Shown here piece after piece: positions 1 through 64,000 of a DNA stretch of 64,000 nucleotides. The DNA is taken from IMG/VR virus record IMGVR_UViG_3300001460_000004, positions 1 to 64,000 of that record. One strand, given 5' to 3'. Numbering within the stretch: the stretch's first letter is position 1; every line of letters starts with the position of its first letter. The translations under genes were made by a program, and so were the position numbers. Under the pieces are notes generated by a model that ran no database searches, had not been told where the DNA came from, and saw nothing but the letters and a program-made list of their open reading frames with translations.

Positions 1-2
1 TT

Positions 3-293
3 AAATTTGCAACTGCTGGCGGACGCGGCACACCAGAAGCAGGTAGCTACTTTGCTAATGAGCTTGCTAATTTTGATGATAGCTTTGAAGTTAAAGAAGG
101 TAGCAAGTATATCAAACTAATCCGAGGCGGAGGCGTTTGGGGCTTTATTGTTAACACTGATACAGACAAAAAGTTTGCTAAAGGTGANATACTAANNGCG
201 GCGGGTTACAATGCTCCTGCTAGAAACAAAGCTAGAGGTAACGTGTTTGGTGAGTATAGTGTTGCCTGGACCGGCCCACACTACTTGGTGTAA
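3..293 (+). CDS. conserved phage hypothetical protein, 5'-truncated (not in ORF track)
   Basis: Open frame from the window edge, ...KYIKLIRGGGVWGFIVNTDTDKKFAKGxILxAAGYNAPARNKARGNVF...WTGPHYLV*, stop at 291-293. Confidence 0.7.
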   Translation, partial: KFATAGGRGTPEAGSYFANELANFDDSFEVKEGSKYIKLIRGGGVWGFIVNTDTDKKFAKGXILXAAGYNAPARNKARGNVFGEYSVAWTGPHYLV

Positions 294-299
294 GGAAAC

Positions 300-809
300 T
301 TGATGACTGTTATTATAGATAAAGCAAGATACTTTGCAACTGCGGCACACGCCGCAGTTGGACAAGTAAGAAAATATGATGGTGCACCTTACATTGTTCA
401 CCCTCAGAGAGTTGCTGATACTGTTAAGCAATATGGTGGCACTGAACAAATGATTGCCGCTGCATACTTGCATGATGTTGTAGAGGACACAAATGTTGAT
501 ATGGATACTATCACTGGCATGTTCGGCAGTGTTGTTGCAAGTCTTGTTAAAGACCTTACAGATGTCAGTGTTGCTAGTGATGGTAACAGAGAAGCACGTA
601 AAGCCATTGACAGGCAACATACCGCAGACGCTAGTGCCGATGCACAGTTCATAAAATGTGCAGACATTATTGACAACGCTGCAGACATTGCTGATAACGA
701 TCCTAGCTTCTGGAAAGTTTATCAAAGAGAAATGTCACTATTGTTGGATGAAATGGTCCGTGTTAAAGGTACTGACATATACATGAAAGCATTGGCAAAT
801 ATTGGTTGA
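300..809 (+). CDS. HD-domain small alarmone hydrolase (Mesh1/SpoT-hydrolase-like)
   Basis: RKYDGAPYIVHP, AAYLHDVVEDT, LTD and KCADIIDN match RSH hydrolase motifs; no synthetase domain. Confidence 0.85.
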   Translation: MMTVIIDKARYFATAAHAAVGQVRKYDGAPYIVHPQRVADTVKQYGGTEQMIAAAYLHDVVEDTNVDMDTITGMFGSVVASLVKDLTDVSVASDGNREARKAIDRQHTADASADAQFIKCADIIDNAADIADNDPSFWKVYQREMSLLLDEMVRVKGTDIYMKALANIG

Positions 810-847
810 CATATTTGCCAATGTATGCTATATTATTAATATAAATA
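806..847 (+). promoter_or_regulatory. sigma70-type promoter plus T4-type late promoter
   Basis: TTGACA(806-811)-N17-TATATT(829-834) with extended TG; TATAAATA at 840-847. Confidence 0.7.
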
Positions 848-864
848 CTTGACGAGGATATAAA

Positions 865-1344
865 ATGAAAAATATATTTTACATAACAGCTCTTGCAGTA
901 GCATTAGGTGGAACTGTAGCCCAGGCAAATCAAACTAGTCCTGTTACGAATACTCACGTGAAGGATTTTTACAGAACTGAACAAATTCCAGTTCCGGTTA
1001 CACAGCGTATTTGCCGAGAAGTGCAGGTACCAACATACTACAATCAACAAGGAAATAACAACAACACTGCTAACACTATTGTTGGTGCACTCATTGGTGG
1101 AGCACTTGGTAATCAGGTAGGCGGCGGCAGTGGCAAAGATGCAATGACTGTTTTAGGTGCAATTGTTGGAGCAGATGTAGCTCGTAATAATACTAGACGA
1201 AATAATAATGTAGCTGGGTATCAAACCCAAACACAATGCACTAACGAAACAACATACAATTATAATACACAAACAGTGTATGACTATAGTATTATTACGT
1301 TTACACAAGATAACCAAACTCATAGGGTTAGATTTATTAAGTAA
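865..1344 (+). CDS. secreted glycine-zipper 2TM protein
   Basis: Signal peptide; GALIGGALGNQVGGGSGKDAMTVLGAIVG glycine zipper. Confidence 0.8.
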   Translation: MKNIFYITALAVALGGTVAQANQTSPVTNTHVKDFYRTEQIPVPVTQRICREVQVPTYYNQQGNNNNTANTIVGALIGGALGNQVGGGSGKDAMTVLGAIVGADVARNNTRRNNNVAGYQTQTQCTNETTYNYNTQTVYDYSIITFTQDNQTHRVRFIK

Positions 1345-1355
1345 TTTAGAAAGGC

Positions 1356-1748
1356 ATGAAAATCATGCTACATTTAAATAGAATATTAATAGTTTTTACG
1401 CTAGTGGCGTTTTCACTAGCGTATGTTAGTATGGCAAATGCACAGGAAGAAAATACAGCAAAACAATTTTATGCTAGCCAACCGTGCGATAATGCTGTAA
1501 CCATATTTAAAACCATTACACAATATAAAGAAAAATTATTATTCCAAGGGTTAGGACAACAATTTACATTGCCTAGTGGACAACTATTTTATGGAAAAAT
1601 GATGTTTTTTACTAATCAAGAGACTGGTAGTTTTACTATTGTTTCTGTATATCCAGATGGTGTTGCATGTATGGTTATGTCTGGAAAAGAATTTGAACCT
1701 TACATGGGTGAACAGCCGTATGATAAGGAACCTAGGTCAAAGGGGTGA
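1356..1748 (+). CDS. hypothetical secreted protein
   Basis: Signal peptide ending ANA; operon context. Confidence 0.6.
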   Translation: MKIMLHLNRILIVFTLVAFSLAYVSMANAQEENTAKQFYASQPCDNAVTIFKTITQYKEKLLFQGLGQQFTLPSGQLFYGKMMFFTNQETGSFTIVSVYPDGVACMVMSGKEFEPYMGEQPYDKEPRSKG

Positions 1749-1814
1749 AGTGTTATGGAAGCACGGGAGATTCCAAATCTTCAAGCTGGGGTTCGACTCC
1801 CTGCACCTCTGCCA
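1741..1814 (+). tRNA. trnW: tRNA-Trp(CCA)
   Basis: Acceptor AGGGGTG/CACCTCT, discriminator G, encoded CCA; anticodon stem GGAGA/TCTTC with loop TTCCAAA; T-loop GTTCGAC. Confidence 0.9.
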
Positions 1815-1829
1815 ACATAAATAATAATA

Positions 1830-2153
1830 ATGTTTAGGTGGTTTGCTAATACATATTTTAAAGAACACATTGACAATATTGTTGAAAAAAAATTTCACGA
1901 GAAATTAGTGGAAAGCTATCATGAAGCAAGGAAAGTACAGTTACAAAAAAGAATCCAAGCAGTTAGAAAAACTATCTCAGGAAAAATCTCAACAGAGACA
2001 CCTGGTGAGATACAAAGCACCAAAAAAACGTCGGCCTCCAACGAAGTATTGTCCAGTAGTAACATACGACGGAAAAACCAAGAACCCTCTACATCACAGT
2101 CGGATAATTCGTTACGGTTAATAAAAGATAAACTAAAGCCTAGAAGGAAATAA
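1830..2153 (+). CDS. hypothetical basic protein
   Basis: ORF with TAAATA 6 nt upstream of the ATG. Confidence 0.55.
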   Translation: MFRWFANTYFKEHIDNIVEKKFHEKLVESYHEARKVQLQKRIQAVRKTISGKISTETPGEIQSTKKTSASNEVLSSSNIRRKNQEPSTSQSDNSLRLIKDKLKPRRK

Positions 2154-2154
2154 T

Positions 2155-2352
2155 TTGTTTAGTAAAAAATGTAAATTACATTTAGAAGAAGTTGGTGAGA
2201 CACGATGGCAACATTTTAAACATGCTTGCTGGGTGTCTTGGCAACTTGAGAAGGCGGCATACGCATGTTTTATTCATGCGTTTGCACCACGCTGGTTCAC
2301 TACATATGCTAGTGACAAATGCAAAGAAGTATTAGACGTTAGGAAAAATTGA
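2155..2352 (+). CDS. small conserved protein (DUF6356-like)
   Basis: HLEEVGETRWQHF...IHAFAPRWFTTYASD pattern. Confidence 0.6.
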   Translation: MFSKKCKLHLEEVGETRWQHFKHACWVSWQLEKAAYACFIHAFAPRWFTTYASDKCKEVLDVRKN

Positions 2353-3020
2353 TGACAGTAAAACTAATAAGTCACAGTATGGCGTCAAAAGAACTTTTTG
2401 ATACTGACAGTAGTCTGCGTGATGCACAAGGGCTAATTGCGTTTTGTGCAAGAGTAAGTAACCCAACCAACCAAATGAACAGTGATACTAGTGAAAAACT
2501 TATTAAATATCTAATTAAACATGCACACTGGTCACCACTTGAAATGGTAAGTGCTTGTTTAGAGATTAATACAACACGTGATATTGCACATCAAATTGTT
2601 AGACATCGATCATTTGCATTCCAGGAATTTAGTCAGCGTTATGCAGATCCTAAAGACCAAGGTGAGCTATTTGAGTACAGCGAAGCACGTTTACAGGATA
2701 CTAAAAATAGACAAAACAGCATTGAAACAGATGATCGCGAATTACAAATGTGGTGGGATGCTCAACAAAAGTTTATTGCCGAAGCTGCAAAAAGCATTTA
2801 TGATAATGCTATTAGCAAAGGTCTAGCTAAAGAACAAGCACGTAAAGTACTACCCGAAGGTCTTACCAAAACACGATTGTATATGAATGGCACAATACGT
2901 AGTTGGGTTCATTATATTGAACTACGTGGCGCAAATGGTACACAAAAGGAACACATGGAAGTTGCACATGCTTGTGCAAAAGTAATTGCTGAGATATTTC
3001 CATTAGCCTCTGACATATAA
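2349..3020 (+). CDS. thyX: flavin-dependent thymidylate synthase
   Basis: HWSPLE and the RHRSFAFQEFSQRY ThyX motif; EQARKVLP. Confidence 0.97.
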   Translation: MMTVKLISHSMASKELFDTDSSLRDAQGLIAFCARVSNPTNQMNSDTSEKLIKYLIKHAHWSPLEMVSACLEINTTRDIAHQIVRHRSFAFQEFSQRYADPKDQGELFEYSEARLQDTKNRQNSIETDDRELQMWWDAQQKFIAEAAKSIYDNAISKGLAKEQARKVLPEGLTKTRLYMNGTIRSWVHYIELRGANGTQKEHMEVAHACAKVIAEIFPLASDI

Positions 3021-3042
3021 TTACCAAGTAAATTATTAAGTT

Positions 3043-3078
3043 AATTACGCATAATTTATTTTTGTGCGTAATTTTTTT
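3043..3078 (+). terminator. rho-independent terminator
   Basis: AATTACGCA...TGCGTAATT stem followed by a T-run after thyX. Confidence 0.65.
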
Positions 3079-3230
3079 GGTTTTTTACACATTTTTTTTA
3101 AATTTTAACCAAGTTTTTTGCAATAATATACCAAAAAATTTAATATGTGGTAAATAAAACTGTACAAACAAAGTTTATTAATTATAATAAACTTTTATTA
3201 CAATTCATATTACATTTAAGGAGACTCCAT

Positions 3231-3929
3231 ATGAAACTAGCAAGTGAATTTGTCGCTGACATTGTTGCCGACAATCAAGCACTATTTGACGCAAGCAAAA
3301 GTAATGTTAAAGCATACTTTGAAGCAAATCCAGATCAAAATGATCAAGTTGAACATTTTATCGGCCGCATGGTCAACGAACGCATGAACATGAGTGAAAT
3401 CAGTCGTGCAATTAGTAATGCCCCAGCAGATACACCTGCAGAAGAACTCGAATTGCTTGCCAAGCAAGCACAAGACGAAGCTCGTCACTTCCGTATGGTC
3501 AAAGAAGTAATTGAGCACATCAAAGGTGAAGAAATTGACGTAGCCGCAGCTATCGAAGCTGAAGCTGCAAAGCCTACTGCTAAAGGTGCAGACTTGTTGG
3601 AAAAATATGGTGCACAAGATGATGAAGCAGCACTTGCTGCATATCAGTTAGTAGCTGAAGGTCGTGCAGAAGCTGTATGGGATCAAATGGCTGACAGCAT
3701 CGAAGACAAGTATATTGCTAGTCGTTATGCAAAAATTGCACGTGATGAAGGTTTTCATGCTACACTAGGAGCACGTAAACTTGAGCAACTAGCAACCAAC
3801 GAAGAAACACAAACTCGTGTGATCGATATTGTAGATCGGATGCGTAAAGACTTATACGATGTAAGTTGCAAAAACACCACTTCAACCGAAGATGGAGCAA
3901 AACTCATTTCGGATGCTTACGGTTGGTAA
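3231..3929 (+). CDS. ferritin-like diiron-carboxylate protein
   Basis: E...DEARH and E...DEGFH paired ExxH motifs; AGGAG RBS supports a start at 3231. Confidence 0.8.
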   Translation: MKLASEFVADIVADNQALFDASKSNVKAYFEANPDQNDQVEHFIGRMVNERMNMSEISRAISNAPADTPAEELELLAKQAQDEARHFRMVKEVIEHIKGEEIDVAAAIEAEAAKPTAKGADLLEKYGAQDDEAALAAYQLVAEGRAEAVWDQMADSIEDKYIASRYAKIARDEGFHATLGARKLEQLATNEETQTRVIDIVDRMRKDLYDVSCKNTTSTEDGAKLISDAYGW

Positions 3930-4493
3930 ATGAATATAGGCTTATCCCAACGGATATTGCATTATAACAACACAGCGTATGATTGCTTAGAACATGGATG
4001 GCACAGTCTATTAAGCAATCATACGCTTTTTTCAATCCCAAACATACTAGAAGTTGATCACAAAGAAACTGTAAGAGCATGTGATTTAATTGTGTTTACA
4101 GGAGGGGATGCCAGTGCAATGCGAACCATTACCGAAACACGATTGCTTACAGAATGCTACCAACAGAATACTGCTGTACTTGGTGTTTGCCATGGAGCAT
4201 TGTTTATCAATCAGTTAGAAGGTGGAGCCAATACCGAATGTGAAAACCACAGTGGAACACAGCACTCAGTAACACTAGATGGTGCAAAACAAATGGTAAA
4301 CAGTTATCACTCCTTTGCAATTGAACAATTAGCATCAAAATTGATACCAACTGGATGGGCAGATGATAAAAGCATAGAATCATTTAAACATCAAGCATTG
4401 AATGTGTGGGGGTTGATTTGGCACCCTGAAAGAATGAAGCAACCCGTTTTACCAATGGACCTAAGGAGGTTTTTAAATGAACGGAATGATTAA
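3930..4493 (+). CDS. class I glutamine amidotransferase / peptidase C26-like
   Basis: TGG, GVCHG nucleophile, VNSYH, WHPE. Confidence 0.9.
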   Translation: MNIGLSQRILHYNNTAYDCLEHGWHSLLSNHTLFSIPNILEVDHKETVRACDLIVFTGGDASAMRTITETRLLTECYQQNTAVLGVCHGALFINQLEGGANTECENHSGTQHSVTLDGAKQMVNSYHSFAIEQLASKLIPTGWADDKSIESFKHQALNVWGLIWHPERMKQPVLPMDLRRFLNERND

Positions 4494-5145
4494 CGTAAAA
4501 CAAACACTTGCTGTACAAGATAGATGGAATCTTAAAATTACCAAAGTTGCTGAAGGCGAAGTTGTAGACTTTAAACCCAAAGGCAGTGCTTATGTAATGA
4601 TGAGAAATGCTGGTTTTAAAAATAAAAATATAAACTTGCATCGTGCAAATGCTTGTGTGAATATATGGGATAACTTTTCTATAGATTGTTCATTGGGACC
4701 AAGTAGTGCATGCGTAATTGAATATCCTGGGTTATGCCCACAAGAAGCAAGAGTTTATATACAAAACAATTTAGATATAGGTAACCTTAGTTACATAGAT
4801 GGTGGATCAAATACCACAGCCATCAATCCTGGGAGACTAGGAGATCCAGTTGTTAATTATGTACACTTTCCTGCACACATGTATCAAACTTTGCACACAC
4901 ATCCAAGTCATAGAATAGGTTTTATACTAAAAGGAAATGGCAGAGTAGAGTTAGACAACAATCAGTTTCACCATATAAACGAAGGTGACATTTTTTACAT
5001 GCGCCGTAATACATTACATAATTTTATATGCGACGATGAAGATGTAATACTGTTTGTATTTGCGCCTGATAGTGGCACAGGCCCTACTGATGAAGTTAAC
5101 CCTCTTAAAATAAGAACATACATAGGACAGCAAAGACATGTCTAA
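4477..5145 (+). CDS. cupin-domain protein
   Basis: QTLHTHPSHRIG...G.G and EGD...H cupin metal-binding motifs. Confidence 0.8.
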   Translation: MNGMINVKQTLAVQDRWNLKITKVAEGEVVDFKPKGSAYVMMRNAGFKNKNINLHRANACVNIWDNFSIDCSLGPSSACVIEYPGLCPQEARVYIQNNLDIGNLSYIDGGSNTTAINPGRLGDPVVNYVHFPAHMYQTLHTHPSHRIGFILKGNGRVELDNNQFHHINEGDIFYMRRNTLHNFICDDEDVILFVFAPDSGTGPTDEVNPLKIRTYIGQQRHV

Positions 5146-5797
5146 CAAACGATTATTAATCGTAACAGGACCACAAGGAAGTGGTAATCATGTGTTTAGT
5201 CGCTTGTTTAGTTTACACCCTTTTGTTAAAGGGTGGGATGCATTGCAAGACGAATATTGGATACCCAGTGATCTTGAACCATTTGCTGATTATTGGGTAA
5301 ACCCTGAAAGATTAGATGAGTTTGACTTTTCGTTGTGTGATTACTGGGTAGCTAATGTAAGTGTTCCTTTTGTGTATGACGGAGTTAAACAAGTACCTAA
5401 AATTTTAGAGTTTGCTAATAAATGTAAACAATTGGGCATTGAAGTTGTGATTGCTATAATTGTACGAGATCAAAACATAAACAGCGAGCAACAAAAACGA
5501 GTACGAAACGAAATAACATTACCAATAGCACAGAATTATTATTACACGCAATTATTACCTAGTGAGTTTAATGTACATTTTTTAGATCACGAAGCATTTT
5601 TCTTACATCGCGATCACTATCTCAAATACTGCGAAAATATACTAAAGTTTCCTGTTGCATGGTACGATGAAAAGATAACCGATTTCATTGACAAAGATGC
5701 TAATTCCAAGTATGTTAAATATGTAGATGAATACTGGCTAGATGAACAAGTTTGGCACGGTATTCAAAAGAAAGAAGACCGAGCAATACCGAAATAA
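5138..5797 (+). CDS. P-loop protein, sulfotransferase/kinase-like
   Basis: LLIVTGPQGSGNH at the N-terminus; IIVRD. Confidence 0.55.
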   Translation: MSNKRLLIVTGPQGSGNHVFSRLFSLHPFVKGWDALQDEYWIPSDLEPFADYWVNPERLDEFDFSLCDYWVANVSVPFVYDGVKQVPKILEFANKCKQLGIEVVIAIIVRDQNINSEQQKRVRNEITLPIAQNYYYTQLLPSEFNVHFLDHEAFFLHRDHYLKYCENILKFPVAWYDEKITDFIDKDANSKYVKYVDEYWLDEQVWHGIQKKEDRAIPK

Positions 5798-5807
5798 GTA
5801 TTTCGTA

Positions 5808-5897
5808 GGACAGTTGGCTGAGAGGTTTAAAGCACCGGTTTACTAAACCGACGAAGGTTAACGCCTTCCCAGGGTTCGAATCCCTGACTGTCCGCCA
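5808..5897 (+). tRNA. trnS: tRNA-Ser with anticodon ACT
   Basis: GGACAGT/ACTGTCC acceptor, G73, CCA; long variable arm GAAGG/CCTTC; anticodon loop TTACTAA. Confidence 0.85.
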
Positions 5898-5975
5898 GAA
5901 TGGGGTCACTACCTAATAAGTGCGTGGGAGGCCACGGTAAGCCTCCCAACTTAATTTAAGATAAGGAACAAGTAG

Positions 5976-6395
5976 TTGGGCAGTAACAAATTTCATTTAG
6001 CCATTGAAGCAGGTCATTTAGTAACAACAATCCCTTTTTATACCGATATACTAGGATGTAAATTAGATATGTACGAAGAAGGTAAATGGCAAGACATAGA
6101 CTTTTGGGGCAATGAATTAACGTTACATCAAAGCGAACCTAGGCCAAACAAAGGTCCGGAACGGAGTCGGCATAGTGTTGATATGGGGGAAGTGTGCGTA
6201 CCACATTTAGGTATACACTTGCCGCTAGACGAATATACACAAGTAAAAGCACGAGTTGAATTAACTGTTGGGTTTTTAGATAAACCATATACACGATTTG
6301 CAGATAATAATGAATATCAGCAAGAAACTTTTTTCGTTGAAGATCCTAATTACAATGTAATTGAAATTAAAAGTATGATGAAAGATGAAAAGTAA
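5976..6395 (+). CDS. VOC/glyoxalase-family protein (COG3565-like)
   Basis: FHLAI, FYTDILGC, DFWGNELTLH, VPHLG, DPNYNVIEIK. Confidence 0.85.
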   Translation: MGSNKFHLAIEAGHLVTTIPFYTDILGCKLDMYEEGKWQDIDFWGNELTLHQSEPRPNKGPERSRHSVDMGEVCVPHLGIHLPLDEYTQVKARVELTVGFLDKPYTRFADNNEYQQETFFVEDPNYNVIEIKSMMKDEK

Positions 6396-6599
6396 ATGGC
6401 AACAGGAAGATCAAAAAAATCTAAAAAATTATTAAATGTGTTTAACCTTGCAACTTATGGACAAAGAGACCTTGTCAAGGTACTAGACGAGACTAATTAC
6501 GCTCTCACAGAATGTCAATTGTCTCAACTAACATGCCCCGAATGTCGAGCCGAATTAGGACATGGAGATTTTTGTCCTAATTGTCGAGTACGGCGCTAA
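6396..6599 (+). CDS. small zinc-ribbon protein
   Basis: CPEC...CPNC at the C-terminus. Confidence 0.5.
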   Translation: MATGRSKKSKKLLNVFNLATYGQRDLVKVLDETNYALTECQLSQLTCPECRAELGHGDFCPNCRVRR

Positions 6600-6638
6600 A
6601 AGGTAAATATATGTAACATAAACCAAGGAACAATTAAA

Positions 6639-6980
6639 ATGCAACAAGTCCCAACTAATCCACCCACACCAACTACTGATGNAAGTATTGCCCCTACTCC
6701 TAATATGCAATACTTTACAATCGATTATATAAATGCAATTAACGGCTCAGCTGGTCCTAGAGGAGCCCAACAAGCAGTAATAACACAAGTGTTACTAACA
6801 GCAACATGTCTTGATGTTGGTCCACTTGGAAATAGCAATACTGAACAAACCTTTTGTACAGAAGTTGACTCAGTTGACGTGTCAGACTTGCAAGCCCGTG
6901 TCAGAGCACTTGGTACATATGATGGTATAGATTTGTCGTCAGCGACAGTTACAGCAAAAGACCTTTATATATCAGTATAA
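6639..6980 (+). CDS. hypothetical late protein (possibly virion)
   Basis: TAAATA at ~6604, AAGGA RBS, Thr/Pro-rich N-terminus. Confidence 0.55.
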   Translation: MQQVPTNPPTPTTDXSIAPTPNMQYFTIDYINAINGSAGPRGAQQAVITQVLLTATCLDVGPLGNSNTEQTFCTEVDSVDVSDLQARVRALGTYDGIDLSSATVTAKDLYISV

Positions 6981-6986
6981 TAAAAC

Positions 6987-7559
6987 ATGAATCAAACATT
7001 TATTCCTAAACGGTGGGAAAAGGAAGAGTATCAATCACGAGCTCACACTGTTTTTGAACAAGTTGATTCGTATCTTTCTACTCCCCCCAAACGTATACTT
7101 GATATTGGCTGTGGGTATGCATATATTAGTCAGCAGTTTCAAAAAAAGTATGGGACTGAGCTGTGGCTACTTGAAGGTGACTTTAATGCAACCAATGACC
7201 GCGAACGCAAAGCTAGTTGGGGTGATGTTGATACTATGAAGTTCTATTTGCCGGTTAAACAGTTAAAGAAATACTGGGACGATCAAAACATTTTGTATAA
7301 TTTTGTAGATGCTAACAATATACATATTAACAATAATTTAACATTTGATTTTGTTTGCAGTTGGTTAAGTTGCGGATATCATTATCCAGTTGCCACATAC
7401 CAATCATTAATTAAAAAACACACTAACAGTTCTAGTGTTATTATTATGGATATTAGAACAAAAACATTAAACAAGCAACAAAGTATAGAAGTTGTAAAGA
7501 AATTAGATCACGACAGTGGTAAAAGAAGTCGTTTACATTATAAATTTAAAACAAACTAG
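6987..7559 (+). CDS. class I SAM-dependent methyltransferase
   Basis: ILDIGCG motif I; FDFVCSW..C GYHY. Confidence 0.85.
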   Translation: MNQTFIPKRWEKEEYQSRAHTVFEQVDSYLSTPPKRILDIGCGYAYISQQFQKKYGTELWLLEGDFNATNDRERKASWGDVDTMKFYLPVKQLKKYWDDQNILYNFVDANNIHINNNLTFDFVCSWLSCGYHYPVATYQSLIKKHTNSSSVIIMDIRTKTLNKQQSIEVVKKLDHDSGKRSRLHYKFKTN

Positions 7560-8766
7560 TTAATTCAGGCAAGAAATCTTGTATGTTACACTTTTTCATT
7601 TTGTCCTGTAATACTATATTTTTCAAAGCTCTTTTAAACAACAGCTCGTCTTGAAATGAATGATTGTCTAAATGCATACGTATAGTTGCACTATCTGTAC
7701 ATGATAATATTGTTTGTTTTATATCTTCCCTTAATGCTCTTGCACTAAAATAATCAGGAGAATATACTGGATTTTCCAAAAATGGAATACTGTGATCATT
7801 AAACCATTGAGCTGTTTGTTCATGATACAAAATATTTAAGTTACTAATTGTATAACTTGCACTTACCATTATACCTTTATCTTGTGCAATTTTAATATTA
7901 TCAACTGTTTGATCCCAACTTAATGGATATCGCATGTATTCAAAAACTTTGCCAGTACCATCCATACTAAAACAAAAGTTTAAATTTGAAAATTGATCAA
8001 GTATGTGTTGTTGTTTTGTTGTTGGCACAAAAGATCCATTTGTTACAAAACTTATACAACACTCAGTGTTGCCAGCGGAAATTAGTTTGCGTAGTATATC
8101 CCAATTGGTTCTAATCATTGTAGGTTCGCCACCAGTAAATCCAATAAACTTTGCAGTTTTATAGTCAATGTCAATACTATCGTGATATTCTTTAACTAAG
8201 TTTACTTCGGGTATATTGGTATTGTTGTATGCGTTCTCTAGTTTTCCCCATCCACTACTACTACCTTTATTGCATGTAACACATGTAGCATTACAAAAAT
8301 TTCCAGCATCAATCTTATAATGAGTAATTACACTTTTACCAGTTTCAGCAATACGATACAATTCTAATAAATCAGTATTGGTGTAATAATCAAGTGTTGA
8401 ATTTTTAATCTGCCTATCGCTCATACGCCCAGCATCTTCTAAGCGCCAACATGCACTACACTGGTTATTTCGTTTGTTTTTTAACAAGTCTTGTTGTATT
8501 GATTCGATATCATACCCAGTTGGCAACTGACAGCAATGTACATCAGCAGGATATTCTCTACCATAAAATGGTAATACACAAAAATTTGTAATGTTGTCTA
8601 ATTGTTGCTGGTGCGATCCTAACATTTGATCTATTTCTTTAGCAACAAATGGTTCAAGATTAATACCAGATGCAAAATCTTTGTATGCAGGCCAATCCTC
8701 GCCAGACATTGCAACATAATCATTTTCGTTTATATTTTGATAGCGAGGTTTTTGTTTTACTTGCAT
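7546..8766 (-). CDS. radical SAM enzyme with N-terminal twitch/SPASM-like Cys cluster
   Basis: FCVLPF..CC..CSACW, CNATCVTC, GGEP, TNG, SMDG..YMRYP. Confidence 0.9.
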   Translation of the reverse strand: MQVKQKPRYQNINENDYVAMSGEDWPAYKDFASGINLEPFVAKEIDQMLGSHQQQLDNITNFCVLPFYGREYPADVHCCQLPTGYDIESIQQDLLKNKRNNQCSACWRLEDAGRMSDRQIKNSTLDYYTNTDLLELYRIAETGKSVITHYKIDAGNFCNATCVTCNKGSSSGWGKLENAYNNTNIPEVNLVKEYHDSIDIDYKTAKFIGFTGGEPTMIRTNWDILRKLISAGNTECCISFVTNGSFVPTTKQQHILDQFSNLNFCFSMDGTGKVFEYMRYPLSWDQTVDNIKIAQDKGIMVSASYTISNLNILYHEQTAQWFNDHSIPFLENPVYSPDYFSARALREDIKQTILSCTDSATIRMHLDNHSFQDELLFKRALKNIVLQDKMKKCNIQDFLPELTSLF

Positions 8767-8771
8767 TCGTA

Positions 8772-8807
8772 TATTTATAAGGTTATGAAAACCCTTGCGT
8801 ATAAATA
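8772..8807. promoter_or_regulatory. divergent pair of T4-type late promoters
   Basis: TATAAATA on the minus strand (8779-8772, facing the rSAM) and on the plus strand (8800-8807, facing the endolysin). Confidence 0.75.
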
Positions 8808-8838
8808 CTGCTGTAATGCAGTAGAAGGATTAATTTTA

Positions 8839-9696
8839 ATGTTAACATCAGAACAATTTGCAAAACTATTTCCTCGTTGTAAAGATCCAAGTGGATGGAC
8901 CGATGCAATGAACGAAGTATTTCCAAAGTATAGTATAGATACTCCCAAACGCATCGCATCATTTATTGCACAGTGTGGTCATGAAAGTGGTGGATGGAGA
9001 GTATTTTCAGAAAATCTCAACTATAGTGCTAAAGCACTTGATGCAATCTTTGGCAAATATTTTGTACGTGGAGGAAGAGACGCTCAGGAATATCATAGGC
9101 AACCTGAAAAAATAGCCAATGTTGTGTACGCTGGCCGTATGAGCAACGGTGATACAGCAAGTGGAGATGGTTGGTGCTATCGAGGGCGTGGTCCAATTCA
9201 GTTAACTGGGAAAGCAAACTATAGTGCGTTTAGCAGTGATATGGGAGTTAATGCTGTTGACAATCCCGATCAGGTTTCAGAGGACAAAAAAGTAGCACTA
9301 ATGAGTGCTATTTGGTATTGGAATAAAAACAACCTAAATCGTTATGCCGATAGTGGAGACATCAAAACAATGACCAAACGTATCAACGGTGGGTATATTG
9401 GACTTGAGGATCGTATACATCATTGGGAAATGGCTCTCGAAGCAATGGGAGAATCTGTTGCTCATCATGATAGCAGTGTAAGTGACGATGATCATGTTGA
9501 TGCAGAAAATTACGGTGTGTTGCGTAAAGGTATGCGGGGTGCAGGGGTAAAACTAATGCAAGAAGCATTGGGTATTGGCGCCGATGGAATATTTGGTCCG
9601 GGCACAGAAACAAAATTAAAAGAATGGCAAGCCAGTAAAGGGCTTGAGGCTGATGGAATTGCTGGTCCAGCAACATTAGGAGAACTTTTAGGATGA
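8839..9696 (+). CDS. endolysin: GH19 catalytic domain plus C-terminal peptidoglycan-binding domain
   Basis: AQCGHESGG, ENLNYS, YRGRGPIQLTG, TKRINGG; LRKGMRG..V..Q..LG..ADGIFGPGT. Confidence 0.92.
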   Translation: MLTSEQFAKLFPRCKDPSGWTDAMNEVFPKYSIDTPKRIASFIAQCGHESGGWRVFSENLNYSAKALDAIFGKYFVRGGRDAQEYHRQPEKIANVVYAGRMSNGDTASGDGWCYRGRGPIQLTGKANYSAFSSDMGVNAVDNPDQVSEDKKVALMSAIWYWNKNNLNRYADSGDIKTMTKRINGGYIGLEDRIHHWEMALEAMGESVAHHDSSVSDDDHVDAENYGVLRKGMRGAGVKLMQEALGIGADGIFGPGTETKLKEWQASKGLEADGIAGPATLGELLG

Positions 9697-9721
9697 TTGA
9701 AACGTTACTTGGTTTTTCCCG

Positions 9722-9750
9722 TTGACTAATCGTATATAATCGTATATAAT
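9722..9750 (+). promoter_or_regulatory. sigma70-type promoter
   Basis: TTGACT-N17-TATAAT; contains a 10-bp tandem duplication CGTATATAAT. Confidence 0.75.
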
Positions 9751-9774
9751 AGTATTTTTAGCCCAGGAGTATAA

Positions 9775-10194
9775 ATGTCACAAGTAGACTTAAACAAGTA
9801 CAAAGATTTTGTAAAAGAAGTAACCAGCGACGAATCACTATCAAGTATGCAGATGTATAATCGTATTATTGAAATTGAAACAACTGAAAGTGCTGCAAAA
9901 GTAAACATGGCGCAACTAATGACTGGTGCTATTGGCATTAGTGCAGAAGGTGGCGAGTTTATGGAAATTGTAAAGAAGTGTGTATTCCAAGGCAAGCCCA
10001 TGGACAAAGATACACAGTATCATGCCATGCGTGAACTTGGTGACATCATGTGGTACTGGATGAACAGTTGCAGTGCATTGGGCATTGATCCCAATGATGT
10101 CATTGCAGAGAATGTTAAAAAACTTGAGAAACGTTACCCAGGCGGAAGTTTTGATCCATACTATTCAGAAAACAGAAAAGAAGGCGATATCTAA
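9775..10194 (+). CDS. mazG: MazG-like NTP pyrophosphohydrolase
   Basis: EGGEFMEIVKK, ELGDIMWY, NVKKLEKRYP. Confidence 0.9.
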   Translation: MSQVDLNKYKDFVKEVTSDESLSSMQMYNRIIEIETTESAAKVNMAQLMTGAIGISAEGGEFMEIVKKCVFQGKPMDKDTQYHAMRELGDIMWYWMNSCSALGIDPNDVIAENVKKLEKRYPGGSFDPYYSENRKEGDI

Positions 10195-10197
10195 CTG

Positions 10198-10842
10198 CTA
10201 CGTATCATTTAATGGATTGTCTAGGGCCTCTTCGATTCGTTCTTTGAGGTCTTTTTCAAGCCTGTCCATCCTCTCTTCAATATCTTTTCTAGTATTTTTC
10301 ATTGTATCTCTAGTATCTTTTTCACTGTCACGCATATTTGATTCAACATCACGTAAGGTTTCGCCGGTTTCGCTTCTTATTTCACCCATTGTATCTCGGA
10401 TCTTTTCAAGTTCATTGGCTATGTCTTTAGCCATTTGTTCTAATTCTTTTTGAGCTTCTTTAAGATCACGTTCAGCTAAGTCTAGTAGAGTTCGAGTTTT
10501 ATTTTCAAAATTTTCTACTTCACTTTCTACATGTTCTTTACTAACCTCAACTTTTCCTTTTAGTTTATCCAAACCTATGTCTATCCTTCCAATGTCATCT
10601 TTAAGATCGTTTTTGATATCTCGTGTATAACCAATAGCTTCATCAAGTTTTATTTCAATTTCATTATTACGTGCAGCAATAGCTTTGGTATCAATGTTTT
10701 GGACAACTTGTTTCATATCCATGTAATCTTTGTAAAATTCAAAAGCCGCCCAGGTAGCACCACCTAAAGTAGATAGTGCTGTAAGGACTACAAATATTTT
10801 GCCTCCTTTAAATTTTACACCAGCAAATTCTAATTCTGCCAT
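10198..10842 (-). CDS. membrane-anchored coiled-coil protein
   Basis: N-terminal TM helix followed by long heptad/11-mer helical repeats. Confidence 0.7.
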   Translation of the reverse strand: MAELEFAGVKFKGGKIFVVLTALSTLGGATWAAFEFYKDYMDMKQVVQNIDTKAIAARNNEIEIKLDEAIGYTRDIKNDLKDDIGRIDIGLDKLKGKVEVSKEHVESEVENFENKTRTLLDLAERDLKEAQKELEQMAKDIANELEKIRDTMGEIRSETGETLRDVESNMRDSEKDTRDTMKNTRKDIEERMDRLEKDLKERIEEALDNPLNDT

Positions 10843-10844
10843 TT

Positions 10845-13340
10845 TTAATTCCTCTCATATTGTTGTCTCACCATGTTGTAATGAGTTTCATCACTTGCAC
10901 CATTAAAAAATCGGGCTGAAGGATTGTCAAACACACGTTGATCTCCATAGATGTCTTTAGGTGCATAAAAGCTATTGTCTAGCATTTGCGGTTGTTGGTA
11001 TTGTCTTATTTTAGGATTATATCCTAACAAAGCAGCTCTTTCATCTTCTCCGGTATCACCTGCAAGTGCTGCTTCTACTAAATTATCCTCTAAATTTTGT
11101 TGCAATGCCAGTTGTTCTTCACTAACTTCGTTTAAATTATCTGAAATTGATTCATCTATTTGATTTTGTAGCACTTTATTAATTAGCGAGTTTAATTCTG
11201 TATTCAATGCTGCTACTACATCAAAAGTCAATACAGCATCATTTGTTGTTATTTCAGCAGTGTAACTACTAGGTGATCCATAATCAATTGTGCTAATGCC
11301 ACTGTTTAAATTATTTTCGCCTAACAATAATGATTCTGATTCACCTGATATCAGTTCAATATTGTCCCCAGATGCTTGTAAATTTGTTTGACCTGTTATG
11401 GTAAAATTGCTGTTGTTTGTATTAGATTGTTGCGATTGGGTTCCATCGCTGCTGTTATTTGAACTGTAGGATGTATCGTTTGATGTACTTCCATTATCGA
11501 TACTCGCACCACTAGAATTTTGCATATTATTGCTGTTACTATTGCTTACTTGAAAATTTCCACGGTTAGCATTGTTGTTGTTACCACTGGTTGCTAAACT
11601 ACTAGCAGCATTATCTTGTGCTATATTTTCAGCAACTCGGGCAACAGTTGCTGCCGCTGATAATGTCCTTCGTTGTTTTGAGCTTAATGTTGGTTTAGGT
11701 TCTTCAACTATTTCTGCAACTTCTTCCACATCAACATCGTCAACACTTGCTATATCAACTGATACTTCTTCAGCAATCTCTTCAACGGGTTCCTCTTTTA
11801 ATACTTTGGCAGTGTCTAATTCTTGAATTACCTCTACAGTTTCAGCTAATAATACTTCTTGTTCAATTATAACTTGTTCTTCGTTTAACTGTGTAGCGTT
11901 TTTAGGACCTGCATCCTGTACGGCTATTTCTTGTGGCAATGGTTCAGGATCATTGAGCTCAACACCAGTTGTTTGTTCAATATCAACACCAGAACTTTGT
12001 TCAATATCAACACCGGTTGTTGCTTGTACATCAATACCTTCGTTTAACTGTTCGGTAATTACGGATATTGGTTGTTGTTGCTGTTCCCTTTGTTCTATTG
12101 TTGTATCAAGTTGTGTGATGTCAACTGTGGTTAAATCAACAGTGTTGATATCAGCAACAATATCTCCAGTTGTCAAGTCAGGATTGGTATTCATATCAAT
12201 TGGATCAGTTATAACTACTATGGTACCTGCAGACTGATCTTCGGATAACCCAGTAGGCACAGTAGTATCAAAAATATCACTACCATCATTTGCAGTTTGT
12301 CCATCATCACTACCACTGGTTATAGTAGTATCGAGTCCTTGATTTTCTTCACTGATAATAACGTCAGTTTGTGTAGCAATTAACACAGTACCTTCATTAT
12401 TAACACTTAACGCAGAACCGCTACTGTCGGTGCTGTTTCCATTGCTACCACTTGTATCAAGTCCAGCTAATCCTTCATTTAATGCATCTGACATTGTGGT
12501 TGTGTTATCAAATGTTTCAGTGTTTTCACCGTTGTTAGCTGTTTGTGTACCATCATCGCTACCGGTTTCAGTGCCATCATCGTATTCATAACCAGGACAT
12601 GTTGGATTAAACTGCGGATCAATTTGACATTGTTGATCAAATTCACTTGTATTACCACTTGTATCTGGCGCTGTTTGTCCTGGATATAGATAATTAGGAT
12701 CAAAAGTATCAGTTGTTTCGGTTGTTCTGTAAACCATAATAAATTCTAAATCACCAATACCATCACCGGCAGTATCACCAGTCATAGTTGCTATTATTTC
12801 ATAGGTGTCTAACGAATTAACTCTATAAGGTGGTGGATTATCAATACTGTCTTGGTATCCATCTAATTCATTATAATTGGTATAATCTACTGAAGCACTA
12901 TAAATTGTACTGTTACCGTCTTTAATTTCCATCTTAAACATTAATTCAGCATTCGCACTTTTGTATACTTTGTATTCGTATTTCCAGCCTCTAATTTCTA
13001 AACCCAATCCGGCTTGCTGAAATGCTGCATTGAGTGCAATGGTGGCTTTGGCAAATTGTGTGGCGTATGGATCATCGTTGATAAATCTATATGAATTTGT
13101 GTTTGCATCGTAGTAAGCGGTGTCTTCGGTTAAATCAACGGCATCGGCACCATCTAGCATATTCATAGTGACAGTATTACACAGTATGTCATCAGTAAAA
13201 GTGGCTTGCCCATAGCCTGGAGCCAAATAGTCACCAGCGTAGTAACTTGCACCACAACTGTGAGTAGCAGTTTGTGCTAATGCATTAGAGCAATAAAAGG
13301 AGCAAACCAACACCGCCAACAGCTTTGAGGATTGTTGCAT
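10845..13340 (-). CDS. large secreted acidic low-complexity protein
   Basis: Signal peptide; CQIDPQFNPTCPGY motif; D/E/T/N/S-rich tracts. Confidence 0.75.
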   Translation of the reverse strand: MQQSSKLLAVLVCSFYCSNALAQTATHSCGASYYAGDYLAPGYGQATFTDDILCNTVTMNMLDGADAVDLTEDTAYYDANTNSYRFINDDPYATQFAKATIALNAAFQQAGLGLEIRGWKYEYKVYKSANAELMFKMEIKDGNSTIYSASVDYTNYNELDGYQDSIDNPPPYRVNSLDTYEIIATMTGDTAGDGIGDLEFIMVYRTTETTDTFDPNYLYPGQTAPDTSGNTSEFDQQCQIDPQFNPTCPGYEYDDGTETGSDDGTQTANNGENTETFDNTTTMSDALNEGLAGLDTSGSNGNSTDSSGSALSVNNEGTVLIATQTDVIISEENQGLDTTITSGSDDGQTANDGSDIFDTTVPTGLSEDQSAGTIVVITDPIDMNTNPDLTTGDIVADINTVDLTTVDITQLDTTIEQREQQQQPISVITEQLNEGIDVQATTGVDIEQSSGVDIEQTTGVELNDPEPLPQEIAVQDAGPKNATQLNEEQVIIEQEVLLAETVEVIQELDTAKVLKEEPVEEIAEEVSVDIASVDDVDVEEVAEIVEEPKPTLSSKQRRTLSAAATVARVAENIAQDNAASSLATSGNNNNANRGNFQVSNSNSNNMQNSSGASIDNGSTSNDTSYSSNNSSDGTQSQQSNTNNSNFTITGQTNLQASGDNIELISGESESLLLGENNLNSGISTIDYGSPSSYTAEITTNDAVLTFDVVAALNTELNSLINKVLQNQIDESISDNLNEVSEEQLALQQNLEDNLVEAALAGDTGEDERAALLGYNPKIRQYQQPQMLDNSFYAPKDIYGDQRVFDNPSARFFNGASDETHYNMVRQQYERN

Positions 13341-14439
13341 TATTATCTTCCTTTTCGGTTACTATTGCTTTATCGCTGGGATGTACAATAGGTTCCGGTT
13401 CTCCTTCTTTAACACCGTCCCATTCTTCTGTAGCTTCTTCGCCAATTTTACCTTTAAACGGACAAGGTGTACCAGCCATCATCATTGCATCAAAAATACG
13501 TTTGTCTTGACACATCAATGCAATAGCTGCAACTTTCATTCCCATATTGTACAGTGTTTTTGATTGCTTTAGCATTTCACAATTCATATCTCTTACATGA
13601 GATCCTGCGGCAATACCTACAATTTGTGTTTGTACTGACCCAGTAACACTGGTTGTACATGTATCATTGCCGCCTGCGTTTACTGTAGGTGCAATAGCAC
13701 TTGGGGGAGGTGCAATAATTGTTTGTTCCTGCTTTACATTGCTGTTGTTATTATTGTTATTAGTATTTTCAGCAGTGCTGTTAACTGTAGTATTGTTGGT
13801 ATTTTGGTTTGTGTTAGTATTTGTATTGGTGTTTACATTAGTGTTATTGCTAGTACTGTTTACTGTTTGGTCAACTGTACTTGTACTAGTACTGTTTACT
13901 GTTTGGTCAACTGTACTTGTGCTAGTGTTAACATTAGTATTGTTATTAGTGTTTGTGTTGGTTGTACCACCACTTAATATGTTATTATTGGTATTTGTGT
14001 TTGTGTTCGTACTGGTACCGGTGTAATTTGTAGTGTTATTATTTGTATTAGAATTTGTATTGGTGTTTACATTAGTGTTATTGTTGGTATTGGTACTAGT
14101 GCTTGTGTTTGTATTGGTGTTGTTGTTTGTATTGGTATTGTTGTTTGTATTGGTATTGGTTGTACCACCACTTAATATGTTATTATTGGTATTTGTGTTA
14201 GTGTTAGTGTTTGTATTGTTATTAGTGTTTGTGTTGGTACTGTTAATAGTAGTGTTATTAGTGTTGGTATTTGTACCTGTGGTAGTGACTGCACTAGTTG
14301 TTGAAGTAGTGCTATCAGTTAATACACAATCAATGCCGGTTGTTGCACAGTCTGATGTGTTAACAACTTGTGCTGACGTAGGATTTGTGTACAAAACAGC
14401 TATAAGAAAAACAGTAAAATAGGTTAGTTTAATATTCAT
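13285..14439 (-). CDS. secreted Thr/Asn-repeat protein with Cys-containing C-terminal domain and C-terminal hydrophobic tail
   Basis: Signal peptide; (TN)n repeats; PPPSAIAP..C..C..MCQD..GTPCP; GGAG RBS supports a start at 14439. Confidence 0.8.
   Translation of the reverse strand: MNIKLTYFTVFLIAVLYTNPTSAQVVNTSDCATTGIDCVLTDSTTSTTSAVTTTGTNTNTNNTTINSTNTNTNNNTNTNTNTNTNNNILSGGTTNTNTNNNTNTNNNTNTNTSTSTNTNNNTNVNTNTNSNTNNNTTNYTGTSTNTNTNTNNNILSGGTTNTNTNNNTNVNTSTSTVDQTVNSTSTSTVDQTVNSTSNNTNVNTNTNTNTNQNTNNTTVNSTAENTNNNNNNSNVKQEQTIIAPPPSAIAPTVNAGGNDTCTTSVTGSVQTQIVGIAAGSHVRDMNCEMLKQSKTLYNMGMKVAAIALMCQDKRIFDAMMMAGTPCPFKGKIGEEATEEWDGVKEGEPEPIVHPSDKAIVTEKEDNNATILKAVGGVGLLLLLL
13735..14310 (-). repeat. coding low-complexity repeats (TNTNTNNN; NILSGGTT x2; STSTVDQTVN x2)
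   Basis: Direct repeats visible in DNA and protein. Confidence 0.9.
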
Positions 14440-14458
14440 TAAAGTCGAGCTCCACAAT

Positions 14459-14490
14459 AGTGGGAGCCATACATCCCACTTTAATATTTA
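14459..14490 (-). promoter_or_regulatory. late promoter followed by a 5' stem-loop
   Basis: TAAATA (14490-14485), then an AGTGGGA/TCCCACT hairpin. Confidence 0.55.
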
Positions 14491-14584
14491 CCGATTGATA
14501 GAAAATATTATCATCCCATTTTACTAAGAAAAATGTTAAAAATTTTACACCATCAACCGTCAAAATTTTGACAGTTATTATGAC

Positions 14585-14613
14585 TTGACATTGCACGTTA
14601 AACGTGTTATATT
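14585..14613 (+). promoter_or_regulatory. sigma70-type promoter
   Basis: TTGACA-N17-TATATT with extended TG. Confidence 0.75.
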
Positions 14614-14638
14614 CAAAGTATTAGCAAAGGAAATCATA

Positions 14639-14875
14639 ATGTCAAATGTCACTCATAATAATTTAATTAACGCTGTTGGAAATGCATACGATGCAGCTAT
14701 TTTATTAGCAAAACGAACACGTGATTTAAAAAATGGGTCAAATTCTTTACTTGAATACACAGAATTTGATACTCATCGGATTGTGGCTACACGTGAAATT
14801 GAACAGGGTATTATTACTATGCAATATTTTTACGAACAGAATAACAGTGACCTACTCGAAGATGAAATGTTTTAA
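14639..14875 (+). CDS. rpoZ: RNA polymerase omega subunit homolog
   Basis: VT....NAVGNAYDAAILLAKRTRDL..G....A.REIEQG aligns with the omega pattern (VT.....GNRFDLVLVAARRARQ..G..ALREIEEG); AGGA RBS. Confidence 0.7.
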   Translation: MSNVTHNNLINAVGNAYDAAILLAKRTRDLKNGSNSLLEYTEFDTHRIVATREIEQGIITMQYFYEQNNSDLLEDEMF

Positions 14876-14952
14876 ATTTATGCATGTTAGCGCCTAACAG
14901 TGCAACAATCATGTAAATACTTTCAACTACATTTTCTGGAAAGGATATAAAA

Positions 14953-15174
14953 ATGGTTGTTGCCAAAAGCATGGAAAGATTAACGAATGAAGATTTAAAG
15001 TATCTCGAAGTATTACTTGGTAGGGAATTTGCAACTGAAAGCGATAGATGTAAATCTTGGCAACAAAAAAACAAATACGACAAGCCTTTTGGAAAACAAA
15101 ATCAAATATTAAATTGTTTAAATGCAATTAGAGATTGCCGAAGAGTTAAAGAAATGCTGGACGCCAAATGGTAA
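14953..15174 (+). CDS. hypothetical protein
   Basis: AAGGA RBS; TAAATA upstream. Confidence 0.55.
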   Translation: MVVAKSMERLTNEDLKYLEVLLGREFATESDRCKSWQQKNKYDKPFGKQNQILNCLNAIRDCRRVKEMLDAKW

Positions 15175-15193
15175 AAACTACAAAAAATTTTTC

Positions 15194-15224
15194 TTGACAT
15201 CTTGAACAATTTATGTTATAAATA
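15194..15224 (+). promoter_or_regulatory. overlapping sigma70 and late promoter for the tmRNA
   Basis: TTGACA(15194)-N17-TATAAATA(15217-15224). Confidence 0.75.
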
Positions 15225-15228
15225 ACAT

Positions 15229-15540
15229 TGTAACGTTGAAGCAATTCAAACGCTATACAGGACTCGGGGGCAGTACCCGACGCCTCCACCATAAACACAT
15301 CTAGACTGGTTTTTATATCTGATCAGATAGATGCATTGACAACTTAGGTGTGTTTATGATGGGGGCGAACTAGGATCGACTGGTGGTTAATAGAGTTAGT
15401 GGAGTTATCCGGATCTAAGCACGGTTATCGCGAAGAAAACTTATAATTGCAAATGACAATTATGCGCCAGCAATGGCAATTGCAGCCTAATTAGGTATGC
15501 GGGGTATGGGTTCCACCTAGCAACAGAACGGGCCTGCTAC
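15229..15540 (+). ncRNA. ssrA: two-piece (circularly permuted) tmRNA, alphaproteobacterial type; tag ANDNYAPAMAIAA
   Basis: Acceptor piece ends CGCCTCCACCA (15291) with T-arm GGGGCAGTACCC; intervening hairpin ATAAACACATCTA/TAGGTGTGTTTAT; coding piece starts GGGGGCGAA (15361) giving G3.U70; tag ORF 15449-15490. Outer ends approximate. Confidence 0.93.
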
Positions 15541-15561
15541 AATTTTACACACCGTAAACGG

Positions 15562-15590
15562 TTGACTTTCCACCTTTTCTATGCTATATA
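15562..15590 (+). promoter_or_regulatory. sigma70-type promoter
   Basis: TTGACT-N17-TATATA with extended TG. Confidence 0.6.
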
Positions 15591-15630
15591 TTATAGTATA
15601 AACAGACACAAACACACTGAAAGAAATAAT

Positions 15631-15996
15631 ATGAATAAATCTCCAGAACCCATCGGTTGGGCAAATACACTAACATCACTTACTGGCGAAGTTAAGTTCC
15701 TTTGGAGTTTAGTGATGACAATTGAAAATTCACCACTACGAAAATTAGATCCAATAGTTGCTCATATGGTATTCCAGACCTTAGCATTTGTTTGGTCAGG
15801 TATTTTTGGCCTAATGGTTGGCAGTATTTGGGCAGTAGGCATAAGCGGTATAGCACATGTGATTTTTATTGCTGGTATTGTTATTACTGCTACAACATTC
15901 CGCCAAGCAGATCAAAATCCAAATGTTGTAAACAAGATGTTTACTCCACGTGACAATGTTACTAGTGGACGTATGAACGGCGGGGAACATGAGTAA
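15631..15996 (+). CDS. hypothetical membrane protein (2 TM)
   Basis: Hydrophobic helices; start reassigned to the ATG downstream of the promoter. Confidence 0.65.
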   Translation: MNKSPEPIGWANTLTSLTGEVKFLWSLVMTIENSPLRKLDPIVAHMVFQTLAFVWSGIFGLMVGSIWAVGISGIAHVIFIAGIVITATTFRQADQNPNVVNKMFTPRDNVTSGRMNGGEHE

Positions 15997-16150
15997 TCCA
16001 AACGAACCGTATCACAACAAAGGTGTAGGACTAGCATTCTTAATTATTATTATTGGAATGGTAGGTATGCCTATCCTTGGATCAGCGATTGCTTATCCAG
16101 ATCAGTGTAAACAATCTATTCTTATTCCTTGTTTAGGATTAGAGAAATGA
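15989..16150 (+). CDS. small membrane protein, 53 aa (not in ORF track)
   Basis: MSNPNEPYHNKGVGLAFLIIIIGMVGMPILGSAIAYPDQCKQSILIPCLGLEK; overlaps both neighbours. Confidence 0.6.
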   Translation: MSNPNEPYHNKGVGLAFLIIIIGMVGMPILGSAIAYPDQCKQSILIPCLGLEK

Positions 16151-16443
16151 AGTGGGCAATAGTAATGTATGCTTTTCTTGGGTTTCAGGATAGTAATCAA
16201 ACGCAACAGGTTATAAGTTGGAATCTACCTTTTCAAACTATGGGTCAGTGTATTCAGTTTCATGATAAAAATCAATTAAAACTTAGACAAGGTGTGGTAA
16301 CACACGGTGCTGAAATGTATGGTAAAACTCCTTATGTAAAAGAAATGGGTTGTGTAAGAGCAGAAGCTTATGCAGAAAGCCCTGACGAATTACCTACACT
16401 AACAGAGCGTCAGAAACTATTTGAAGGCGGTCCAACAATATGA
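16147..16443 (+). CDS. hypothetical secreted protein
   Basis: MKWAIVMYAFL N-terminus; Cys pair; ATGA coupling. Confidence 0.6.
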   Translation: MKWAIVMYAFLGFQDSNQTQQVISWNLPFQTMGQCIQFHDKNQLKLRQGVVTHGAEMYGKTPYVKEMGCVRAEAYAESPDELPTLTERQKLFEGGPTI

Positions 16444-16631
16444 AATACTCAATATTAAATGTTGACACAGGTGATGTCCAAGAAATGTTTTTTGAAGATA
16501 CATTACAATTTACAAACTGGTTTAAAATTGCACCTGGTAATTTTAAATCGTTAGGCAAAGTAGACGCATACTTACCAACAAGACATGTGAGGATGCAAAA
16601 CAAAGAGGAGTTTGCTGGATGGGGCAGTTAA
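16440..16631 (+). CDS. hypothetical protein
   Basis: Translationally coupled ORF. Confidence 0.55.
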   Translation: MKYSILNVDTGDVQEMFFEDTLQFTNWFKIAPGNFKSLGKVDAYLPTRHVRMQNKEEFAGWGS

Positions 16632-16831
16632 CACCTAGGAAAGAAGCAGAACTTGAAGCAGAACGTACTTACGAAGCGTTCTTAGTATGGGCAAAGAGAG
16701 TAACACTCGGTGCTATATTCTTTTTGCTTGTAGTCGTTGTTGGTTGTAATAGCGGCGTTGAAGAAGGTCCACGTAAAACTGGATCGGGTTATAACGGAGG
16801 CCAATATTCTCCTACAAATCTTAAAATATAA
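16619..16831 (+). CDS. single-TM protein resembling aa3-type cytochrome c oxidase subunit IV
   Basis: EAERTYEAFLVWAKRVTLGAIFFLLVVVVGCNS resembles the alphaproteobacterial COX IV pattern; GAGGAG RBS. Confidence 0.5.
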   Translation: MGQLTPRKEAELEAERTYEAFLVWAKRVTLGAIFFLLVVVVGCNSGVEEGPRKTGSGYNGGQYSPTNLKI

Positions 16832-16841
16832 AGGATAACAA

Positions 16842-17285
16842 ATGAATAAATCAATATTAATAGTTATGATTGTAACATTTTTTGCTACTATGTTTGTACA
16901 AGCTGCGAATGCAGAAGATATAACTATTGAAATGCTTAACAAGCGTGATGACGGTGCTAAAATGGTATTCAGTGAAGATATTGCAAGAATTGACGTTGGT
17001 GATACTATTACATGGGTACCAACTGCAAAAGGACACAATGTACATTTTACTGCGGGTCCGGACGGATGGGATATTCCTAAGAAGTCAAAGAACAACAAAG
17101 AAGTTGAAATTACATTTGACACACCTGGCGTATACTTTTATCAGTGTACACCACACAAAGGCATGGGCATGATTGCTCTTGTTGTTGTAGGAGACGACAC
17201 ATCAAATGCAGATACAATTATGAAAGCAAGCAAAGCCAAAGGCAAAAGCAAAAAGAAACTTAAAGGATTACTTGAAGAACTATGA
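16842..17285 (+). CDS. pseudoazurin (type I blue copper protein)
   Basis: Signal peptide; MLNK...MVF...GDTITW...GHN; CTPHKGMGM copper ligands. Confidence 0.92.
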   Translation: MNKSILIVMIVTFFATMFVQAANAEDITIEMLNKRDDGAKMVFSEDIARIDVGDTITWVPTAKGHNVHFTAGPDGWDIPKKSKNNKEVEITFDTPGVYFYQCTPHKGMGMIALVVVGDDTSNADTIMKASKAKGKSKKKLKGLLEEL

Positions 17286-17686
17286 GTTTTGTAAAACATA
17301 TTCCTGAGTTTTGTTTGAGTCATTGGTTACTGCGAATACCGCTAGCCATTGTATTCATACAACAGGGATTGAGTAAATTTCCAGTAATACTAGAAGATGC
17401 CGAAGCATTTGAACTTCCATACATAGTATGGTGGTTCGCTGCATATGGAGAACTAGGCGCAGGTATTGGTTTACTTGTNGCTGGTTTATTAGCATCTTGG
17501 TCTTTGACAAGTGACTATGGCGATATGCTAACACGTTTTTGTGGTATTACAATTTGTAGTATTATGACAGGTGTTATCTGGGTAGGACAACCAGAAAGTT
17601 TCTGGGACGTTATACTATATGACAACCTCCACGTACTGTTATGGGTAGGTGGATTATTTTTTGCTCTAAGAGGTAATAGAACATGA
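17282..17686 (+). CDS. DoxX-family membrane protein
   Basis: LLRIPLAIVFIQQGLSKF; ELGAGIGLL; four TM segments. Confidence 0.8.
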   Translation: MSFVKHIPEFCLSHWLLRIPLAIVFIQQGLSKFPVILEDAEAFELPYIVWWFAAYGELGAGIGLLXAGLLASWSLTSDYGDMLTRFCGITICSIMTGVIWVGQPESFWDVILYDNLHVLLWVGGLFFALRGNRT

Positions 17687-17811
17687 TTGAAATTATAGGT
17701 TACTTTACCGATCATGTAGTATCACGTATGTTTGATGATATTCACGATGCTATTGAATTCCGAGATCTACTTGATGCAAACTATGTACGAGTAGAATGGA
17801 TACAACGATGA
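17683..17811 (+). CDS. small hypothetical protein, 42 aa (not in ORF track)
   Basis: MIEIIGYFTDHVVSRMFDDIHDAIEFRDLLDANYVRVEWIQR; ATGA overlaps. Confidence 0.55.
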   Translation: MIEIIGYFTDHVVSRMFDDIHDAIEFRDLLDANYVRVEWIQR

Positions 17812-17990
17812 AGCCCAATAACAATTTTAAATTGGATATAAAAGATATTGATACAATCGAACAAGGATTGTTTCAATTGCAAAAAGAAACAAGTTGTCAT
17901 AATGGCAAACGAGTTATTATTGATGTTCTTGCAAAATTACATCATCAAAAAATTTGGTATAGGCCAAAAAATAACTACGTTAGTGGTTGA
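17796..17990 (+). CDS. hypothetical protein
   Basis: Coupled ORF ending KIWYRPKNNYVSG; true start may be 17808. Confidence 0.55.
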   Translation: MDTTMKPNNNFKLDIKDIDTIEQGLFQLQKETSCHNGKRVIIDVLAKLHHQKIWYRPKNNYVSG

Positions 17991-18015
17991 CAAATACCAA
18001 TTTAACCACTATATT
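17987..18015 (+). promoter_or_regulatory. sigma70-type promoter
   Basis: TTGACA-N17-TATATT. Confidence 0.7.
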
Positions 18016-18044
18016 AGTAGTACACACATACACAGGAGAATACA

Positions 18045-18353
18045 ATGTCAATAGAAACAAAATATGGTGAAGCCATCTTTAAACAAACACAGGAAGTTGC
18101 TGAAATGTTTAAAGCCGCAATGCCAAAAATCACAACAAACAAAAATGGTTATGAAATCCGCACCAAGGTGCTGGAGATGGCACAGAACAATGTATGGCAG
18201 GATTACCACGCCAAGTTTGCAGGATACGAAACAACAGTTACCAAAATGGGCACGGAAGACTTTGTTATTAAGGTAGAGATGCCTACTGTTCCTGGGGCGG
18301 ATGCTGTGCTAGAAGCGGCGGAGAAGTTTTACGCTTTTGTAAACCAAAAATAG
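18045..18353 (+). CDS. hypothetical phage protein
   Basis: AGGAG RBS; KNGYEIR...AEKFYAFV. Confidence 0.7.
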   Translation: MSIETKYGEAIFKQTQEVAEMFKAAMPKITTNKNGYEIRTKVLEMAQNNVWQDYHAKFAGYETTVTKMGTEDFVIKVEMPTVPGADAVLEAAEKFYAFVNQK

Positions 18354-18428
18354 TGTTGCATATGAACAACATTTGTTAATACAATATTCCAACTCTTAGG
18401 ATATTTAAAGATTTAAAAAAACACACTT

Positions 18429-18463
18429 TATAAATAAAACGTGGGCAATAAATGCCCACGTTT
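18429..18463 (+). promoter_or_regulatory. late promoter and 5' stem-loop upstream of the porin
   Basis: TATAAATA 18429-18436; AAACGTGGGCA/TGCCCACGTTT hairpin. Confidence 0.65.
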
Positions 18464-18508
18464 CTTTGATACTCTATCAAAAACAATCCCAGGAAAGGAT
18501 ATTTTTTA

Positions 18509-19264
18509 ATGCGTAATGTATTTATTACAGCAATGGCTCTTGCTTTGTCAAGCACCGCAGCTTTTGCAAACCCTACAATCTCAGGAGAAGTTGAATTGAA
18601 ATTTGCTGAATCAGCAAATGAAAATATTGGCGGATCTATGGGCGTTGACTTAAACGTTGATGCAGGAATGGGAGCAGTTGCTCTTGAATTTTCTGTTGCA
18701 GACGGTGGTGATCTTACACTTGATAATTGGGCTGTAGGAACAAGTGTTTCAGGCATTGGTGTACATTTTGGTGATGACTTAGGTGTTATGCCGGGTGCTG
18801 AAGGCGAACACACACTAGCTGCTCCAGTGATGGCAGAGTCTCTACGTGTAACAGTTGGCGATGCACAAGTTGCATTTGGTCTTACTGATTGGAGTACTGA
18901 CGTCACAGACATTAGTAACATCCAAGGTTCATACAAAGTTGGAGCTTATACTTTTGCAGGCGACTATAACTTAGATAGCGAAAATATTGTAGTAGGTGCC
19001 GGTTTAGGTGGTTTTAATCTAGGAGTTGCTGACGCTTCTGGTGCAATTACATATGACACAGATGCAGAAGTATTTGGGTTTGAAGGTGTACTAGCTTCAA
19101 ACAGGTTAACTGCTTATGCTAACGGTGACGACGAGGATCCACTACAAAATATTGGTGGCGATTATGCCTACAACATGGGCCCAGCCGATGTTACTTTTGG
19201 TGCTAACTATAATCTTGATGAAGAAGAAATTACCCCAACTGCAACAATTGGTTTTAGCTTCTAA
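18509..19264 (+). CDS. outer-membrane beta-barrel porin
   Basis: Signal peptide ending AFA; amphipathic beta strands; acidic; C-terminal IGFSF BAM-type signal. Confidence 0.8.
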   Translation: MRNVFITAMALALSSTAAFANPTISGEVELKFAESANENIGGSMGVDLNVDAGMGAVALEFSVADGGDLTLDNWAVGTSVSGIGVHFGDDLGVMPGAEGEHTLAAPVMAESLRVTVGDAQVAFGLTDWSTDVTDISNIQGSYKVGAYTFAGDYNLDSENIVVGAGLGGFNLGVADASGAITYDTDAEVFGFEGVLASNRLTAYANGDDEDPLQNIGGDYAYNMGPADVTFGANYNLDEEEITPTATIGFSF

Positions 19265-19290
19265 GCAACACTTGTATTGCAGACAAACTT

Positions 19291-19317
19291 AAAAGCAACG
19301 TTCGCGTTGCTTTTTTT
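19291..19317 (+). terminator. rho-independent terminator
   Basis: AAAAGCAACG-TTCG-CGTTGCTTTTTTT. Confidence 0.9.
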
Positions 19318-19497
19318 ACACCGTTAGTAATACTGGCATAATTAAATTATGCAGCGCCAACAATCAGTTGACGCCGGTTTTAAATCTAAAGTGACGCTTG
19401 ATATGTTATTATCTTTACTGTTCTATTAGTACATAACGCCGCTTCAACCGTATGTAAATCTAGCAATTTTTAACAAACAATTTACGAGGAGAATATA

Positions 19498-20868
19498 ATG
19501 GATGCAATGATTATTGGATTATTGATCTTTATTGCGATCATGGGTTATGTGAGCTATAACATTAACCGAAAATATCAAACATCAAAAGAAGGTTACTTAC
19601 TAGCAGGCAGAGATTTGTCAATCTTTGATATTACAATGAGTATTACAGCAAGCTGGACATTTGCACTAGGTGTGTTGATGATTAGTTTTTTTACTTTTAC
19701 TAAAGGTGCAGCTGGGTGGACATGGTTTGTAGTTCCACAACTAGGCGGCTTGGCTTTAATGGCACTCCTGGCATGGAATATTCTTAAAAAAATGCCTAAT
19801 GGTTTTACTACTATTCAGTTTGTTCGAGAGCGTTATAAAGATAAACGTGTAACTGCATTTTTTCAATTGGTTGCAATTCTCGGTGTATTAAATGCATTAA
19901 TCGGTAACTTAACTGCACTAGGAAATATCAGTGCATATATGAGTGGCGGACTTGTAAGCTATGAAGTATTAGTATGTGTAATGAGTCTTGGTATTCTAGG
20001 GTATACACTCTGGGGAGGGTTAAAATCAAGCGTTGCTACTGACAAAGTACAAACTGGTTTCCTTGTACTACTAGCAGTATTTGGTTTTGGATCTTGGATT
20101 GCATATGGCAACCCAGAAGGTATTAGTGCTACACTTTCAAGTGTAGAAGGTGCAAGTCCAGTATTTGGTAGTATTATGTATGCAATGGGTGCTAACTTAT
20201 TAATGCTAATGAGTGCAAGTCTTGTAAACGACAATGGACTATATCAACGGGTACTTGCTGTTAAAGACAAAGCTCGTGCCTGGCAAGGATTTGTTTGGGC
20301 TGGTGCATTGTTTACAGTTATTGCACTAGGTATTGGAGCATTGGCTGCAACTGGTATCCACACTGGTGTTGAAGTAGTTGACGGTAAATTAAGTACAACT
20401 GCAACACTCGAAGCATTGTTTGGTGGGGTTGGTCTAATTATTATGACATTAGCTATTTTAAGTGCTAGTGCTAGTACTATTGATACAGCATACAATAGTT
20501 TTGGTGCTATGGTTGCAAACGATATGCTTCCCAATAATGAAGATCCAGTACGTACTAGTCGACTAGCAATGTGTGGGCTGTTTATTTTTGTTACAGCCGT
20601 TGCATTATTTAAAATTGATATTTGGATCATCTTTACAACATTTGCACTATTGCGATTAATTACAGTTGCACCAATGGTAATTGGCATTGTAAGTAACTGG
20701 AGTTTTAACACTACACCTATTCTTATTGGTATTGGTCTTGCATTAGTTTATGCATTGTGTGTTAAAACAGGAAATGCATTACCACTAAGTGGTACAACAA
20801 ATAATTTGATTGTACTATTGCTCCCGGCATTAGGAACATTTTTAGCAATTCGTAAAGAACATACTTAA
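19498..20868 (+). CDS. sodium:solute symporter (SSS) family transporter
   Basis: YLLAGR, SITASW, YTLWGGLKSSVATDKVQ, YQRVLA, SASASTID; about 13 TM. Confidence 0.92.
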   Translation: MDAMIIGLLIFIAIMGYVSYNINRKYQTSKEGYLLAGRDLSIFDITMSITASWTFALGVLMISFFTFTKGAAGWTWFVVPQLGGLALMALLAWNILKKMPNGFTTIQFVRERYKDKRVTAFFQLVAILGVLNALIGNLTALGNISAYMSGGLVSYEVLVCVMSLGILGYTLWGGLKSSVATDKVQTGFLVLLAVFGFGSWIAYGNPEGISATLSSVEGASPVFGSIMYAMGANLLMLMSASLVNDNGLYQRVLAVKDKARAWQGFVWAGALFTVIALGIGALAATGIHTGVEVVDGKLSTTATLEALFGGVGLIIMTLAILSASASTIDTAYNSFGAMVANDMLPNNEDPVRTSRLAMCGLFIFVTAVALFKIDIWIIFTTFALLRLITVAPMVIGIVSNWSFNTTPILIGIGLALVYALCVKTGNALPLSGTTNNLIVLLLPALGTFLAIRKEHT

Positions 20869-20870
20869 TA

Positions 20871-22010
20871 ATGAATCCGTGGGATAACCCTAAATTAGGA
20901 TACTATCGTGTTGGAAACAGCACGATGGTATCTAAAATTACTGCCTTTGAAGAAGGTACAAAACAAAATATTCACCCAACTTGGCATTTTGACGACCATA
21001 TATGGAATGCACAAGATTGGAAAACTGAACCCCAAATTGATATATTAGAATTGTACAAAATGCGGGCTCGACAAATACGAGACACATATGATATAGTTGT
21101 AATTGATTATAGTGCCGGTAGCGACAGCCAAACTATAGTAAATGCATTTTTAGACAGTGGGTGTTTTATTGATGAAATAGTGACAGTCTGGAATAGCACT
21201 ATAGACAATAATGTTACCCAAAATAGTGCAGATCCCACCAACATCGAAAATGAATTTAAACATACAACTGCGCCTGGCATAAACGAAATTTTAAAACGCT
21301 CACCTAAAACTAATATTAATTATATTGACATCAGTGAGCAAGCAATACAGTCATATAACCACAGAGAAGATTATACGTGGATTTACCAAACTGCAGAGCA
21401 TTTAAATCCTATATACCAAACTCGATGGGATCCAACAATTAAAAAACCAATACAACAAATACTAGATACTGGTAAAAGTGTTGCATTTGTTAGTGGTATT
21501 GATAAACCCCGAGTAACAATTAAAGACGGAAAATATGCACTATATTTTATAGATAGTCTAGTTAACAATGGTAAAATTGCTAAACCAGGTCATATGTACG
21601 ACAACTATGATAAGGTTTACTTTTTTTGGTCAAGTGACTTTCCTGAAATAGTAATTAAACAAGCTCACTTGGTACGCAAATGGTTTAAAGCTAATCCAGG
21701 GCTAGAACCAATGTTAAATTGGGGCACCAAAACCTATGATAATTTAAGAGTATACGAAACACTAGTGAGAAGTATTGTTTATCCAGAATGGCCAGTGAAT
21801 ACATTTCAATGTTTAAAAGTAACAAGTCCAATTTGGACTGAATGGGACAACTATTTTTGGAAAAACTTTGGAAATAAAGATGAAGGTAAACAATGGTTTG
21901 CTGGGATTGAATACATTGTTAATAATATTGATCACAAATATTTAGACTTCAAAGATGGACGACTAAATAATTTTACTGGAATGATAAATGGACTCTTTGA
22001 AATAGAATGA
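20871..22010 (+). CDS. PP-loop (adenine nucleotide alpha hydrolase-like) protein
   Basis: YSAGSDS variant of SGGxDS; GIDKP. Confidence 0.6.
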   Translation: MNPWDNPKLGYYRVGNSTMVSKITAFEEGTKQNIHPTWHFDDHIWNAQDWKTEPQIDILELYKMRARQIRDTYDIVVIDYSAGSDSQTIVNAFLDSGCFIDEIVTVWNSTIDNNVTQNSADPTNIENEFKHTTAPGINEILKRSPKTNINYIDISEQAIQSYNHREDYTWIYQTAEHLNPIYQTRWDPTIKKPIQQILDTGKSVAFVSGIDKPRVTIKDGKYALYFIDSLVNNGKIAKPGHMYDNYDKVYFFWSSDFPEIVIKQAHLVRKWFKANPGLEPMLNWGTKTYDNLRVYETLVRSIVYPEWPVNTFQCLKVTSPIWTEWDNYFWKNFGNKDEGKQWFAGIEYIVNNIDHKYLDFKDGRLNNFTGMINGLFEIE

Positions 22011-23203
22011 AAATCATAACGGCTAATAATAAATGCTTTACCCGGACATCTCTTAGAGATAAAATTAATCAATACAAAAAAGAATTAAAATCCAAACCAT
22101 ACGTTAATATGTTAAGCAAAGAATGGGAAGACCACTTGGCCGTGTACACTGCATGGCAAGAAGTAGGTGGTACGGTATTAATTAATAATCCACTCAACCC
22201 CCTAGACTTTCAAACAAGAACGTTAGAAAATATGGATCGGTTAAGCCCCAAAGATGCTATATGCTTTCTAACTAGTGGCACCACTGGGCTTAATAAAATT
22301 GTAGTTAACAAAGAAAAACAATTATTACATGCAGCTCGAGTTGTGCAAAGCATGCCTGGATGGGATCCAGATGATCCGCTTGATTATGTTAGCACAATGC
22401 CAGCGTTTACTAGTGGCTTTTGGCACATTGTATTAGCTCCAGCAGTTATGGTGAATAAAACTTGTACCATGATTACTCCTGCTACTAATCCTACTGGCTT
22501 AGGAAATGTACTAATGACATCAACTGGGGCATTAGAACAATTTAAACTGCAACATCCAACACTTAATTTTCACGGATACAAATATGTAAATGCCGGAGCA
22601 AGTCAAGTTTTACCAAAGCATGCAGATATTGCATTTGATCGAGGTGCTGAAAATTTTTACATCACATACGGAATGAGTGAAACAACATCTCCTTCATTAA
22701 CTCGTGTTACTAACATTAGAGATAAAAATGTTGACTGTATGGATTTTAAACCTATTGAGGGAAGCCCATACGAAATAAAACTAGTTGATGGTGAGTTATG
22801 GGTGCGTGGAGATGGTGTATGCGAAAATGCCGCAGACTTTAATAGCGAAGATGGTTGGTTTAAAACAAATGATTACTTTGATCATGTAACCGATGACTTA
22901 GTTAGATTTAACGGTCGTGCAAGTGACTATGTACAAATGAATGGATTTAAAGCAAGTTTACTAGTGATAGAAAACGTTATTGCAGAAAGTGATTGTATTA
23001 ACGGTGAAGTGCTAGCTGTAAAACACAACCGACTAGGAAGCGACTATATTGAGCTCAAACACACAGATCCTAATATAAAGATAACCATAGCACAAATACA
23101 AGACCTATTACAAGACAAATTACCCAAATGTAATATTCCAAGACAATTTACATTTGTTGACTCAATACCAAAAAACCCATTGGGTAAGAAAATGCGCCGA
23201 TGA
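22007..23203 (+). CDS. acyl-adenylate-forming (AMP-binding) ligase
   Basis: TSGTTGLNK, YGMSET, GWFKTND, FNGR, IPKNPLGK. Confidence 0.9.
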   Translation: MKIITANNKCFTRTSLRDKINQYKKELKSKPYVNMLSKEWEDHLAVYTAWQEVGGTVLINNPLNPLDFQTRTLENMDRLSPKDAICFLTSGTTGLNKIVVNKEKQLLHAARVVQSMPGWDPDDPLDYVSTMPAFTSGFWHIVLAPAVMVNKTCTMITPATNPTGLGNVLMTSTGALEQFKLQHPTLNFHGYKYVNAGASQVLPKHADIAFDRGAENFYITYGMSETTSPSLTRVTNIRDKNVDCMDFKPIEGSPYEIKLVDGELWVRGDGVCENAADFNSEDGWFKTNDYFDHVTDDLVRFNGRASDYVQMNGFKASLLVIENVIAESDCINGEVLAVKHNRLGSDYIELKHTDPNIKITIAQIQDLLQDKLPKCNIPRQFTFVDSIPKNPLGKKMRR

Positions 23204-23898
23204 AAAAATTAATATTTCTTGGCACTAGCTCAGGCATCTCAATATTTGAAGAAGCTGCCGAAGCTATGGGATACGAAGTTTACGGTGTTATGGACGGAGA
23301 CTATACAAAAGGTGATGAATATTGGGGTATTCCAGTTATTAACAGCGAAACAGTATTTGATAATCCAAAATTAGCACAGTACTACAAACAAAACTTTGTG
23401 TTCTTTAATGCTATAAATTGGTTACCAATGAACGACAAAATTTCTGTACGCAACACACAAAAACGACATAAGTTTATGCAGTTAATACAACAACACAATT
23501 TAGAGTGTATTAATATTATTGAAGAAGGTTCGTATGTTAGTACAAAATCTACAAAGTTAGGNACAAACATTTATCTTGGGCATTGGATTGCAATTGAACC
23601 TCATTGTGTTGTGGAAGATTTTGTTAGTTTGTTTGGGCACACGTTTTTAGGGCACCATACACAGGTGGGAGAAAATTCTCAAATACAACGACATGGAGAA
23701 ATGTACGGAAATGTTAGATTGGGGAAAAATTCTTATGTAGGCACCCATGCTGGCATAGTACAAGATTGTGTTGTAGGAGACAATGTATGGATACAACCAG
23801 GTATTAGAGTGTGCAGAAACGTAGAAAATAATGAAATAATTGGTGCTACTAAAAAAAGTCTAAGAAAAACAGTACCATACTATGGTACTTTTCCTTAA
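23200..23898 (+). CDS. NeuD/PglD-like left-handed beta-helix sugar acetyltransferase
   Basis: N-terminal Rossmann-like start, hexapeptide repeats, GHH. Confidence 0.8.
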   Translation: MKKLIFLGTSSGISIFEEAAEAMGYEVYGVMDGDYTKGDEYWGIPVINSETVFDNPKLAQYYKQNFVFFNAINWLPMNDKISVRNTQKRHKFMQLIQQHNLECINIIEEGSYVSTKSTKLXTNIYLGHWIAIEPHCVVEDFVSLFGHTFLGHHTQVGENSQIQRHGEMYGNVRLGKNSYVGTHAGIVQDCVVGDNVWIQPGIRVCRNVENNEIIGATKKSLRKTVPYYGTFP

Positions 23899-23916
23899 TT
23901 TTCTGACATTATCCGG

Positions 23917-23945
23917 TTGACATATGAGTAATTGTACCGTATACT
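23917..23945 (+). promoter_or_regulatory. sigma70-type promoter
   Basis: TTGACA-N17-TATACT. Confidence 0.8.
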
Positions 23946-23977
23946 ATATATATAAAGTTAGAAATTAGGAGCAACAT

Positions 23978-25075
23978 ATGTCAGAGACAAGAACAGTAAC
24001 GGCGTTAACAGCAACAAATGCAATTCAAAAGTGCTTTGCTAAAAAACGCCCTGTGTTTTTATGGGGTCCTCCCGGTATTGGTAAAAGTGAGATAGTCGAA
24101 AGCATTATCGCTAAAATGGGCGGTTTAATGATTGACTTACGTTTGGGTCAAATGGATCCAACTGATATACGAGGTATTCCTTTTTACAATAAAGAGAAAG
24201 GTGTTATGGACTGGGCACCACCTGTAGAGCTACCAAGTGAAGAACTTGCATCCCAGTTTCCCATTGTGGCTGTATTCTTTGATGAAATGAACAGTAGTGC
24301 TCCTGCTGTACAAGCTGCATCGTACCAGTTAATACTTAATCGTCGAATTGGACAATACAAATTACCCGATAATGTAGTAATGATTGCAGCTGGTAATAGA
24401 GAAAGTGACAAAGGTGTTACATATCGTATGCCTACTCCGCTTGCTAACCGTTTCGTACATTTAGAAATGCGTCCTGATTTTAATTGCTGGTTAGATTGGG
24501 CTGTACAAAACAACGAACACAAAGACGTTGTAGGTTATTTGCAATTTGCAAAACAAGACTTATATGATTTTGATCCTAAAAGCTCAAGTCGTTCTTTTGC
24601 TACACCACGTACTTGGAGTTTTGTAAGTGAACTTATTGAAGATGATGACGGTACTGATCCAAGTGGATTAACAGATCTTATTGCTGGTACGATTGGTGAA
24701 GGACTTGCTATTAAGTTTATGGCACATCGTAAGTTTGCAGGTGATCTACCAAATCCTGAGGATATCTTAGATGGTTCTGTAAAAGAACTTAAAGTAAAAG
24801 AGATCAGTGCAATGTACAGTTTAGTTGTTAGCTTGTGTTACGAGCTAAAAGCAAGTCTCGAAGATGACAGTGTTAATGATAAAAAATGGCACGAGTATGT
24901 TGATAACTTCTTTGCTTATATGATGGACAATTTTGAAACTGAAATTGTTGTTATGGGTGCAAGGATTGCATTAACTACATACGAACTACCAATGCAACCA
25001 ACTAAACTTAAAAACTTTGATCGGTTATATGAAAAATATGGCAAATATATTGTTAAGTCCAACCAGGCCGCTTAA
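23978..25075 (+). CDS. MoxR-like AAA+ ATPase
   Basis: GPPGIGKS, FFDEMN, AAGNR, LANRF, TPRTW. Confidence 0.92.
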   Translation: MSETRTVTALTATNAIQKCFAKKRPVFLWGPPGIGKSEIVESIIAKMGGLMIDLRLGQMDPTDIRGIPFYNKEKGVMDWAPPVELPSEELASQFPIVAVFFDEMNSSAPAVQAASYQLILNRRIGQYKLPDNVVMIAAGNRESDKGVTYRMPTPLANRFVHLEMRPDFNCWLDWAVQNNEHKDVVGYLQFAKQDLYDFDPKSSSRSFATPRTWSFVSELIEDDDGTDPSGLTDLIAGTIGEGLAIKFMAHRKFAGDLPNPEDILDGSVKELKVKEISAMYSLVVSLCYELKASLEDDSVNDKKWHEYVDNFFAYMMDNFETEIVVMGARIALTTYELPMQPTKLKNFDRLYEKYGKYIVKSNQAA

Positions 25076-25334
25076 TCGAGAGGGTCAACTAAATCGTGCA
25101 ATGCAGAATCCTGAAGGAGCTGTGTTGCACACTCGTAGTTTTGACCATAACGATCAACAAAATCTAACAAGAATGATTAAAGATCTCTGTATAGAATTTG
25201 GAAGACCAAATACTGAAGACTGGGGTTTTTATTGTTTGTATGCAGGTGATGAAGTTAACTTAAAAATATGGTTCAATGATCCAAGGCTGGCTATGATGTA
25301 TGTGTTAAAGTTTGGAAATTCTAATCTTCAATGA
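25017..25334 (+). CDS. hypothetical protein (start uncertain)
   Basis: ORF between the AAA and vWA genes. Confidence 0.5.
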   Translation: MIGYMKNMANILLSPTRPLNREGQLNRAMQNPEGAVLHTRSFDHNDQQNLTRMIKDLCIEFGRPNTEDWGFYCLYAGDEVNLKIWFNDPRLAMMYVLKFGNSNLQ

Positions 25335-25687
25335 AATACGAAATACAAAAACTTGATGGTAGATTTACATTCAAACGTCATTTTGATTATGCAATTGCGT
25401 TTGAAAACAGAATGGCACATGATAAAGGTCCATTGTATTGGGCTAAATGTCATGCATGGTTAACCGAAACATATGGCCCAAGTTTAGAAATGAGCATATG
25501 GAATGAAATTAAAACTTGGGATGAAATGCGATACATGGTTAGCCTTGGGCCGGACCCAGAGGTTGCAGAACTATGTAATCCTGATTGGGCTTGGAGCATA
25601 GCAGTTCCAGCAAAAATACGTATATATCTAAAAAATCATGAAGTTTTGACATGGTTTTCTTTGAAGTTTAGTCAGAATATTGATTAA
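25331..25687 (+). CDS. hypothetical protein
   Basis: Coupled ORF. Confidence 0.6.
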   Translation: MKYEIQKLDGRFTFKRHFDYAIAFENRMAHDKGPLYWAKCHAWLTETYGPSLEMSIWNEIKTWDEMRYMVSLGPDPEVAELCNPDWAWSIAVPAKIRIYLKNHEVLTWFSLKFSQNID

Positions 25688-25693
25688 ATATGG

Positions 25694-25722
25694 TTGACAA
25701 TACATATTCATTGTGCTATAAT
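25694..25722 (+). promoter_or_regulatory. consensus sigma70 promoter
   Basis: TTGACA-N17-TATAAT with extended TG. Confidence 0.85.
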
Positions 25723-25753
25723 ATATGTATAAATTAGAAAAGAGGATATAGGA

Positions 25754-27031
25754 ATGAGTCTAGAAACTGATGCTAAATCTAATAATAAACCTCTTAAATA
25801 TCTACTAGGTGATACTGACCCTAAACTTGATGCAGAAATGCGTGAAAAACTTATTACAGCACGAGTTGGGTTGTTGCTAAACAATCAATTTTTTGGTAAC
25901 TTGGCTACACGACTTAAATTAGTAAATGCCGATAAGTGGTGTACTACTGCCGCAACTGATGGGAGACATTTTTATTACAACAGTCGATTCATTGAAATGT
26001 TGTCTCAAAAAGAAGTTGAATTTTTGTTTGGGCACGAAGTATTGCATGTAGCATATGATCATTTTGGTCGTAAAGGTGAACGAGATCACCAACTTTGGAA
26101 TGTTGCTTGCGACTATGCTGTAAATGGAGATCTCAAGTGGCACAAGGTAGGACAATTTATTACAACAGTNCCGGCATTGTATGATCCTAAATACAAAGAT
26201 ATTGCAAGCGAAGAAATATATGATGAACTGTACGAAAATGCAGAAAAAATTAATATTGATGATTTAATTGACAAACTATTAGATGAACACATTGATGCCG
26301 ATGATGCAAATGAAGAAGGTGCAGGACCTGGTGAAGAAGGACACGATACTAGTAAGCCAATTCCGTTAACCAAAGAACAAAAAGAACAAATTAAAGATGA
26401 AATGAAAGAAGCATTAATTAATGCGGCTAGTACAAGTGAAGCTGGAAAAGTACCAGCTGGCATACAACGTATTATTAAAGATCTCACTGAGCCTCAAATG
26501 GACTTTAGAGAATTGTTGCAAATGAATATTCAAAGTTTAATTAAAAATGATTTTACATTTGCAAAAGTAAGTCGCAAAGGTTGGCATTTTGATGCAGTAC
26601 TACCTGGTATGAACAACGACGAAGCAATTGATATTGCAATTGGATTGGATCTAAGTGGTAGTATTACTAACGAAATGGGCCGAGATATGATAAGTGAAAT
26701 ATACGGCATTACACAACAATTTGGTACATTTAAAATACATTTGTTTACATTTGACACAGAAGTATATAACTATCAAGTTTTTGATAGTGACAGTGGTCAA
26801 GATATTAGCGAATACGAACTTAAAGGAGGTGGCGGCACTTCATATGAATGCATATTTAACTTCCTTAAAGAAGAGGGCATTGAACCTCAAAAATTAGTAG
26901 TGTTTACAGATGGATATCCGTGGAATACATGGGGTGATCCAAACTACTGCGAAACATTATGGATTATACATAGCAACCCTAATCCAGAACCAGAGTTTGG
27001 TGATTGGGTTCCATATCAACTAGCGGCATGA
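25754..27031 (+). CDS. zincin metallopeptidase plus vWA domain protein (DUF2201-like)
   Basis: TAATDG, HEVLH, WNVACD; MIDAS DLSGS, GGGGT, FTDG. Confidence 0.9.
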   Translation: MSLETDAKSNNKPLKYLLGDTDPKLDAEMREKLITARVGLLLNNQFFGNLATRLKLVNADKWCTTAATDGRHFYYNSRFIEMLSQKEVEFLFGHEVLHVAYDHFGRKGERDHQLWNVACDYAVNGDLKWHKVGQFITTXPALYDPKYKDIASEEIYDELYENAEKINIDDLIDKLLDEHIDADDANEEGAGPGEEGHDTSKPIPLTKEQKEQIKDEMKEALINAASTSEAGKVPAGIQRIIKDLTEPQMDFRELLQMNIQSLIKNDFTFAKVSRKGWHFDAVLPGMNNDEAIDIAIGLDLSGSITNEMGRDMISEIYGITQQFGTFKIHLFTFDTEVYNYQVFDSDSGQDISEYELKGGGGTSYECIFNFLKEEGIEPQKLVVFTDGYPWNTWGDPNYCETLWIIHSNPNPEPEFGDWVPYQLAA

Positions 27032-27069
27032 TTATTTTACATGCCCTGTAATTGACGGTAAATATTAGT

Positions 27070-27315
27070 ATGACAGAAGAAACAAAAAATCCAGATGATG
27101 TTACTCTTAACGTTCAAGATTTGACTAACATTAAAACTATTATTGAAATTGCTCAATCTCGCGGTGCATTTGAAGCACAAGAATTAACCACTGTTGGTCA
27201 GACATTTGATAAGTTGACTAACTTTTTAAACGTTGTTGTTGCAGCGGCACAAGTAAAAGCTGACGAGAATAACACTAATGAAGAAGAAACTGTAGGAGAC
27301 CAAAAAGATGATTAA
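27070..27315 (+). CDS. hypothetical phage protein
   Basis: QDL..IIE.AQSRGAF..EL..VG; ATG 5 nt after TAAATA. Confidence 0.7.
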   Translation: MTEETKNPDDVTLNVQDLTNIKTIIEIAQSRGAFEAQELTTVGQTFDKLTNFLNVVVAAAQVKADENNTNEEETVGDQKDD

Positions 27316-28000
27316 ACACGTTGGAAGACACGGTGATCGAAAGGTTGCTATTGTTTTTAGAGAAGTCCCAAATGAAGCTCATATGGCACTAGTAGTTTAT
27401 ACGGAAACAATGGCTGTTGGCATGCATGATCGACTAATGCAAGTTATTGAAACACCAGAAGCACAATCTGCTGAAAGTTTAGCTGATGTAATGAATCGTC
27501 AATTGTTTTCAGATGGACGTAATATGTTACAAACATGCCATGGTGAAGGCATGCTTAAAAAAGTTCAAACAAAAGAAATTACAGTAATTGCTAATTCAAA
27601 AAGTAGCGTTATTCTATCAGAACTTAATAGTATTATTACTGAAATGAAAGCTGGTGAGGATGCTGTTACTCGGCTACAACAGTTAGATAATCAATCAGGA
27701 ATGACTGGTACAGTAGGTCAGCAAGACGACTTTGGTCGTGAAATTGGTGCTCCGGCACTACCGGTTAATAGTGCTGAAATTGCTGGCAGTGATGCTGCAA
27801 AAGCTCAAGCGTTAGACGATGCTAGTATTAGTCATGACTTGCTAGCTCAAAGCAAACGCATGGAAGCTGAAGCCAAGGCACTAATAGCCGAAAGTAAACG
27901 CTTAGCCAAAGATGCTGCTGCAATGAAGCCCAAAGTCGTAAAGACTCGTGCTAAAACTACACGCACTAAAAAGGCTAAAACCACTGATGGAGCTACCTGA
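27308..28000 (+). CDS. hypothetical phage protein with basic C-terminal tail
   Basis: AGGAG RBS; coupled ORF. Confidence 0.7.
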   Translation: MIKHVGRHGDRKVAIVFREVPNEAHMALVVYTETMAVGMHDRLMQVIETPEAQSAESLADVMNRQLFSDGRNMLQTCHGEGMLKKVQTKEITVIANSKSSVILSELNSIITEMKAGEDAVTRLQQLDNQSGMTGTVGQQDDFGREIGAPALPVNSAEIAGSDAAKAQALDDASISHDLLAQSKRMEAEAKALIAESKRLAKDAAAMKPKVVKTRAKTTRTKKAKTTDGAT

Positions 28001-28289
28001 AAATCAAATCGAAAAATGGGAAAAGATTGTTAACAGTGTTGACAAAGAAATTATCCCTGTAGAAGTAATTCGAAAAGTAATTTTTAAACTCACTAACGGT
28101 AAACAAAAAACAATTAATATGGAACGTCTGCGGAAACGTGGCGCTAATATTGATGAGCTATACGAAATCTTAGATACTTTTGTTGCTGATAATGATGTTA
28201 ATATAAAGAATATGGATTTTGTTTTAGACATACCTGCTATAGCTGAGATGCTACAAGAAGAATCAGACGAAATACTCAAAAATATTTAG
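27987..28289 (+). CDS. hypothetical protein
   Basis: Start reassigned to the MELPEN ATG. Confidence 0.65.
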   Translation: MELPENQIEKWEKIVNSVDKEIIPVEVIRKVIFKLTNGKQKTINMERLRKRGANIDELYEILDTFVADNDVNIKNMDFVLDIPAIAEMLQEESDEILKNI

Positions 28290-28297
28290 GAAATCAA

Positions 28298-29308
28298 ATG
28301 AGTGAAGATAGAGACGTTATTCCTACAGTTTTAGTAACAGGTGGATTAGGGTTAATTGGGCATCATGTTGTAAGTCAACTTGAAGAACAAGGCTATGATG
28401 TAGTTGTTACTGACACTAAGACCAACTACAACGGACTTATACCTAATGACGAACTCAACTATTTGATTGGCGAGCGTTCAAAGAAAATAAGAACGCAAGA
28501 AATATACAATGTTGATATTTGCGACTCTGGTCGTATGGAAGCTATTTTTAACAAATATCGTCCCGAAACAATTGTGCATTTAGCAAGTTTTCCAAGACAA
28601 AAAGTAGTAAATGCTAATCCTCAAAGTGGTAGTAGAACTATGAGTGAAGGATTACTTAACTTATTGGAACTTAGTGCCAAGTATAGTAGCAAACGATTTG
28701 TTTACATAAGCAGTAGTATGGTTTATGGTAGTTTTGAAGATGATGTTAAAGAAGATGCCGCAATGAATCCACAAGGACAATACGGTATTATGAAACTAGC
28801 TGGTGAATGGTTAGTTAAAGATTACACACGTAAATGTGGTATTGAGCATGTTATTATTCGCCCAAGTGCAGTTTATGGTCCTTTGGATGTACAAGATCGA
28901 GTTGTAAGTAAGTTTATGATCTCGGCAATGCAAGGCAAAGAGCTTAGTGTAAACGGTAAAAGTGAAACATTAGATTTTACGTATGTAACAGATGCAGCCG
29001 ACGGTGTTGTTGCAGCAGCAACTATTCCGCAAGCAGCCAACAATACATATAACATTACCAAAAGTCATAGTTGGACATTATATGATGCAGCCGAGTTAGC
29101 TGTAAAAATTGCTGGTAACGGAACAATAAATGTAAAAGACAAAGATATGGATTTTCCCAGCCGAGGTGCGTTAAATATTGATTCGGCTAGAGCTGATTTA
29201 GGATTTGACCCTAAAGTTGACTTAGAAGAAGGGTTTGAACGCTACTATGAATGGTTTAAAGATTCCGTTTACTGGTCTGAAAAAGCAGTACCTCAATCTC
29301 AAGACTGA
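28298..29308 (+). CDS. NAD-dependent NDP-sugar epimerase/dehydratase (extended SDR)
   Basis: VTGGLGLIG, SSSMVYG, YGIMK, RPSAVYGP, DFTYV. Confidence 0.93.
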   Translation: MSEDRDVIPTVLVTGGLGLIGHHVVSQLEEQGYDVVVTDTKTNYNGLIPNDELNYLIGERSKKIRTQEIYNVDICDSGRMEAIFNKYRPETIVHLASFPRQKVVNANPQSGSRTMSEGLLNLLELSAKYSSKRFVYISSSMVYGSFEDDVKEDAAMNPQGQYGIMKLAGEWLVKDYTRKCGIEHVIIRPSAVYGPLDVQDRVVSKFMISAMQGKELSVNGKSETLDFTYVTDAADGVVAAATIPQAANNTYNITKSHSWTLYDAAELAVKIAGNGTINVKDKDMDFPSRGALNIDSARADLGFDPKVDLEEGFERYYEWFKDSVYWSEKAVPQSQD

Positions 29309-30347
29309 AATACTCGACACAAGTGACGCTGTGTATCATAGCGGAAAACTGATTGACGGTAATCAAACTATTGAATTTGAAAATTGGCTTGCAAAGAAAA
29401 ATAATGTTCGTTATGCAATCACAATGCATAGCGGTACGCAAGCACTAGAAACTATTGCAAGATTTAATAAGAACAAACTTATTGTTGAAACTCCTCTAGT
29501 ATTACTTCCAACATTTACTTATATTGCAACTGCAAATGCATTTTTAACCGCTGGTTGGAAAGTTCAATTTGCTGATTGCAACAGCCACGGCGTGAGTACA
29601 TATACCAAAAATGAAATTGATGAAAGCATTGATGCCGCTGTATTGGTTGGAATTTTTGGCAAACAAGTCAACGATCCTTGGGAAGAACGTATACACAATA
29701 AAAATTGGAAACTTTCCAATACTGAATTAATAGAAGATGGTGCACAACATTGGTTATCAGCTGGATGTAAACGAGTTGCTGATACTGCTATTAGTTTTGA
29801 TCCAATGAAAAACTTTAACAGTTATGGCAACGGTGGTGCAGTTGTAACAAATGATATTGAATTGTACAACTTTTCTAATCACTTTCGTACAAACGGGAAA
29901 GACTGGCAACAAAGTTCACAGTACGGAACCAACAGTCGTATGAGTGAAATTGATTGTGCTCAAATGTTAGTAAAGAGTCGTTACATTGACAAATGGCAAA
30001 CTAAACGTCAAGAAATAGCAGAATATTGGATTGAAAGATTTACTGAAGCCCGGATTGAATGTCTAATAACACGAAGTGAATTAAAAAATCACGCTATAAG
30101 TAAATTTGTTATTAATATTGAAAATAGAAATGAAATAAAACGTAAATTGGATACAAGGCAAATAGAAACAAAGATACATTACCAAACACCTTTACACGAA
30201 AGATTTCCAGAGTTTAAAGGTCCTAAAGGAATGTGTACAGCAGGTGCGTTAGCTAGACATACGTTATCATTACCAATGTATCCAGAACTTACTGATCTTG
30301 AAGTTGAGTATATTGCTGATCAAGTAATTTCTTGTGTAGCCGGGTAA
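29247..30347 (+). CDS. DegT/DnrJ/EryC1/StrS PLP-dependent sugar aminotransferase
   Basis: SGTQAL, TYIAT, EDGAQ, SFDPMKN (catalytic Lys), LSLPMYP. Confidence 0.92.
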   Translation: MNGLKIPFTGLKKQYLNLKTEILDTSDAVYHSGKLIDGNQTIEFENWLAKKNNVRYAITMHSGTQALETIARFNKNKLIVETPLVLLPTFTYIATANAFLTAGWKVQFADCNSHGVSTYTKNEIDESIDAAVLVGIFGKQVNDPWEERIHNKNWKLSNTELIEDGAQHWLSAGCKRVADTAISFDPMKNFNSYGNGGAVVTNDIELYNFSNHFRTNGKDWQQSSQYGTNSRMSEIDCAQMLVKSRYIDKWQTKRQEIAEYWIERFTEARIECLITRSELKNHAISKFVINIENRNEIKRKLDTRQIETKIHYQTPLHERFPEFKGPKGMCTAGALARHTLSLPMYPELTDLEVEYIADQVISCVAG

Positions 30348-32106
30348 AGTGTTGTTTTAGCCAAGCCCAATCATAACTTTTCTTTAAATCTTCAAAATTT
30401 CCATCAACACTTGTATAAAATTCTTGTGCATTGTTTGCTCCTATTGCACTCCAGTCATGATTGCCGGTTGCTGTTAACCAACATTTTAAACGATATTGAT
30501 TTTCAATAGTTGTATTGTCATCTAGTAATTTTAATGTTTCTCTAAATGCAGTTCTCCAGGCCATCCAAGGATCAACTGCATAATGTGCAGTTCCACTTAA
30601 TATTGGGACTACTTCATGTAAATTATCTAATGTAAAGTCTAATCCATGCCCATTATTTGCAAGAACCAGTTCTTTATTGTATGCAATCATTGCCATGTGT
30701 CCATATTCTAATCCATTGATTGGATTGCGAGCATGAAATATATAGTGCTTGGGAGATTGTAAAAAGTCTGGTTGCCATTGCCAATTAAAATTAGATTCAA
30801 CTTCTAACTTAGCAAACACTGCAAAGAACCAAGGAGTGTTACTAGCTTTGGCTGCAGCATGGTAAGCGGCTACACGTCCATTAACACCGTCTATACGCAT
30901 AACTCGGTTGCTACAGGCGCTTGTACTGCGTTGTAGGGCATTATAATTTGCTTCTGCATTTGTTTCCCCGTTGCTAATAAAAACAATGTCTAAAGGTGTA
31001 TCTGTATAATTTTTAAAAGTTAAGTCTACATAAGGATAGTCGTATAATTGTGCAATAGTTCCAGCAACTGCATCTTTAGGTATTAGTGTTGTACTGCCAC
31101 TTGAAGTTAATGGAACAACAGCTCTAGTTTTTGATCTCCACAGTGGCATTGTAGGCACAGGAGGTAAATTAATTGTATGTTGGGTAGTAAACAACGCATA
31201 ATGCCCGGGCCATGCATGCTTTGCAATTTCATTTACGTGACTGTTGCTGTTGTGTTTTATAATATTTGGCACAGTACGAGGCACAATAATATCATCAACA
31301 AAGTTTAAATCGTACCATTCAAGCAATTCAAACTCTTGTATCTTATTTGTAAATGTTGGTACATGCATAAAAAAAGTGTCGCCAAACTTTTGTTCATTAC
31401 TAGCAAATACATGCAACATTTGATTTTGCCATGTTTCGGGATGCCAACTAAAATCAAAGCTACTGTAATCACAGCAATCACTGGTAATCCAAATATACTC
31501 TTTGTTACTATAATAGTTTGCAATGCGTTTTAGTGTACCTAAATAAGTGTCAAAAAATCTAAACGTTTTATCTATGTTTGTACAAGATGGTGCATTCGTG
31601 TGTGCAATGCTACAACGTATATCAGCAACGGCAACAGCTAGGCTATTACTTTGACTAACATACTTGTCATCCTTAGCACCAGGCATTGCATATATTGGTC
31701 CGCCTGTTTTTTGCCATTGAGTTCCAAACTTATATAAAAAAGCTGGACTGCTATAATCAGGATGCCAAGTGTAGTCAAAATCTTTAACTGTGCCTGTGTT
31801 GTCCCACAATGTCATATCAGTGTATGTGCGTAGCTGTGTGTTGTGGTAATGGGTATCCGTGTAGCCTTGTTTGGGTATTAGGTATGTTCCACTGTCTTTC
31901 TGCCACACACTGCCAAACGCATGTCTTTGTGTTGATTCCCATGGTTTTGGTTCATAAAGAAAATCATGCTGTTTGTAGTCAACTAAGTAATTGAGTATCC
32001 AAAAATACCTAGTGCGGGACAATGTTTGAGCATGAAGTATACTTTCAACACACATTTCGTGAGGCAATACCCCAGGTGCTTTTCCTATATAGAATACATC
32101 ATACAT
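30289..32106 (-). CDS. multi-module GT-A-like protein (paralog of 49903-50826)
   Basis: RIDGVNG..AYHAAA, NPINGLEYG and AWRTAFRE are shared with 49903-50826; repeated F.W.P..W modules. Confidence 0.6.
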   Translation of the reverse strand: MYDVFYIGKAPGVLPHEMCVESILHAQTLSRTRYFWILNYLVDYKQHDFLYEPKPWESTQRHAFGSVWQKDSGTYLIPKQGYTDTHYHNTQLRTYTDMTLWDNTGTVKDFDYTWHPDYSSPAFLYKFGTQWQKTGGPIYAMPGAKDDKYVSQSNSLAVAVADIRCSIAHTNAPSCTNIDKTFRFFDTYLGTLKRIANYYSNKEYIWITSDCCDYSSFDFSWHPETWQNQMLHVFASNEQKFGDTFFMHVPTFTNKIQEFELLEWYDLNFVDDIIVPRTVPNIIKHNSNSHVNEIAKHAWPGHYALFTTQHTINLPPVPTMPLWRSKTRAVVPLTSSGSTTLIPKDAVAGTIAQLYDYPYVDLTFKNYTDTPLDIVFISNGETNAEANYNALQRSTSACSNRVMRIDGVNGRVAAYHAAAKASNTPWFFAVFAKLEVESNFNWQWQPDFLQSPKHYIFHARNPINGLEYGHMAMIAYNKELVLANNGHGLDFTLDNLHEVVPILSGTAHYAVDPWMAWRTAFRETLKLLDDNTTIENQYRLKCWLTATGNHDWSAIGANNAQEFYTSVDGNFEDLKKSYDWAWLKQHFTRLHKKLLDQQYTQLQDQ

Positions 32107-33220
32107 GATTAGAATCGACGAAATTTATAATAATATATTCTGGCCTTTTATTGATAAAAATATTCGAAATACTCGAATGTTTTATTGTGATCCACCTGGT
32201 ACAACTCGTCCTGAAAATTTGTTTAATTATGGAAATGAAAGTATTGAGGACAAGTATATAATTTTTCATGATCAAGAACCAATACATTTGGATGTTCATT
32301 ACGACTTGTTTACAACAATTGATGCTAGTGTACAAGACTTGTGTGAAGGTAGTGGGGCACTGTTTAGCGGTTTGGTTAGCAGTGAGTTTCGAAGCGAGGC
32401 GGCTAAAAAAGTTTGTGATTTTTACGAACTTAATCATTACTATTATTTTTTCCATGGGTGGGCGGCGCTTGATTGGTACAGAGGGTATGATAAAACTTTT
32501 TTAATAAGTGCTCCAGAAGATCGCAAATTAAAATACAGCATGATAAACCCTAATCGAATTATAGGTGGTAAACGTGATCATCGTGTAATACTATTTTACA
32601 TGATGAACCAGCTAGGTGTCAAGAACTCATTGACGTCATTTCCACAAATTTGTCCGGAAGAGCAGTCTAATATACTAACAATTGCTCAACGCTTTAGTAA
32701 AAGATATCCTGACATCGTTAATATACTTAGCGAGCAAAATTTACCATTAGATTTTCCCAACGAATCCGGTCACCCTATGCACAGTTGTTGGTTAAGTTTA
32801 TTTGACTTGTGTGAACAAAGTTTGCTGCATGTTGTTACTGAAACAGTATTTTTTGGAAAACGCAATCATCTAACTGAAAAAACATTCAAACCTATATGTC
32901 TTAAAATGCCATTTGTACTAGCAAGCTCGGCTAACAGTCTAGATTATTTGCATCGATATGGATTTAAAACATTTAGTTCTATATGGGATGAAAGTTATGA
33001 TGACGAACAAGACGATTTTGTCAGATTAGAAAAAATTGCAAAATTACTTAAAGATATTGACAACCTAAGTCTTAAAGAACAAAATCAATTACACAAGCAT
33101 GCTATTCCAATTGTAGAGCACAACTTCAATTATTTTTATGGAGGTGAATTTGAACGTGTATTATGGGATGAGCTCAGTCGAATGTTACAACGTATGGAAA
33201 ACAATTTTTTATTTAAATGA
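32105..33220 (+). CDS. putative glycosyltransferase (GT-B/GT10-like)
   Basis: VVTETVF..LTEKTFKPI..PF..GFKTF..DESYD. Confidence 0.6.
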   Translation: MIRIDEIYNNIFWPFIDKNIRNTRMFYCDPPGTTRPENLFNYGNESIEDKYIIFHDQEPIHLDVHYDLFTTIDASVQDLCEGSGALFSGLVSSEFRSEAAKKVCDFYELNHYYYFFHGWAALDWYRGYDKTFLISAPEDRKLKYSMINPNRIIGGKRDHRVILFYMMNQLGVKNSLTSFPQICPEEQSNILTIAQRFSKRYPDIVNILSEQNLPLDFPNESGHPMHSCWLSLFDLCEQSLLHVVTETVFFGKRNHLTEKTFKPICLKMPFVLASSANSLDYLHRYGFKTFSSIWDESYDDEQDDFVRLEKIAKLLKDIDNLSLKEQNQLHKHAIPIVEHNFNYFYGGEFERVLWDELSRMLQRMENNFLFK

Positions 33221-34374
33221 TATTTGTTTATGATAATTTAGATCCTGTAACAGGAAAACCTATACCAAACTTAGCAGATCCTAATGCTAAAAACTGGGAC
33301 CAATCGTGGCCACGTGTTGTGAATTTAAGATTGTTAGAGTTTTTTGATCGTGCAGGATTACAATACAGTGTTACTGACACAAACAGCACAGGATGGTATC
33401 CTATAGCATTTAGTTGGTTTGATTTTGAAATTGATTATATTAAATTAATTCCAAAAGCAGTATTTGAACACATCCAAAACAATCGTATACAACTATTATT
33501 TTATTATCACGAAGGAGATAATCCTAAACTGATTAGTAAACGTATTGATGATTTATGCAAACAATGGAACTTGCCAGATAGTTGGCGGTTTATTAGTGCA
33601 AATACTAATGTAAGTACAGTTAAGAATGGTGTTTATTTTAATGACCATGTAAACTTTTTTGCTAGAATAAACAGACATCAAATTTTTACGCCAGATGTAT
33701 ATACAAAAGTATATACATTTACTTTGCTTAATCGTCATCATAAAAATTGGAGAGGTACTATTACTAGCCAGTTGTGGGGCAAAGGATTATTGATTGATGC
33801 ACTGTACAGTTATAATACTGCAAAAGATGTAATTGAACCTACTGATCATTTGGATAATCCAATATCACTAAGTGATCTAGACAATGGTATTGATTGGTAT
33901 AATACATTTAAATTTGAACAACCCATGTATGCTGACAACAACAATAGTGACTTACACAATAATCATTCACAAGTAAATCAATTTCTTTATACTAACAGCT
34001 ATTTTCAAGTTGTAATGGAAACTCATTTTGATAACGATGGCAGCAATGGTGTATTTTTAACTGAAAAAACTTATAAATGTATAAAGTATCAACAGCCGTT
34101 TGTAATTGCTAGCGGTGCATACAGTGTTGCACATTTACGTGATGAGGGCTACAATGTGTACGATGATGTTATTGATCATAGTTATGATAAAATCAAAGAT
34201 AATACACAAAGATGTATAGCACTAATAAATGAAATTCAAAGATTATCTAATATAGTGGGTCCATTATGGACAGCTCAAACAATGCGTACAAGCGAATACA
34301 ATGCATATAAATTTACCCAAGCATGTATTGAATCAGTAAATAATGTTTATAAGGAGTTATTATGTCAAAAATAA
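33217..34374 (+). CDS. putative glycosyltransferase (GT-B/GT10-like)
   Basis: VVMETHF..FLTEKTYK.I..PF..DHSYD. Confidence 0.6.
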   Translation: MIFVYDNLDPVTGKPIPNLADPNAKNWDQSWPRVVNLRLLEFFDRAGLQYSVTDTNSTGWYPIAFSWFDFEIDYIKLIPKAVFEHIQNNRIQLLFYYHEGDNPKLISKRIDDLCKQWNLPDSWRFISANTNVSTVKNGVYFNDHVNFFARINRHQIFTPDVYTKVYTFTLLNRHHKNWRGTITSQLWGKGLLIDALYSYNTAKDVIEPTDHLDNPISLSDLDNGIDWYNTFKFEQPMYADNNNSDLHNNHSQVNQFLYTNSYFQVVMETHFDNDGSNGVFLTEKTYKCIKYQQPFVIASGAYSVAHLRDEGYNVYDDVIDHSYDKIKDNTQRCIALINEIQRLSNIVGPLWTAQTMRTSEYNAYKFTQACIESVNNVYKELLCQK

Positions 34375-35399
34375 AAGCCTACACCAGTTGGCAACCACTT
34401 GAAGAAGTAATTGTTGGAAGTGTTTATACTCCTGATTACTTTGATTTTATTGAAGATGCAAACACACGAGATCAACTTGGGCAAATATTACATGAAACCA
34501 ATGAAGATCTTAATAATCTACAAAAATTAATAGAAGAATACGGTGCCCGGGTAATGCGTCCAAACTTACCCAATAAAGATCAATTTCAACTACAGCAAGT
34601 AAACAATACTGGAGTTACTCCTCCTCCATTAACTCCAAGAGATTGGCAAATTGTGTTAGGTGAAAAATTATTACGTATATTACCTATACCTGAAACAGAT
34701 GATATTTGCAATGATGTTAATCAACAATACCCAGGGAGTGTAATTGATGTACACAAAGGAAAATGGATTGACAATCATCCAATGATTAATGCCGCAGCAA
34801 GTTGTATTGTAAGATGTGGCACTGATATATTTTTTGATAACAGTGATTTCATGCAACCACATCAAGTTGAATGGATTAAAGAAAATGTATTAGATGATCG
34901 GTTTACAGTACGACAAGCAAAAACAGACGGGCACGGGGATAGTGTATTTGCTATACTCAAACCAGGTGTTATTCTCAGTAGCTTACACGATGCTGAGATA
35001 AACTATAAAGAGAGTTTTCCAGGCTGGGAAGTACATAAGATTTGGGATAGTACCATAATGGCAGCAATGGAAATAGGAAAATTTACATACGAAAACTGGG
35101 ACGGGCGTTGGTATGTACACAACCAAAATCCAACTGATAAATTTAAAACTTTTGTTGATACATACTTGACAGAATGGACAGGTTTTGTTAAAGAAACAGT
35201 GTTTGATGTAAATTGTTTAGTACTAGATGAACAAAACGTTGTGTTTAGTAGTTATAACAGTCCAGTGTTTAAGTTTTGTGAATCTCACGGTATTACACCT
35301 ATTATATGCGAGCAAAGACACAAATACTTCTTTGATAGTGGGATAAGTTGTGCTACACAAGATCTCAAACGCAAAGGCGAATTAGAAAGTTATTTTTGA
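34362..35399 (+). CDS. amidinotransferase (glycine/inosamine-phosphate type)
   Basis: WQPLEEVIVG, PRD, GHGD, DSGISCAT; catalytic His and Cys present. Confidence 0.85.
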   Translation: MSKIKAYTSWQPLEEVIVGSVYTPDYFDFIEDANTRDQLGQILHETNEDLNNLQKLIEEYGARVMRPNLPNKDQFQLQQVNNTGVTPPPLTPRDWQIVLGEKLLRILPIPETDDICNDVNQQYPGSVIDVHKGKWIDNHPMINAAASCIVRCGTDIFFDNSDFMQPHQVEWIKENVLDDRFTVRQAKTDGHGDSVFAILKPGVILSSLHDAEINYKESFPGWEVHKIWDSTIMAAMEIGKFTYENWDGRWYVHNQNPTDKFKTFVDTYLTEWTGFVKETVFDVNCLVLDEQNVVFSSYNSPVFKFCESHGITPIICEQRHKYFFDSGISCATQDLKRKGELESYF

Positions 35400-36223
35400 T
35401 CTTGAAGCCATTGCTTTGCAATGCGATTATAATTTTTATTGTCTAAAAATGATTTAATTTCTTTTCGTACTACATCAAAGTTTTTTGCACGATCAGGATC
35501 TTCAAGCCCACCACTGTTGTCAACAACATGAAAGTCTTTAGCACCAAAGACTTGTTGGAATTGCATAATATTTTGCTGTACTTTTTCCCACATAGATGTT
35601 ACGTTTTTGCTGGGTATCTGTCGTGGTCTCATTTTATTACGTTGTTGTGCAATATTTAAACTAGTGTTAACAAACAACATCATAGTATCGTACCCTAATT
35701 CTTTAAGAGCATCTGAGTCTTGTTTTACTTTGGCTACATCTTTACCTGTGCCATCAATAATAACACCTAACCGTCCTTCTAAATAACCACCTTTACGCAT
35801 GCCAGTGAGNTTTTTAGCACGATCTCTAACATCTTGTCCTTGTTTACTATAAACAACATCGGGATCTGACAAATCTAAGTTATTTTTCTTTGCCAAGTAT
35901 TCGTATATGTCATCGCTGTTGATTGTTTTTAAACCAGTTCCTGTTAATAACTTGCCACTGACAAAACTTTTACCACTGCCAGGTCCGCCTGCAAGAAATA
36001 TTGCTTTAAAAATGTCAGGATCGTTAGGACCTTCGGTTACTTTTTGTGCTAGTTTATCTCCCATTCGATCAATAAATTTTTTAACTTTGTATGCACCTTT
36101 AGCAGTTTTAAGCATACCTTTAACTGCGGCCACACTTACTTTGGCAGCCGCTGCAACTGCTACTATAGTGGCTGCATCAGGTATAGTACCTAAATCTTCA
36201 TTTGTAAATTCTGTGCTACGCAT
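35390..36223 (-). CDS. zeta-toxin/AAA_33-like P-loop kinase with putative capsid-targeting leader
   Basis: AGGPGSGKS, INSDD, IIDGTG, RN..R.R; N-terminus MRSTEFTNE. Confidence 0.75.
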   Translation of the reverse strand: MRSTEFTNEDLGTIPDAATIVAVAAAAKVSVAAVKGMLKTAKGAYKVKKFIDRMGDKLAQKVTEGPNDPDIFKAIFLAGGPGSGKSFVSGKLLTGTGLKTINSDDIYEYLAKKNNLDLSDPDVVYSKQGQDVRDRAKXLTGMRKGGYLEGRLGVIIDGTGKDVAKVKQDSDALKELGYDTMMLFVNTSLNIAQQRNKMRPRQIPSKNVTSMWEKVQQNIMQFQQVFGAKDFHVVDNSGGLEDPDRAKNFDVVRKEIKSFLDNKNYNRIAKQWLQDQK

Positions 36224-36235
36224 TAGTATTTTCTT

Positions 36236-36478
36236 TTAGTCCATGTCTACGACCCACTCGTTACCTCGCCATTCAGCAGTAACGGGATCTCCAAGATTGA
36301 TATCTTTAATTCGTACTTTAAGAATTGGAGCCATTCGATGATCTAGCTCATGTCCAATTATATGAGCTTCTTTATACCCTAGGTCAGATCCGTAACCACT
36401 ATTGACTACTTTAATCTTCATAGATTCTGAACCTTCATTAAGGCCTGCATTTCGTTTGAGTACCTCTAAGTCTGACAT
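36236..36478 (-). CDS. small late protein, possible internal head protein
   Basis: LKRNAGLNE leader; TAAATA at 36507-36502; AAGGA RBS. Confidence 0.6.
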   Translation of the reverse strand: MSDLEVLKRNAGLNEGSESMKIKVVNSGYGSDLGYKEAHIIGHELDHRMAPILKVRIKDINLGDPVTAEWRGNEWVVDMD

Positions 36479-36504
36479 TGTTATTTCCTTTGTTAATATA
36501 TTAT

Positions 36505-38010
36505 TTATGTAAAAACCTTAACGCCATACATTGTAGCAAATTCTTGAGCATCTGTTAAGTCATTTACTATGGGTTTGCCTTTAATATTTAAACTTGTGTT
36601 CAGTAACATTGGGCATCCTGTTTTTCGGTGCCACGCTTCGAGTAGTCTTCGTATGCCACTGCCGTCTGGAGCAACTGTTTGTACTCTACTTGTTCCGTCT
36701 GCGTGACAGATTGCAGGATACAAGTCTGGATGCTTACAGGTTGAGGTATACTGCATATAGTTGTTGTAGTATCCTTCAAAGTTATCACTTGCATATTCTT
36801 CTAGTATAACTGGAGCAAAAGGTCTAAATTCTTGTCTTCGTTTAATTCTGTTGACTCTGTCTTTGATGTCATGGCCACGAGGATCAGCAAGCAAACTACG
36901 ATTACCAAAAGCCCGCGGGCCAAACTCTGCTTTGCCGTTAGCAACTCCGCAGATGCCAGTCTCGGCAAGTTCCTTGACTGTTTGTAAAACTGGGTATTCT
37001 CCTTTTATGTCATATCCTAAAAATGCATGATCCATCTTCATGTGTTGTTTTTTATGTGCTAACACTGCTCCTACTGCACTGCCAGCATCACCAGGATTAG
37101 GCATAATCCATACTCGATCAAAGTAATCATATGCTATGCTATTAGCACTGCAATTTAATGCACATCCTCCCATTAAAACTAAGTTTTTACTGTCTACATT
37201 TCGTTGCATCCATATCAATGCTTTTCTAAACATATCTTCATACAGTTTTTGCGTTGCTGCGGCAATATCAAACATATCTTGTTCTGTATCAAGATCAGGA
37301 CGCCAGCGTTGACATCCTCTATGTAAATTTTCCCAAAACAGTGTAGCCGGTTCTTCGATATAAAATCTAGTAGCAACAGTACTAATCAGATCCCATCCTT
37401 CAACAACAAAATGTTCTTTTATATCATTGTATAATCTATTAGGATCGCCATACGCCGCCATACCCATAAGAATGTATTCATCTTCGTTTGGTTTTAATCC
37501 TATACGTTGAGTCATTGCACTGTACCAAAGTCCTATGCTGTGTGGATAACCTTGTGTGTAAACACGTTTTAGTTCCGTGTCTTTGGCTTCCCAGACTGTA
37601 AAGGTTTCAAATTCGCCAATGCTGTCAATACATATGACTGTAGCATCTCTAAAGTTACTAGTATAATAACCAGCGGCAGCATGACTAAGATGATGATCAA
37701 CACACTTAATAGGAGCATCGAGTTTGTAGCTTTTAAGATAACTTTTAATATTGTTTTCATTATACCTCCAACCCTGGCCTGCCCAAAGCTGTCTCAGTGT
37801 TTTTTTAAAAGGACGTTCATACCAAATGATTTCATCCGGTTCTCCCCATTGTTTAGCATAATCAATCAACGCTGTGTTTAAATGTGCATCATTCTTAACA
37901 CCGCTGAAACGTTCGCTGTGACTAGCAAATTCTAATCCGTCGTTGTTGAATACTGCTAGTGCAGCATCGTGGCTGTTGGCACTAATGCCCCAAGTTATTT
38001 TACTATGCAT
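36505..38010 (-). CDS. O-carbamoyltransferase (NodU/CmcH/TobZ family)
   Basis: HDAA, HHLSHAA, GGCALN, GDAGSAVG, EFGPRAFGNRS, RPFAP, LNTSLN. Confidence 0.95.
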   Translation of the reverse strand: MHSKITWGISANSHDAALAVFNNDGLEFASHSERFSGVKNDAHLNTALIDYAKQWGEPDEIIWYERPFKKTLRQLWAGQGWRYNENNIKSYLKSYKLDAPIKCVDHHLSHAAAGYYTSNFRDATVICIDSIGEFETFTVWEAKDTELKRVYTQGYPHSIGLWYSAMTQRIGLKPNEDEYILMGMAAYGDPNRLYNDIKEHFVVEGWDLISTVATRFYIEEPATLFWENLHRGCQRWRPDLDTEQDMFDIAAATQKLYEDMFRKALIWMQRNVDSKNLVLMGGCALNCSANSIAYDYFDRVWIMPNPGDAGSAVGAVLAHKKQHMKMDHAFLGYDIKGEYPVLQTVKELAETGICGVANGKAEFGPRAFGNRSLLADPRGHDIKDRVNRIKRRQEFRPFAPVILEEYASDNFEGYYNNYMQYTSTCKHPDLYPAICHADGTSRVQTVAPDGSGIRRLLEAWHRKTGCPMLLNTSLNIKGKPIVNDLTDAQEFATMYGVKVFT

Positions 38011-38110
38011 TGTCTATTGAATGTTGAAACATACGATAAGGTATACTACCTATTCCCATATAAGCAGTCCAAAATACTATGTTATATAAAATAATTTCTA
38101 TTTCTTCCAT
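38003..38110 (-). CDS. 35-aa membrane peptide (not in ORF track)
   Basis: MEEIEIILYNIVFWTAYMGIGSIPYRMFQHSIDNA; AGGAGG RBS; fills the operon gap. Confidence 0.55.
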   Translation of the reverse strand: MEEIEIILYNIVFWTAYMGIGSIPYRMFQHSIDNA

Positions 38111-38317
38111 TTACAACCTCCTTATTATTACTGTGCCATATCTTGGCCAGGATATTTCGCAACCAATTGTTTCGAGTGCATGTGTTACTAATTCAATCAT
38201 CTTATGGCTATTTCCGCATATAATAGTTAATGGTAACGCATGTTGATTTAAATACACAAAGTTTTCTACTTCGCGGTCAACTTGATAATGTCTTATGCCG
38301 TGCAAGTCTAATTGCAT
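38111..38317 (-). CDS. stand-alone Smr-domain protein
   Basis: LDLHG...IICGNS. Confidence 0.7.
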   Translation of the reverse strand: MQLDLHGIRHYQVDREVENFVYLNQHALPLTIICGNSHKMIELVTHALETIGCEISWPRYGTVIIRRL

Positions 38318-38883
38318 TACAAAACTTTAAGAATCTCAGTTACACCATTTGCTACATTTGTTTGCCATGTATCTGCTTGATGTGGCGTACCCACATAGTC
38401 GGTTATATATTTGTAGCATGTGAACTGTACATTCATTTGTTTGCATACATGTGCAATAGCATACGCTTCCATATCAACTACATCAATATTATTTTGTACT
38501 ACCCACTGCTCTAGTTCATGTACAAACTGATCACCTGTGCCTAATGTAAGACCGTGTTTCATGTCAGGCGAAAAATCCAAGTAAGGTAATCCTGCTTCAA
38601 ACGGCGTAACGCCTCTTGGTGCCTGTGGCTCTGCGTTCATATCACGCTGCACAAACTTGGTAATACGATACATACCTTGCAAGTCTTTGTTGCAACTACC
38701 AACTGTGCCGTAGTTGTATACTTCAGGATGAAAGCCCAGGCTGTGTGCTTCTGCAATAGCTTGTGTGGCTGCAAACGCTGCATTAACTTTGCCTACACCT
38801 GTGTACACTACTTTGTAGTCGCCCGGTGCTTGTTTGTAAGGCAGTTCTGCTTCTAGTGCAACTAATAATATACGATATCTCAT
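38317..38883 (-). CDS. mtnN: 5'-methylthioadenosine/S-adenosylhomocysteine nucleosidase
   Basis: TGVGKVNAA, GTVG, TGDQFV, VDMEAYA, KYITD. Confidence 0.9.
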   Translation of the reverse strand: MRYRILLVALEAELPYKQAPGDYKVVYTGVGKVNAAFAATQAIAEAHSLGFHPEVYNYGTVGSCNKDLQGMYRITKFVQRDMNAEPQAPRGVTPFEAGLPYLDFSPDMKHGLTLGTGDQFVHELEQWVVQNNIDVVDMEAYAIAHVCKQMNVQFTCYKYITDYVGTPHQADTWQTNVANGVTEILKVL

Positions 38884-39068
38884 TTGTAAATAAACGGATC
38901 TCTTTTACGTAACTGTTTTAGTTTTTTTCGATATGCAATATCAGATTTAATTTGTTGATATTGCTTTTTAATCCACTTAAACATTGATCGCTCCTTTCTG
39001 TCTGTTTTGTTTTTTTGAACAGTTTGTTCATAGTTCATTCGATCTTGCCTTTGTCGAGCTGTGGCCAT
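38880..39068 (-). CDS. small basic protein
   Basis: Coupled on both sides; ends RKKLKQLRKRDPFIYK. Confidence 0.6.
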   Translation of the reverse strand: MATARQRQDRMNYEQTVQKNKTDRKERSMFKWIKKQYQQIKSDIAYRKKLKQLRKRDPFIYK

Positions 39069-40132
39069 TATTTAAGTACCTCAATTTGTCGTTGTTTGTA
39101 GTCACGATCGTTCCATTTATATTGATAGACTGTACTCTTATTGCTAGTACTAATGCTATATACATCTAAATGATTTTGTAATACTGCCCATATTTGTTGG
39201 TAATCCTCAGTTCCAAAACTACGTTTTAAATCTACACTTGCAACTTGTGGATGACCTATTGTTAAACTTTTATCATTAGGATCAAAATTATTACGTACTA
39301 GCCAATTTTTAAATTCTGCAATCTCATCTTGTTGAAATTTATAACTACCAGGATCTCTTGCCCATTCAATGTCAAAGTCTGCAGCTGCTTCTGTTTGCGA
39401 TGCCAAGTTACTAGTTGTTAAGTTATCTATTACTGCGTCAGGGCCTTCGTCACAAAACACTTCCCAATGATGTTTTCCTACAGCTTTATTTACTCCAACA
39501 TATACACCGCCTAGCGGTCTATTTAATGTCTCAATCCCAAATAATTCATAGTCAGTAGCATCTAATTTAAATCTTGGTGCTTGCAGCCAACACATTAATT
39601 GACTAGGGCGTTGCCATTCCGGTGCTTGTACTTGTTTGCGATAACTTAATGCCCAACATTCAAATTCGTGACACAATAAATTTAATTGTCGTATGTGCCA
39701 ACGGGTTTCTGGATCAGCTTGTGTGTAGTAACTGCTTATGTTAGTACTACTACCTTGCAGTTTTTCAAAATGATAGTGCAATTGATTCATAGCATCATGA
39801 TTTGGACCTCCGGCAGCTGAGTCAGGCGCACGTTTACCTGGAATAATACAGTTCCCCCAACTATACACATCATCAATTGTATAGTCTAACTGGCTATTAT
39901 TAATTGCCTGGACACTGTTGTTAATTTCATTTATAATAAAATTTCCGTTACGGTCGTTGTTAGCAAAACCCATAAAACAATAATTTTTTTCTAATATTAA
40001 ATTAGAATCTATAACATTGTTTAATGATGTTAGCCATTTACGTGATAGTGTGTTGTCGTGTACATCAATGTGTACAGTAACAAAACTTTCACTATCCCAA
40101 TCTCTAAGTACTATGTTAATTTGATCAAGCAA
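39068..40132 (-). CDS. hypothetical protein in the modification operon
   Basis: NQLHYHFE, LNLLCHEFE, VGKHHWE conserved-looking His/Glu motifs. Confidence 0.7.
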   Translation of the reverse strand: MLDQINIVLRDWDSESFVTVHIDVHDNTLSRKWLTSLNNVIDSNLILEKNYCFMGFANNDRNGNFIINEINNSVQAINNSQLDYTIDDVYSWGNCIIPGKRAPDSAAGGPNHDAMNQLHYHFEKLQGSSTNISSYYTQADPETRWHIRQLNLLCHEFECWALSYRKQVQAPEWQRPSQLMCWLQAPRFKLDATDYELFGIETLNRPLGGVYVGVNKAVGKHHWEVFCDEGPDAVIDNLTTSNLASQTEAAADFDIEWARDPGSYKFQQDEIAEFKNWLVRNNFDPNDKSLTIGHPQVASVDLKRSFGTEDYQQIWAVLQNHLDVYSISTSNKSTVYQYKWNDRDYKQRQIEVLK

Positions 40133-41432
40133 TTGATTTCCACCACTCTAACAACTCATTATCTTGTTGTTGTAATATTTGTTCCATTCCATACGAATCT
40201 TTACGTATTTCTTCAAGTCTAAGTATTCTCTTTTTTCCTTTACTAAGTCCTTGTTGCCATTCATTAGGCCATTGTTCCATAAACACAGGTCTTGTTTTTA
40301 ACTGCTCAAGTGTATCAATTAATGTTTGATTGCTTAACTGTGGTATTATTTTATCAATTTGTAAGTGCAATAAATCTCGAGGTAAAGCCAAAGGACTTAA
40401 TATAATGTCAGGCGTGAAGCTGAATACTACTTTACTTAGTATTCCAACTCCAAGNTGATTAGCAAAGTNGTCAATGTTTACCATCTCAAACAATCCAGGC
40501 AATGTTAGTGTAAAATCTATACGCATCTGCCTGGGATGCTTGGCTAATTCAACTCCTTGTTTGAAGTTTTCTTTCCATTTTTCCCAGACGAGACCGGTTC
40601 TAATATATTCCCCAATTCGTCCAGTTCCGTCAATACTTGCACACACTTGCCAATCCCTAATTTTAGCAAGTATATCAGTATATAAGTTAATACCGCGATA
40701 TTCAATCCTACTAAGATTTGTATTGTATCTTGCATAAATGTTTGGTCCGTCTCCTAAATCAATTATTTGTTTCATGTACCGCCAATGCTGTTCATACATT
40801 AACGGTTCGCCACCTACCCAGTATATTTCTTCAATTCTATGCTCTTGTACTGCTTGTAAAAATTCAGCTTCAACTTGTGTGTCTTGGAACTTGCTAATTT
40901 GTTGACGAACTGACTTTTGCATCCAGTTATTTTTGGGATCATCCCAATTAACCATATTGTTTTGTTTTTGTTCTGATTCCCAACTACTGCTCAACATGTC
41001 GCCACACATTCGACATTTGAAGTTGCATAGATTACTAAAACGATAATCCCAACTAACTGGTTTTAATGTTGTATGCCCGTTTTCGTCAGTGTTCTCCCAT
41101 ATGCTTTCGTATTTTTGTTTAAACAAATGCCAAAAATAGTCCTTGTATACATCAGTATTTAACAACTTATTGTTACACACATCACACTCTGACAGTGTTT
41201 CCCCATTCATCATACGCTTTCGGACACTTTGCATATGATCACTATTCCAGTGTTGTTCTAGTGTCAATGGCTTGTATTCCCCAGTGCCACTTTCTGTATC
41301 AATATACTGCTCAAAATTTTGTGCAGGCTCTCTACTAGCACAGCACAATCTACGCTCAGTTTGTGGGCTAAGATATGTGTGAGTCCACGGTGCTAAACAA
41401 AGGCTTTCGGGTTTGATATCAGGAACCTTCAT
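40125..41432 (-). CDS. N-terminal twitch radical SAM enzyme
   Basis: CLAPW..CC..CDVC; CNFKCRMC; GGEP; SIDG..YIR. Confidence 0.93.
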   Translation of the reverse strand: MKVPDIKPESLCLAPWTHTYLSPQTERRLCCASREPAQNFEQYIDTESGTGEYKPLTLEQHWNSDHMQSVRKRMMNGETLSECDVCNNKLLNTDVYKDYFWHLFKQKYESIWENTDENGHTTLKPVSWDYRFSNLCNFKCRMCGDMLSSSWESEQKQNNMVNWDDPKNNWMQKSVRQQISKFQDTQVEAEFLQAVQEHRIEEIYWVGGEPLMYEQHWRYMKQIIDLGDGPNIYARYNTNLSRIEYRGINLYTDILAKIRDWQVCASIDGTGRIGEYIRTGLVWEKWKENFKQGVELAKHPRQMRIDFTLTLPGLFEMVNIDXFANXLGVGILSKVVFSFTPDIILSPLALPRDLLHLQIDKIIPQLSNQTLIDTLEQLKTRPVFMEQWPNEWQQGLSKGKKRILRLEEIRKDSYGMEQILQQQDNELLEWWKSIA

Positions 41433-42630
41433 AAGCAATAGCCTTTGCAAATTCACTATGATGCGTTGCTAGGTTTTGTTTGCGGCGATTGTCTAATAAT
41501 GCAACTTGCTCTCTTAATACGTTGCCATCCAAACTGTTGCCGCCTTTAATAAAATCAATAATTCGATCAAATTCCAAACGGTGAGACTTGCTCACTTTAG
41601 CACTGCGTAGGTTGTCTATTGCTAATTTTTTTGCATACTCTGGCAATGTGCTTATACTAAAATAATAGGCTTCGTGCATCATATTCCAATAAACAAAATC
41701 AAATCCTTGTTGATCAATCCAATTGGCAAGACCTTCGAGATAAAAAATATTAAATACATTTACCGTACTACACACTTGCAACTGTAAATTTGGCATAGTT
41801 GTTTTAAGATCAACATAACGACTTATGTTATGTTGTACTTCTTTCCATACTGCATTAGTGCGTTGATATTCAAATCGCTCGTTGAGGTCGTCAATACTAA
41901 ATGCAATTTCAACTGTTTTAAAATGTTTCCAAATTTCTGGGCCTTGCTTTGGATATTGTGTTCCATTAGTATTATAATGTATTTCTACATTTTTTGCAAC
42001 CCCTTTTTTAACAATACTTGACAAAAGATCAAAATGTTCTTGAATCATAAACGGCTCGCCGCCTGTAAATTCAATGTATTTGATATCATCAACTATAGTG
42101 TCCATTTGTTCCCAAAAAGTTTGACTTTTTCTTGGCCATGCACCTTTTTGTAACATAGTATGATGAAAACTTCCTTTGCGTTCTGCTTTATTTGTAAACT
42201 TTAATTCTTCTGCAGCAAATTGACTACTGCTCCAGCTACCGCATATACGACATTTTAAGTTACATATATTTCCAAGTTTTAAATCTAAAAACTGTAGCCC
42301 TTTACTTTTGTTGGTCCATTCTGTATCTGGTATTACATGCTTTAATCTGTCTAATGTGTGCATCCTCTTACTTGTACGCCCACTTGCTTCTTCATTCCAA
42401 CATTTACGACAGGTTGGTGGTTTTTCTTTGTTTAAAAACTCCTCACGCAACTTAGTCATATAATTACCATCAAGTACGTTGTTGAGATCAGCACTTTGTA
42501 AATCAAATTTATTACCGTTGCTGTCCGTTATTTCATCTTCTGCTAAACAACACGGGCGTAAACTTCCAATTGGACTAGTTTCTAAACTAGTCCAGGGTAA
42601 CACACAAAAATTATCGTGTGGTATTTTCAT
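41419..42630 (-). CDS. N-terminal twitch radical SAM enzyme
   Basis: CVLPW..PCC..CRKCW; CNLKCRIC; GGEP; TNG. Confidence 0.93.
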   Translation of the reverse strand: MKIPHDNFCVLPWTSLETSPIGSLRPCCLAEDEITDSNGNKFDLQSADLNNVLDGNYMTKLREEFLNKEKPPTCRKCWNEEASGRTSKRMHTLDRLKHVIPDTEWTNKSKGLQFLDLKLGNICNLKCRICGSWSSSQFAAEELKFTNKAERKGSFHHTMLQKGAWPRKSQTFWEQMDTIVDDIKYIEFTGGEPFMIQEHFDLLSSIVKKGVAKNVEIHYNTNGTQYPKQGPEIWKHFKTVEIAFSIDDLNERFEYQRTNAVWKEVQHNISRYVDLKTTMPNLQLQVCSTVNVFNIFYLEGLANWIDQQGFDFVYWNMMHEAYYFSISTLPEYAKKLAIDNLRSAKVSKSHRLEFDRIIDFIKGGNSLDGNVLREQVALLDNRRKQNLATHHSEFAKAIAYEGS

Positions 42631-44333
42631 CGTATTACTTCCAACTCTGGTAAAATATCTAATGCACCCTCTTTACGTAATACATCAAGTTGATCAGTTC
42701 TACGCCAAAATTCTGGAATTAAATGACTGTGATCTCCATTTTTTAAAAAGTTAATAGCACTTTCAAATCCAACTGTTGCCCTGTTTAGTTTATCGTGGGG
42801 TCGTAACCATTCTAAATGTTTTTCATAACGATCAATCAATTCTTTTTTAACATTGTTGGGTGCAATGTCAATTCTAAAATGTGCAGGATCTTGTAGGCAA
42901 TTTACATTCAAGTCTTGATGTCTAATATATCCTTTTTCNACCCAGCTTTTATGAAAATCAGTAATGTGCCAAGCATTCATTATGCTAAGTGTGGGACTGA
43001 CGTAAAAGTCTACATTTGGGCAAACTTTCATCATTAATTCCCTGTTTCGTTCTACCACATCCCATTTAGTACCTTTACGTATGTACTCGGCTTGCGGGCC
43101 CATTCCGTCTAAACTTGCTCCTACTGCTACACTATCAAATTTTTTCCAGTAATCAAACACTTCTCGATCTTTTAGTTTAGTATGTGTAAAGTTTGTATTG
43201 TACACAAGACGCACGTCAAACTTTCCTCGCTTTTCAAGTTCATCTAAAATATTATAATGTTCTTTCATCATCAGTGGCTCGCCACCTGCAAAGTAAATTT
43301 GTTCTACAAATTCTAAGTGTGGTTCTAATTGCTCCCACATATCCATTTCAGTACGACCAGCATAGTTAAGTACCTGATTTTGTTTTTTCCATTCAGGCCC
43401 GGCTAGTGCAGCTTGATCTTTATACCAACTACTACTAAAAATATGCCCACAACTTCTACAACTCAAATTACACAAATTGCTAAATCGAATATCCCAATAG
43501 GTCATTTCAAATTTATCAGCTGACCCATCTGATTGAGTAGCTAATGCACGTTCAATATGATGCCCGTGGTGTTTGTTTGCACTTTTTCTACCACTAAAAA
43601 ATCCACTGTTTTCACTCTCATAGCAACGCACACATGCTTTGCTTGGTTTTTCATTTAGCATGTTATTGCGTATTTCACGCATGCCAGGTCCATTCCAAAT
43701 TTCTTCAAGTGTATTTTCTTTTGTGTTTCCTACATCACCATCATGTTCTGCCATACAACAAGGATATGCACCGCCAGTAGGCCATGCATGCAAATGTACC
43801 CAAGGATACATGCAAAACATTTTACTTTCGTCTAATAAAAAGTTCTCACGATTGCTTAATTGTTTTAAATCTATTTTAAGAGGATTAGCACTTCCATATT
43901 CGTATATTTCTTTTTCACTAAGTGGATGTTTGTTTATTTTATGTTTTTTCCATCCTTCATCGATGCATGCTTTTACAGTAATTGGAACTTCGTCTGAACT
44001 CATAGCTTTCAGTAATTCAAACTCGTCTCCAATATGAGGATTTGATGAAAGTAATATTACAAAAAAATTACTAATGTCTTGTTGATTTAATTCATTTTGT
44101 AAATTTCGTAATACTAAACCAACTTTACTGTTTGGTGTGTATAAATCTCCTGTACTATGTTTGACAATAATGCGATCTTTATTTTGATACTTGTCTTTTC
44201 GTATCGATGCAATAGTATTAGCTAGAGCTGTTTGTGAACTTTCGTAATCTGTAAAGTCCCAAACATCTAAATCAATTCGTCCAACAATGTTGTAAACTTT
44301 TTCTAAGTCATTTAGTCTGTTTATTATTTTCAT
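42627..44333 (-). CDS. twitch radical SAM enzyme with an extra ~170-aa N-terminal domain
   Basis: CMYPW..PCC..CVRC; CNLSCRSC; GGEP; SLDG..YIR. Confidence 0.93.
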   Translation of the reverse strand: MKIINRLNDLEKVYNIVGRIDLDVWDFTDYESSQTALANTIASIRKDKYQNKDRIIVKHSTGDLYTPNSKVGLVLRNLQNELNQQDISNFFVILLSSNPHIGDEFELLKAMSSDEVPITVKACIDEGWKKHKINKHPLSEKEIYEYGSANPLKIDLKQLSNRENFLLDESKMFCMYPWVHLHAWPTGGAYPCCMAEHDGDVGNTKENTLEEIWNGPGMREIRNNMLNEKPSKACVRCYESENSGFFSGRKSANKHHGHHIERALATQSDGSADKFEMTYWDIRFSNLCNLSCRSCGHIFSSSWYKDQAALAGPEWKKQNQVLNYAGRTEMDMWEQLEPHLEFVEQIYFAGGEPLMMKEHYNILDELEKRGKFDVRLVYNTNFTHTKLKDREVFDYWKKFDSVAVGASLDGMGPQAEYIRKGTKWDVVERNRELMMKVCPNVDFYVSPTLSIMNAWHITDFHKSWXEKGYIRHQDLNVNCLQDPAHFRIDIAPNNVKKELIDRYEKHLEWLRPHDKLNRATVGFESAINFLKNGDHSHLIPEFWRRTDQLDVLRKEGALDILPELEVIR

Positions 44334-45667
44334 AGTGTATTGTACCATTCGGATATTTCTGGGAATGTGTCCTGGAAATTCTTATCACGACGAACATCAT
44401 ATTGTGAAAAGAAATGTTTGAAGTCGTTGTGTAATTTGGGCATATCAAAACTATCACTATGTGGAGTTTTAACCACGTCCAAATAATCAATTAGTCTTTG
44501 TGTATGATTAATTTCATGTTCGTGTATAATATCATCGCGGTGTGAATACTTGTCTAACCAATTTTGCAATCTTTCTTTAAATCTTGTTCTCAAATAATTA
44601 GGCATTATCAAAGCACTTTGAAAACTAGGAAAACGTAATATATTAAGTGTGAAATTAACTCTTTCCTTTCCATATTGTTCTTTTAATGTTACCATCTCAT
44701 CTAAGTATTCAGGTAAACTTTCTAAACACAATGCATTAATTGTACACATACTGTGTACTGCGGTTAACTTACTGTTTAACAATACATGCATATTATCTAT
44801 CCATTGTTGATAATCTAATCCATCACGTATGTATTCAGCTTGGGTACCAACAGCTTCACAACTGGTATAAATTTCTACACTAGGAAGATCCTCTGTAGCA
44901 TCTAAAAACTCTTGAACTTTTTTAGTATCAAAGCCTAGATTGCTATTAATTGCTAATTTTGTTTTTGACTTGCCTCTATTTTCTTTAAACCATTCTATTA
45001 ACTTCCAAGTATGGCCACTCATCAATGGTTCTCCGCCTGTAATACGTAGTTCATCTAACGTGCGATGTAAGTCACTTTCCCACCATTTAAAAAATGCTTC
45101 AATATAAGGATTTGTTTCAGTATATTTATACAGCTGACTACTGGCATGCTCATGAGTAAAATGGTTTCTACCATCACTAGCAAGTTCTGTATAAGCACCG
45201 TTTTTCTTAATGTCTTTGACCCATGTTGTGCTAAACGCTGGGTTACAGTAGCTACATGCAAACTGACATGTCCTATCAAATGCAATTTCTAATGTTTTTA
45301 AATTAACATCTTCTTCAACTGGGGTTTGATATGCTTGTATTAATTCTTGCTCAGGATAAATTTTACTCTTATATACACGATCGCTTATGTTGTTGCGATC
45401 AATATCTTCAATTTTCCAACAATACTCACAACCTTTTGGACGCTTACCGCATTTCATTAAACGCCTATCGTCTTTCTTTTCTGGTGTATTGTGCAACATT
45501 TTTGGATTTTCAATCACAGCATTTACATCAATTTTATGTGCAGGCGGATGATGGCAACTAGTTGTCATCCCACTTCCTAACCATATAGTAGCGTTATACC
45601 ATTTTGCACCGCAAAATGAAGGACTTATTTTATCAAGTACTTGCTGGCGAAATTCAAGATCATTCAT
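44330..45667 (-). CDS. N-terminal twitch radical SAM enzyme
   Basis: CGAKW..SCHHP..CEYCW; CQFACSYC; GGEP. Confidence 0.93.
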   Translation of the reverse strand: MNDLEFRQQVLDKISPSFCGAKWYNATIWLGSGMTTSCHHPPAHKIDVNAVIENPKMLHNTPEKKDDRRLMKCGKRPKGCEYCWKIEDIDRNNISDRVYKSKIYPEQELIQAYQTPVEEDVNLKTLEIAFDRTCQFACSYCNPAFSTTWVKDIKKNGAYTELASDGRNHFTHEHASSQLYKYTETNPYIEAFFKWWESDLHRTLDELRITGGEPLMSGHTWKLIEWFKENRGKSKTKLAINSNLGFDTKKVQEFLDATEDLPSVEIYTSCEAVGTQAEYIRDGLDYQQWIDNMHVLLNSKLTAVHSMCTINALCLESLPEYLDEMVTLKEQYGKERVNFTLNILRFPSFQSALIMPNYLRTRFKERLQNWLDKYSHRDDIIHEHEINHTQRLIDYLDVVKTPHSDSFDMPKLHNDFKHFFSQYDVRRDKNFQDTFPEISEWYNTL

Positions 45668-46803
45668 TATAATGTTTCAATCCATTTCTTAAAATTATTT
45701 GGAAATTCATCTTTTAGCTGCTGGCTATATTCTAAAAATCTTTGTTGATTATGCAGGCATATATTTTTTGCTTGTTGTTGAAAAGTATTTAAGTCGCTTT
45801 TACACATAGATAAAATAGTTTGTGCTATTCCTTCGGCTCTAGTCTCGCCATCTTCTATACTATCCCAACTTTCATCAATGAGACTGCTAAACGTTTGAAA
45901 CCCTAAATTATGCAAATGTTTGTAGAAATACTGACTACCCATTGCAACAAACGGGTGCCCAATAATTATAGGTTTCCAAATTTTTTCAGTTCTAAACATT
46001 GGGGATTCTTGGAAAATAGTTTCACTTACTAAACTAAAATATGTATCAATATAAGGTTCGGGTTTTATGTATGCCTCTCCCCATTCAGCATGTCCACCAA
46101 CTTTAAACAAATGACTTTTTATATTACGATCAATTGAAGGTCTAGCTATACGCTGTGCATAACGGTCAACTTCATACTGTTTTGGTAATAACACAATTGG
46201 TTCTATTTCATCCATTAAGTTTGTATCAGCTTCGTATACCTGCATGCCACCACGTGGTGCTGCACGTTCATGTAGGTTAGTGTACAAACTGTCTTGCAAT
46301 AAATTAAGTTGCCGTAAACGTGCTAGCATCCATTTGCGATGTGTTCGCATACGCCCGTTTAAAAATAAAAATGTATATGGTTTATCTTTTTTGTTATGTA
46401 TTGCACTCACACTTGACATTGCTTGAATGTTTTCATCAAAGTTGCTTAACTTAACTGCAAAGTTATCGTGATTATAGTAATCAACATCTTCTGCTATTTC
46501 ACCTCCACTAATAACTGACATTTTTCGATCTAACACTAAATCTAAAATATTTAAATGCACAAATTGCCCTGACATTGTAGTGCTACCTTCTGCAGGATTA
46601 CTAAACACAAACTTTACACCTTGATCAATAAAACTTCTTATTTTTTCATTGTGTTCTGCAACAGTCGTCCTGCCAACAATGTAAGTTGCATTAACATCAA
46701 ATTCCTCTTTGCCAAAATCAAAAAAGTCACTATGTGCTAACGGAGCTAGTAATTCTGGCACTTCACAATTATAATCAATCAATAGTTTATGTGTTGTCAG
46801 CAT
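45667..46803 (-). CDS. putative glycosyltransferase (GT-B/GT10-like)
   Basis: LVSETIF..RTEKIWKPI..HPF..GFQTF..DESWD. Confidence 0.6.
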   Translation of the reverse strand: MLTTHKLLIDYNCEVPELLAPLAHSDFFDFGKEEFDVNATYIVGRTTVAEHNEKIRSFIDQGVKFVFSNPAEGSTTMSGQFVHLNILDLVLDRKMSVISGGEIAEDVDYYNHDNFAVKLSNFDENIQAMSSVSAIHNKKDKPYTFLFLNGRMRTHRKWMLARLRQLNLLQDSLYTNLHERAAPRGGMQVYEADTNLMDEIEPIVLLPKQYEVDRYAQRIARPSIDRNIKSHLFKVGGHAEWGEAYIKPEPYIDTYFSLVSETIFQESPMFRTEKIWKPIIIGHPFVAMGSQYFYKHLHNLGFQTFSSLIDESWDSIEDGETRAEGIAQTILSMCKSDLNTFQQQAKNICLHNQQRFLEYSQQLKDEFPNNFKKWIETL

Positions 46804-48220
46804 GGTACTTACATTCTTTCCACCAGTCTATCATTTCTGGAAATGTTGCTTTAAAATTTGTATTGCGTCTAGTATCGTGTTCTGTAAAAAACCTATAAAA
46901 GTCAGCACGATTTTGTTTTTGGTAATCTAAATCAAGCTCACTCCCTTTGCTCATCCATGTAATATCACGTTGCATACGTTGTACTTCATAGTCTTTAAAT
47001 CCATGAAATCTTGTTGCTTCTGTTTCCATATTAGATTTCATAAATTCTAGTATGCTTTGCATATAACTAACGTAGCTTGCCGGCAATAGTTGCAGACTTT
47101 GCCATGTGGGTTGTCTTAACAACGGAGTATCAAACCATATACGTTGATATGTCTTACTGTGTGTTTGCCGTAATTTTAATATGTTTTCAAGTAAAGTTTT
47201 TAAACTTGTGACGCTTAAATTATTCATTGTAATAATAAATGTTAAACTATTTCTCTCAGGAACATCTACTAGGTATTCGGTAACTCTATCCCACATTAAA
47301 TCAAAATTAAGACCATTACGCATGTATTCAGCTGGTTTACCCCACCCGTCAACGCTTACATATTGCATAAAGTGTTCTAATGTATCCGGTGTATTGCAAA
47401 GTTTTTGCAAGTATACTTTATATTTTTCCCATAACTTTTGTTCAACACTAAAATTACTAGTAGTAGATAAGTGCAAATTAGGTTTTGGATTATCTAATAC
47501 ATAATCAAAAACTCGATATGTATTTTTATCCATTATGGGTTCTCCGCCTGTCATTCTAAAATGTTCTAACTCTGGGTATAACTCAGGCCACCATTCCCAA
47601 AACGATTCCACATATGGATTGTGTTCTCTATTTGGGATTGGGCGTCTTTCTCCAGTAAAATATTCTGGTGCATTGTGCGGTTTTTTTGTAGGATATGCAC
47701 CACTGGCTTTACTTTCTTGCATCCAACTACTACTAAACTGTGGTGAACAATAACTGCATTTTAAATTACATACATTGTTAAAGTTAACTTCAACATAACT
47801 GGGATTTATATCTTTGAGACTATCACTTGTAATAATTGTATCAAAGTCTTTAGCTGCCCAAGGCTCTCCACTGCGATAACTTCTATCACTTAGTTGCCCG
47901 CTATCTTCAATTGCCCAACAATAACTACATTCTTTAGGACGAACACCCTCAAGCATTAACTTACGTTGCGACTTTTTATATGCGGTGTTGTGTAATCCAC
48001 TTCGACTGTTTTGTAAATCGCTTTGTTGTATTTTATGCAATGGTGGATGATAACAACTGTTGGTGTGCCCAGTTGGCAAATGCAAGCTCACTTGTTTCCA
48101 TTTGGCAAGACACATACTTGGACTGACTTTATTCAGCCTTTGTTGCATTAACTCTGCATCGCTTAAGAACTTGCTTTTGAAGTTAACGTCTGATTCGTCA
48201 CCTTTATTCATTTTAGCCAA
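46787..48220 (-). CDS. N-terminal twitch radical SAM enzyme
   Basis: CLAKW..SCYHP..CSYCW; CNLKCSYC; GGEP. Confidence 0.93.
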   Translation of the reverse strand: MAKMNKGDESDVNFKSKFLSDAELMQQRLNKVSPSMCLAKWKQVSLHLPTGHTNSCYHPPLHKIQQSDLQNSRSGLHNTAYKKSQRKLMLEGVRPKECSYCWAIEDSGQLSDRSYRSGEPWAAKDFDTIITSDSLKDINPSYVEVNFNNVCNLKCSYCSPQFSSSWMQESKASGAYPTKKPHNAPEYFTGERRPIPNREHNPYVESFWEWWPELYPELEHFRMTGGEPIMDKNTYRVFDYVLDNPKPNLHLSTTSNFSVEQKLWEKYKVYLQKLCNTPDTLEHFMQYVSVDGWGKPAEYMRNGLNFDLMWDRVTEYLVDVPERNSLTFIITMNNLSVTSLKTLLENILKLRQTHSKTYQRIWFDTPLLRQPTWQSLQLLPASYVSYMQSILEFMKSNMETEATRFHGFKDYEVQRMQRDITWMSKGSELDLDYQKQNRADFYRFFTEHDTRRNTNFKATFPEMIDWWKECKYHADNT

Positions 48221-49227
48221 TCTAAGTAGTTGTGGTTAGCACGTTGAGGAAAATAATTACTTTTTCCACCGTCTCTTTCAATATCTAATGTTAAACAATG
48301 CATACCTCCATCCCAAAAACCTTTGTGTGTAAAGTTACATTGTAGCACATTTATACCCAACTTGTCAAGGAATTCTAACAGCCTCGGGTTAGTGCTTATG
48401 CTCAATACTGTGTTGTTGTTAAGTACTAACATGTTAACACTAAACTGGGTTTCTTTATAATTGCCTACCCAATTCTGTGCATGTTTTTGTATGTGTTCTG
48501 CAAATTTGCCATTACCATTTACATTAGAATTTACCCACCATTCCCCAAAATGATCGTTACGGGCAGGCATCTCTTCTGGCATATGAAACACTTGCCAATT
48601 TGGAAAACTTTCTTTGTAATCTTGTTTCCAATGTGTTGTAACTATTACTCCTGGGGCAACTGGACAAAAAACACCATCGCTGTGTCCGCCAGTGCGTATC
48701 ATGTGTACTCGGTAATCCTGTGCCCACTTCAAAAACTCTATACTTACTTGCGGCATAACATGTTCATGACTTTCAGCATCAACAAAAATATCCTTGCCAA
48801 CACGTACAACACTAGGACCGCACAAACAGTTGTTATCTTCACCTGGCCTAGTTACAATTATTTCTCCTTCTAATTCTCTTAATGCATATTCCCAAGGATC
48901 TTTGTAACTTTCATCTAATTGATGATACAATGTATTTCCTAACACAAGTCCTCTATCACGTGGCATAATAGGTGGCTTAACAAGATATCCACTTGTATCA
49001 CAGTGCTGCCCTCTATTAACGCTATTAAAACTTGGACGAGTAACTTTTACCCCGTGTTCAACGAGTATTTTTTCAATGTTTTTTAAATCATTTTTTGTAG
49101 TTTCGGTTATTTCAATAAATGCTTCTGCTACATCTGGATTGTACTCACTGTAAAACTCTATAGGATATACATCTCCTAACCATACATGTTTTAATTGGTC
49201 CCATCCAGTGTGACTATTGATTTGCAT
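48208..49227 (-). CDS. amidinotransferase, second paralog
   Basis: WDQLKHVWLG, PRD, GGHSDG, WDGGMHCLT. Confidence 0.87.
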   Translation of the reverse strand: MQINSHTGWDQLKHVWLGDVYPIEFYSEYNPDVAEAFIEITETTKNDLKNIEKILVEHGVKVTRPSFNSVNRGQHCDTSGYLVKPPIMPRDRGLVLGNTLYHQLDESYKDPWEYALRELEGEIIVTRPGEDNNCLCGPSVVRVGKDIFVDAESHEHVMPQVSIEFLKWAQDYRVHMIRTGGHSDGVFCPVAPGVIVTTHWKQDYKESFPNWQVFHMPEEMPARNDHFGEWWVNSNVNGNGKFAEHIQKHAQNWVGNYKETQFSVNMLVLNNNTVLSISTNPRLLEFLDKLGINVLQCNFTHKGFWDGGMHCLTLDIERDGGKSNYFPQRANHNYLDWLK

Positions 49228-49906
49228 AATAAACTTTCCATACCTCGTCAAATAATTCGTTACTCTGGGCCTCTAGTTCACGTTGCATATTAACACAAAA
49301 TAAATTATAGTCATCATTAATATCTATAATTTGATCAGCATAGTCATCATTAACTTTTACATCTTGATAGTAACTCCAATGAAAATCAATAGTGTTCCAT
49401 GCACTTTCAACTGTTTGAATAAGTCCACTAAGTGGTGTATTGTTAGCAACTTCGTTCTGTCTTTTAACGTCTCTAAAATCTTTTTGAACCTCTTGATATA
49501 TATCAAATGCTAACTCATTTAATTGTTCTGCATTATTGCACTCAGGCCAACTTTCATCACGTATACTGTTGTAATGCTCAACAGGATCAATATCAGGTGC
49601 AGGTGCTTCTCGATATCTACCGTTAATATTCCATTCTCTACATAATGCGTCTTTAAGTTTTGTTTTTATTACTGTAATACGTGCTTTTGGATATGTTCTT
49701 CGTAAGAGTGCAGTATCTCTACAATGCGTTAACAAAAACGGTCTATCCCAAGACTTGTCTAGATAATACTTGTCGTTGCTGGTATATTCCTTTGCTTCGG
49801 AATGAAAATCAAAACTAGTATTGGGTGTTTTCCATTCTTTGTCAACTAAACAACGATAATAACGGTTTCCTCCTCCGCCAGGATAATAACTAATAATTTG
49901 CATCAC
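49214..49906 (-). CDS. hypothetical protein with a sulfotransferase-like N-terminus
   Basis: YYPGGGGN; internal YNSIRDESWP module. Confidence 0.5.
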   Translation of the reverse strand: MMQIISYYPGGGGNRYYRCLVDKEWKTPNTSFDFHSEAKEYTSNDKYYLDKSWDRPFLLTHCRDTALLRRTYPKARITVIKTKLKDALCREWNINGRYREAPAPDIDPVEHYNSIRDESWPECNNAEQLNELAFDIYQEVQKDFRDVKRQNEVANNTPLSGLIQTVESAWNTIDFHWSYYQDVKVNDDYADQIIDINDDYNLFCVNMQRELEAQSNELFDEVWKVYYANQ

Positions 49907-50826
49907 CAGCCCTCTGCTTTCCTTATTACATCAATTTCTTTTTTCATTATATCTAAATTAGTCCAATTTGATTGATAGTGGTGTTTAAAAAATTTACTAA
50001 CAGTTGAGTCAGCTATGTCAATGACAGGCAAATCTAATTGTACACTTAAAGCATTACTCACCTGTTGCATATCAACAGATTGATACTCACTGTAAATAGT
50101 TTCAAGGCTGTCAAATGATTGTACTTGAGTATAATCCCAGTCATTAAGCATTGTTAGCCAAGTGCCGTAGCGTGATCCAAGAATGGCTTGCTCACCGTAT
50201 TCAACGTCACGGCCTACATTGTGCCATATACTGAGATTGTCCATATTACGCTTATGTACTGCATCCTTAAATTCAACAACATTGGGTTTGCGTCCTCGGT
50301 TTAAGCACATTTTAACACCTTCTCTAAACCCTGCTCTCCAGGCGTGGAATGCACTTCCATTAGGGTAAGTTGTGCTATAACAATCATGCATTGCCCAATA
50401 CAGTGGATCAAAACAAAATTCTACATCTGTTTCATCATTGCCTAAACTATTTTCATGTGTACGCATGTTGTACACAAATTCTTTTGTCCAGCTGCTTAAT
50501 CCACCATTACCATATGTTAGTCCATTTATATGATTTTTTGCTCTCCATCTGAACACAGCACGTTCGCTTTCTAGGGAATCAAATCGTAAAGTTTGATTGA
50601 AAAAGTCCCAGTCTGGTAAATTGTCTCCATCAATTAATATAAACCGATCTGTGTTACTAGCATCAGCGGCAGCCTTGTGTGCAGCATCGCTTCCTTTAAC
50701 ACCATCTACACGTTCAGCCCACGGAATATGATTTCGTATGCTTATCCAAAATTCTTCTTTCTGAGGTTCATCATAGCTGAGATATATGCAGTCTAAATCT
50801 GCTACATCAACTGTTTTAATGTCCAT
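49903..50826 (-). CDS. GT-A fold glycosyltransferase
   Basis: SYDE, GVKG..AAHKAAA, FILIDGDN (DxD), YGNGG, AWRAGFREGVK. Confidence 0.75.
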   Translation of the reverse strand: MDIKTVDVADLDCIYLSYDEPQKEEFWISIRNHIPWAERVDGVKGSDAAHKAAADASNTDRFILIDGDNLPDWDFFNQTLRFDSLESERAVFRWRAKNHINGLTYGNGGLSSWTKEFVYNMRTHENSLGNDETDVEFCFDPLYWAMHDCYSTTYPNGSAFHAWRAGFREGVKMCLNRGRKPNVVEFKDAVHKRNMDNLSIWHNVGRDVEYGEQAILGSRYGTWLTMLNDWDYTQVQSFDSLETIYSEYQSVDMQQVSNALSVQLDLPVIDIADSTVSKFFKHHYQSNWTNLDIMKKEIDVIRKAEGW

Positions 50827-51146
50827 TGTTTTGCCTGTTCTGTGCTGCTTAAAAGTTCAACATGATGTTGATGTGTTGAGTACTCACCAGCATTGCTGGG
50901 TATAAGTTTATTTACGTGTACATCTAGGTTGATGTAATAAATTTTACTATCTTTAACAAATACATTTGAAGAATTTAAATTATACTGGTCTTGTGTAATT
51001 TCAATATAGTCTCCTGGTATGTCTTCCATAGTGTATACAATTGGTTCACCTGTTTGTTTGTTGTAATACAATCTCCAAAAAGGAACTATCTCTTCAGGCC
51101 AAACATAATTTTTCCAAAACTCTTCAAAGATCTCATTGTTGTTCAT
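50802..51146 (-). CDS. hypothetical protein
   Basis: Coupled ORF in the operon. Confidence 0.6.
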   Translation of the reverse strand: MNNNEIFEEFWKNYVWPEEIVPFWRLYYNKQTGEPIVYTMEDIPGDYIEITQDQYNLNSSNVFVKDSKIYYINLDVHVNKLIPSNAGEYSTHQHHVELLSSTEQAKQWTLKQLM

Positions 51147-51957
51147 ATTCTTTTATCCAATCTTTTATATAGTAATGAAATACTCCTTGCTGATGCACTG
51201 TATTAATTTTTAAACCAGTTGGTACTCTTTCCCAAACTAATTCACGTGTCCAATCGTTTGTTTGTGATTTAATAATGTGTTTTTTCATATGCACAATTGA
51301 TGGAGAATTTGTTAACGTAACTTTTTCTTTTCCAATTACAGTAGCAGCCATTGCATATACTACATCAGTTGTTGGTATAGTTTCGGGAAATTTTATTAAT
51401 GTTTTAAATTGCTCCCAGTTTTGAAATATATTTCTAACCAACTCAAAAAACTCTTTTGCAGTATTACTTAGCCTCCAATACACCATTGCATTATATGTAT
51501 CAGGTAAACAATTTTGATCAAATATACTTCGATAATGTCTGCTGTTGCTTGTGTTGTTATAATAATCTCGACAACCTGTACTAATTACAAGATCTCTTTT
51601 TCTAAATATATCCCAGTAATAATCAATATTACTAGTAACCAGGCAATCGGCTTCAAGTTTAATTGTTTCTCTAAACGGGCTAGTGTTAAACACTTGCCAA
51701 TCATTTGCAAATGCATTAGCATTTGGGTTTTGCATAATGCGTACATAATCAAACAATGGATCTTCAATTAATACATCAGTTAACAAGCAAACTTGATTGT
51801 ATGTGTTGTGTTGTTTAATACTGCCAGCCAGGCACTTTGCACACTCTATGTACTCGTTGCCTGTTGCTACAATCATATACCCTTGTTCACTTAGTACTGG
51901 CAACAATGTCTCCCAAGTGATGTTTGCCCATGGCATGAAAATCTGTATCTTGCACAA
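51133..51957 (-). CDS. GT8-like glycosyltransferase (true start probably near 51906)
   Basis: GY..A...Y..A..LA.SIK, SPFRETIKLEAD, TTDVVYA, VHMK. Confidence 0.65.
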   Translation of the reverse strand: MCKIQIFMPWANITWETLLPVLSEQGYMIVATGNEYIECAKCLAGSIKQHNTYNQVCLLTDVLIEDPLFDYVRIMQNPNANAFANDWQVFNTSPFRETIKLEADCLVTSNIDYYWDIFRKRDLVISTGCRDYYNNTSNSRHYRSIFDQNCLPDTYNAMVYWRLSNTAKEFFELVRNIFQNWEQFKTLIKFPETIPTTDVVYAMAATVIGKEKVTLTNSPSIVHMKKHIIKSQTNDWTRELVWERVPTGLKINTVHQQGVFHYYIKDWIKEYEQQ

Positions 51958-52687
51958 ATATATGTTTTCTAAGTTTTTTATTATCTTGAAACTGTATTTT
52001 AAACGTTTGATTGTCCTGGCTTGACAATTGATGTATTGGATCTATACTGGCCATACGCCAAGGTAGCACAGGCCATTTTCCAGTATTGCCGTATATTGTA
52101 TTCATTGCAATACTCAATGCAAAATCGTTACGGTATTGACTTTGGCCAATGCGATACAAATACCTATAATAGTCCCAATTGTTTTGTATTAACCCAATCA
52201 TTTCAAATATCAATTGTGCAGCACAGCTCTTTTTAAAATAAAGTACAGTAGCCCAACTCATGTTAAAATTAGTAGCACCAAAGCTATTGAGATGACTATA
52301 ATCTGTAACACCGGTTATGTCATATGCACTTCCCATTGGAAGTATGTCAGCATCAATATCAAGTACAACACGTAGCTGATCGCTGCATACTACATAGTCT
52401 GCATCTAGTAATATTGTTTGATCATACGGGCTAAGTTCATACACATTATATCTATTTTTATTCTGCCAGGCTACGGTTTCTTTTAAATCATCAAACCATC
52501 TCTCACCGTTTTCTTTAGGTGCTGCAACTTGTATTGTATTAGCATACTGAAGTTTTCTATCACTGTTGGTTATTACAGTGGTTGGTAAATTGAGATGTTT
52601 TTGTATTCGGTTTGCATTCCAATCTGCCATCTCTGTATAGGAAATAGCAGGATTGTCAAATGCAAATATGATTACACCTTGGCTCAT
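51887..52687 (-). CDS. GT8-like glycosyltransferase
   Basis: SPYDQTILLDADY (DxD), WATVLYF, RNDFALSIA, HAMGK. Confidence 0.7.
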   Translation of the reverse strand: MSQGVIIFAFDNPAISYTEMADWNANRIQKHLNLPTTVITNSDRKLQYANTIQVAAPKENGERWFDDLKETVAWQNKNRYNVYELSPYDQTILLDADYVVCSDQLRVVLDIDADILPMGSAYDITGVTDYSHLNSFGATNFNMSWATVLYFKKSCAAQLIFEMIGLIQNNWDYYRYLYRIGQSQYRNDFALSIAMNTIYGNTGKWPVLPWRMASIDPIHQLSSQDNQTFKIQFQDNKKLRKHIFVQDTDFHAMGKHHLGDIVASTK

Positions 52688-52992
52688 CTATTTTTACGTG
52701 ACATTTCGTATTCTTGTAACCAAGCGTTCATTTGTTCTTGCCAATGTTGCATTACTAAGTTCTTAAATGTTGATACATTTATTTTTATTGGAGTATCGTA
52801 TACATCCAATAATACAACTTCATCATCAGTGCATGCTGATAGCAAACTAATCAACTCTGGTCCAGTTTTCCACAAGCCATTATTGTGTGCAAAAAGCATC
52901 TTTGCTTGGTATTTTTCTTTTAGCACTCTACGGCTAGCACTGTGGTCAAAACGACTTCGTGCGTGTTGTACAACTTGTTCAATATTATTCAT
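52684..52992 (-). CDS. hypothetical protein, first gene of the modification operon
   Basis: ATG at 52992 lies immediately after a sigma70 -10 box. Confidence 0.65.
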   Translation of the reverse strand: MNNIEQVVQHARSRFDHSASRRVLKEKYQAKMLFAHNNGLWKTGPELISLLSACTDDEVVLLDVYDTPIKINVSTFKNLVMQHWQEQMNAWLQEYEMSRKNR

Positions 52993-52998
52993 GTAACT

Positions 52999-53027
52999 AT
53001 TATAACAAAGATTTATGATAAAGTCAA
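52999..53027 (-). promoter_or_regulatory. sigma70-type promoter heading the modification operon
   Basis: Minus-strand TTGACT-N17-TATAAT with extended TG. Confidence 0.8.
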
Positions 53028-53041
53028 GTACTTTGCTCAAA

Positions 53042-53068
53042 ATAAAAGAGCCACTTGGGCTCTTTTAT
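53042..53068 (-). terminator. rho-independent (bidirectional) terminator after the tail genes
   Basis: ATAAAAGAGCC-N5-GGCTCTTTTAT. Confidence 0.85.
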
Positions 53069-53091
53069 CAAGATGTTATTATTATATCTTA

Positions 53092-54084
53092 TTACGTTGT
53101 TGTAGCTGCAACTGATTGAGTACCCCAGGTGTTTGTTAAGAATGTAGTACTTGGTGGTGTAACTGTTACAATAGTAGCTGGTGCAGTACCAAAGCTACCA
53201 AATGGTGAGCTAGTTGCAGTACCGCCTGTGATAACATCACTACTACCAGCGCCTGATCCACCTGGATCACTCCAAGTTGTTGTTAATACTATCTGTGTTA
53301 AAGAACTAGCTGTTTTTGCTTGAACTTGAATAAACTGTCCTGTGTATGGAGCAGTGTCAGCAAATTGCTTATAAAGTAGTGTATCACTTGTAGTTAAATC
53401 GTACCATCCAGTATTACTTGCTAATGTATTTGGCGTACCTGTACCACCAACTTTTGTAGTTCCTGTATAACTTACACCGTTGATGTTTTGTGTAGCAGTA
53501 CCGCCAGAGAGGTAAATGTCACCAACTAGTGTAGTTGCAAGATCATTCCATTCTGCATCAGCTAAGTTACCAGTTGATGTTTTACTGCAAGCCCATTTAA
53601 TTAAACCGCCGCTGTTAAAGAAATAACGTGCCTCGTTTGCACTACCAAATGTTATAGTGTGAGAGAACACAATAGTCCAGGCACTACTACCAGAACCAGT
53701 AGATGATGTTTTGCTTGATGTGCCAGAAAATGCTACAATAGGTGTTCCACTTCCTGCAGCACTTCCTCTGTTTGTGTTCAGTGTTCCTAAGTCACTAGCA
53801 ACCGCAGTTAAAATTGAAATAGTGTCACCTGCACTTGGTGCTGTTCTACTAGTAATTGAAGTGCCTTGATGTGATGCAATGGTACTAATAGTGTTAACTA
53901 GCGTTGCCCATTGTGTTGCGGAGATCGTTGCTGCTGCCGAAACTGTTGCAATTGTTCCTGCTTGCCCGTATCCTTTATCTGCACTTCCTGTACCGTAGAT
54001 GTCGTTTACATTGCCGTCTGCTGTATTAGCTGCGAAACCATTATAGTCAGTGGCAACGATTTGAGATCCTGATGTGTATGTCAT
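53092..54084 (-). CDS. virion structural (tail-associated) protein
   Basis: G/S/T-rich; GYGQ; ARYFFNSGG; structural gene block. Confidence 0.75.
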   Translation of the reverse strand: MTYTSGSQIVATDYNGFAANTADGNVNDIYGTGSADKGYGQAGTIATVSAAATISATQWATLVNTISTIASHQGTSITSRTAPSAGDTISILTAVASDLGTLNTNRGSAAGSGTPIVAFSGTSSKTSSTGSGSSAWTIVFSHTITFGSANEARYFFNSGGLIKWACSKTSTGNLADAEWNDLATTLVGDIYLSGGTATQNINGVSYTGTTKVGGTGTPNTLASNTGWYDLTTSDTLLYKQFADTAPYTGQFIQVQAKTASSLTQIVLTTTWSDPGGSGAGSSDVITGGTATSSPFGSFGTAPATIVTVTPPSTTFLTNTWGTQSVAATTT

Positions 54085-54136
54085 ATTTTAGTTCTTCCCG
54101 ATTTAATGTACGAGGCCTTCACAAAAGTCCTAGCAT

Positions 54137-55531
54137 CTAGTTAATTGTTACAATGGCCTCTACTAGGCCTATATTGTTTGAGGACTTACTTTCAAGTGCT
54201 CGGCCAATTACATTAAATGCCTTAGCTTCGTTCTTTCTCGCTGCTCTTGCCAATCCGTCACCGGCTGGCACAAGTCGATCGCCTTTGTTGATTGAACCTG
54301 CAACTTTTACAGGAACACGTCCTGTCATCGCTACAGGTGGATGTGTGTTGTCGTCACCTGCGCCAGCATTCATAAGATATGCAGCACTCGTACTTATCAC
54401 ACCAAATACTTTTTCGCTAAGTTCAATGGCACATTCGGTAATTTCTTTTTCTCCACCCAACATAACCACTGTTCCTGGCTCGTATACATCGTCTGATGCA
54501 AACCTTTCTGCAACGTCAGCATATTGAGCACTAGTACTGGTAGCAAATACAGTATTAAAATAACTACTGGCACTACCAATATTACCAACACCGTTACCGG
54601 CACTGTTAACAATTGCACTAGCAGCTGCATTTACATTAAGATTAAGTGCATTAGGAATGCTAACTTCAGTTGTGCTACCGTTAATAAAGATAGCATTGTT
54701 TGTAACTCCGCCATCGTTGACTCTAATAGCAACGTTAGCATCTTGTGTTACATTTGAAATTTGTACTTCGCTAGTTGCAGTGTTAACACTAATTTTAGCA
54801 TCTTGGTCTGCACCAACTGTAAGTCCTGTATCATTTAGTACTCCAAGTGTTCCCGAAGTGGTATCATTGGCATCGGATCTAAGGAACTGTGTACTATCTA
54901 AACTGTCAAGTAGTTGTGAATCTGTTGCTGTTCCTCTAAACAGTACACTACTTACACTACTGCTCAATTGCATGCCTGGGCCAATTGTTGAAAAACCTGT
55001 TATGGCTGGATTTGGAGTGAAAGTCGAATCCTTAGACATAATAGCAACAATTGAATCTTTAACATAAAATTGAATAATAACATGGTCTACTGCGGTATTA
55101 TCTGCTACTGTTGTAACAATTGCACCACTAGTACCTTGTCCACTTGAACTTGCAGGACCTACTAGAATAAATGCTGATCCGTTGTAGACTTTAAGTTGTT
55201 GGTTAGTTGTGTCAAACCAAAGATCACCAGCAACGTTGTTTGTGGGCTGGCTTGCACTTGCTGTACTAGCACTGATAACTTTGAAAATTGTACCATTATA
55301 AACTTTCATAACAGCGTTTGTGGTATCCCACCAAAGCTGTCCAGTTAGAGGTGCAGATGGGGCACTTGTATTTGCTCCACTTTCCAGCAAATGTATAAAG
55401 TTTTCATCTAAGAATTCTCCATACCCTGCGTAGTTTTTTCCCACAAGCACCATGCTTGAGGTTGTATTAATAGTACCGTCGGCAATTGTTGCAAACGTTG
55501 TACCATTAGTTAAATTAATTGTATATGCCAT
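54137..55531 (-). CDS. tail fiber protein with C-terminal intramolecular-chaperone (peptidase G2-like) domain
   Basis: LVGKNYAGYGE..ENF, GQLWWD repeats; YADVAERF...PGTVV..GVIST..AYLMN..GRVPVKV..KGDRLV. Confidence 0.8.
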   Translation of the reverse strand: MAYTINLTNGTTFATIADGTINTTSSMVLVGKNYAGYGEFLDENFIHLLESGANTSAPSAPLTGQLWWDTTNAVMKVYNGTIFKVISASTASASQPTNNVAGDLWFDTTNQQLKVYNGSAFILVGPASSSGQGTSGAIVTTVADNTAVDHVIIQFYVKDSIVAIMSKDSTFTPNPAITGFSTIGPGMQLSSSVSSVLFRGTATDSQLLDSLDSTQFLRSDANDTTSGTLGVLNDTGLTVGADQDAKISVNTATSEVQISNVTQDANVAIRVNDGGVTNNAIFINGSTTEVSIPNALNLNVNAAASAIVNSAGNGVGNIGSASSYFNTVFATSTSAQYADVAERFASDDVYEPGTVVMLGGEKEITECAIELSEKVFGVISTSAAYLMNAGAGDDNTHPPVAMTGRVPVKVAGSINKGDRLVPAGDGLARAARKNEAKAFNVIGRALESKSSNNIGLVEAIVTIN

Positions 55532-55587
55532 TTTGTTTCACTCCAGAAATTGCAATTGTATTTATCTTTATCTTAAACTACACATAT

Positions 55588-56187
55588 TTATACGGTACTT
55601 AAATCTGTTAGGGTTTGTATTCTCACAGTGTAATCTATCTGGATTTGTCTGTTTAAACTTTTTTGCACAGGATGGAAAATTACATGTGTTAATAGTAATT
55701 GATCTATTCCTGATCCCTGCCATGCTTTTAATCCTAATTCATCAAAAACATAATCACCGTTAAAATTGGTACTATTATCAAATGCCTGTTGACCAGTTGG
55801 TTCACCATAATCTAATAAACATGTTACCAACACATCAGTGTATACTTTACCTGATGTATGTAGTACTGTCAGCTTGTTTTGTGTTGGATCTGTATTAGCA
55901 GCTGAATTATCATCAACTACTTTTGAAAATGTTTGATTGTATAAATCAGCATTTTGTCCTGTTGTATTTGGTGGCAAGTATGTGATAACACCGGTTGGGT
56001 CAACACTACTACCACCATTGCCAAATGCCATAGTGTAAATATATCCAATGTTTCTATTGGCAATACTTTGAGCTAGAGCTTGACTAATATTTTCATAATG
56101 AATAGCGTTCTTTTTATCAACAAGAACCTCGCCATTGTTGGGATCAAATATTTTAACTTTCCCTTGTACTGCTACTGGAATTCTCAT
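55588..56187 (-). CDS. virion/baseplate structural protein
   Basis: MAFGNGG, LDYGEP, FDELGL, HVIFHPVQKSLNR; located in the structural block. Confidence 0.7.
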   Translation of the reverse strand: MRIPVAVQGKVKIFDPNNGEVLVDKKNAIHYENISQALAQSIANRNIGYIYTMAFGNGGSSVDPTGVITYLPPNTTGQNADLYNQTFSKVVDDNSAANTDPTQNKLTVLHTSGKVYTDVLVTCLLDYGEPTGQQAFDNSTNFNGDYVFDELGLKAWQGSGIDQLLLTHVIFHPVQKSLNRQIQIDYTVRIQTLTDLSTV

Positions 56188-56318
56188 GATCTCTGCTCCA
56201 CATATATTTCTTTGGTCTCGGGATCGAATATTTTCACAAAGGTGTCAACCTGTACGATACCTTTATCGTCAGGTTTTTTCTGCGGTTGATCCTTAACTGA
56301 TTCATCTGTCTTATTCAT
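56184..56318 (-). CDS. 44-aa late protein
   Basis: TATAAATA (56331-56324) 5 nt before the ATG; VKIFDP motif. Confidence 0.6.
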   Translation of the reverse strand: MNKTDESVKDQPQKKPDDKGIVQVDTFVKIFDPETKEIYVEQRS

Positions 56319-56334
56319 ATTGATATTTATACCA

Positions 56335-59300
56335 TTATGCATTACGTATAAACCTTGCTGCTTGAGTGTTTGTGTACTGTAAAGGAACACCATTGCTAGG
56401 TGTACTTCCACCATTCTTATACATTGTTTGTCCTTTGTCTACACCAACAACAACCTCTACTCCTACGCCTGGTGGTTGACTTAATACGCTACTATCGTCT
56501 TGGGTAGCATCTAGTCTTACACCTACTGGATTAGCAGTTGTAACTTGGAATTCAGTTGGTTTTAACTGTGTTCCGCCTACAAACACTATTACTGCCCCAT
56601 CAACTTCTGTACTATCACTTCCGACAATACTAATATCAGTAGTTACAAAATCTATAGTTGTTCCATCTCCTGTAAATTTTTGTTTATCAAATTTATTTTG
56701 ATAAGCAACTGGTAATTTGTTGCCAGTGCCAATTGATATTACTTTGTCTAATCTAGTGTGTGTAGCAGCGCCAGTTCCAGCTGTCCCTCGCCGAACTCCA
56801 CTAATAGTATTAAGTGTTGTATCTCGCTCCCGATAAGCAATACGTTCTCCATTAATCGTTACTAGCCCAAATATCCCGTTTGCAGGATCTGGTTGTGGTA
56901 GTTTACTAGCATCTGCAACATAAATTATATCATCAAGTGCAGTACACGGATTGGTTAATTCTGTATTTGTTTCTTCTATTATACGATACATCTGTTGTAA
57001 TTGTCTCATGTCTTGGAAAATTCTAAATCCAATTTCTTCTTGCACAGTTTCTTGTGTAAATGTTTCAATTACAACTACATCGTTGGTACTAATTGTAGGT
57101 CCACTTATTATAACATTAGTTCCGTCAGTTGTAAAGCCTTCATTTGCAAAAAGGTATCTGCCATTTAATGTTACAACCAATCGTATGGCATTAGTTAATG
57201 TTACTCCAGTGTTAAATCCATTGTTATATACAACTAATCCAGTGCTTTCATCAAATGAACCACTGTCGTATCCTGTGGCGTCGAACGCTACACTTACTGT
57301 TACACCTGTTTGATTTGGTCCTACAAAGATTTGAGTATACAAACTTTGTTCGCTAGTATCATTAAAGCTGGTAATACTTATTTTTTCGCCAGTTACTGGA
57401 AACAACCCTTGCGATGGTTGGAATACCAACTGTTGATCTGTAATCCAATACTGTGCTTTTGTTCTGACACTTATAAGAACTGTGCTGTTTGCAGTCGGGG
57501 CTGTAGTTAGTATTACTAATCTATTTTCAGCTGCAGGTTGAGAAACTAACCCAAGATCAATACTAACACTAACACTTGATGCAACTGATCCTAAATCTTC
57601 ACTTGCAGTTACAGCTCCGGTTACTAACCCAAAGTCAGCATCATTTGTAAATTCAGTTTGAGGTTCTAGTGTAAATCCTACACCTGCAACTAACTCAGTA
57701 TTGTCAACCCAAACACTCACATCATTTTGAGATACTAGTTGTAAATCGTAGTTGTCTCCTTGTGGAATTTGAAAGCCAGTAGTACTGCCATCGCCGGTGT
57801 AGCGTATACTTTCACTTGGTCGAGCACGACGACCATCTACATTAACAATAGCATTAGCAGAATTAGTTCCCATCATGCTGTTGGTTAAAGTTATGCTAAG
57901 ACTACCGTCGCTAATTAAATCTTGTGTCTGAGGAGTGCTCCAACTTTGTCCTGCTGTTAGAGGAGTGCCTAATACTGCAACAGTAATTCTATCAGTTGCA
58001 GTATACACTGTGTCAAAATCAATTCTACTAGTAGTAGTTGTTACTGCTACAACACTGTATGCTGTTGTTGGTACTCCATTTACAAATACTGCTACACTGG
58101 TTATAACGTTATTTCCAACTGGTACAAGTAATCCACTACCAGTTAAGTCACCGGTTGTTGTGTCTAAATACAACTGATTAGCGCCACCAAGGCCGTATAC
58201 TATAATTTTGATTACGTCACCATTGGCGCTTGCACTTCCTTGCAATGTAATCAAACGATCTATCCAGTTAATTGTATAATCTGTACCTAATTGTAAATTA
58301 GACTGAGATGTTTGATTGTATACTTCAAGATGGAATACTTCATCTAATAGCCCGTCCCAACTAACAACAACCAACCCACCTGATAATAGTGCGTTAACTT
58401 CTTTTGTTGGGAACCCGTGTCCGTTTCCTTCCCAGTCAGCACCGGGACTAGTGTGTACTCTAAAATCTAATGTGTCAAAATTTGCACCAGGTATTAATTC
58501 TTCTGGGGCATAAGAACTGTATGTGTCTACAAATCCATTGCTTTGTACATTGATGTCTGTAGCACGAGTACCTAAATAGCTGTCAGTAAATTGACTTTGA
58601 TACTCAACGTCAAGTATGCTTGGGTCATAACTTGGATTTCCAAGTTCATCAAATATAATATTATCAAAAGGAGTACTGTCAAATGCACTAACATCAAATC
58701 CTGTATTGCTACTAAAATTCAATCCTTCAACTTGTACACCTGGATAATCAAGTCCACTTATTACTAACGATAAATCTCTGCCTGGCATATCCACAGTGGG
58801 AGCATAGTATCCTTGTGTACGATCAATACCATTGAGGTCGCTTGCAGGTATAAGAGTCCATTGCTCTAAAATAAAAGTACTAGCACTAGTAGCAGTAATA
58901 CAGTTATAAACTTTGTTCAAGTAACGAACTCTGTCATTAACTGCATAAATTGTTCCGGATACCCAGTCAGTAATGTTGCTTGTATATTGATATCTGTCGT
59001 ATTTTACACTTACGTCAACATTTCTCACCATATTATTTGTGAGAACTGGTACACCAATTGCGCCACTACCGCTGCTACTACTAATGGTAACAGTTGGAGT
59101 TGTAATATATCCACTGCCTTCGGTTAATACAGTTATTCCAGTTACTTGTCCTGCACTGTTAATTATTGCTGTAGCTGTTGCATCTGTTGTTGCATCGCCA
59201 CTAATAGTGACAGTCGGAACACTACTGTATCCGCTGCCTGCTTCGGCAAGGGTTATGCTAGTGAGACTTAACTTATAGTTGTTAAACCATTGATTGTAAG

Positions 59301-62300
59301 GAAATTCAGTCCAAACTGTGTTGCTACTTGGTCTACTGCTTGTGGTACTAAGGGATCCGCCAGCAGTATTATCTAATACTGGACTAACAAACATTAATTC
59401 AGTTGTATCATACTCAGCTGGAAGATCAAAGTCAGCTAGACTTCCTAAGAAACTATCAATCCCTTGATATTGGAGATTAAATTCTCTAATTTGTACATGG
59501 TACGGCTTGACTTCTTTGATATAATTTAATACAAAGTCTTGATCATCTTGTCTATATGTTTTGTAAGGTATTAACTCACGTATCACATGATCTACATCAA
59601 CTAAACTGGTTTTGTCTAACCAGTCCGGTGAAGTTTGTTCACTAAACACATAATTAAACATTGTAATTAATAATTTGTTTCTTTGTATTAGTAAGTCACC
59701 AGTAAACAATTGTGTATTGAGAGCATCAATAATTTTTCTTGTTTCTGTGATCGGTGCTTGATCAAAATATTGTGCGTCAAAAACCTCAGCATCAAAACCA
59801 AATCTACTGGTACTATAGTCGTATATACTACTGCTAATTGCAATTGTGCCATCCTCAAGACCAACACGATTCCACACACTGTCCTCAAGTAAATAAATTT
59901 CCCATTTACCATCGCTGTTGGCTAGTACTTTTGCACTACTTCCTTCTGCAACATCTAGACTTGCTAGATTACTATAGTTTTGCACTTCAGCAATAATTCT
60001 AGTAGTTGTGGTATAACCTATGCGATACCAATCAATGTAGCTCCAGAAGTTTGTAGTGTCAAAATTTTGTACCCGAGTGAGGGATGTTTCTCTTTGTATA
60101 GTACTTCCAGTTACTAACTGAACTGTATATATTGTCCAAAGATTACTGTTGGTTTCATCAGTTGCAACTAGGTATTTGTAGCCCAAAGCTACATTGTTTA
60201 TGTTTTGGTATCCTAATTCTTCGTATGTAAGCAGACGTTTGTCGTACGCACTTGCATTTGGTTCAGGTTCTTTACTGTTCAATAATGCAAAACTTTTTGT
60301 TTCGCTAATTGGCATTGTTTTAAGTATACGATTGGACGCAACAATATAGTTTTGAAGAGCAGTAAATCTATTTTTAAACATGCTCTGGCGAGGACGTATT
60401 TGTATACCATATTTTTCAGCTTCAGGCAACAATGGATCAGGTACAGCTTGTCCTGCTGCCGTACTGCCTGATAAACTGTCAACAAACTTTGTGTACAATC
60501 TTGCATCTAAAAAGCTGTCAGCTTTGTCTTGTGTGATTAATTCATACTCTACATGAACTCGATTTGATGTTTCTTCTTTGTCAAATTCAATGTGTAATAT
60601 GGTATCTTGGGCATTTAAGTATTGTTGCGTATTATATATTGCAATTGTACTATTGTTAATGGGTGCCAGATATGCAATACCACTACTGCTTGGTGATAAA
60701 ATATAACTTTCTAAACTACTTGCACTGAGTGTTTTACTTGCATCTTTGTTTACTGCGGTAACAGAGCTTACCCAGAAGTAATACACAGTTTCAATAAAGC
60801 CACTTTGATTAACTTGATCAACACTCACATAGCTGGTTAAACTGTGAGGTACACCAGAGCCTGTCCAATTAGTTGGAGTGTCATTGCTGATAACCCAACT
60901 GTATACCCGAGCTATACTTCCTGGAAACAATGTTCCCCATTTTTTACTTGAATACACTGGATCGTTTTGATTAGGATCAATATATCTTAATACACTAGTA
61001 TCCCACCATAACTGCCCTACTTGTGCTTCTGCCCAACGCATACCGTTGTTGTTATATTGCCCATTATTGTAACTGGCTGGATCAATTCCACCAATATAAT
61101 CTATATTTTCGCTAATAACACCTAGCATTTTTCCTTGTAGTGGATCAAAATAATCGAGGTAAACATCTGTAGTATTATTAACAAAGTTATACATGCTAAC
61201 AGTGTTAAACAACGATATATCAACAGTGGGGCTTTGTATTCTTTTTTGATTCCACGCTGGTTTCTTGTCAGCATTTATAAATTGTAATACAACCCCAAAG
61301 TTTGCACTACTGCTATCGTCTCTATCACTCTTTGGTACGCCTACTAGTAGCGTACTACCTCTATAGTCAACGCTATAGCCATATTTGTCTAAACTTTCAA
61401 TATTTTCTGGGGTAAATTGTTGACCAAATACAAACTGATATGGATTGCTAACTGTAGCTTTATAAGGAGCTAGACTATCAAATTGATACACAACACCACT
61501 TTGAACAATTGTTGTATCAAAGCGTGTGCTGTTGTCATCAAATAATGTTTTATTGCTATCAAATGTGTTTGGTAGTATCAAATTTCCGTCAGGTGCACCT
61601 ACAATAAGTGTGTTTGTTTCAGTGTCAACACTTATATCAAATCCAAATTGTGAATACGGTTGAGGATTAGGTGCTTTAATAGTTTGTTGCCATACATACA
61701 AATCTATATCTAAATCAGCAAAGGCAGTACCTGTGCCTGGTAATACACTCAAGTTATCTAAATTATTTGTTATTGCTAAATCAGTTAATGTAAATGTAAT
61801 TCTACCACTTACTACTTTGATTACTGCATTATTAATTGGAGCTATGCTAAATGTTATTTGTTTTGTTGAGTTGTCATATGTGTATGCAACACCTGCTGTT
61901 TGTTCAACATCATTAACCAACACAACTGTATTGTATCCACTGGCATCACTGTAAATATTGCCAACCCCAAATACTGTTGTTGTACCATCGCCACTTAGTG
62001 TGGTATCGGCAGTTGCACTTACTACTAAATTTGGAATAGTTGCAGCTGTAATATCTGCTATTAATTGTGTAATAGTAGTTCCAGTTAATTGCACATAGTA
62101 TCCATTGATACTAATATAATCGCCAATTGTGAACGCAGGATTAGAAAACTTACTTGTTGCTGTTGAGTATGTGTTCATTTGGTTTGCCCAATACTCAACA
62201 GCTCCACTTTGTTCTTCTGTTGTTGAATCCATACGTGCGCCTACATATAAGCTACAATTTGTTCTGCAGTGATCTAAACTGTATCCAAACTCGCTTTTGA

Positions 62301-64000
62301 TTGTAGTATTTTTGCCTAATATAGTTTCAATAAGGGTAAATTGATTTGTCCCAATTTCAACAATATCACCTATTTGTAATGTCTGCGAAATTGTAGCTGT
62401 TTGTGTTGCTGTATTCAGTGTATATCCATTGCCAGTATTTAAATTTTGATTTGTTAGTGCAACATCGTTTACACTTACATTAACAATACCAGGTGCAGTC
62501 ATACTACTTATAGTTGTAAATGACTGATTTGCACCAGCAGTTGTTACAATAAATTTTTGACTGTTACGACTATACACATATGCACTGCCTTTGTTAGTGC
62601 TTGAATACGGTAACCCAACAACAAGAACACTTCCATCAGTACTTGCTGTTAAACTATGTCCAAAGTTATCTCCAACATCTAACCCACTTGGTGCAATAGT
62701 TTCGCTATAGTTCCAATAAGTTCCAGCATCTATCATAATAGTTGAGCCAGCTGCTGGAACTGTTAAAAATTCTAATTCATTTAACAAGGTAGCACTGTCA
62801 CTGTTGAATTCATAATCAATGTGTGGTCTTTGAATTTTGTCATCAACTTTAACAGTGAAACTGTATATGTCTCCAATTTGTGCAAAGTACTGATCTAATG
62901 GGAAAGTAATTTCTGTGCTTATGCCACTACCACTAGCAGTAAATCCAACAACTCCGGTTGTATCATTGACACTTGTTACTAGAATTTTTAGATCATGCGA
63001 GAATGTCAAGTTACCTGTTGGCGTAATACTTGGTGCTGCACTGGTTGTAATCTGTGTTGCACCATCGACGCTTACAACTGTTTGTCCACTTACAAAACCA
63101 TTGCCCGCAATAGTCATCCCTGCAACAATCCCAGTGGTGCTTCCAACAACTAGTGCTGTTCCACCATGAGAAGTATACGGAGTAACTATTGCGGCTGGGG
63201 GTGTACTGTCTACTGTGTCAATGTCAGCTTGTGCTATAGTAATAAGATCGTTTACTGCATAGCCTGTGCCTGCACTTGTTACTTCAACAGTGTAAACGCC
63301 TCGGACGTTGCTAACTAAAAATTTAGCACCATCACCAGTTCCAACTGTGTTTGTTCCTATGATCTTATTACTTCTGAATTGGTCTAGCTGAACACTAACA
63401 CGGCGTGTTATAATTAATTTTTGGTCAGCCGTTACGTTTTGGAAAACAATATCACTAGCAGTAATAGTATAATCTACATTAGGTATTTGTTCAATATTGT
63501 TTAACACCACTACCATTTGATAAATGTCTGTAGCACCTGTATCAACTTTTATATAGTTGCTCCAGTTGTAGTTAAACTGATTTTCAGTTGTTGTGTATGT
63601 TATTGTTTGCAATGCAACTGTTTCTTTTGCAAATGCATGCACACGATTTGCCCCTGGGCTACCTATAAACATCCAGTTTTCATCTAGTGCCATTAATACA
63701 CTTTGACCAAATTTACCCTCGCCAAAGTTTTGATCTGGGCTTACTAGTACTTGTTTTATAACCGGAGCGTTACTGCTAGCTGCTGTAAAAATAGTAGCAG
63801 CATATCCACTGTTGGTGTCGCTTTCTGGTGCACCTGCAATAGTCCATTCGCTATTACCGACATCTGCACTGGCGCCAAATTTACTTGTGCCAGTTGCATT
63901 TAATGTTATTTGATTAGCAAAACTATATGCATTATCTTGTGTACGTACATAAGTGTATAGAATACCGGGGTCTGTTGCCGTGTTGTTAGGATTATAATTA
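56335..64000 (-). CDS. giant (>2500 aa) baseplate/tail structural protein, 5'-truncated by the window edge
   Basis: Frame remains open upstream of 63693; FG-GAP-like propeller repeats (FG.S..L.VGAP), GDGTT..F repeats, YIKEVKPYH. Confidence 0.85.
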   Translation of the reverse strand, partial: NYNPNNTATDPGILYTYVRTQDNAYSFANQITLNATGTSKFGASADVGNSEWTIAGAPESDTNSGYAATIFTAASSNAPVIKQVLVSPDQNFGEGKFGQSVLMALDENWMFIGSPGANRVHAFAKETVALQTITYTTTENQFNYNWSNYIKVDTGATDIYQMVVVLNNIEQIPNVDYTITASDIVFQNVTADQKLIITRRVSVQLDQFRSNKIIGTNTVGTGDGAKFLVSNVRGVYTVEVTSAGTGYAVNDLITIAQADIDTVDSTPPAAIVTPYTSHGGTALVVGSTTGIVAGMTIAGNGFVSGQTVVSVDGATQITTSAAPSITPTGNLTFSHDLKILVTSVNDTTGVVGFTASGSGISTEITFPLDQYFAQIGDIYSFTVKVDDKIQRPHIDYEFNSDSATLLNELEFLTVPAAGSTIMIDAGTYWNYSETIAPSGLDVGDNFGHSLTASTDGSVLVVGLPYSSTNKGSAYVYSRNSQKFIVTTAGANQSFTTISSMTAPGIVNVSVNDVALTNQNLNTGNGYTLNTATQTATISQTLQIGDIVEIGTNQFTLIETILGKNTTIKSEFGYSLDHCRTNCSLYVGARMDSTTEEQSGAVEYWANQMNTYSTATSKFSNPAFTIGDYISINGYYVQLTGTTITQLIADITAATIPNLVVSATADTTLSGDGTTTVFGVGNIYSDASGYNTVVLVNDVEQTAGVAYTYDNSTKQITFSIAPINNAVIKVVSGRITFTLTDLAITNNLDNLSVLPGTGTAFADLDIDLYVWQQTIKAPNPQPYSQFGFDISVDTETNTLIVGAPDGNLILPNTFDSNKTLFDDNSTRFDTTIVQSGVVYQFDSLAPYKATVSNPYQFVFGQQFTPENIESLDKYGYSVDYRGSTLLVGVPKSDRDDSSSANFGVVLQFINADKKPAWNQKRIQSPTVDISLFNTVSMYNFVNNTTDVYLDYFDPLQGKMLGVISENIDYIGGIDPASYNNGQYNNNGMRWAEAQVGQLWWDTSVLRYIDPNQNDPVYSSKKWGTLFPGSIARVYSWVISNDTPTNWTGSGVPHSLTSYVSVDQVNQSGFIETVYYFWVSSVTAVNKDASKTLSASSLESYILSPSSSGIAYLAPINNSTIAIYNTQQYLNAQDTILHIEFDKEETSNRVHVEYELITQDKADSFLDARLYTKFVDSLSGSTAAGQAVPDPLLPEAEKYGIQIRPRQSMFKNRFTALQNYIVASNRILKTMPISETKSFALLNSKEPEPNASAYDKRLLTYEELGYQNINNVALGYKYLVATDETNSNLWTIYTVQLVTGSTIQRETSLTRVQNFDTTNFWSYIDWYRIGYTTTTRIIAEVQNYSNLASLDVAEGSSAKVLANSDGKWEIYLLEDSVWNRVGLEDGTIAISSSIYDYSTSRFGFDAEVFDAQYFDQAPITETRKIIDALNTQLFTGDLLIQRNKLLITMFNYVFSEQTSPDWLDKTSLVDVDHVIRELIPYKTYRQDDQDFVLNYIKEVKPYHVQIREFNLQYQGIDSFLGSLADFDLPAEYDTTELMFVSPVLDNTAGGSLSTTSSRPSSNTVWTEFPYNQWFNNYKLSLTSITLAEAGSGYSSVPTVTISGDATTDATATAIINSAGQVTGITVLTEGSGYITTPTVTISSSSGSGAIGVPVLTNNMVRNVDVSVKYDRYQYTSNITDWVSGTIYAVNDRVRYLNKVYNCITATSASTFILEQWTLIPASDLNGIDRTQGYYAPTVDMPGRDLSLVISGLDYPGVQVEGLNFSSNTGFDVSAFDSTPFDNIIFDELGNPSYDPSILDVEYQSQFTDSYLGTRATDINVQSNGFVDTYSSYAPEELIPGANFDTLDFRVHTSPGADWEGNGHGFPTKEVNALLSGGLVVVSWDGLLDEVFHLEVYNQTSQSNLQLGTDYTINWIDRLITLQGSASANGDVIKIIVYGLGGANQLYLDTTTGDLTGSGLLVPVGNNVITSVAVFVNGVPTTAYSVVAVTTTTSRIDFDTVYTATDRITVAVLGTPLTAGQSWSTPQTQDLISDGSLSITLTNSMMGTNSANAIVNVDGRRARPSESIRYTGDGSTTGFQIPQGDNYDLQLVSQNDVSVWVDNTELVAGVGFTLEPQTEFTNDADFGLVTGAVTASEDLGSVASSVSVSIDLGLVSQPAAENRLVILTTAPTANSTVLISVRTKAQYWITDQQLVFQPSQGLFPVTGEKISITSFNDTSEQSLYTQIFVGPNQTGVTVSVAFDATGYDSGSFDESTGLVVYNNGFNTGVTLTNAIRLVVTLNGRYLFANEGFTTDGTNVIISGPTISTNDVVVIETFTQETVQEEIGFRIFQDMRQLQQMYRIIEETNTELTNPCTALDDIIYVADASKLPQPDPANGIFGLVTINGERIAYRERDTTLNTISGVRRGTAGTGAATHTRLDKVISIGTGNKLPVAYQNKFDKQKFTGDGTTIDFVTTDISIVGSDSTEVDGAVIVFVGGTQLKPTEFQVTTANPVGVRLDATQDDSSVLSQPPGVGVEVVVGVDKGQTMYKNGGSTPSNGVPLQYTNTQAARFIRNA

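What the first reader, a model, noticed from the sequence alone, without database searches (positions are those of the whole stretch)
15194..15540. Intact two-piece (permuted) tmRNA in a phage
The acceptor piece comes first, then an intervening hairpin, then the coding piece, which is the alphaproteobacterial arrangement. G3.U70 and CCA are intact. The tag ANDNYAPAMAIAA resembles Rhodobacteraceae tags (ANDNRAPVALAA type) and keeps the ClpXP-type AA end. The promoter satisfies both sigma70 and phage late consensus, suggesting expression throughout infection. No integrase or att context is visible. It is also a strong host predictor.
Basis: partly seen in the sequence, partly recalled or inferred. 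Interest (0 to 1): 0.7.

Follow-up and report, generated by a model that had tools for sequence, protein, structure and literature searches.

The report
Two-piece tmRNA gene in marine jumbo phage
A large marine phage carries a complete, structurally conserved gene for a two-piece ribosome-rescue RNA (tmRNA) under its own conserved promoter; such genes are already known from other marine phages, and this one does not identify the host.

Summary
ARAGORN calls a permuted tmRNA with tag ANDNYAPAMAIAA. Rfam alpha_tmRNA scores 132 bits (cut-off 50) over 15190-15538. G3.U70, A73, encoded CCA, the T arm, the P2 helices, the PK1 stem, the tag frame and a 3' hairpin are all intact. All are supported by covariation across 114 related genes on viral contigs.

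The gene lies inside a 230-kb fragment (CheckV 66%) of a jumbo myovirus. The genome has portal, sheath, baseplate and TerL genes; its TerL is 49-53% identical to those of PA5oct, Phosso and Atu_ph07. No integrase, no att-like repeat and no SmpB were found.

The promoter TTGACA-N17-TATAAATA is conserved in position in most phage relatives, including Melnitz. It is absent from 17 cellular alphaproteobacterial genes, which instead carry a 5' hairpin that the phage genes lack.

The closest relatives are all phage DNA, including two contigs filed in bacterial MAGs. No close cellular donor was found, so "strong host predictor" is not supported. Melnitz carries an alpha-type tmRNA but infects a non-alphaproteobacterium.

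Two-piece tmRNAs in marine phages were already described (Buchholz 2022), so this is a new member of a known kind. Processing, charging and tagging remain untested.

The parts
15194..15224 (+). Composite promoter: -35 TTGACA (15194-15199), 17-nt spacer with TG at 15214-15215, and -10/late-type box TATAAATA (15217-15224). The predicted start is near G15230.
   Evidence: Sequence and motif scan. The same layout sits at the same distance in 22 of 26 close relatives, including Melnitz. ATAAATA is at that position in 77 of 115 viral loci and in 0 of 17 cellular genes. NATAAATA is enriched upstream of genes and sits 25-45 nt before structural genes.
15230..15291 (+). Predicted acceptor piece: P2 strands 15230-15234, 15243-15246 and 15254-15260; T arm 15264-15280; acceptor 3' strand 15281-15287 (U70 = U15285); A73 15288; encoded CCA 15289-15291.
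   Evidence: Rfam alignments. Pair counts over 114 related genes.
15292..15360 (+). Intervening segment predicted to be removed from the precursor. The hairpin spans 15292-15356, followed by a 4-nt leader before G1.
   Evidence: Fold at -18.5 kcal/mol, z -3.34. The length of this segment ranges from 9 to 499 nt among relatives and its sequence is not conserved.
15361..15535 (+). Predicted coding piece: acceptor 5' strand 15361-15367 (G3 = G15363), P2 partner strands 15380-15385, 15394-15397 and 15404-15408, PK1 stem 15409-15412 / 15421-15424, the tag frame and the 3' hairpin.
   Evidence: Rfam, covariation, alignment of relatives.
15449..15490 (+). Tag reading frame: resume codon GCA, peptide ANDNYAPAMAIAA, stop TAA.
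   Evidence: ARAGORN. Relatives keep the frame, with synonymous changes and tags ending LAA, MAA, IAA or VAA.
15508..15535 (+). 3'-terminal hairpin: a 7-position stem, 6 of 7 positions paired here, around the conserved loop ACCUAGCAACAGAA.
   Evidence: The loop motif is present in 95 of 120 loci, with 58 distinct stem versions. Mean paired positions are 5.46 of 7, against 3.17 when partners are shuffled.

Best explanation
This is a complete, phage-encoded, alpha-type two-piece tmRNA gene (ssrA) in a marine jumbo myovirus.

Shown:
- The gene order is acceptor piece, spacer hairpin, coding piece.
- All tRNA-like and mRNA-like elements are intact and under structural selection.
- The gene sits among phage genes and has a promoter conserved among phage relatives.

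Inferred:
- Transcription starts near G15230 from a composite promoter that host sigma70 RNA polymerase could use early and a T4-like late apparatus could use late.
- Host RNase P and 3' trimming remove the spacer.
- The two RNAs stay base-paired through P1 and P2.
- Host AlaRS charges the RNA via G3.U70 and A73.
- Host SmpB and EF-Tu deliver it to ribosomes stalled on broken mRNAs. The phage has no SmpB in the 230 kb held.
- This frees ribosomes during infection and marks the truncated products with ANDNYAPAMAIAA for host proteases.

The gene belongs to a tmRNA lineage carried on virus contigs rather than being a recent copy of a host gene.
For: - Identity and integrity.
- Base-pair support: the acceptor stem is paired in 114 of 114 genes with compensatory changes at positions 5/68 and 6/67, and G3.U70 is invariant. 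The T stem, P2a, P2c and PK1 stem all covary.
- 3' hairpin covariation.
- Tag frame kept, with synonymous changes.
- Phage context: endolysin; baseplate, portal and sheath; TerL, helicases and RNR; TerL nearest to PA5oct, Phosso and Atu_ph07.
- Not an integration scar: no integrase and no repeated pieces.
- Conserved in relatives. A 335-kb contig carries TerL at 59% identity and sheath at 46-52% identity and holds the same kind of tmRNA, while the MAG it is filed in has its own one-piece tmRNA and SmpB on other contigs. A 30-kb contig is colinear with 182-203 kb of this genome.
- Promoter conservation.
- Precedent: Melnitz, Mosig and Phosso carry alpha-type tmRNA and no SmpB (PMC9004378).
Against: - There is no direct evidence of transcription, processing, charging or tagging. 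RNA-library contigs cover only conserved blocks, come from relatives, and some include promoter DNA.
- The -10 hexamer TATAAA lacks the usual final T.
- No gp33 homologue was found with two queries, and gp55 was not searched, so late-promoter use is unproven.
- The record is only about 66% complete, so the absence of SmpB, integrase and ClpP applies to the 230 kb held. The 335-kb relative also lacks SmpB on its contig.
- The host is unknown, so compatibility with host SmpB cannot be judged.
Confidence: 0.8

Rival explanations
1. The region is a host chromosome fragment: an assembly chimera, a prophage boundary or an att remnant of a host ssrA gene, rather than a phage gene.
For: tmRNA genes are common integration sites. 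Some IMG/VR contigs that carry tmRNA are probably prophage ends.
Against: - The gene is complete, not a 3' fragment.
- It lies 15 kb inside a 230-kb contig of even 33-39% GC, with phage genes on both sides.
- No integrase and no duplicated piece were found.
- Related phages carry the same gene with the same promoter at other genome positions.
- It lacks the 5' hairpin seen in all 17 cellular genes examined.
Confidence: 0.03
2. The RNA works mainly as a tagging device rather than a rescue device. The phage uses it to mark host nascent chains for proteolysis to recycle amino acids, or its altered tag changes the fate of tagged proteins.
For: Buchholz et al. raise this idea for Melnitz (PMC9004378). 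Tag modules differ among otherwise near-identical genes: L102 shares 98% of the acceptor piece with this gene but encodes ANENFALAA. That suggests the tag itself is under selection or is exchanged.
Against: Tagging and rescue are two sides of one reaction, so this is a matter of emphasis. The tag keeps the ordinary ANDN start and hydrophobic-AA end. No phage ClpP was found.
Confidence: 0.15
3. The RNA is a decoy. It titrates host SmpB, or competes with host tmRNA, to blunt host sensing of stalled ribosomes or a defence that depends on trans-translation.
For: No phage SmpB was found, so the RNA must compete for the host's. The promoter looks strong.
Against: A decoy would not need an intact, conserved tag frame, resume context and 3' hairpin.
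Confidence: 0.05

Closest known systems
ssrA of Methylophilales phage Melnitz and Pelagibacter phage Mosig (Buchholz et al. 2022, PMC9004378)
   Same: An alpha-type two-piece tmRNA inside a lytic marine myovirus with no integrase and no SmpB. Rfam alpha_tmRNA scores 106.7 bits (Melnitz) and 67.6 bits (Mosig). Melnitz has the same TTGACA-N17-TATAAATA promoter at the same distance. Its tag ANDNYVPVDYALAA is of the same style.
   Different: Those phages are about 141-kb Kyanoviridae. This one is a jumbo phage of a different TerL lineage. No glutamine riboswitch was found here, and the gene is not next to a gp33-like gene. Sequence similarity to Melnitz is limited to conserved blocks.
Unannotated tmRNA of Sinorhizobium jumbo phage Phosso (PV764938.1, 349553-350242)
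   Same: A jumbo myovirus with related TerL (48.9% identity). It has an alpha-type two-piece tmRNA at 108 bits and no SmpB. Its coding piece is 75.9% identical over the matched parts. Its 3' hairpin and upstream TTGACT...TGTAAATA are similar.
   Different: The spacer is about 410 nt, against 69 nt here. The tag is ANDNVSTKVALAA. The phage comes from soil, has a higher-GC genome and has a known alphaproteobacterial host.
Cellular two-piece tmRNA of Alphaproteobacteria (Caulobacter type; Keiler, Shapiro and Williams 2000, as cited in PMC9004378; Rfam RF01849)
   Same: The same permuted order, tRNA-like domain, P2 helices, ANDN tag start and conserved 3' loop. The Rfam model matches end to end. 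Caulobacter is the one control genome that matches the family.
   Different: The 5' hairpin of the acceptor piece (model positions about 40-52) is missing here and in the phage relatives, but present in all 17 cellular genes examined. The promoter box is TATAAATA here, against TATATA or TATATT in the cellular genes. Cellular genes fall on one side of a single branch in a 131-sequence tree (SH-aLRT 81). The best cellular identity over the coding piece is about 68%.
tmRNAs of huge phages (Al-Shayeb et al. 2020, PMC7162821)
   Same: Large phage genomes that carry tmRNA among translation-related genes.
   Different: That survey also reports SmpB in huge phages. None was found here. It does not describe the two-piece form or its promoter.

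Membership tests
Two-piece (permuted) tmRNA, alpha type (Rfam RF01849 / RF04321) | Score above the curated family threshold over the full model | tested here: met
   132 bits against 50 over model positions 1-355. 110.7 bits against 47 over model positions 1-213.
Two-piece (permuted) tmRNA, alpha type (Rfam RF01849 / RF04321) | Permuted gene order: acceptor piece ending in CCA lies upstream of the coding piece that starts with the acceptor 5' strand | tested here: met
   CCA at 15289-15291 and G1 at 15361. ARAGORN gives a permuted call.
Two-piece (permuted) tmRNA, alpha type (Rfam RF01849 / RF04321) | tRNA-like domain: 7-bp acceptor stem with G3.U70, A73 and a T arm | tested here: met
   G15363.U15285, A15288, T arm 15264-15280. 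The stem is paired in 114 of 114 relatives with compensatory changes.
Two-piece (permuted) tmRNA, alpha type (Rfam RF01849 / RF04321) | Tag reading frame with an Ala resume codon, ending in hydrophobic-Ala-Ala plus stop | tested here: met
   GCA at 15449, tag ANDNYAPAMAIAA, TAA at 15488. The frame is conserved in relatives.
Two-piece (permuted) tmRNA, alpha type (Rfam RF01849 / RF04321) | Inter-piece helices (P2), PK1 stem and 3' hairpin supported by covariation | tested here: met
   P2b is poorly aligned, so its support is weak.
Two-piece (permuted) tmRNA, alpha type (Rfam RF01849 / RF04321) | 5' hairpin of the acceptor piece, typical of cellular alphaproteobacterial members | tested here: not met
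   Deleted in the Rfam alignment. Present in 17 of 17 cellular genes and absent from the phage relatives. This is a typical feature, not an essential one.
Two-piece (permuted) tmRNA, alpha type (Rfam RF01849 / RF04321) | Precursor is cut into two RNAs that stay paired | not testable with these tools
   RNA-library contigs were uninformative.
Two-piece (permuted) tmRNA, alpha type (Rfam RF01849 / RF04321) | Alanylation, SmpB binding and trans-translation activity | not testable with these tools
   Only the identity elements are seen in the sequence.
Complete trans-translation system (tmRNA plus SmpB) encoded by the phage | SmpB gene in the same genome | tested here: not met
   No PF01668 match in the 230 kb held. 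None on the 335-kb relative contig. None in Phosso, Melnitz or Mosig.
Integration-site remnant of host ssrA (att fragment) | Partial 3' gene fragment, an integrase nearby and a duplicated core sequence | tested here: not met
   The gene is complete, there is no integrase and no repeat of 15 bases or more.
Melnitz-type phage ssrA module (Buchholz 2022) | Glutamine riboswitch associated with ssrA | tested here: not met
   No riboswitch family was found in the window at gathering threshold, or near the gene at E up to 1.
Melnitz-type phage ssrA module (Buchholz 2022) | Sigma70-like early promoter directly upstream | tested here: met
   TTGACA-N17-TATAAATA is present here and in Melnitz at the same distance.
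Melnitz-type phage ssrA module (Buchholz 2022) | Late-transcription coactivator (gp33) gene directly downstream | tested here: not met
   The downstream ORFs have no such match. tblastn with Melnitz and Mosig gp33 finds nothing in the genome.

The most novel reading that the evidence does not exclude
The alpha-like two-piece tmRNAs on marine virus contigs may form a lineage of their own. The shared features would be a lost 5' hairpin, a conserved composite early/late promoter that starts transcription exactly at the first paired base, exchangeable tag modules, and movement between unrelated myovirus groups and between genome positions. Such a lineage would work with whatever SmpB the host supplies, even across bacterial classes. 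In that case these genes would track phage history rather than host identity.
Probability: 0.45. Interest if true: 0.55.

Novelty: new member of a known kind. Interest (0 to 1): 0.35.

Why it matters
The finding adds a jumbo-phage lineage to the marine phages known to carry their own ribosome-rescue RNA. It also shows that the gene, its structure and its promoter are conserved across many phage contigs.

Three practical points follow:
- An alpha-type tmRNA on a phage should not be used as a host marker on its own.
- Phage contigs carrying such genes are filed inside bacterial MAGs in reference genome sets. One gives a Marinimicrobia-labelled genome a second, alpha-type tmRNA.
- At least one cultured jumbo phage (Phosso) has an unannotated tmRNA.

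The conserved promoter and the trimmed 5' end give clear handles for experiments on why lytic phages invest in trans-translation.

Tried and rejected
- blastn of the region against the phage collection at the default E-value found nothing. Relaxing E to 10 recovered Melnitz, Phosso, Mosig and several phages of Rhodobacter, Ruegeria, Mesorhizobium and Erythrobacter through conserved blocks only.
- The single genome contigs pattern scan returned only two hits. Both turned out to be phage DNA filed in MAGs, so it gave no host.
- A class-level search of 400 genomes and an order-level search of 42 genomes found no close cellular tmRNA.
- Metatranscriptome contigs laid on 15100-15700 cover only the conserved tmRNA blocks, come from relatives, and in part include promoter DNA. 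This is no evidence for or against processing.
- gp33 was not found by tblastn with the Melnitz and Mosig proteins. gp55 was not searched.
- No ClpP, no SmpB and no integrase were found in the 230 kb held.
- An apparent internal promoter in the spacer (TTGACA ... TATGAT) has only a 13-nt spacing and lies in the non-conserved intervening segment. I rejected it.
- The protein atlas search of the RpoZ-like neighbour gave no usable host signal.
- A genome-wide count of exact TATAAATA is below the Markov expectation. Enrichment appears only when upstream regions are compared with the whole genome.

Full report
**The observation**

ARAGORN reports a single permuted tmRNA in the window, at 15197-15581 on the + strand, with tag ANDNYAPAMAIAA. 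Rfam's alpha_tmRNA model matches 15190-15538 from first to last model position at 132 bits (cut-off 50, E 8.6e-36). The newer tmRNA_permuted model matches 15230-15490 at 110.7 bits.

- The acceptor 3' strand is 15281-15287, followed by A15288 and an encoded CCA at 15289-15291.
- A 69-nt spacer (15292-15360) follows.
- The coding piece begins GGGGGCG at 15361, so G15363 pairs with U15285 (G3.U70).
- The tag frame runs from GCA at 15449 to TAA at 15488-15490.

The spacer folds into a hairpin with a 13-bp outer stem (-18.5 kcal/mol, z -3.3).

**Is it in a phage?**

The window is the first 64 kb of a 230,036-bp IMG/VR virus record, linear, with a CheckV completeness estimate of 66%. GC content is an even 33-39% across the window.

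PHROG scans find these phage genes:
- an endolysin at 8626-9696;
- a baseplate wedge, a baseplate hub/lysozyme, a portal and a 1133-aa tail sheath;
- a large terminase, helicases and ribonucleotide reductase.

The terminase is closest to the jumbo myoviruses PA5oct (52%), Atu_ph07 (53%) and Phosso (49%), then to Rak2-like phages.

The genome as held has no integrase, no SmpB and no ClpP. It has three tRNAs besides the tmRNA. No piece of the tmRNA is repeated elsewhere. The gene therefore sits well inside a jumbo myovirus and is not an att scar or a host flank.

**Is it under selection?**

In 117 of them an acceptor-piece anchor lies upstream in the permuted order, with spacers of 9-499 nt.

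I aligned 114 of these genes and counted pairs for the helices that Rfam assigns to this gene:
- The acceptor stem is paired in every sequence, apart from one C-A mismatch at 6/67.
- G3.U70 is invariant.
- Positions 5/68 and 6/67 show compensatory changes.
- The two outer T-stem pairs occur as CG, TA, GC and AT.
- P2c, P2a (among close relatives) and the PK1 stem covary.
- P2b aligns poorly and is not informative.

Downstream of the tag, a stem closes the conserved loop ACCUNGMAACAGAA. The loop motif is present in 95 loci, with 58 different stem versions. On average 5.46 of 7 positions pair, against 3.17 when partners are shuffled. In the window this hairpin is 15508-15535, which sets the 3' end near 15535-15540.

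Tags in close relatives keep the frame with synonymous changes: ANDNYAPEMALAA, ANDNYAPEMAMAA, ANDNYQPEMALAA and others. This is the pattern expected of a working tmRNA.

**Relatives**

The most similar genes are all on virus-like DNA. They share 82-98% identity over the acceptor piece and 77-88% over the coding piece.

My one scan of bacterial and archaeal genomes returned two contigs.
- PBPT01000016.1 is 335 kb and is filed in a "Neomarinimicrobiota" MAG. It carries a terminase 59% identical and a sheath 46-52% identical to this phage's. The MAG has its own one-piece tmRNA and its SmpB on other contigs. The contig is therefore a related jumbo phage, and at 335 kb it fits the size implied by 230 kb at 66% completeness.
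- PALK01000009.1 is 30 kb and is filed in a "Rickettsiales" MAG. It is colinear with 182-203 kb of this genome. None of the other 41 genomes of that MAG's order has a similar coding piece.

The tmRNA sits at different places in these relatives: next to RNR genes in some, next to an SNase-like nuclease and a cell-wall hydrolase in others, and syntenic with this window in a few.

One relative, L102, has a 98% identical acceptor piece but a different tag, ANENFALAA. This suggests that modules are exchanged.

**Cellular comparison and host**

I sampled 400 genomes from the class of the "Rickettsiales" MAG, which are Alphaproteobacteria by that label. Only the universally conserved T-arm/acceptor block matches cellular genes. 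The best cellular identity over the coding piece is about 68%.

All 17 cellular genes I examined carry a 5' hairpin before the P2 strand and a TATATA or TATATT box. The phage gene and its relatives lack the hairpin. In a quick maximum-likelihood tree of 131 sequences the 17 cellular genes fall on one side of a single branch (SH-aLRT 81). The window's gene lies in a 12-member clade with the two misfiled contigs (SH-aLRT 96).

Three caveats apply. The cellular sample is small and unnamed. Base composition differs between the two sets. The two sets were picked with slightly different patterns.

Together with the published case of Melnitz, the gene cannot be called a strong host predictor. Melnitz infects the OM43 clade, yet carries an alpha-type tmRNA closer to those of SAR11 and its phages (PMC9004378). 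At most, the gene points to an alphaproteobacterial origin of the lineage. The host of this phage remains unknown.

**Promoter**

The sequence is TTGACA (15194-15199), a 17-nt spacer ending in TG-N, then TATAAATA (15217-24). The tool's sigma70 scan does not list the site because the hexamer TATAAA lacks the final T.

Three results give the site weight:
- NATAAATA-type words are enriched 13-19 fold in the 80 nt upstream of predicted genes. They sit 25-45 nt before the start codons of the baseplate wedge, the sheath, tail-fibre-like proteins and other large late-type genes, without a -35 box. This is the T4-type late-promoter pattern, known from T4 biology.
- The composite with a -35 box occurs only twice in this genome, at the tmRNA and at 143443.
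- The same composite lies at the same distance from the T arm in 22 of 26 close relatives, including Melnitz, while the surrounding sequence differs. ATAAATA is at that position in 77 of 115 viral loci and in none of the 17 cellular genes.

Either promoter reading would start transcription near G15230, the first paired base of P2a, so the acceptor piece would need no 5' trimming. Expression both early and late is a reasonable inference, but it is not shown. I found no gp33 homologue and did not search for gp55.

**Mechanism**

The most likely mechanism has these steps, all inferred:
1. The precursor is transcribed from about 15230 to about 15540.
2. Host RNase P cuts before G15361, and 3' trimming exposes the encoded CCA.
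3. The two pieces stay joined by P1 and P2.
4. Host AlaRS charges the RNA through G3.U70 and A73.
5. Host SmpB and EF-Tu bring it to ribosomes stalled on truncated messages. Such messages should be plentiful when a lytic phage degrades host RNA.
6. Translation resumes at GCA 15449 and ends at TAA 15488, releasing the ribosome and tagging the peptide.

What is shown is the intact and conserved anatomy, not the activity. RNA-library contigs laid on the region came from relatives and in part include promoter DNA, so they say nothing about processing.

**What is already known**

- Buchholz et al. (PMC9004378) described the two-piece ssrA of Melnitz. They counted 53 two-piece tmRNAs among 133 unique phage tmRNAs, 50 of them from marine or aquatic phages.
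- Al-Shayeb et al. (PMC7162821) list tmRNAs and SmpB among the translation genes of huge phages.
- In the phage collection, alpha-type tmRNAs score above threshold in Melnitz, Mosig and Phosso, but not in Atu_ph07 or PA5oct. None of the five has SmpB.

This finding is therefore a new member of a known kind. The points that go somewhat beyond the literature I read are the jumbo-phage lineage, the conserved composite promoter together with loss of the 5' hairpin, the apparent separation from cellular genes, and the misfiled phage contigs.

**Verdict**

The core interpretation is right, the host-prediction claim is not supported, and the overall interest is moderate to low.

Noticed in passing
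window 14639-14875 (+): The ORF just upstream of the tmRNA promoter looks like an RNA polymerase omega subunit (RpoZ/Rpb6). Pfam PF01192 scores 27.4 bits against a cut-off of 26. The atlas feature search gives omega-family clusters (scores below 0.9, so a lead only). The atlas structure search gives a cluster whose commonest phylum is Uroviricota. It has its own TTGACA-N17-TATATT promoter at 14585.
   Followed up: partly
G001:C57 = PBPT01000016.1 (335,231 bp); G002:C8 = PALK01000009.1 (29,883 bp): Two contigs filed in bacterial MAGs ('Candidatus Neomarinimicrobiota' and 'Rickettsiales bacterium SAT45') are DNA of jumbo phages related to this one. The first gives that MAG a second, alpha-type tmRNA besides its own one-piece tmRNA.
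   Followed up: yes
Sinorhizobium phage Phosso PV764938.1, 349553-350242 (locus L176): This cultured 469-kb jumbo phage has an alpha-type two-piece tmRNA (108 bits) with a spacer of about 410 nt. The tag read from the alignment is ANDNVSTKVALAA. The record does not annotate it.
   Followed up: partly
L102 (IMG/VR contig) compared with window 15230-15540: L102 has a 98% identical acceptor piece and a near-identical P2/PK1 region, but a different tag module (ANENFALAA) and a different 3' hairpin stem. This suggests recombination between tmRNA modules of different phages.
   Followed up: partly
window 5808-5897 (+) and G000 219186-219260 (+): ARAGORN calls the phage tRNAs as tRNA-Ser with anticodon ACT and tRNA-Pro with anticodon AGG. 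Both have A at the wobble position, which is unusual in bacteria. A tRNA-Trp(CCA) lies at 1741-1814.
   Followed up: no
window 41419-48220 (-) and 7546-8766 (-): There is a run of at least four radical-SAM-like proteins (41419-42630, 42627-44348, 44330-45667, 46787-48220) plus a fifth at 7546-8766. Nearby are an epimerase, an aminotransferase, a carbamoyltransferase and an AMP-binding enzyme (22-38 kb). This may be a large modification or biosynthesis cluster.
   Followed up: no
window 16842-17285 (+) and 17282-17686 (+): A secreted cupredoxin (plastocyanin/azurin family, Pfam 63 bits) is followed by a DoxX-like membrane protein, about 1.3 kb downstream of the tmRNA. These look like auxiliary metabolic genes.
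   Followed up: no
window 13285-14457 (-): A 390-aa ORF has a signal-peptide-like start and long Thr/Asn repeats (TNTN...). It matches only an unknown-function PHROG.
   Followed up: no
window 56335-63999 (-): A giant ORF of more than 2450 aa ends just after a TATAAATA box at 56331. It was not analysed.
   Followed up: no
G000 143443-143473 (+): This is the only other TTGACA-N17-TATAAATA composite promoter in the genome. It lies in front of a cell-wall hydrolase gene (143503 onwards) just upstream of the terminase. Homologues of this gene and of the SNase-like gene at 141879-142346 lie next to the tmRNA in several relatives.
   Followed up: partly

What the first reader, a model, noticed from the sequence alone, without database searches (positions are those of the whole stretch)
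16619..17686. Candidate respiratory auxiliary module: COX IV-like, pseudoazurin, DoxX
Three adjacent genes: a single-TM protein resembling alphaproteobacterial aa3 oxidase subunit IV, an exported pseudoazurin with all four copper ligands, and a DoxX membrane protein. Inference: a heterotroph-phage analogue of cyanophage petE, supplying a copper electron carrier that needs no iron. Alternatively it could feed sulfur oxidation or denitrification.
Basis: partly seen in the sequence, partly recalled or inferred. Interest (0 to 1): 0.6.

Follow-up and report, generated by a model that had tools for sequence, protein, structure and literature searches.

The report
Phage respiratory island: pseudoazurin, oxidase-subunit mimic
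A large uncultured marine phage carries, side by side, a copper electron-carrier protein (pseudoazurin), a small membrane protein that looks like subunit IV of the host's aa3 cytochrome oxidase, and a DoxX membrane protein. This suggests that phages of non-photosynthetic ocean bacteria tamper with host respiration much as cyanophages tamper with photosynthesis.

Summary
All three ORFs are real, tightly packed genes on a 230-kb tailed jumbo phage, and all are under purifying selection (dN/dS 0.09-0.21).

- **Pseudoazurin:** the middle gene is a secreted pseudoazurin with the H65/C102/H105/M110 copper site and the C-terminal helices. Its nearest cellular relatives are marine Alphaproteobacteria, where it often sits in sox or sulfite-dehydrogenase clusters.
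- **DoxX:** the third gene passes Pfam DoxX. It is 65-73% identical to a gene of a low-GC marine alphaproteobacterial lineage.
- **COX IV likeness:** the first gene misses the Pfam COX4_pro_2 cut-off (15.9 vs 22 bits), but several other tests point the same way.
  - 32 of 35 family members hit COX4_pro_2 as their top family.
  - The family profile, run over five whole genomes, hit only one place, a genuine subunit IV gene.
  - The hhalign score beat all 200 block shuffles.
  - A complex model with Paracoccus CoxI and CoxIII scored 0.77 against 0.01 for the best control.
  - It differs from true subunit IV in lacking the invariant His and in having a conserved periplasmic tail.
- **Synteny:** the trio recurs, in shuffled order, in close phage relatives. 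Pseudoazurin also travels alone in many other phages.
- **An extra partner:** a small 2-TM protein upstream is paired in bacteria with pseudoazurin or cytochrome c.
- **Prior record:** GenBank phages and the searchable literature hold no counterpart.

Function is inferred, not shown.

The parts
15628..15996 (+). 2-TM small membrane protein ('TM144' family). The longest ORF starts at TTG 15562 inside the tmRNA, so ATG 15628 is the more likely start. It ends in a conserved GGEHE.
   Evidence: No Pfam, NCBIfam or PHROG hit. It lies within 4 kb of pseudoazurin in 25/80 viral loci, of DoxX in 36/80 and of ORF1 in 35/80. Cellular homologues sit directly upstream of pseudoazurin in SAR116 (L125). In 6 of 17 copies in another alphaproteobacterial order they sit directly upstream of an 87-97-aa cytochrome c.
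15989..16150 (+). 53-aa single-TM protein that travels with the island
   Evidence: Found in 21/80 DoxX-centred and 19/80 ORF1-centred viral loci. No family match above noise.
16440..16631 (+). 63-aa soluble protein. Its stop overlaps the ORF1 start, and it usually precedes ORF1 in relatives.
   Evidence: The g16440>ORF1 order is kept even where the pair has moved downstream of DoxX (L002, L004).
16619..16831 (+). ORF1, a COX IV-like bitopic membrane protein. It has a conserved N-terminal motif (A10, E13-E15, T17, F/Y18, F21, K26-R27), a TM helix at about residues 28-42, and a conserved periplasmic tail (C43-N-S-G-V-E ... Y58-N-G-x-Q-Y-x-P65).
   Evidence: - PF07835 scores 15.9 bits, below the cut-off; 32/35 family members hit it, best E 1.3e-4.
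- hhalign against true subunit IV gives 83% probability. Against 31 true copies the score is 23.3, versus a shuffle mean of 13.2 and maximum of 21.6, with 0/200 reaching it.
- The family profile hits only one place in five genomes, and it is a true COX4 gene.
- The complex model scores 0.77 against a best control of 0.01.
- Atlas clusters of this family are 18-38% annotated as COX4_pro_2.
- dN/dS is 0.11-0.16.
16842..17285 (+). Secreted pseudoazurin. The signal peptide covers roughly residues 1-24, the type-1 Cu ligands are H65, C102, H105 and M110, and the C-terminal helical extension is Lys-rich.
   Evidence: 1BQK, E 5.6e-25, residues 26-143 against 2-118. At least 104 viral stretches carry a relative and 5404 protein clusters match. 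dN/dS is 0.21. A metatranscriptome contig is identical at 17099-17249.
17282..17686 (+). DoxX-family four-helix inner-membrane protein, translationally coupled to the pseudoazurin gene by an ATGA overlap
   Evidence: PF07681 scores 30 bits against a cut-off of 23.6. The model has pLDDT 85 with four long helices. At least 184 viral stretches carry a relative. Cellular homologues at 65-73% identity occur in five low-GC alphaproteobacterial genomes. dN/dS is 0.09-0.15.
17683..17990 (+). Two small ORFs (42 aa and 64 aa) that recur with the island
   Evidence: Present in relatives. No family match.
18509..19264 (+). Exported beta-barrel-like outer-membrane protein with a signal peptide and a C-terminal ...GFSF. 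It is a frequent downstream neighbour of the island.
   Evidence: Homologues at 38-60% identity lie in L003-L006 and in 13/80 ORF1-centred loci. No Pfam hit. A metatranscriptome contig is identical at 18959-19231.

Best explanation
This is a phage-borne auxiliary respiratory island. The jumbo phage expresses a periplasmic copper electron carrier (pseudoazurin) together with small inner-membrane proteins.

- **ORF1:** it resembles subunit IV of the alphaproteobacterial aa3 cytochrome c oxidase and probably docks, through its conserved N-terminal motif and TM helix, at the CoxI/CoxIII interface.
- **The 2-TM protein:** in bacteria it is the genomic partner of a soluble carrier, either pseudoazurin or cytochrome c.
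- **DoxX:** it belongs to a family of redox-associated, probably quinone-linked, membrane proteins.

The likely effect is to keep periplasmic electron flow going during infection without needing haem iron. The electrons would come from the bc1 complex or from periplasmic dehydrogenases such as Sor/Sox, and end at the terminal oxidase.

**Shown:** gene identities, copper site, export signal, selection, recurrence in phages, alphaproteobacterial origin.

**Inferred:** that ORF1 joins the oxidase, that pseudoazurin feeds aa3, that DoxX takes part, and any benefit to the phage.
For: - **Phage identity:**
- **Pseudoazurin identity and ligands:**
- **ORF1 to COX IV:** the Pfam top hit in 32/35 members. 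hhalign gives 83% and beats 200/200 block shuffles. The reciprocal six-frame search of five genomes hits only one place, the true subunit IV gene of G002. The complex with COX1B_PARDE and COX3_PARDE scores ipSAE 0.77 against a best control of 0.01; that mark was reached by 58 of 80 solved complexes and 2 of 110 mismatched pairs. Partner pLDDT is at least 63 and the runs agree in at least 64% of contacts. The contacts centre on the conserved T17/Y18/F21 motif.
- **Co-occurrence:** with 3 kb on both sides, DoxX-centred loci carry ORF1 in 22/32, pseudoazurin in 16/32 and the 2-TM gene in 16/32, always on one strand.
- **Gene packing:** overlapping start and stop codons.
- **Cellular pairing:** the 2-TM family is paired with pseudoazurin or with cytochrome c.
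- **Selection:** purifying selection on all three genes.
- **Transcripts:** fragments identical to the pseudoazurin, OMP and 2-TM genes occur in two metatranscriptome libraries.
Against: - ORF1 fails the Pfam gathering score, lacks the invariant His of true subunit IV and has an extra tail.
- A profile search of 1.84 billion proteins found no true COX4.
- The complex pass may reflect memory of the solved four-subunit Paracoccus oxidase, and the controls need not have been membrane helices.
- Pseudoazurin stands alone in most pseudoazurin-carrying phage loci.
- In 80 cellular loci pseudoazurin is never next to DoxX or ORF1.
- Cellular DoxX has no conserved redox neighbour.
- To my knowledge, electron donation from pseudoazurin to an aa3 oxidase is not an established reaction.
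- The RNA-library contigs could be DNA carry-over.
Confidence: 0.5

Rival explanations
1. The pseudoazurin serves periplasmic sulfur oxidation. It would accept electrons from host SorAB sulfite dehydrogenase or the Sox system, or donate to NirK in low oxygen, rather than acting as a bc1-to-aa3 shuttle. The neighbouring membrane genes would be incidental to that role.
For: - In SAR116 genomes the homologue sits inside a sox cluster: ArsR, thioredoxin, SoxY, SoxZ, a SoxC-like Mo enzyme, a cytochrome c, pseudoazurin and a SoxB-like protein.
- In Pelagibacteraceae it follows a SorA-like Mo enzyme, a cytochrome c and Moa genes.
- A preprint places a pseudoazurin between nirK and ccoN in SAR11 isolates (10.1101/2025.06.18.660415).
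- The DoxX family is named after a thiosulfate:quinone oxidoreductase component (my own knowledge).
Against: - No Sox, Sor or NirK gene was found on the held 230 kb. A Cu-oxidase_3 search was negative and nothing of the kind lies in the island.
- In the phage the conserved companions are a COX IV-like protein and the 2-TM protein, not sulfur enzymes.
- This rival largely concerns the electron source and is compatible with aa3 as the sink.
Confidence: 0.25
2. The three genes are independent cargo in a hypervariable 'moron' island and do not work together. The pseudoazurin is a general carrier. ORF1 is a small lipoprotein or membrane peptide, for example for superinfection exclusion. DoxX is a stress or quinone-detoxification protein.
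For: - Gene order is shuffled among relatives, and pseudoazurin is mostly alone.
- A 104-aa ORF in the island (16129-16443) has no homologue in any related locus.
- ORF1 has a lipobox-like V-V-G-C, and its profile matches signal peptides in PDB.
- One family member weakly hits Phage_lipoprotein at E 0.092.
- The surrounding region also encodes a porin-like protein and a solute symporter.
Against: - Co-occurrence in close relatives is far above what unlinked genes would give: ORF1 is within about 3.5 kb of DoxX in 22/32 loci.
- The genes are always on the same strand with overlapping stop and start codons.
- All of the identifiable members point to periplasmic or membrane electron transfer.
- The ORF1 N-terminal 25 residues would be discarded from a lipoprotein, yet they are as conserved as the rest.
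- At least three divergent family representatives lack the Cys but keep both motifs.
Confidence: 0.25

Closest known systems
Cyanophage PetE (plastocyanin) and other cyanophage electron-transport AMGs
   Same: A phage-encoded, secreted type-1 copper electron carrier of the cupredoxin fold. It matches phrog_515 'PetE plastocyanine' at E 9.3e-10 and cyanophage PetE genes at 30-34% identity. Both are presumed to sustain host electron transport during infection.
   Different: - It belongs to the pseudoazurin subfamily, not plastocyanin: TIGR02375 102.6 bits against TIGR02656 40.3 bits.
- It has the C-terminal helical extension.
- Its relatives are heterotrophic marine Alphaproteobacteria, and the phage carries an alpha-type tmRNA.
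- It travels with oxidase-like and DoxX membrane proteins, which cyanophage petE does not.
- No such gene is in the 50,697 GenBank phage records.
Bacterial pseudoazurin (e.g. Achromobacter cycloclastes 1BQK; Paracoccus pantotrophus)
   Same: Full-length alignment at E 5.6e-25, identical ligand spacing (G-H-N ... C-T-P-H-x-G-M-G-M), a Lys-rich surface and C-terminal helices.
   Different: It is phage-encoded, scores just under the NCBIfam equivalog cut-off (102.6 against 109.85), and its physiological partners are unknown. The classical partners are nitrite reductase, N2O reductase and cytochrome c peroxidase (my own knowledge).
aa3-type cytochrome c oxidase subunit IV of Alphaproteobacteria (Pfam COX4_pro_2; Paracoccus/Rhodobacter CtaH)
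   Same: A single TM helix preceded by a T-[FYW]-x-x-F juxtamembrane motif, and the same predicted N-in topology. The profile-level similarity is reciprocal. It is modelled against CoxI and CoxIII.
   Different: - It is below the Pfam cut-off.
- The His that is invariant in all 31 true copies examined is Ala/Glu here.
- It is 70 aa rather than 36-45 aa, with a conserved 27-residue periplasmic tail containing a lipobox-like Cys.
- It occurs only on viral contigs; there were no close copies in five alphaproteobacterial genomes.
DoxX / MauE-type redox-associated membrane proteins
   Same: It passes Pfam DoxX and models as a four-helix membrane protein. MauE-type relatives are encoded beside the cupredoxin amicyanin in methylamine-utilisation clusters (my own knowledge).
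   Different: No DoxA/DoxD partner, thioredoxin-like partner or sulfurtransferase is nearby. There is no solved structure to compare: the PDB sequence search was empty and no fold match reached E <= 0.001. The biochemical function of this subfamily is unknown.

Membership tests
Pseudoazurin (TIGR02375 / PF00127 cupredoxin) | Cupredoxin domain above the Pfam gathering score | tested here: met
   PF00127 scores 63.2 bits against 21.2.
Pseudoazurin (TIGR02375 / PF00127 cupredoxin) | Type-1 Cu ligands His, Cys, His, Met with C-x2-H-x4-M spacing | tested here: met
   H65, C102, H105 and M110 are invariant in 14 viral copies. They align with H40/C78/H81/M86 of 1BQK.
Pseudoazurin (TIGR02375 / PF00127 cupredoxin) | C-terminal alpha-helical extension that separates pseudoazurin from plastocyanin and amicyanin | tested here: met
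   TIGR02375 matches across 1-114 of 116 positions. The 1BQK alignment runs to residue 118 of 124.
Pseudoazurin (TIGR02375 / PF00127 cupredoxin) | NCBIfam equivalog cut-off | tested here: not met
   102.6 bits against a cut-off of 109.85. It is a near miss, and pseudoazurin is still by far the best model.
Pseudoazurin (TIGR02375 / PF00127 cupredoxin) | Copper binding and reversible one-electron redox activity | not testable with these tools
   Needs purified protein, with UV-vis/EPR and redox titration.
aa3 oxidase subunit IV (Pfam COX4_pro_2) | Score at or above the Pfam gathering threshold | tested here: not met
   15.9 bits against 22. The best family member reaches E 1.3e-4. True copies score 22-56 bits.
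aa3 oxidase subunit IV (Pfam COX4_pro_2) | Juxtamembrane T-[FYW]-x-x-F motif followed by one TM helix, N-terminus inside | tested here: met
   T17-Y18-E-A-F21 followed by K26-R27 and the TM helix. The alignment covers 25-30 columns and beats 200/200 shuffles. Topology is inferred from the positive-inside rule only.
aa3 oxidase subunit IV (Pfam COX4_pro_2) | Conserved His three residues before the Thr | tested here: not met
   The His is invariant in 31 true copies. The phage family has Ala14 at that position.
aa3 oxidase subunit IV (Pfam COX4_pro_2) | Physical association with CoxI and CoxIII | tested here: inconclusive
   The model scores 0.77 against a best control of 0.01, a mark reached by 58 of 80 solved complexes and 2 of 110 mismatched pairs. 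Partner pLDDT is at least 63 and run agreement at least 64%. The result is in silico, may come from memory of the solved complex, and used Paracoccus subunits rather than the unknown host's.
aa3 oxidase subunit IV (Pfam COX4_pro_2) | About 36-58 aa, ending at or just after the TM helix | tested here: not met
   ORF1 is 70 aa with a conserved 27-residue tail.
DoxX (PF07681) | Score above the gathering threshold | tested here: met
   30 bits against 23.6.
DoxX (PF07681) | Small polytopic (four-helix) membrane protein | tested here: met
   AlphaFold model with pLDDT 85 and helices at 12-30, 47-64, 74-101 and 107-130.
DoxX (PF07681) | Defined redox partner (DoxA/TQO, SseA/SodA, MauD-like) | tested here: not met
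   None lies in the island or beside the cellular homologues.
Bacterial lipoprotein (rival for ORF1) | Lipobox [LVI][ASTVI][GAS]C after a short charged n-region, with Cys within about 15-35 residues of the start | tested here: inconclusive
   V-V-G-C43 fits the lipobox. However, the Cys is at position 43 after a conserved 27-residue N-terminal segment, and at least three divergent family representatives lack the Cys. No lipoprotein predictor was available.
Cyanophage PetE plastocyanin | Plastocyanin subfamily membership | tested here: not met
   TIGR02656 scores 40.3 bits against 87.85. Identity to cyanophage PetE is 30-34%.

The most novel reading that the evidence does not exclude
The phage makes a substitute subunit IV that inserts into the host aa3 cytochrome c oxidase. 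Its conserved periplasmic tail (C-N-S-G-V-E ... Y-N-G-E-Q-Y-x-P) recruits or positions the phage pseudoazurin. Terminal respiration would then be rewired to a copper-only, haem-free carrier route during infection. This would be the first case of a virus remodelling a host respiratory complex by subunit substitution. The 2-TM and DoxX proteins would be further parts of the same rewiring.
Probability: 0.15. Interest if true: 0.85.

Novelty: new variant of a known kind. Interest (0 to 1): 0.62.

Why it matters
Auxiliary electron-transport genes are textbook for cyanophages but scarcely described for phages of the heterotrophic bacteria that dominate ocean respiration. Three points follow.

- **Scale:** a pseudoazurin has thousands of close marine metagenomic relatives (5404 protein clusters), many of them on viral contigs. 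It is linked in one phage lineage to a look-alike of an oxidase subunit. This implies that phages may alter how carbon is respired, and how much iron that costs, in infected Alphaproteobacteria.
- **An open question becomes testable:** the role of bacterial oxidase subunit IV is a long-standing puzzle, since its deletion in Paracoccus was reported without obvious effect (Witt & Ludwig 1997, cited in PMC4742706). The phage variant offers a handle on it.
- **A new gene pairing:** an uncharacterised 2-TM protein family turns out to be the genomic partner of soluble periplasmic carriers, either pseudoazurin or cytochrome c.

Tried and rejected
- **DNA search against phages:** blastn of 15500-21000 against GenBank phages found nothing.
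- **Protein search against phages:** tblastn of DoxX and ORF1 found nothing.
- **ORF1 against PDB:** the profile matched only antibody signal peptides, and no oxidase subunit IV chain.
- **ORF1 against 1.84 billion representatives:** the profile recovered only its own viral family and fragments of it, with no true COX4. Plain HMMER therefore cannot bridge the two families.
- **Host assignment from the tmRNA:** only the conserved cores match five candidate alphaproteobacterial genomes.
- **Pseudoazurin tree:** viral and cellular copies interleave and support is weak around the window's copy (SH-aLRT 84). No donor can be named.
- **DoxX fold search in PDB:** no match at E <= 0.001. The best rows have TM scores of 0.4-0.5, among them TMEM35A/NACHO.
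- **Partner enzymes on the phage:** no NirK-type Cu-oxidase_3 and no SCO1 copper chaperone. The record is only about 66% complete.
- **Promoter and terminator scan:** counts are not above shuffles. Near-consensus promoters at 14585 and 17987 are leads only.
- **Literature:** eight searches found no report of phage pseudoazurin, DoxX or oxidase subunit genes.
- **Cellular synteny:** none of 80 cellular pseudoazurin loci has DoxX or ORF1 nearby.
- **Steps not run:** I did not test pseudoazurin binding to ORF1, DoxX or the 2-TM protein, because the single complex job went to ORF1 with the oxidase. A positive control with genuine COX4_PARDE could not be run for the same reason.
Full report
**What the window is**

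The window is the first 64 kb of a 230-kb linear IMG/VR virus record that CheckV rates about 66% complete. The rest of the record encodes a portal protein, a large terminase, an SbcC-like nuclease, ribonucleotide reductase and tail fibres. The terminase is 49-53% identical to those of the jumbo myophages PA5oct, Phosso and Atu_ph07. G+C is about 36%. An alphaproteobacterial-type permuted tmRNA lies at 15190-15538 (132 bits, gathering score 50), just upstream of the finding. The same stretch occurs in marine and brine metagenomes from 17 studies.

**The observation**

The three ORFs are as described.

- ORF1 (16619-16831) has a strong Shine-Dalgarno site, and its start overlaps the stop of the preceding 63-aa ORF.
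- The pseudoazurin gene (16842-17285) and the DoxX gene (17282-17686) overlap by ATGA. DoxX overlaps the next ORF in the same way.
- The 'X' in DoxX is one ambiguous base (n at 17479) in a GTN codon, so the residue is Val.
- Two independent DNA data sets hold contigs identical over 16595-17540, which rules out an assembly chimera.
- dN/dS against phage homologues is 0.11-0.16 for ORF1, 0.21 for pseudoazurin and 0.09-0.15 for DoxX.

**Pseudoazurin**

- It scores 63 bits on PF00127. TIGR02375 (pseudoazurin) scores 102.6 bits over nearly the full model, just under the equivalog cut-off of 109.85. Amicyanin, halocyanin and plastocyanin models score 40-50 bits.
- Against PDB, the best hits are all pseudoazurins. 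The top one is 1BQK at E 5.6e-25, with query residues 26-143 against chain residues 2-118. G-H-N and C-T-P-H-x-G-M-G-M are aligned.
- H65, C102, H105 and M110 are invariant in viral copies.
- Residues 1-24 form a typical Sec signal ending A-N-A, and the mature start matches residue 1-2 of the crystal chains.
- More than 100 viral stretches and 5404 protein clusters are related.
- In the 50,697 GenBank phage records, only cyanophage PetE matches, at 30-34% identity.

**Origin and cellular context of the pseudoazurin**

A scan of one genome per prokaryote species returned almost only marine Alphaproteobacteria: Rhodobacteraceae (Ascidiaceihabitans, 68-71%), Pelagibacteraceae, SAR116, OCS116 and low-GC 'Rhodospirillaceae'. 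Two 'non-alpha' bins look like mis-binned phage contigs.

In the tree, viral and cellular copies interleave. The window's copy groups with DoxX-linked viral copies and with the Ascidiaceihabitans clade. In that clade the gene has lower G+C than its flanks and sits among a methyltransferase and replication-like genes. Support around the window's copy is weak, so no donor can be named.

Cellular neighbourhoods are varied, but two recur:

- In SAR116 the gene lies inside a sox cluster: ArsR, thioredoxin, SoxY, SoxZ, a SoxC-like molybdoenzyme, a cytochrome c, pseudoazurin and a SoxB-like protein.
- In Pelagibacteraceae it follows a SorA-like molybdoenzyme, a cytochrome c and Moa genes.

A preprint reports a pseudoazurin between nirK and ccoN in SAR11 isolates. 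So in cells the protein looks like a general periplasmic carrier tied to sulfur oxidation and, in places, to nitrite reduction.

**ORF1**

Pfam's only meaningful hit is COX4_pro_2, at 15.9 bits and below the cut-off of 22. The family is large: 109 clusters at 90% identity and 72 representatives at 50%. All members are 60-80 aa and all come from metagenomic or viral sources. Three segments are conserved:

- an N-terminal A-x3-E-A-E-x-T-[FY]-x2-F-x2-W-x-K-R;
- a TM helix;
- a tail, G-C-N-S-G-V-E ... Y-N-G-E-Q-Y-x-P.

The evidence for a link with subunit IV comes from several directions.

- 32 of 35 members hit COX4_pro_2, best E 1.3e-4.
- ESM Atlas clusters of this family are 18-38% annotated with it.
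- Genuine subunit IV genes were taken from five marine alphaproteobacterial genomes (32-56 bits). hhalign against them gives 83% probability over 25 columns.
- Against 31 genuine copies the score is 23.3 (probability 34%). Two hundred shuffles that keep the N, TM and C blocks give a mean of 13.2, sd 1.7, maximum 21.6.
- The ORF1 profile, run over the six-frame translation of five genomes, hits exactly one place. That place is the genuine subunit IV gene of G002.
- A complex model with Paracoccus CoxI and CoxIII scores 0.77 against a best control of 0.01. That mark was reached by 58 of 80 solved complexes and 2 of 110 mismatched pairs. Partner pLDDT is at least 63 and the runs agree in at least 64% of contacts. 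The lowest-error contacts run from A14, E15, T17, Y18 and F21 to CoxI 205-214 and CoxIII 81-92.

The tool warns that such a pass can come from memory of the solved four-subunit enzyme. It therefore shows likeness rather than binding.

The evidence against membership is also clear.

- The Pfam cut-off is missed.
- The His that is invariant in true copies is absent.
- ORF1 has a tail that true copies lack.
- A HMMER profile search of 1.84 billion proteins found no true COX4.

I therefore call ORF1 COX IV-like and do not file it as a family member.

The lipoprotein reading remains open. V-V-G-C43 fits a lipobox, and the profile resembles signal peptides. Three things argue for a full-length bitopic protein instead: the 27-residue conserved N-segment, the late position of the Cys, and at least three divergent representatives that lack the Cys but keep both motifs.

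**DoxX**

The gene passes Pfam DoxX and models confidently as a four-helix membrane protein. It has no solved relative by sequence, and no fold match reached E <= 0.001. At least 184 viral stretches are related. Five genomes of one low-GC alphaproteobacterial group carry homologues at 65-73% identity in ordinary, variable contexts. Members of that group also hold pseudoazurins about 60% identical to the phage's. The role of DoxX here is inferred only from the family's reputation and from its translational coupling to the pseudoazurin gene.

**Synteny**

The figures below cover loci with at least 3 kb on both sides.

| Loci centred on | Number | With pseudoazurin | With DoxX | With ORF1 | With the 2-TM gene |
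|---|---|---|---|---|---|
| Pseudoazurin | 48 | n/a | 8 | 2 | 12 |
| DoxX | 32 | 16 | n/a | 22 | 16 |
| ORF1 | 35 | 11 | 8 | n/a | 12 |

All the genes are on one strand, but their order varies. One variant is pseudoazurin > DoxX > 63-aa ORF > ORF1. That variant is also seen as a contig joint in the same samples. The trio is therefore a recurrent, shuffling island in the close phage lineage, while pseudoazurin alone is carried by many more phages. In 80 cellular loci neither DoxX nor ORF1 is adjacent to pseudoazurin.

**An extra member**

The ORF at 15628-15996 is a 2-TM protein with no known family. It is the neighbour that is also conserved in cells.

- In SAR116 a 97-aa homologue lies directly upstream of pseudoazurin.
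- In another alphaproteobacterial order, 6 of 17 copies lie 9-34 nt upstream of an 87-97-aa signal-peptide cytochrome c with C-x-x-C-H.

Pairing with either of two interchangeable soluble carriers argues that it belongs to the same functional context.

**Expression**

Contigs from two metatranscriptome libraries are identical to parts of the pseudoazurin, porin-like and 2-TM genes. This is weak evidence, because DNA carry-over is possible and contigs cannot show strand or level.

**Mechanism**

The account that fits best has four parts, all inferred.

- The phage adds a haem-free periplasmic carrier.
- It adds a variant of the oxidase's small subunit that docks on CoxI/CoxIII through the conserved N-terminal motif.
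- It adds two further small membrane proteins.
- Together they keep electrons flowing to oxygen while host protein synthesis declines, possibly at lower iron cost.

Whether the electrons come from bc1, from Sor/Sox, or from quinol by way of DoxX is unknown. Donation from pseudoazurin to aa3 has not, to my knowledge, been demonstrated.

**Novelty**

No GenBank phage record holds these genes, and eight literature searches found no description. Phage electron-transport AMGs are a known kind. A respiratory version in a heterotroph-infecting jumbo phage, with an oxidase-subunit look-alike, is a new variant of that kind.

Noticed in passing
window 15190-15538 (+): A phage-encoded, permuted alphaproteobacterial-type tmRNA (RF01849, 132 bits; tag peptide ANDNYAPAMAIAA) lies immediately upstream of the island. 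Only its conserved cores match the tmRNAs of five candidate host genomes.
   Followed up: partly
window 15628-15996; L125 3484-3777; L341 1513-1743 with 1218-1481: An uncharacterised 2-TM protein family is the immediate upstream neighbour of pseudoazurin in SAR116 and in phages. In another alphaproteobacterial order it is the immediate upstream neighbour of a small cytochrome c. This pairing with soluble carriers appears to be undescribed.
   Followed up: partly
window 18509-19264 and 19498-20868 (+): The phage also encodes an exported porin-like protein ending in ...GFSF, which is conserved in relatives. It also encodes a 456-aa sodium/solute-symporter-like transporter (phrog_20720; TIGR00813, 48.8 bits). 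Together these suggest wider remodelling of the host envelope.
   Followed up: partly
window 36505-48220 (-) and 7546-8766 (-): A run of five or six radical-SAM proteins lies next to a Nol-like carbamoyltransferase (phrog_1601, E 6e-99), with another radical-SAM gene at 7546. This may be a modification or small-molecule pathway.
   Followed up: no
window 13285-14457 (-) and 56335-63693 (-): There is a 390-aa exported protein made largely of Thr/Asn repeats, and a 2452-aa ORF that may continue past the window end. Neither has a family match.
   Followed up: no
window 1741-1814 and 5808-5897 (+): Two phage tRNA genes: Trp(CCA), and a long-arm Ser with the unusual anticodon ACT.
   Followed up: no
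G000 221588-222874 and 222843-223217 (L398 1432-2721, 2687-3061): An exported 429-aa protein carries a C-V-V-C-H haem-c motif (cytochrome c domain at 20-22 bits, below the cut-off). It is followed by an IscU/NifU_N Fe-S scaffold gene (174 bits). This is further redox cargo on the same phage.
   Followed up: partly
L003 2297-4454: In a related phage contig, GAPDH-like and class I aldolase-like genes (judged from their sequences only) and a phosphoribosyltransferase-like gene lie directly upstream of the ORF1-pseudoazurin-DoxX trio.
   Followed up: no
L111 (335-kb contig of a 'Neomarinimicrobiota' MAG) and L110 ('Rhodobacteraceae' bin, GC 0.34): Both look like phage contigs binned into bacterial MAGs. 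They show dense small same-strand ORFs, phage-like G+C, and island genes nearby.
   Followed up: partly
window 17690 joined to 16572 in runs X2 and X3: In the same metagenomes, contigs carry the alternative gene order pseudoazurin > DoxX > 63-aa ORF > ORF1. Gene-order variants of the island therefore coexist.
   Followed up: partly
window 16129-16443 (+): A 104-aa ORF inside the island has no homologue in any of the 80 related pseudoazurin loci. It may be a recent insertion.
   Followed up: no
protein cluster P0097: One ORF1 cluster is recorded on a contig of about 140 Mb, presumably phage DNA inside a eukaryote assembly. I neither fetched nor examined it.
   Followed up: no

What the first reader, a model, noticed from the sequence alone, without database searches (positions are those of the whole stretch)
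19498..23898. Uptake-and-activate operon: SSS transporter, PP-loop ATPase, acyl-adenylate ligase, sugar acetyltransferase
Four coupled genes (2-nt gap, then ATGA overlaps). The enzyme logic suggests importing a solute, adenylating it and transferring an acyl group onto an amino sugar, since the NeuD/PglD fold acts on NDP-amino sugars. It may supply an unusual acyl or amide substituent to the glycan made by the 28-53 kb island. Transporter-led biosynthetic operons are unusual in phages.
Basis: partly seen in the sequence, partly recalled or inferred. Interest (0 to 1): 0.6.

Follow-up and report, generated by a model that had tools for sequence, protein, structure and literature searches.

The report
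Phage solute-uptake and acyl-transfer gene cassette
A marine jumbo phage carries four tightly packed genes (a membrane importer, two different acid-activating enzymes and a sugar acyltransferase); relatives show these are two recurring modules joined together, one built around an uncharacterised virus-only enzyme family that almost always sits beside nutrient-uptake genes.

Summary
In detail: four same-strand ORFs at exactly the stated coordinates, with a 2-nt gap and then two ATGA overlaps, bounded by terminator- and promoter-like signals. The family calls hold. Gene 1 is a sodium:solute symporter (SSS) type permease. Gene 2 is a PP-loop enzyme with no sequence-family hit, but with an SAGSDS motif and a fold closest to the asparagine synthetase B/beta-lactam synthetase synthetase domain; it has no glutaminase domain. 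Gene 3 is a short ANL adenylating enzyme. Gene 4 is a NeuD/PglD-like acyltransferase that keeps the catalytic His.

Relatives show a composite.
- The PP-loop family is virus-only (513 IMG/VR contigs). It sits beside TctC/DctP binding-protein genes in 84 of 109 cases, once beside a TctA permease, and beside an SSS only in this lineage.
- The SSS clade always neighbours an AMP-binding plus hexapeptide pair (5 of 5 clusters).
- The short ANL elsewhere pairs with the same acyltransferase, or lies inside the radical-SAM island.

"Uptake, activate, transfer" is therefore supported by context. The substrate, the acceptor and the "glycan" nature of the island remain inferred. I rate it a new variant of a known logic, of moderate to good interest.

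The parts
18509..19264 (+). Possible outer-membrane beta-barrel protein (P0181, 251 aa). It is a separate transcription unit just upstream and only a possible part of the import route.
   Evidence: Signal peptide, G/D/A/T-rich composition and a C-terminal ...GFSF. No Pfam or PDB hit. The ortholog in L008 keeps its position and weakly resembles the OMP_b-brl protein of L099 (E 8e-4).
19291..19314 (.). Terminator-like hairpin followed by a T-run, ending the upstream unit.
   Evidence: consensus scan only
19315..19342 (+). Promoter-like site (TTTACA-16-CATAAT with TG).
   Evidence: consensus scan; the number of sites found is no higher than in shuffles
19486..19491 (+). GAGGAG ribosome-binding site, 6 nt before the ATG.
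19498..20868 (+). SSS-type permease (P0001, 456 aa, about 12-13 hydrophobic spans).
   Evidence: TIGR00813 E 5e-13, below its cut-off. Matches the DUR3 urea symporter at 2e-6. Homologs at 38-40% identity carry PF00474. phrog_20720 at 1e-31. Hydropathy.
20871..22010 (+). PP-loop ATP pyrophosphatase, AsnB-synthetase-like and without a glutaminase domain (P0002, 379 aa); a member of a virus-only family.
   Evidence: No Pfam, NCBIfam, PHROG or PDB sequence hit. SAGSDS at residues 81-86; the family consensus is SGGSDS with S81, G83 and D85 invariant. AF2 model pLDDT 90. Best structural matches are AsnB (Z 11.2, 287 aa aligned), beta-lactam synthetase (10.0), human ASNS (9.8), TsnB9 (8.7) and CarA (8.3); other PP-loop enzymes score 7.6 or less. 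Foldseek.
22007..23203 (+). Short ANL-superfamily adenylating enzyme (P0003, 398 aa) with a reduced N-terminal subdomain.
   Evidence: PF00501 at 39.8 bits, above the 29.9 cut-off. Motifs TSGTTGLNK(89), YGMSE(221), TND(287), GRASD(303) and GK(393). AF2 pLDDT 89. TM 0.76-0.80 to MenE, 4-chlorobenzoyl-CoA ligase, McbA, MatB and DltA. It belongs to a distinct clade of 373-406 aa proteins.
23200..23898 (+). NeuD/PglD/VioB-like left-handed beta-helix acyltransferase (P0004, 232 aa).
   Evidence: TIGR03570 E 1.5e-22 over residues 4-213, below its cut-off. Hexapep at 33.8 bits, above 27. Matches PglD structures at 3e-9, with His152 aligned to the PglD catalytic His.
23871..23889 (+). Hairpin at the 3' end of gene 4 (weak terminator-like site).
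23917..23945 (+). Promoter-like TTGACA-17-TATACT ahead of the next unit (AAA/MoxR-like gene at 23978).
28298..29308 (+). NDP-sugar 4,6-dehydratase/epimerase (SDR), probably making the precursor of the acyl acceptor.
   Evidence: PF01370 at 2.5e-47; TIGR01181 at 2.6e-36. Conserved in L008. An SDR also lies two genes upstream of ANL-LbH in L090.
29235..30347 (+). DegT/PseC-like sugar aminotransferase, probably making the amino-sugar acceptor.
   Evidence: PF01041 at 3.7e-49; TIGR03588 at 9e-34.

Best explanation
This is a composite 'import, activate, transfer' cassette made of two modules that jumbo phages of this clade use separately.

Module A is the SSS permease plus the PP-loop enzyme. The permease brings a small organic acid into the infected cell. 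The PP-loop enzyme resembles the synthetase half of asparagine synthetase B. It would adenylate a carboxylate of that compound and convert it to an amide with ammonia or another amine.

Module B is the short ANL enzyme plus the PglD-like transferase. The ANL enzyme would activate a carboxylate as acyl-AMP and then, most likely, as acyl-CoA. The transferase would put the acyl group on an amino group, most likely of an NDP-4-amino-4,6-dideoxyhexose made by the dehydratase and aminotransferase 4.4 kb downstream.

Shown: gene order and coupling, folds, motifs, and conserved neighbourhoods.

Inferred: direction of transport, carboxylate nature of the solute, CoA as the intermediate carrier, the sugar acceptor, and that both modules act on the same compound. 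A di- or tricarboxylate would fit, amidated at one end and transferred through the other.
For: 1. Translational coupling and unit boundaries.
2. A close relative (L008/L009) keeps all four genes in order, followed by AAA, DUF2201, SDR and DegT.
3. The PP-loop fold is closest to carboxylate-adenylating amide-forming enzymes: AsnB, beta-lactam synthetase, carbapenam synthetase and TsnB9.
4. In relatives, 84 of 109 distinct PP-loop proteins have a TctC- or DctP-like gene within 1.5 kb. The DctP-like match is PF03480 at 1e-42, and the TctC-like proteins match BugD and Bug27. One PP-loop gene is followed 3 nt later by a TctA permease, and two loci add a porin. TRAP binding proteins are restricted to carboxylate ligands (PMC4646407). 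TTT systems are reviewed in PMC5812351.
5. The SSS-linked pair is one clade (support 100) nested next to SBP-linked sisters. One uptake component has therefore replaced another.
6. All 5 clusters of this SSS clade sit next to an AMP-binding plus Hexapep pair. L007 also has a second AMP-binding + Hexapep + MFS triad.
7. ANL-LbH recurs as a pair in L090 beside an SDR. The short ANL lies amid radical-SAM paralogs homologous to window 40-48 kb in L091 and L093-L099.
8. The ANL has intact core motifs, including the A10 Lys. Its nearest structures act on small, often dicarboxylic or aromatic acids: MenE, MatB, oxalyl-CoA synthetase and 4-chlorobenzoyl-CoA ligase.
9. The transferase keeps the PglD catalytic His.
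Against: - No substrate is known for any of the four proteins.
- The two modules occur apart in almost all relatives, so their adjacency here may reflect a variable hot spot upstream of the conserved AAA-DUF2201 pair rather than one pathway.
- The ANL and hexapeptide genes beside the about-40%-identical SSS genes are not detectably orthologous to P0003 and P0004.
- The SSS, NeuD and AsnB matches are all below curated cut-offs or structural only.
- The genome fragment has no carrier protein, no NTP-transferase and no clear GT2, and the island is dominated by radical-SAM/SPASM genes.
- There is no RNA evidence.
Confidence: 0.4

Rival explanations
1. Two unrelated modules are merely juxtaposed. 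SSS plus the PP-loop enzyme would be a nutrient-capture device: it imports an acid and traps or converts it by amidation for general phage metabolism, such as an amino-acid, nucleotide or cofactor precursor. ANL plus LbH would serve the downstream island on its own. The overlapping codons would reflect phage genome compaction only.
For: - The PP-loop gene occurs without ANL/LbH in 85 of 88 loci, and ANL-LbH occurs without SSS/PP-loop in L090.
- In L002 and L011-L015 the PP-loop module sits in the same slot upstream of AAA-DUF2201, and in L090 the ANL-LbH module does. That suggests a shared insertion hot spot.
- Between the window and L008, ANL (48%) and LbH (42%) diverge far more than SSS (87%), PP-loop (74%) and AAA (81%), as if they were a separately exchanged cassette.
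- Bug-type binding proteins include aspartate, nicotinate and quinolinate binders (PMC11452294).
Against: - The SSS clade is beside an ANL plus LbH pair in 5 of 5 clusters, even where no PP-loop gene is present. At least SSS and ANL/LbH therefore look functionally tied.
- The four genes share one promoter-to-terminator unit and have overlapping stop/start codons.
Confidence: 0.3
2. The acyl acceptor is not a nucleotide sugar. The cassette would acylate a peptide or protein matured by the radical-SAM/SPASM enzymes, or an envelope lipid. The hexapeptide enzyme would then act like LpxA/LpxD or another non-sugar acyltransferase.
For: - SPASM-type radical-SAM enzymes typically mature peptides (own knowledge), and 5-6 paralogs fill 40-48 kb.
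- In L091 and L096-L099 the short ANL sits between an outer-membrane beta-barrel gene and an Asp/Asn beta-hydroxylase-family gene; LpxO belongs to that family (own knowledge). There is no LbH and no sugar gene there.
- P0004 also matches LpxD (1.3e-10) and LpxA (2.6e-6).
- No canonical glycosyltransferase or NTP-transferase was found.
Against: - The best match of P0004 over both domains is NeuD/PglB/VioB (1.5e-22), and PglD is the top solved structure, with the catalytic His conserved.
- The dehydratase and DegT aminotransferase that make PglD-type acceptors are on the same strand 4.4 kb downstream, and are kept in L008.
- An SDR lies next to ANL-LbH in L090.
Confidence: 0.15
3. The PP-loop protein is a nucleic-acid-modifying enzyme (QueC-, TilS-, MnmA- or TtuA-like), unrelated to the transporter. 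It would modify phage DNA or tRNA.
For: - PP-loop enzymes in phages are often of this kind (own knowledge).
- Three family members give very weak QueC hits (best E 0.05), and one Atlas neighbour cluster carries QueC in 13% of members.
- TtuA, MnmA, TilS and LarE appear among the structural matches.
Against: - Those matches are Z 7 or lower and cover only the 150-180-residue core. AsnB-type synthetase domains reach Z 8.3-11.2 over 272-287 residues.
- The family's conserved neighbours are solute-binding proteins, permeases and porins, not preQ0 or tRNA genes.
Confidence: 0.07

Closest known systems
Asparagine synthetase B synthetase domain and its kin (beta-lactam synthetase, carbapenam synthetase CarA, hydroxyamidotransferase TsnB9)
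   Same: PP-loop motif after the first strand. An alpha/beta core plus helical C-terminal part aligns over 272-287 residues (Z 8.3-11.2). The implied chemistry is carboxylate adenylation followed by attack of a nitrogen nucleophile.
   Different: There is no N-terminal glutaminase domain and no Cys at position 2. No PF00733 or other sequence-family match even at E 1. Sequence identity is about 10%. The family is found only in viral contigs, and its conserved partners are uptake genes.
PglF/PglE/PglD (bacillosamine) and PseB/PseC/PseH-type trios: dehydratase, aminotransferase, N-acyltransferase
   Same: The same three enzyme classes lie on one strand (23200-23898, 28298-29308, 29235-30347). P0004 has the two-domain NeuD/PglD architecture and keeps the catalytic His.
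   Different: P0004 scores below the TIGR03570 cut-off (80 against 160.8 bits). It is translationally coupled to a dedicated ANL enzyme, which suggests a donor other than acetyl-CoA. It is separated from the sugar genes by the AAA-DUF2201 block.
O-antigen/spore-sugar pathways that attach unusual N-acyl groups to 4-amino-4,6-dideoxyhexoses using a dedicated acid-activating enzyme plus acyltransferase (Vibrio cholerae O1 tetronate-perosamine RfbK-O; Bacillus anthracis anthrose AntA-D). This comparison is from own knowledge and was not tested here.
   Same: The logic of acid activation followed by N-acyl transfer to an amino sugar.
   Different: Here the acid seems to be imported (SSS) rather than made in situ. 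No acyl carrier protein is encoded in the 230 kb held. The host is a phage genome.
N-acetyl sugar amidotransferases (WbpG/PseA/LfnA type; Legionella structure 8wex)
   Same: PP-loop enzymes that put an amide/amidine nitrogen on glycan precursors.
   Different: The structural match is weak (Z 4.6, rank 49). No NCBIfam model matched P0002 at E 0.01.
Sodium:solute symporters (PutP, SiaT, ActP, DUR3)
   Same: Size, about 12-13 hydrophobic spans, a TIGR00813 match over 338 residues, and a DUR3 match.
   Different: The match is far below the family cut-off. The clade has only five clusters, all on phage-like contigs, and no relative was found in 185,579 species genomes by the pattern scan. The substrate is unknown.
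Tripartite tricarboxylate (TTT) and TRAP transport systems
   Same: Relatives of the PP-loop gene sit beside TctC-, DctP- and once TctA-family genes.
   Different: The window itself has none of these. In relatives the membrane subunits are usually missing. The DctP-like proteins lack a signal peptide while the TctC-like proteins have one.

Membership tests
PP-loop (N-type) ATP pyrophosphatase superfamily | SGGxDS-type pyrophosphate-binding loop after the first beta-strand | tested here: met
   SAGSDS at residues 81-86. The family consensus is SGGSDS, with S81, G83 and D85 invariant in 42 sequences.
PP-loop (N-type) ATP pyrophosphatase superfamily | Rossmann-like alpha/beta ATP-binding fold | tested here: met
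   AF2 model pLDDT 90. More than 35 PP-loop structures match at Z 5 or higher.
PP-loop (N-type) ATP pyrophosphatase superfamily | Significant match to a curated sequence model of a PP-loop family | tested here: not met
   There were no Pfam, NCBIfam or PDB sequence hits. Only E 0.05-0.2 hits to QueC, ThiI or ATP_bind_3 appeared, in 1-3 of 42 members.
Asparagine synthetase B (class II amidotransferase) | N-terminal Ntn glutaminase domain with catalytic Cys | tested here: not met
   Only about 55 residues precede the PP-loop domain and the N-terminus reads MNPWDN. The model aligns to AsnB from residue 120 on.
Asparagine synthetase B (class II amidotransferase) | Synthetase-domain fold including the C-terminal helical part | tested here: met
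   Z 11.2, 287 aligned residues, rmsd 5.2, above all non-AsnB PP-loop enzymes (7.6 or lower).
Asparagine synthetase B (class II amidotransferase) | Aspartate/ammonia-dependent ATP to AMP + PPi activity | not testable with these tools
   This needs an enzyme assay.
Sodium:solute symporter family (TC 2.A.21, PF00474/TIGR00813) | Sequence match at the family threshold | tested here: inconclusive
   TIGR00813 gives E 5e-13 but 48.8 bits against a cut-off of 184. P0001 has no PF00474 hit of its own, but homologs at 38-40% identity carry PF00474.
Sodium:solute symporter family (TC 2.A.21, PF00474/TIGR00813) | Polytopic membrane protein with about 13 helices (LeuT fold) | tested here: inconclusive
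   Hydropathy shows about 12-13 spans. The structure was not modelled here.
ANL superfamily (acyl-CoA synthetases, NRPS adenylation domains, luciferases) | PF00501 match above the gathering score | tested here: met
   39.8 bits against 29.9.
ANL superfamily (acyl-CoA synthetases, NRPS adenylation domains, luciferases) | Core motifs A3 (T/S-S-G-T/S-T-G-x-x-K), A5 (YGxTE), A7 (T-G-D), A8 (GRxxD hinge) and A10 (catalytic Lys) | tested here: met
   TSGTTGLNK at 89, YGMSE at 221, GRASD at 303, GK at 393. A7 reads TND instead of TGD, with the Asp kept. Most of these are invariant in the 15-member clade.
ANL superfamily (acyl-CoA synthetases, NRPS adenylation domains, luciferases) | Two-domain fold (large N-terminal, small C-terminal domain) | tested here: met
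   TM 0.76-0.80 to MenE, CBAL, McbA, MatB and DltA. The N-terminal domain is about 90-100 residues shorter than in those structures.
NeuD/PglB(PglD)/VioB sugar N-acyltransferases (TIGR03570) | N-terminal alpha/beta domain plus C-terminal left-handed beta-helix, matched at the family cut-off | tested here: inconclusive
   The model is matched over residues 4-213 of 232 at E 1.5e-22, but 80.2 bits is below the 160.8 cut-off. Hexapep is above its own cut-off.
NeuD/PglB(PglD)/VioB sugar N-acyltransferases (TIGR03570) | Catalytic His of PglD (general base) | tested here: met
   His152 (in LGHH) aligns with the His of the PglD IEHE motif in the HMMER alignments to 2npo and 2vhe.
NeuD/PglB(PglD)/VioB sugar N-acyltransferases (TIGR03570) | Acyl-CoA-dependent N-acylation of an NDP-amino sugar | not testable with these tools
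   This needs an enzyme assay.

The most novel reading that the evidence does not exclude
The virus-exclusive AsnB-like PP-loop family would be the cytoplasmic 'capture' enzyme of phage-encoded, envelope-spanning organic-acid import routes. These routes are built from interchangeable parts: an outer-membrane barrel or porin, an exported TctC-like binding protein, a signal-less DctP-like protein, and a TctA or SSS permease. This would be a clade-wide trait of 320-375 kb aquatic jumbo phages. In this marine lineage the route has been wired directly to an ANL plus PglD-like acyl-transfer module. An imported di- or tricarboxylate would then be amidated at one end and attached through the other to the product of the radical-SAM/amino-sugar island.
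Probability: 0.25. Interest if true: 0.75.

Novelty: new variant of a known kind. Interest (0 to 1): 0.6.

Why it matters
Phages are known to carry single uptake helpers such as PstS. Dedicated importers wired to biosynthetic enzymes are rare in them. Only one other IMG/VR contig (the L007/L105 record) carries a relative of this SSS clade, and INPHARED holds a single weak (27%) SSS match.

The more general result concerns the PP-loop family. It is large (513 IMG/VR contigs), entirely uncharacterised and virus-only, and its gene neighbourhood points consistently to imported carboxylates. That gives a testable entry point. The ligands of the neighbouring TctC/DctP-like proteins can be screened directly and would name the enzyme's substrate.

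If the cassette does decorate a phage product with an environment-derived acid, infection chemistry would depend on dissolved organic matter in seawater. It would also explain why the ANL/LbH pair diverges much faster than its flanks, in a specificity-switching, serotype-like manner.

Tried and rejected
- blastn of the 4.4 kb against INPHARED phages found no match. tblastn of P0002 found none. P0001 gave one weak hit in an unannotated faecal phage contig.
- P0002 gave nothing against Pfam, NCBIfam, PHROGs, PDB sequences, or a PDB search with a 42-sequence profile.
- I considered that the 325- and 399-aa genes after the SSS in L007 might be PP-loop relatives. They are not. They belong to an unknown multi-copy family also present at window 32-34 kb and 45.7-46.8 kb.
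- I tested whether the ANL and Hexapep genes beside the distant SSS genes are orthologs of P0003 and P0004. They are not detectably so.
- A pattern scan of 185,579 species genomes for the SSS clade found nothing. The scan for the PP-loop family found only 5 short contigs in freshwater MAGs, probably binned phage fragments.
- The genome fragment holds no TctC- or DctP-like gene and no second PP-loop copy. It has no PP-binding carrier and no NTP_transferase, and only a sub-threshold GT2 hit.
- Literature searches for phage-encoded TTT/TRAP binding proteins, PP-loop partners or transporter-led phage operons found nothing relevant. 'DctP' also matches 'dCTP'. The one huge-phage envelope preprint does not mention these families.
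- Expression: no run on record as RNA holds the stretch. One possible RNA run holds a single 257-base contig, which proves nothing.
- P0181 has no Pfam or PDB hit. The outer-membrane call rests on sequence features only.
- The large representative-protein search and complex prediction were not used. No claim here rests on them.

Full report
WHAT IS THERE

The window is the first 64 kb of a 230 kb IMG/VR virus record, which CheckV rates as 66% complete, so this is a jumbo phage. The first junction is TAA-TA-ATG. The next two are ATGA overlaps.

The unit has recognisable boundaries, though all are consensus matches only.
- Upstream there is a terminator-like hairpin (19291-19314), a promoter-like site (19315-19342) and a GAGGAG ribosome-binding site.
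- Downstream there is a hairpin (23871-23889) and a TTGACA-17-TATACT site ahead of the next gene.

The GC content of the four genes equals that of the genome. Near-identical DNA occurs in marine and brine metagenomes of 19 studies. Independent contigs span the gene 1/2 and gene 3/4 junctions. No RNA evidence exists. The single N at 23562 lies in a GGN (Gly) codon.

THE FOUR PROTEINS

Gene 1 (P0001) is an SSS-type permease.
- It matches TIGR00813 at E 5e-13 over 338 residues, although below that model's cut-off.
- It matches DUR3 urea symporter structures at 2e-6.
- Homologs at 38-40% identity carry PF00474.
- It has about 12-13 hydrophobic spans.

Gene 2 (P0002) matches no Pfam, NCBIfam, PHROG or PDB sequence, even with a 42-sequence profile.
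- It carries SAGSDS at residues 81-86. The family consensus is SGGSDS, with S81, G83 and D85 invariant.
- It folds with pLDDT 90.
- An exhaustive structure search puts the asparagine synthetase B synthetase domain first (Z 11.2, 287 residues). Beta-lactam synthetase (10.0), human ASNS (9.8), TsnB9 (8.7) and carbapenam synthetase (8.3) follow. All other PP-loop enzymes score 7.6 or lower and cover only the core.
- There is no glutaminase domain.
- The PP-loop call is therefore right and can be sharpened. It is an AsnB-like, synthetase-only enzyme, whose relatives adenylate a carboxylate and form an amide.

Gene 3 (P0003) is an ANL enzyme.
- PF00501 scores above its cut-off.
- Motifs A3, A5, A8 and A10 are intact, and A7 reads TND.
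- The model has TM 0.76-0.80 to MenE, 4-chlorobenzoyl-CoA ligase, the amide-bond synthetase McbA, MatB and DltA.
- Its N-terminal domain is shortened. It belongs to a small distinct clade of 373-406 aa proteins.

Gene 4 (P0004) matches the NeuD/PglB/VioB model over both domains at E 1.5e-22, below that model's cut-off. It matches PglD structures at 3e-9. His152 aligns with the PglD catalytic His.

WHAT RELATIVES SHOW

A close relative (L008/L009) keeps all four genes, followed by AAA, DUF2201, SDR and DegT in the same order. Identities are uneven: SSS 87%, PP-loop 74%, AAA 81%, SDR 74%, but ANL 48% and LbH 42%.

Beyond that lineage the unit falls apart into two modules.

(i) The PP-loop family.
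- Its Atlas clusters are virus-only. It is present on 513 IMG/VR contigs. It is absent from INPHARED. It appears on only five short MAG contigs among 185,579 species genomes.
- Of 109 distinct family members in 88 loci, 84 have a TctC- or DctP-like gene within 1.5 kb, usually adjacent and on the same strand. Eleven have only a tandem paralog beside them.
- The DctP-like match is solid (PF03480 at 1e-42; TRAP structures at 2e-20). The TctC-like proteins match BugD and Bug27.
- The TctC-like proteins have signal peptides. The DctP-like proteins have none.
- L004 and L010 add a porin.
- In L041 the PP-loop gene is followed 3 nt later by a TctA permease, with an MFS gene 1.4 kb further on.
- In the tree, the two SSS-linked sequences form one clade (support 100). 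That clade is sister to six binding-protein-linked sequences (support 100). The SSS therefore replaced another uptake component next to the same enzyme.
- The window's genome has no TctC- or DctP-like gene.

(ii) The SSS clade has only five clusters, and all five sit next to an AMP-binding plus Hexapep pair.
- In the window and in L008/L009 the order is SSS-PPL-ANL-LbH.
- In L007, L106 and L107 the order is LbH-ANL-SSS, with no PP-loop gene.
- Those distant ANL and LbH genes are not detectable orthologs of P0003 and P0004. The triad is conserved at superfamily level only.
- L007 holds a second AMP-binding + Hexapep + MFS triad.

(iii) The short ANL clade.
- In L090 it pairs with an ortholog of P0004 (39%). 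An SDR and a DUF2061 membrane protein precede the pair, and AAA-DUF2201 follows it.
- In L091 and L096-L099 it sits in a DUF2061 - OM barrel - ANL - 191 aa block (L091, L096-L098 add an AspH-like gene; L093-L095 keep only ANL - 191 aa), surrounded in all of L091 and L093-L099 by radical-SAM/SPASM paralogs. Those paralogs are homologous to the ones at window 40-48 kb.
- In L092 it sits next to Kdo/NeuB-type and CMP-transferase genes.

(iv) Five near-complete relatives of 317-374 kb all carry 6-12 of these radical-SAM paralogs. Radical-SAM and PP-loop genes are both clade-wide, so their co-occurrence is not specific. The short ANL is not clade-wide.

HOW IT MOST LIKELY WORKS

What is shown is four co-oriented, translationally coupled genes, their folds and motifs, and their recurrent neighbourhoods. 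The following steps are inferred.
- The SSS imports a small organic acid.
- The AsnB-like enzyme adenylates a carboxylate and amidates it.
- The ANL enzyme activates a carboxylate. CoA is the likeliest carrier, since the 230 kb held encode no carrier protein.
- The PglD-like enzyme N-acylates the 4-amino sugar made by the dehydratase (28298-29308) and the DegT aminotransferase (29235-30347).

A di- or tricarboxylate would fit several observations. The partners of the PP-loop family are TTT and TRAP components. TRAP ligands are restricted to carboxylates (PMC4646407; TTT systems are reviewed in PMC5812351). The nearest ANL relatives include MatB, oxalyl-CoA synthetase and MenE. I give this single-pathway model 0.4.

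THE RIVALS

- Main rival (0.3). The two modules merely share a variable slot upstream of the conserved AAA-DUF2201 pair. The same slot holds the PP-loop module in L002 and L011-L015, and holds ANL-LbH in L090. The much faster divergence of ANL and LbH also suggests a separately exchanged cassette.
- Second rival (0.15). The acceptor is a peptide or an envelope lipid rather than a sugar. The island is rich in SPASM genes. OM-barrel and AspH-like genes flank the ANL elsewhere. P0004 also matches LpxD and LpxA. No NTP-transferase and no clear GT2 was found.
- Third rival (0.07). The PP-loop protein modifies nucleic acids. Both the structure ranking and the neighbourhoods argue against this.

COMPARISON WITH WHAT IS KNOWN

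The logic of dehydratase, aminotransferase and LbH N-acyltransferase is that of PglF/E/D and PseB/C/H. Adding a dedicated acid-activating enzyme recalls the tetronate-perosamine and anthrose pathways; this comparison is from my own knowledge and was not tested here. P0002 works like an AsnB or beta-lactam-synthetase synthetase domain. It fails membership on two counts: it has no glutaminase domain and no sequence-model match. It is also far from the N-acetyl-sugar amidotransferases (Z 4.6).

Three things are new. The PP-loop family itself is uncharacterised. It is consistently tied to phage-encoded uptake parts. In this lineage an importer is fused to an acyl-transfer module. I rate this as a new variant of a known kind, with interest 0.6.

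Noticed in passing
window 18509-19264 (+): This 251-aa protein has a signal peptide, a G/D/A/T-rich composition and a C-terminal ...GFSF, which are outer-membrane beta-barrel hallmarks. It lies directly upstream of the cassette and is conserved in L008. Outer-membrane barrels or porins recur beside the related modules in L004/L010, L091/L096-L099 and L092.
   Followed up: partly
L002-L089 (relatives); e.g. L004 9298-10251: The DctP-family proteins next to the PP-loop genes have no signal peptide, whereas the neighbouring TctC-like proteins have classical ones. A cytoplasmic TRAP-type binding protein is unexplained.
   Followed up: partly
L055 6986-10459; L044 2469-11527; L019 5722-8170: The PP-loop family is often present as two or three tandem paralogs (136 genes in 88 loci), sometimes interleaved with TctC-like genes.
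   Followed up: partly
L041 6956-12970: Here the PP-loop gene is followed after 3 nt by a TctA-family permease, then by a DctP-like gene and an MFS transporter. It is the only relative found with a TTT membrane subunit.
   Followed up: partly
window 40125-48220 (-), also 7546-8766 (-): This is a run of five or six radical-SAM paralogs, at least two with the SPASM domain N-terminal to the radical-SAM core, which is an unusual order. Each of five near-complete 317-374 kb relatives carries 6-12 copies.
   Followed up: partly
window 32105-33220, 33217-34374 (+), 45667-46803 (-); genome ~204 kb and ~212 kb: This is a multi-copy, virus-only family without a Pfam match. The nearest named Atlas clusters are GT10 fucosyltransferases at 0.79, which is a lead only. 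Members directly follow the SSS gene in L007, L106 and L107.
   Followed up: partly
window 22007-23898 vs L008 5895-7775: ANL and LbH are only 48% and 42% identical between the two close relatives, whereas the flanking genes are 68-87% identical. This suggests cassette exchange or fast change of specificity.
   Followed up: partly
window 23978-25075 and 25754-27031 (+): A MoxR-like AAA ATPase and a DUF2201 (metallopeptidase-like plus VWA-like) protein form a conserved pair downstream. The slot just upstream of this pair varies between relatives, holding the PP-loop module, the ANL-LbH module, or both.
   Followed up: partly
window 35390-38883 (-): This stretch holds a Zeta-toxin/AAA_33-like kinase (35390-36223), a NodU/CmcH-like carbamoyltransferase (36505-38010) and a PNP_UDP_1 phosphorylase-family gene (38317-38883), at the edge of the radical-SAM island.
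   Followed up: no
window 56335-63693 (-): A giant ORF of 2452 aa or more, possibly open to the window end. It was not examined.
   Followed up: no
window 23562: There is a single ambiguous base (N) inside gene 4. It falls at the third position of a GGN codon, so the residue is Gly regardless.
   Followed up: yes
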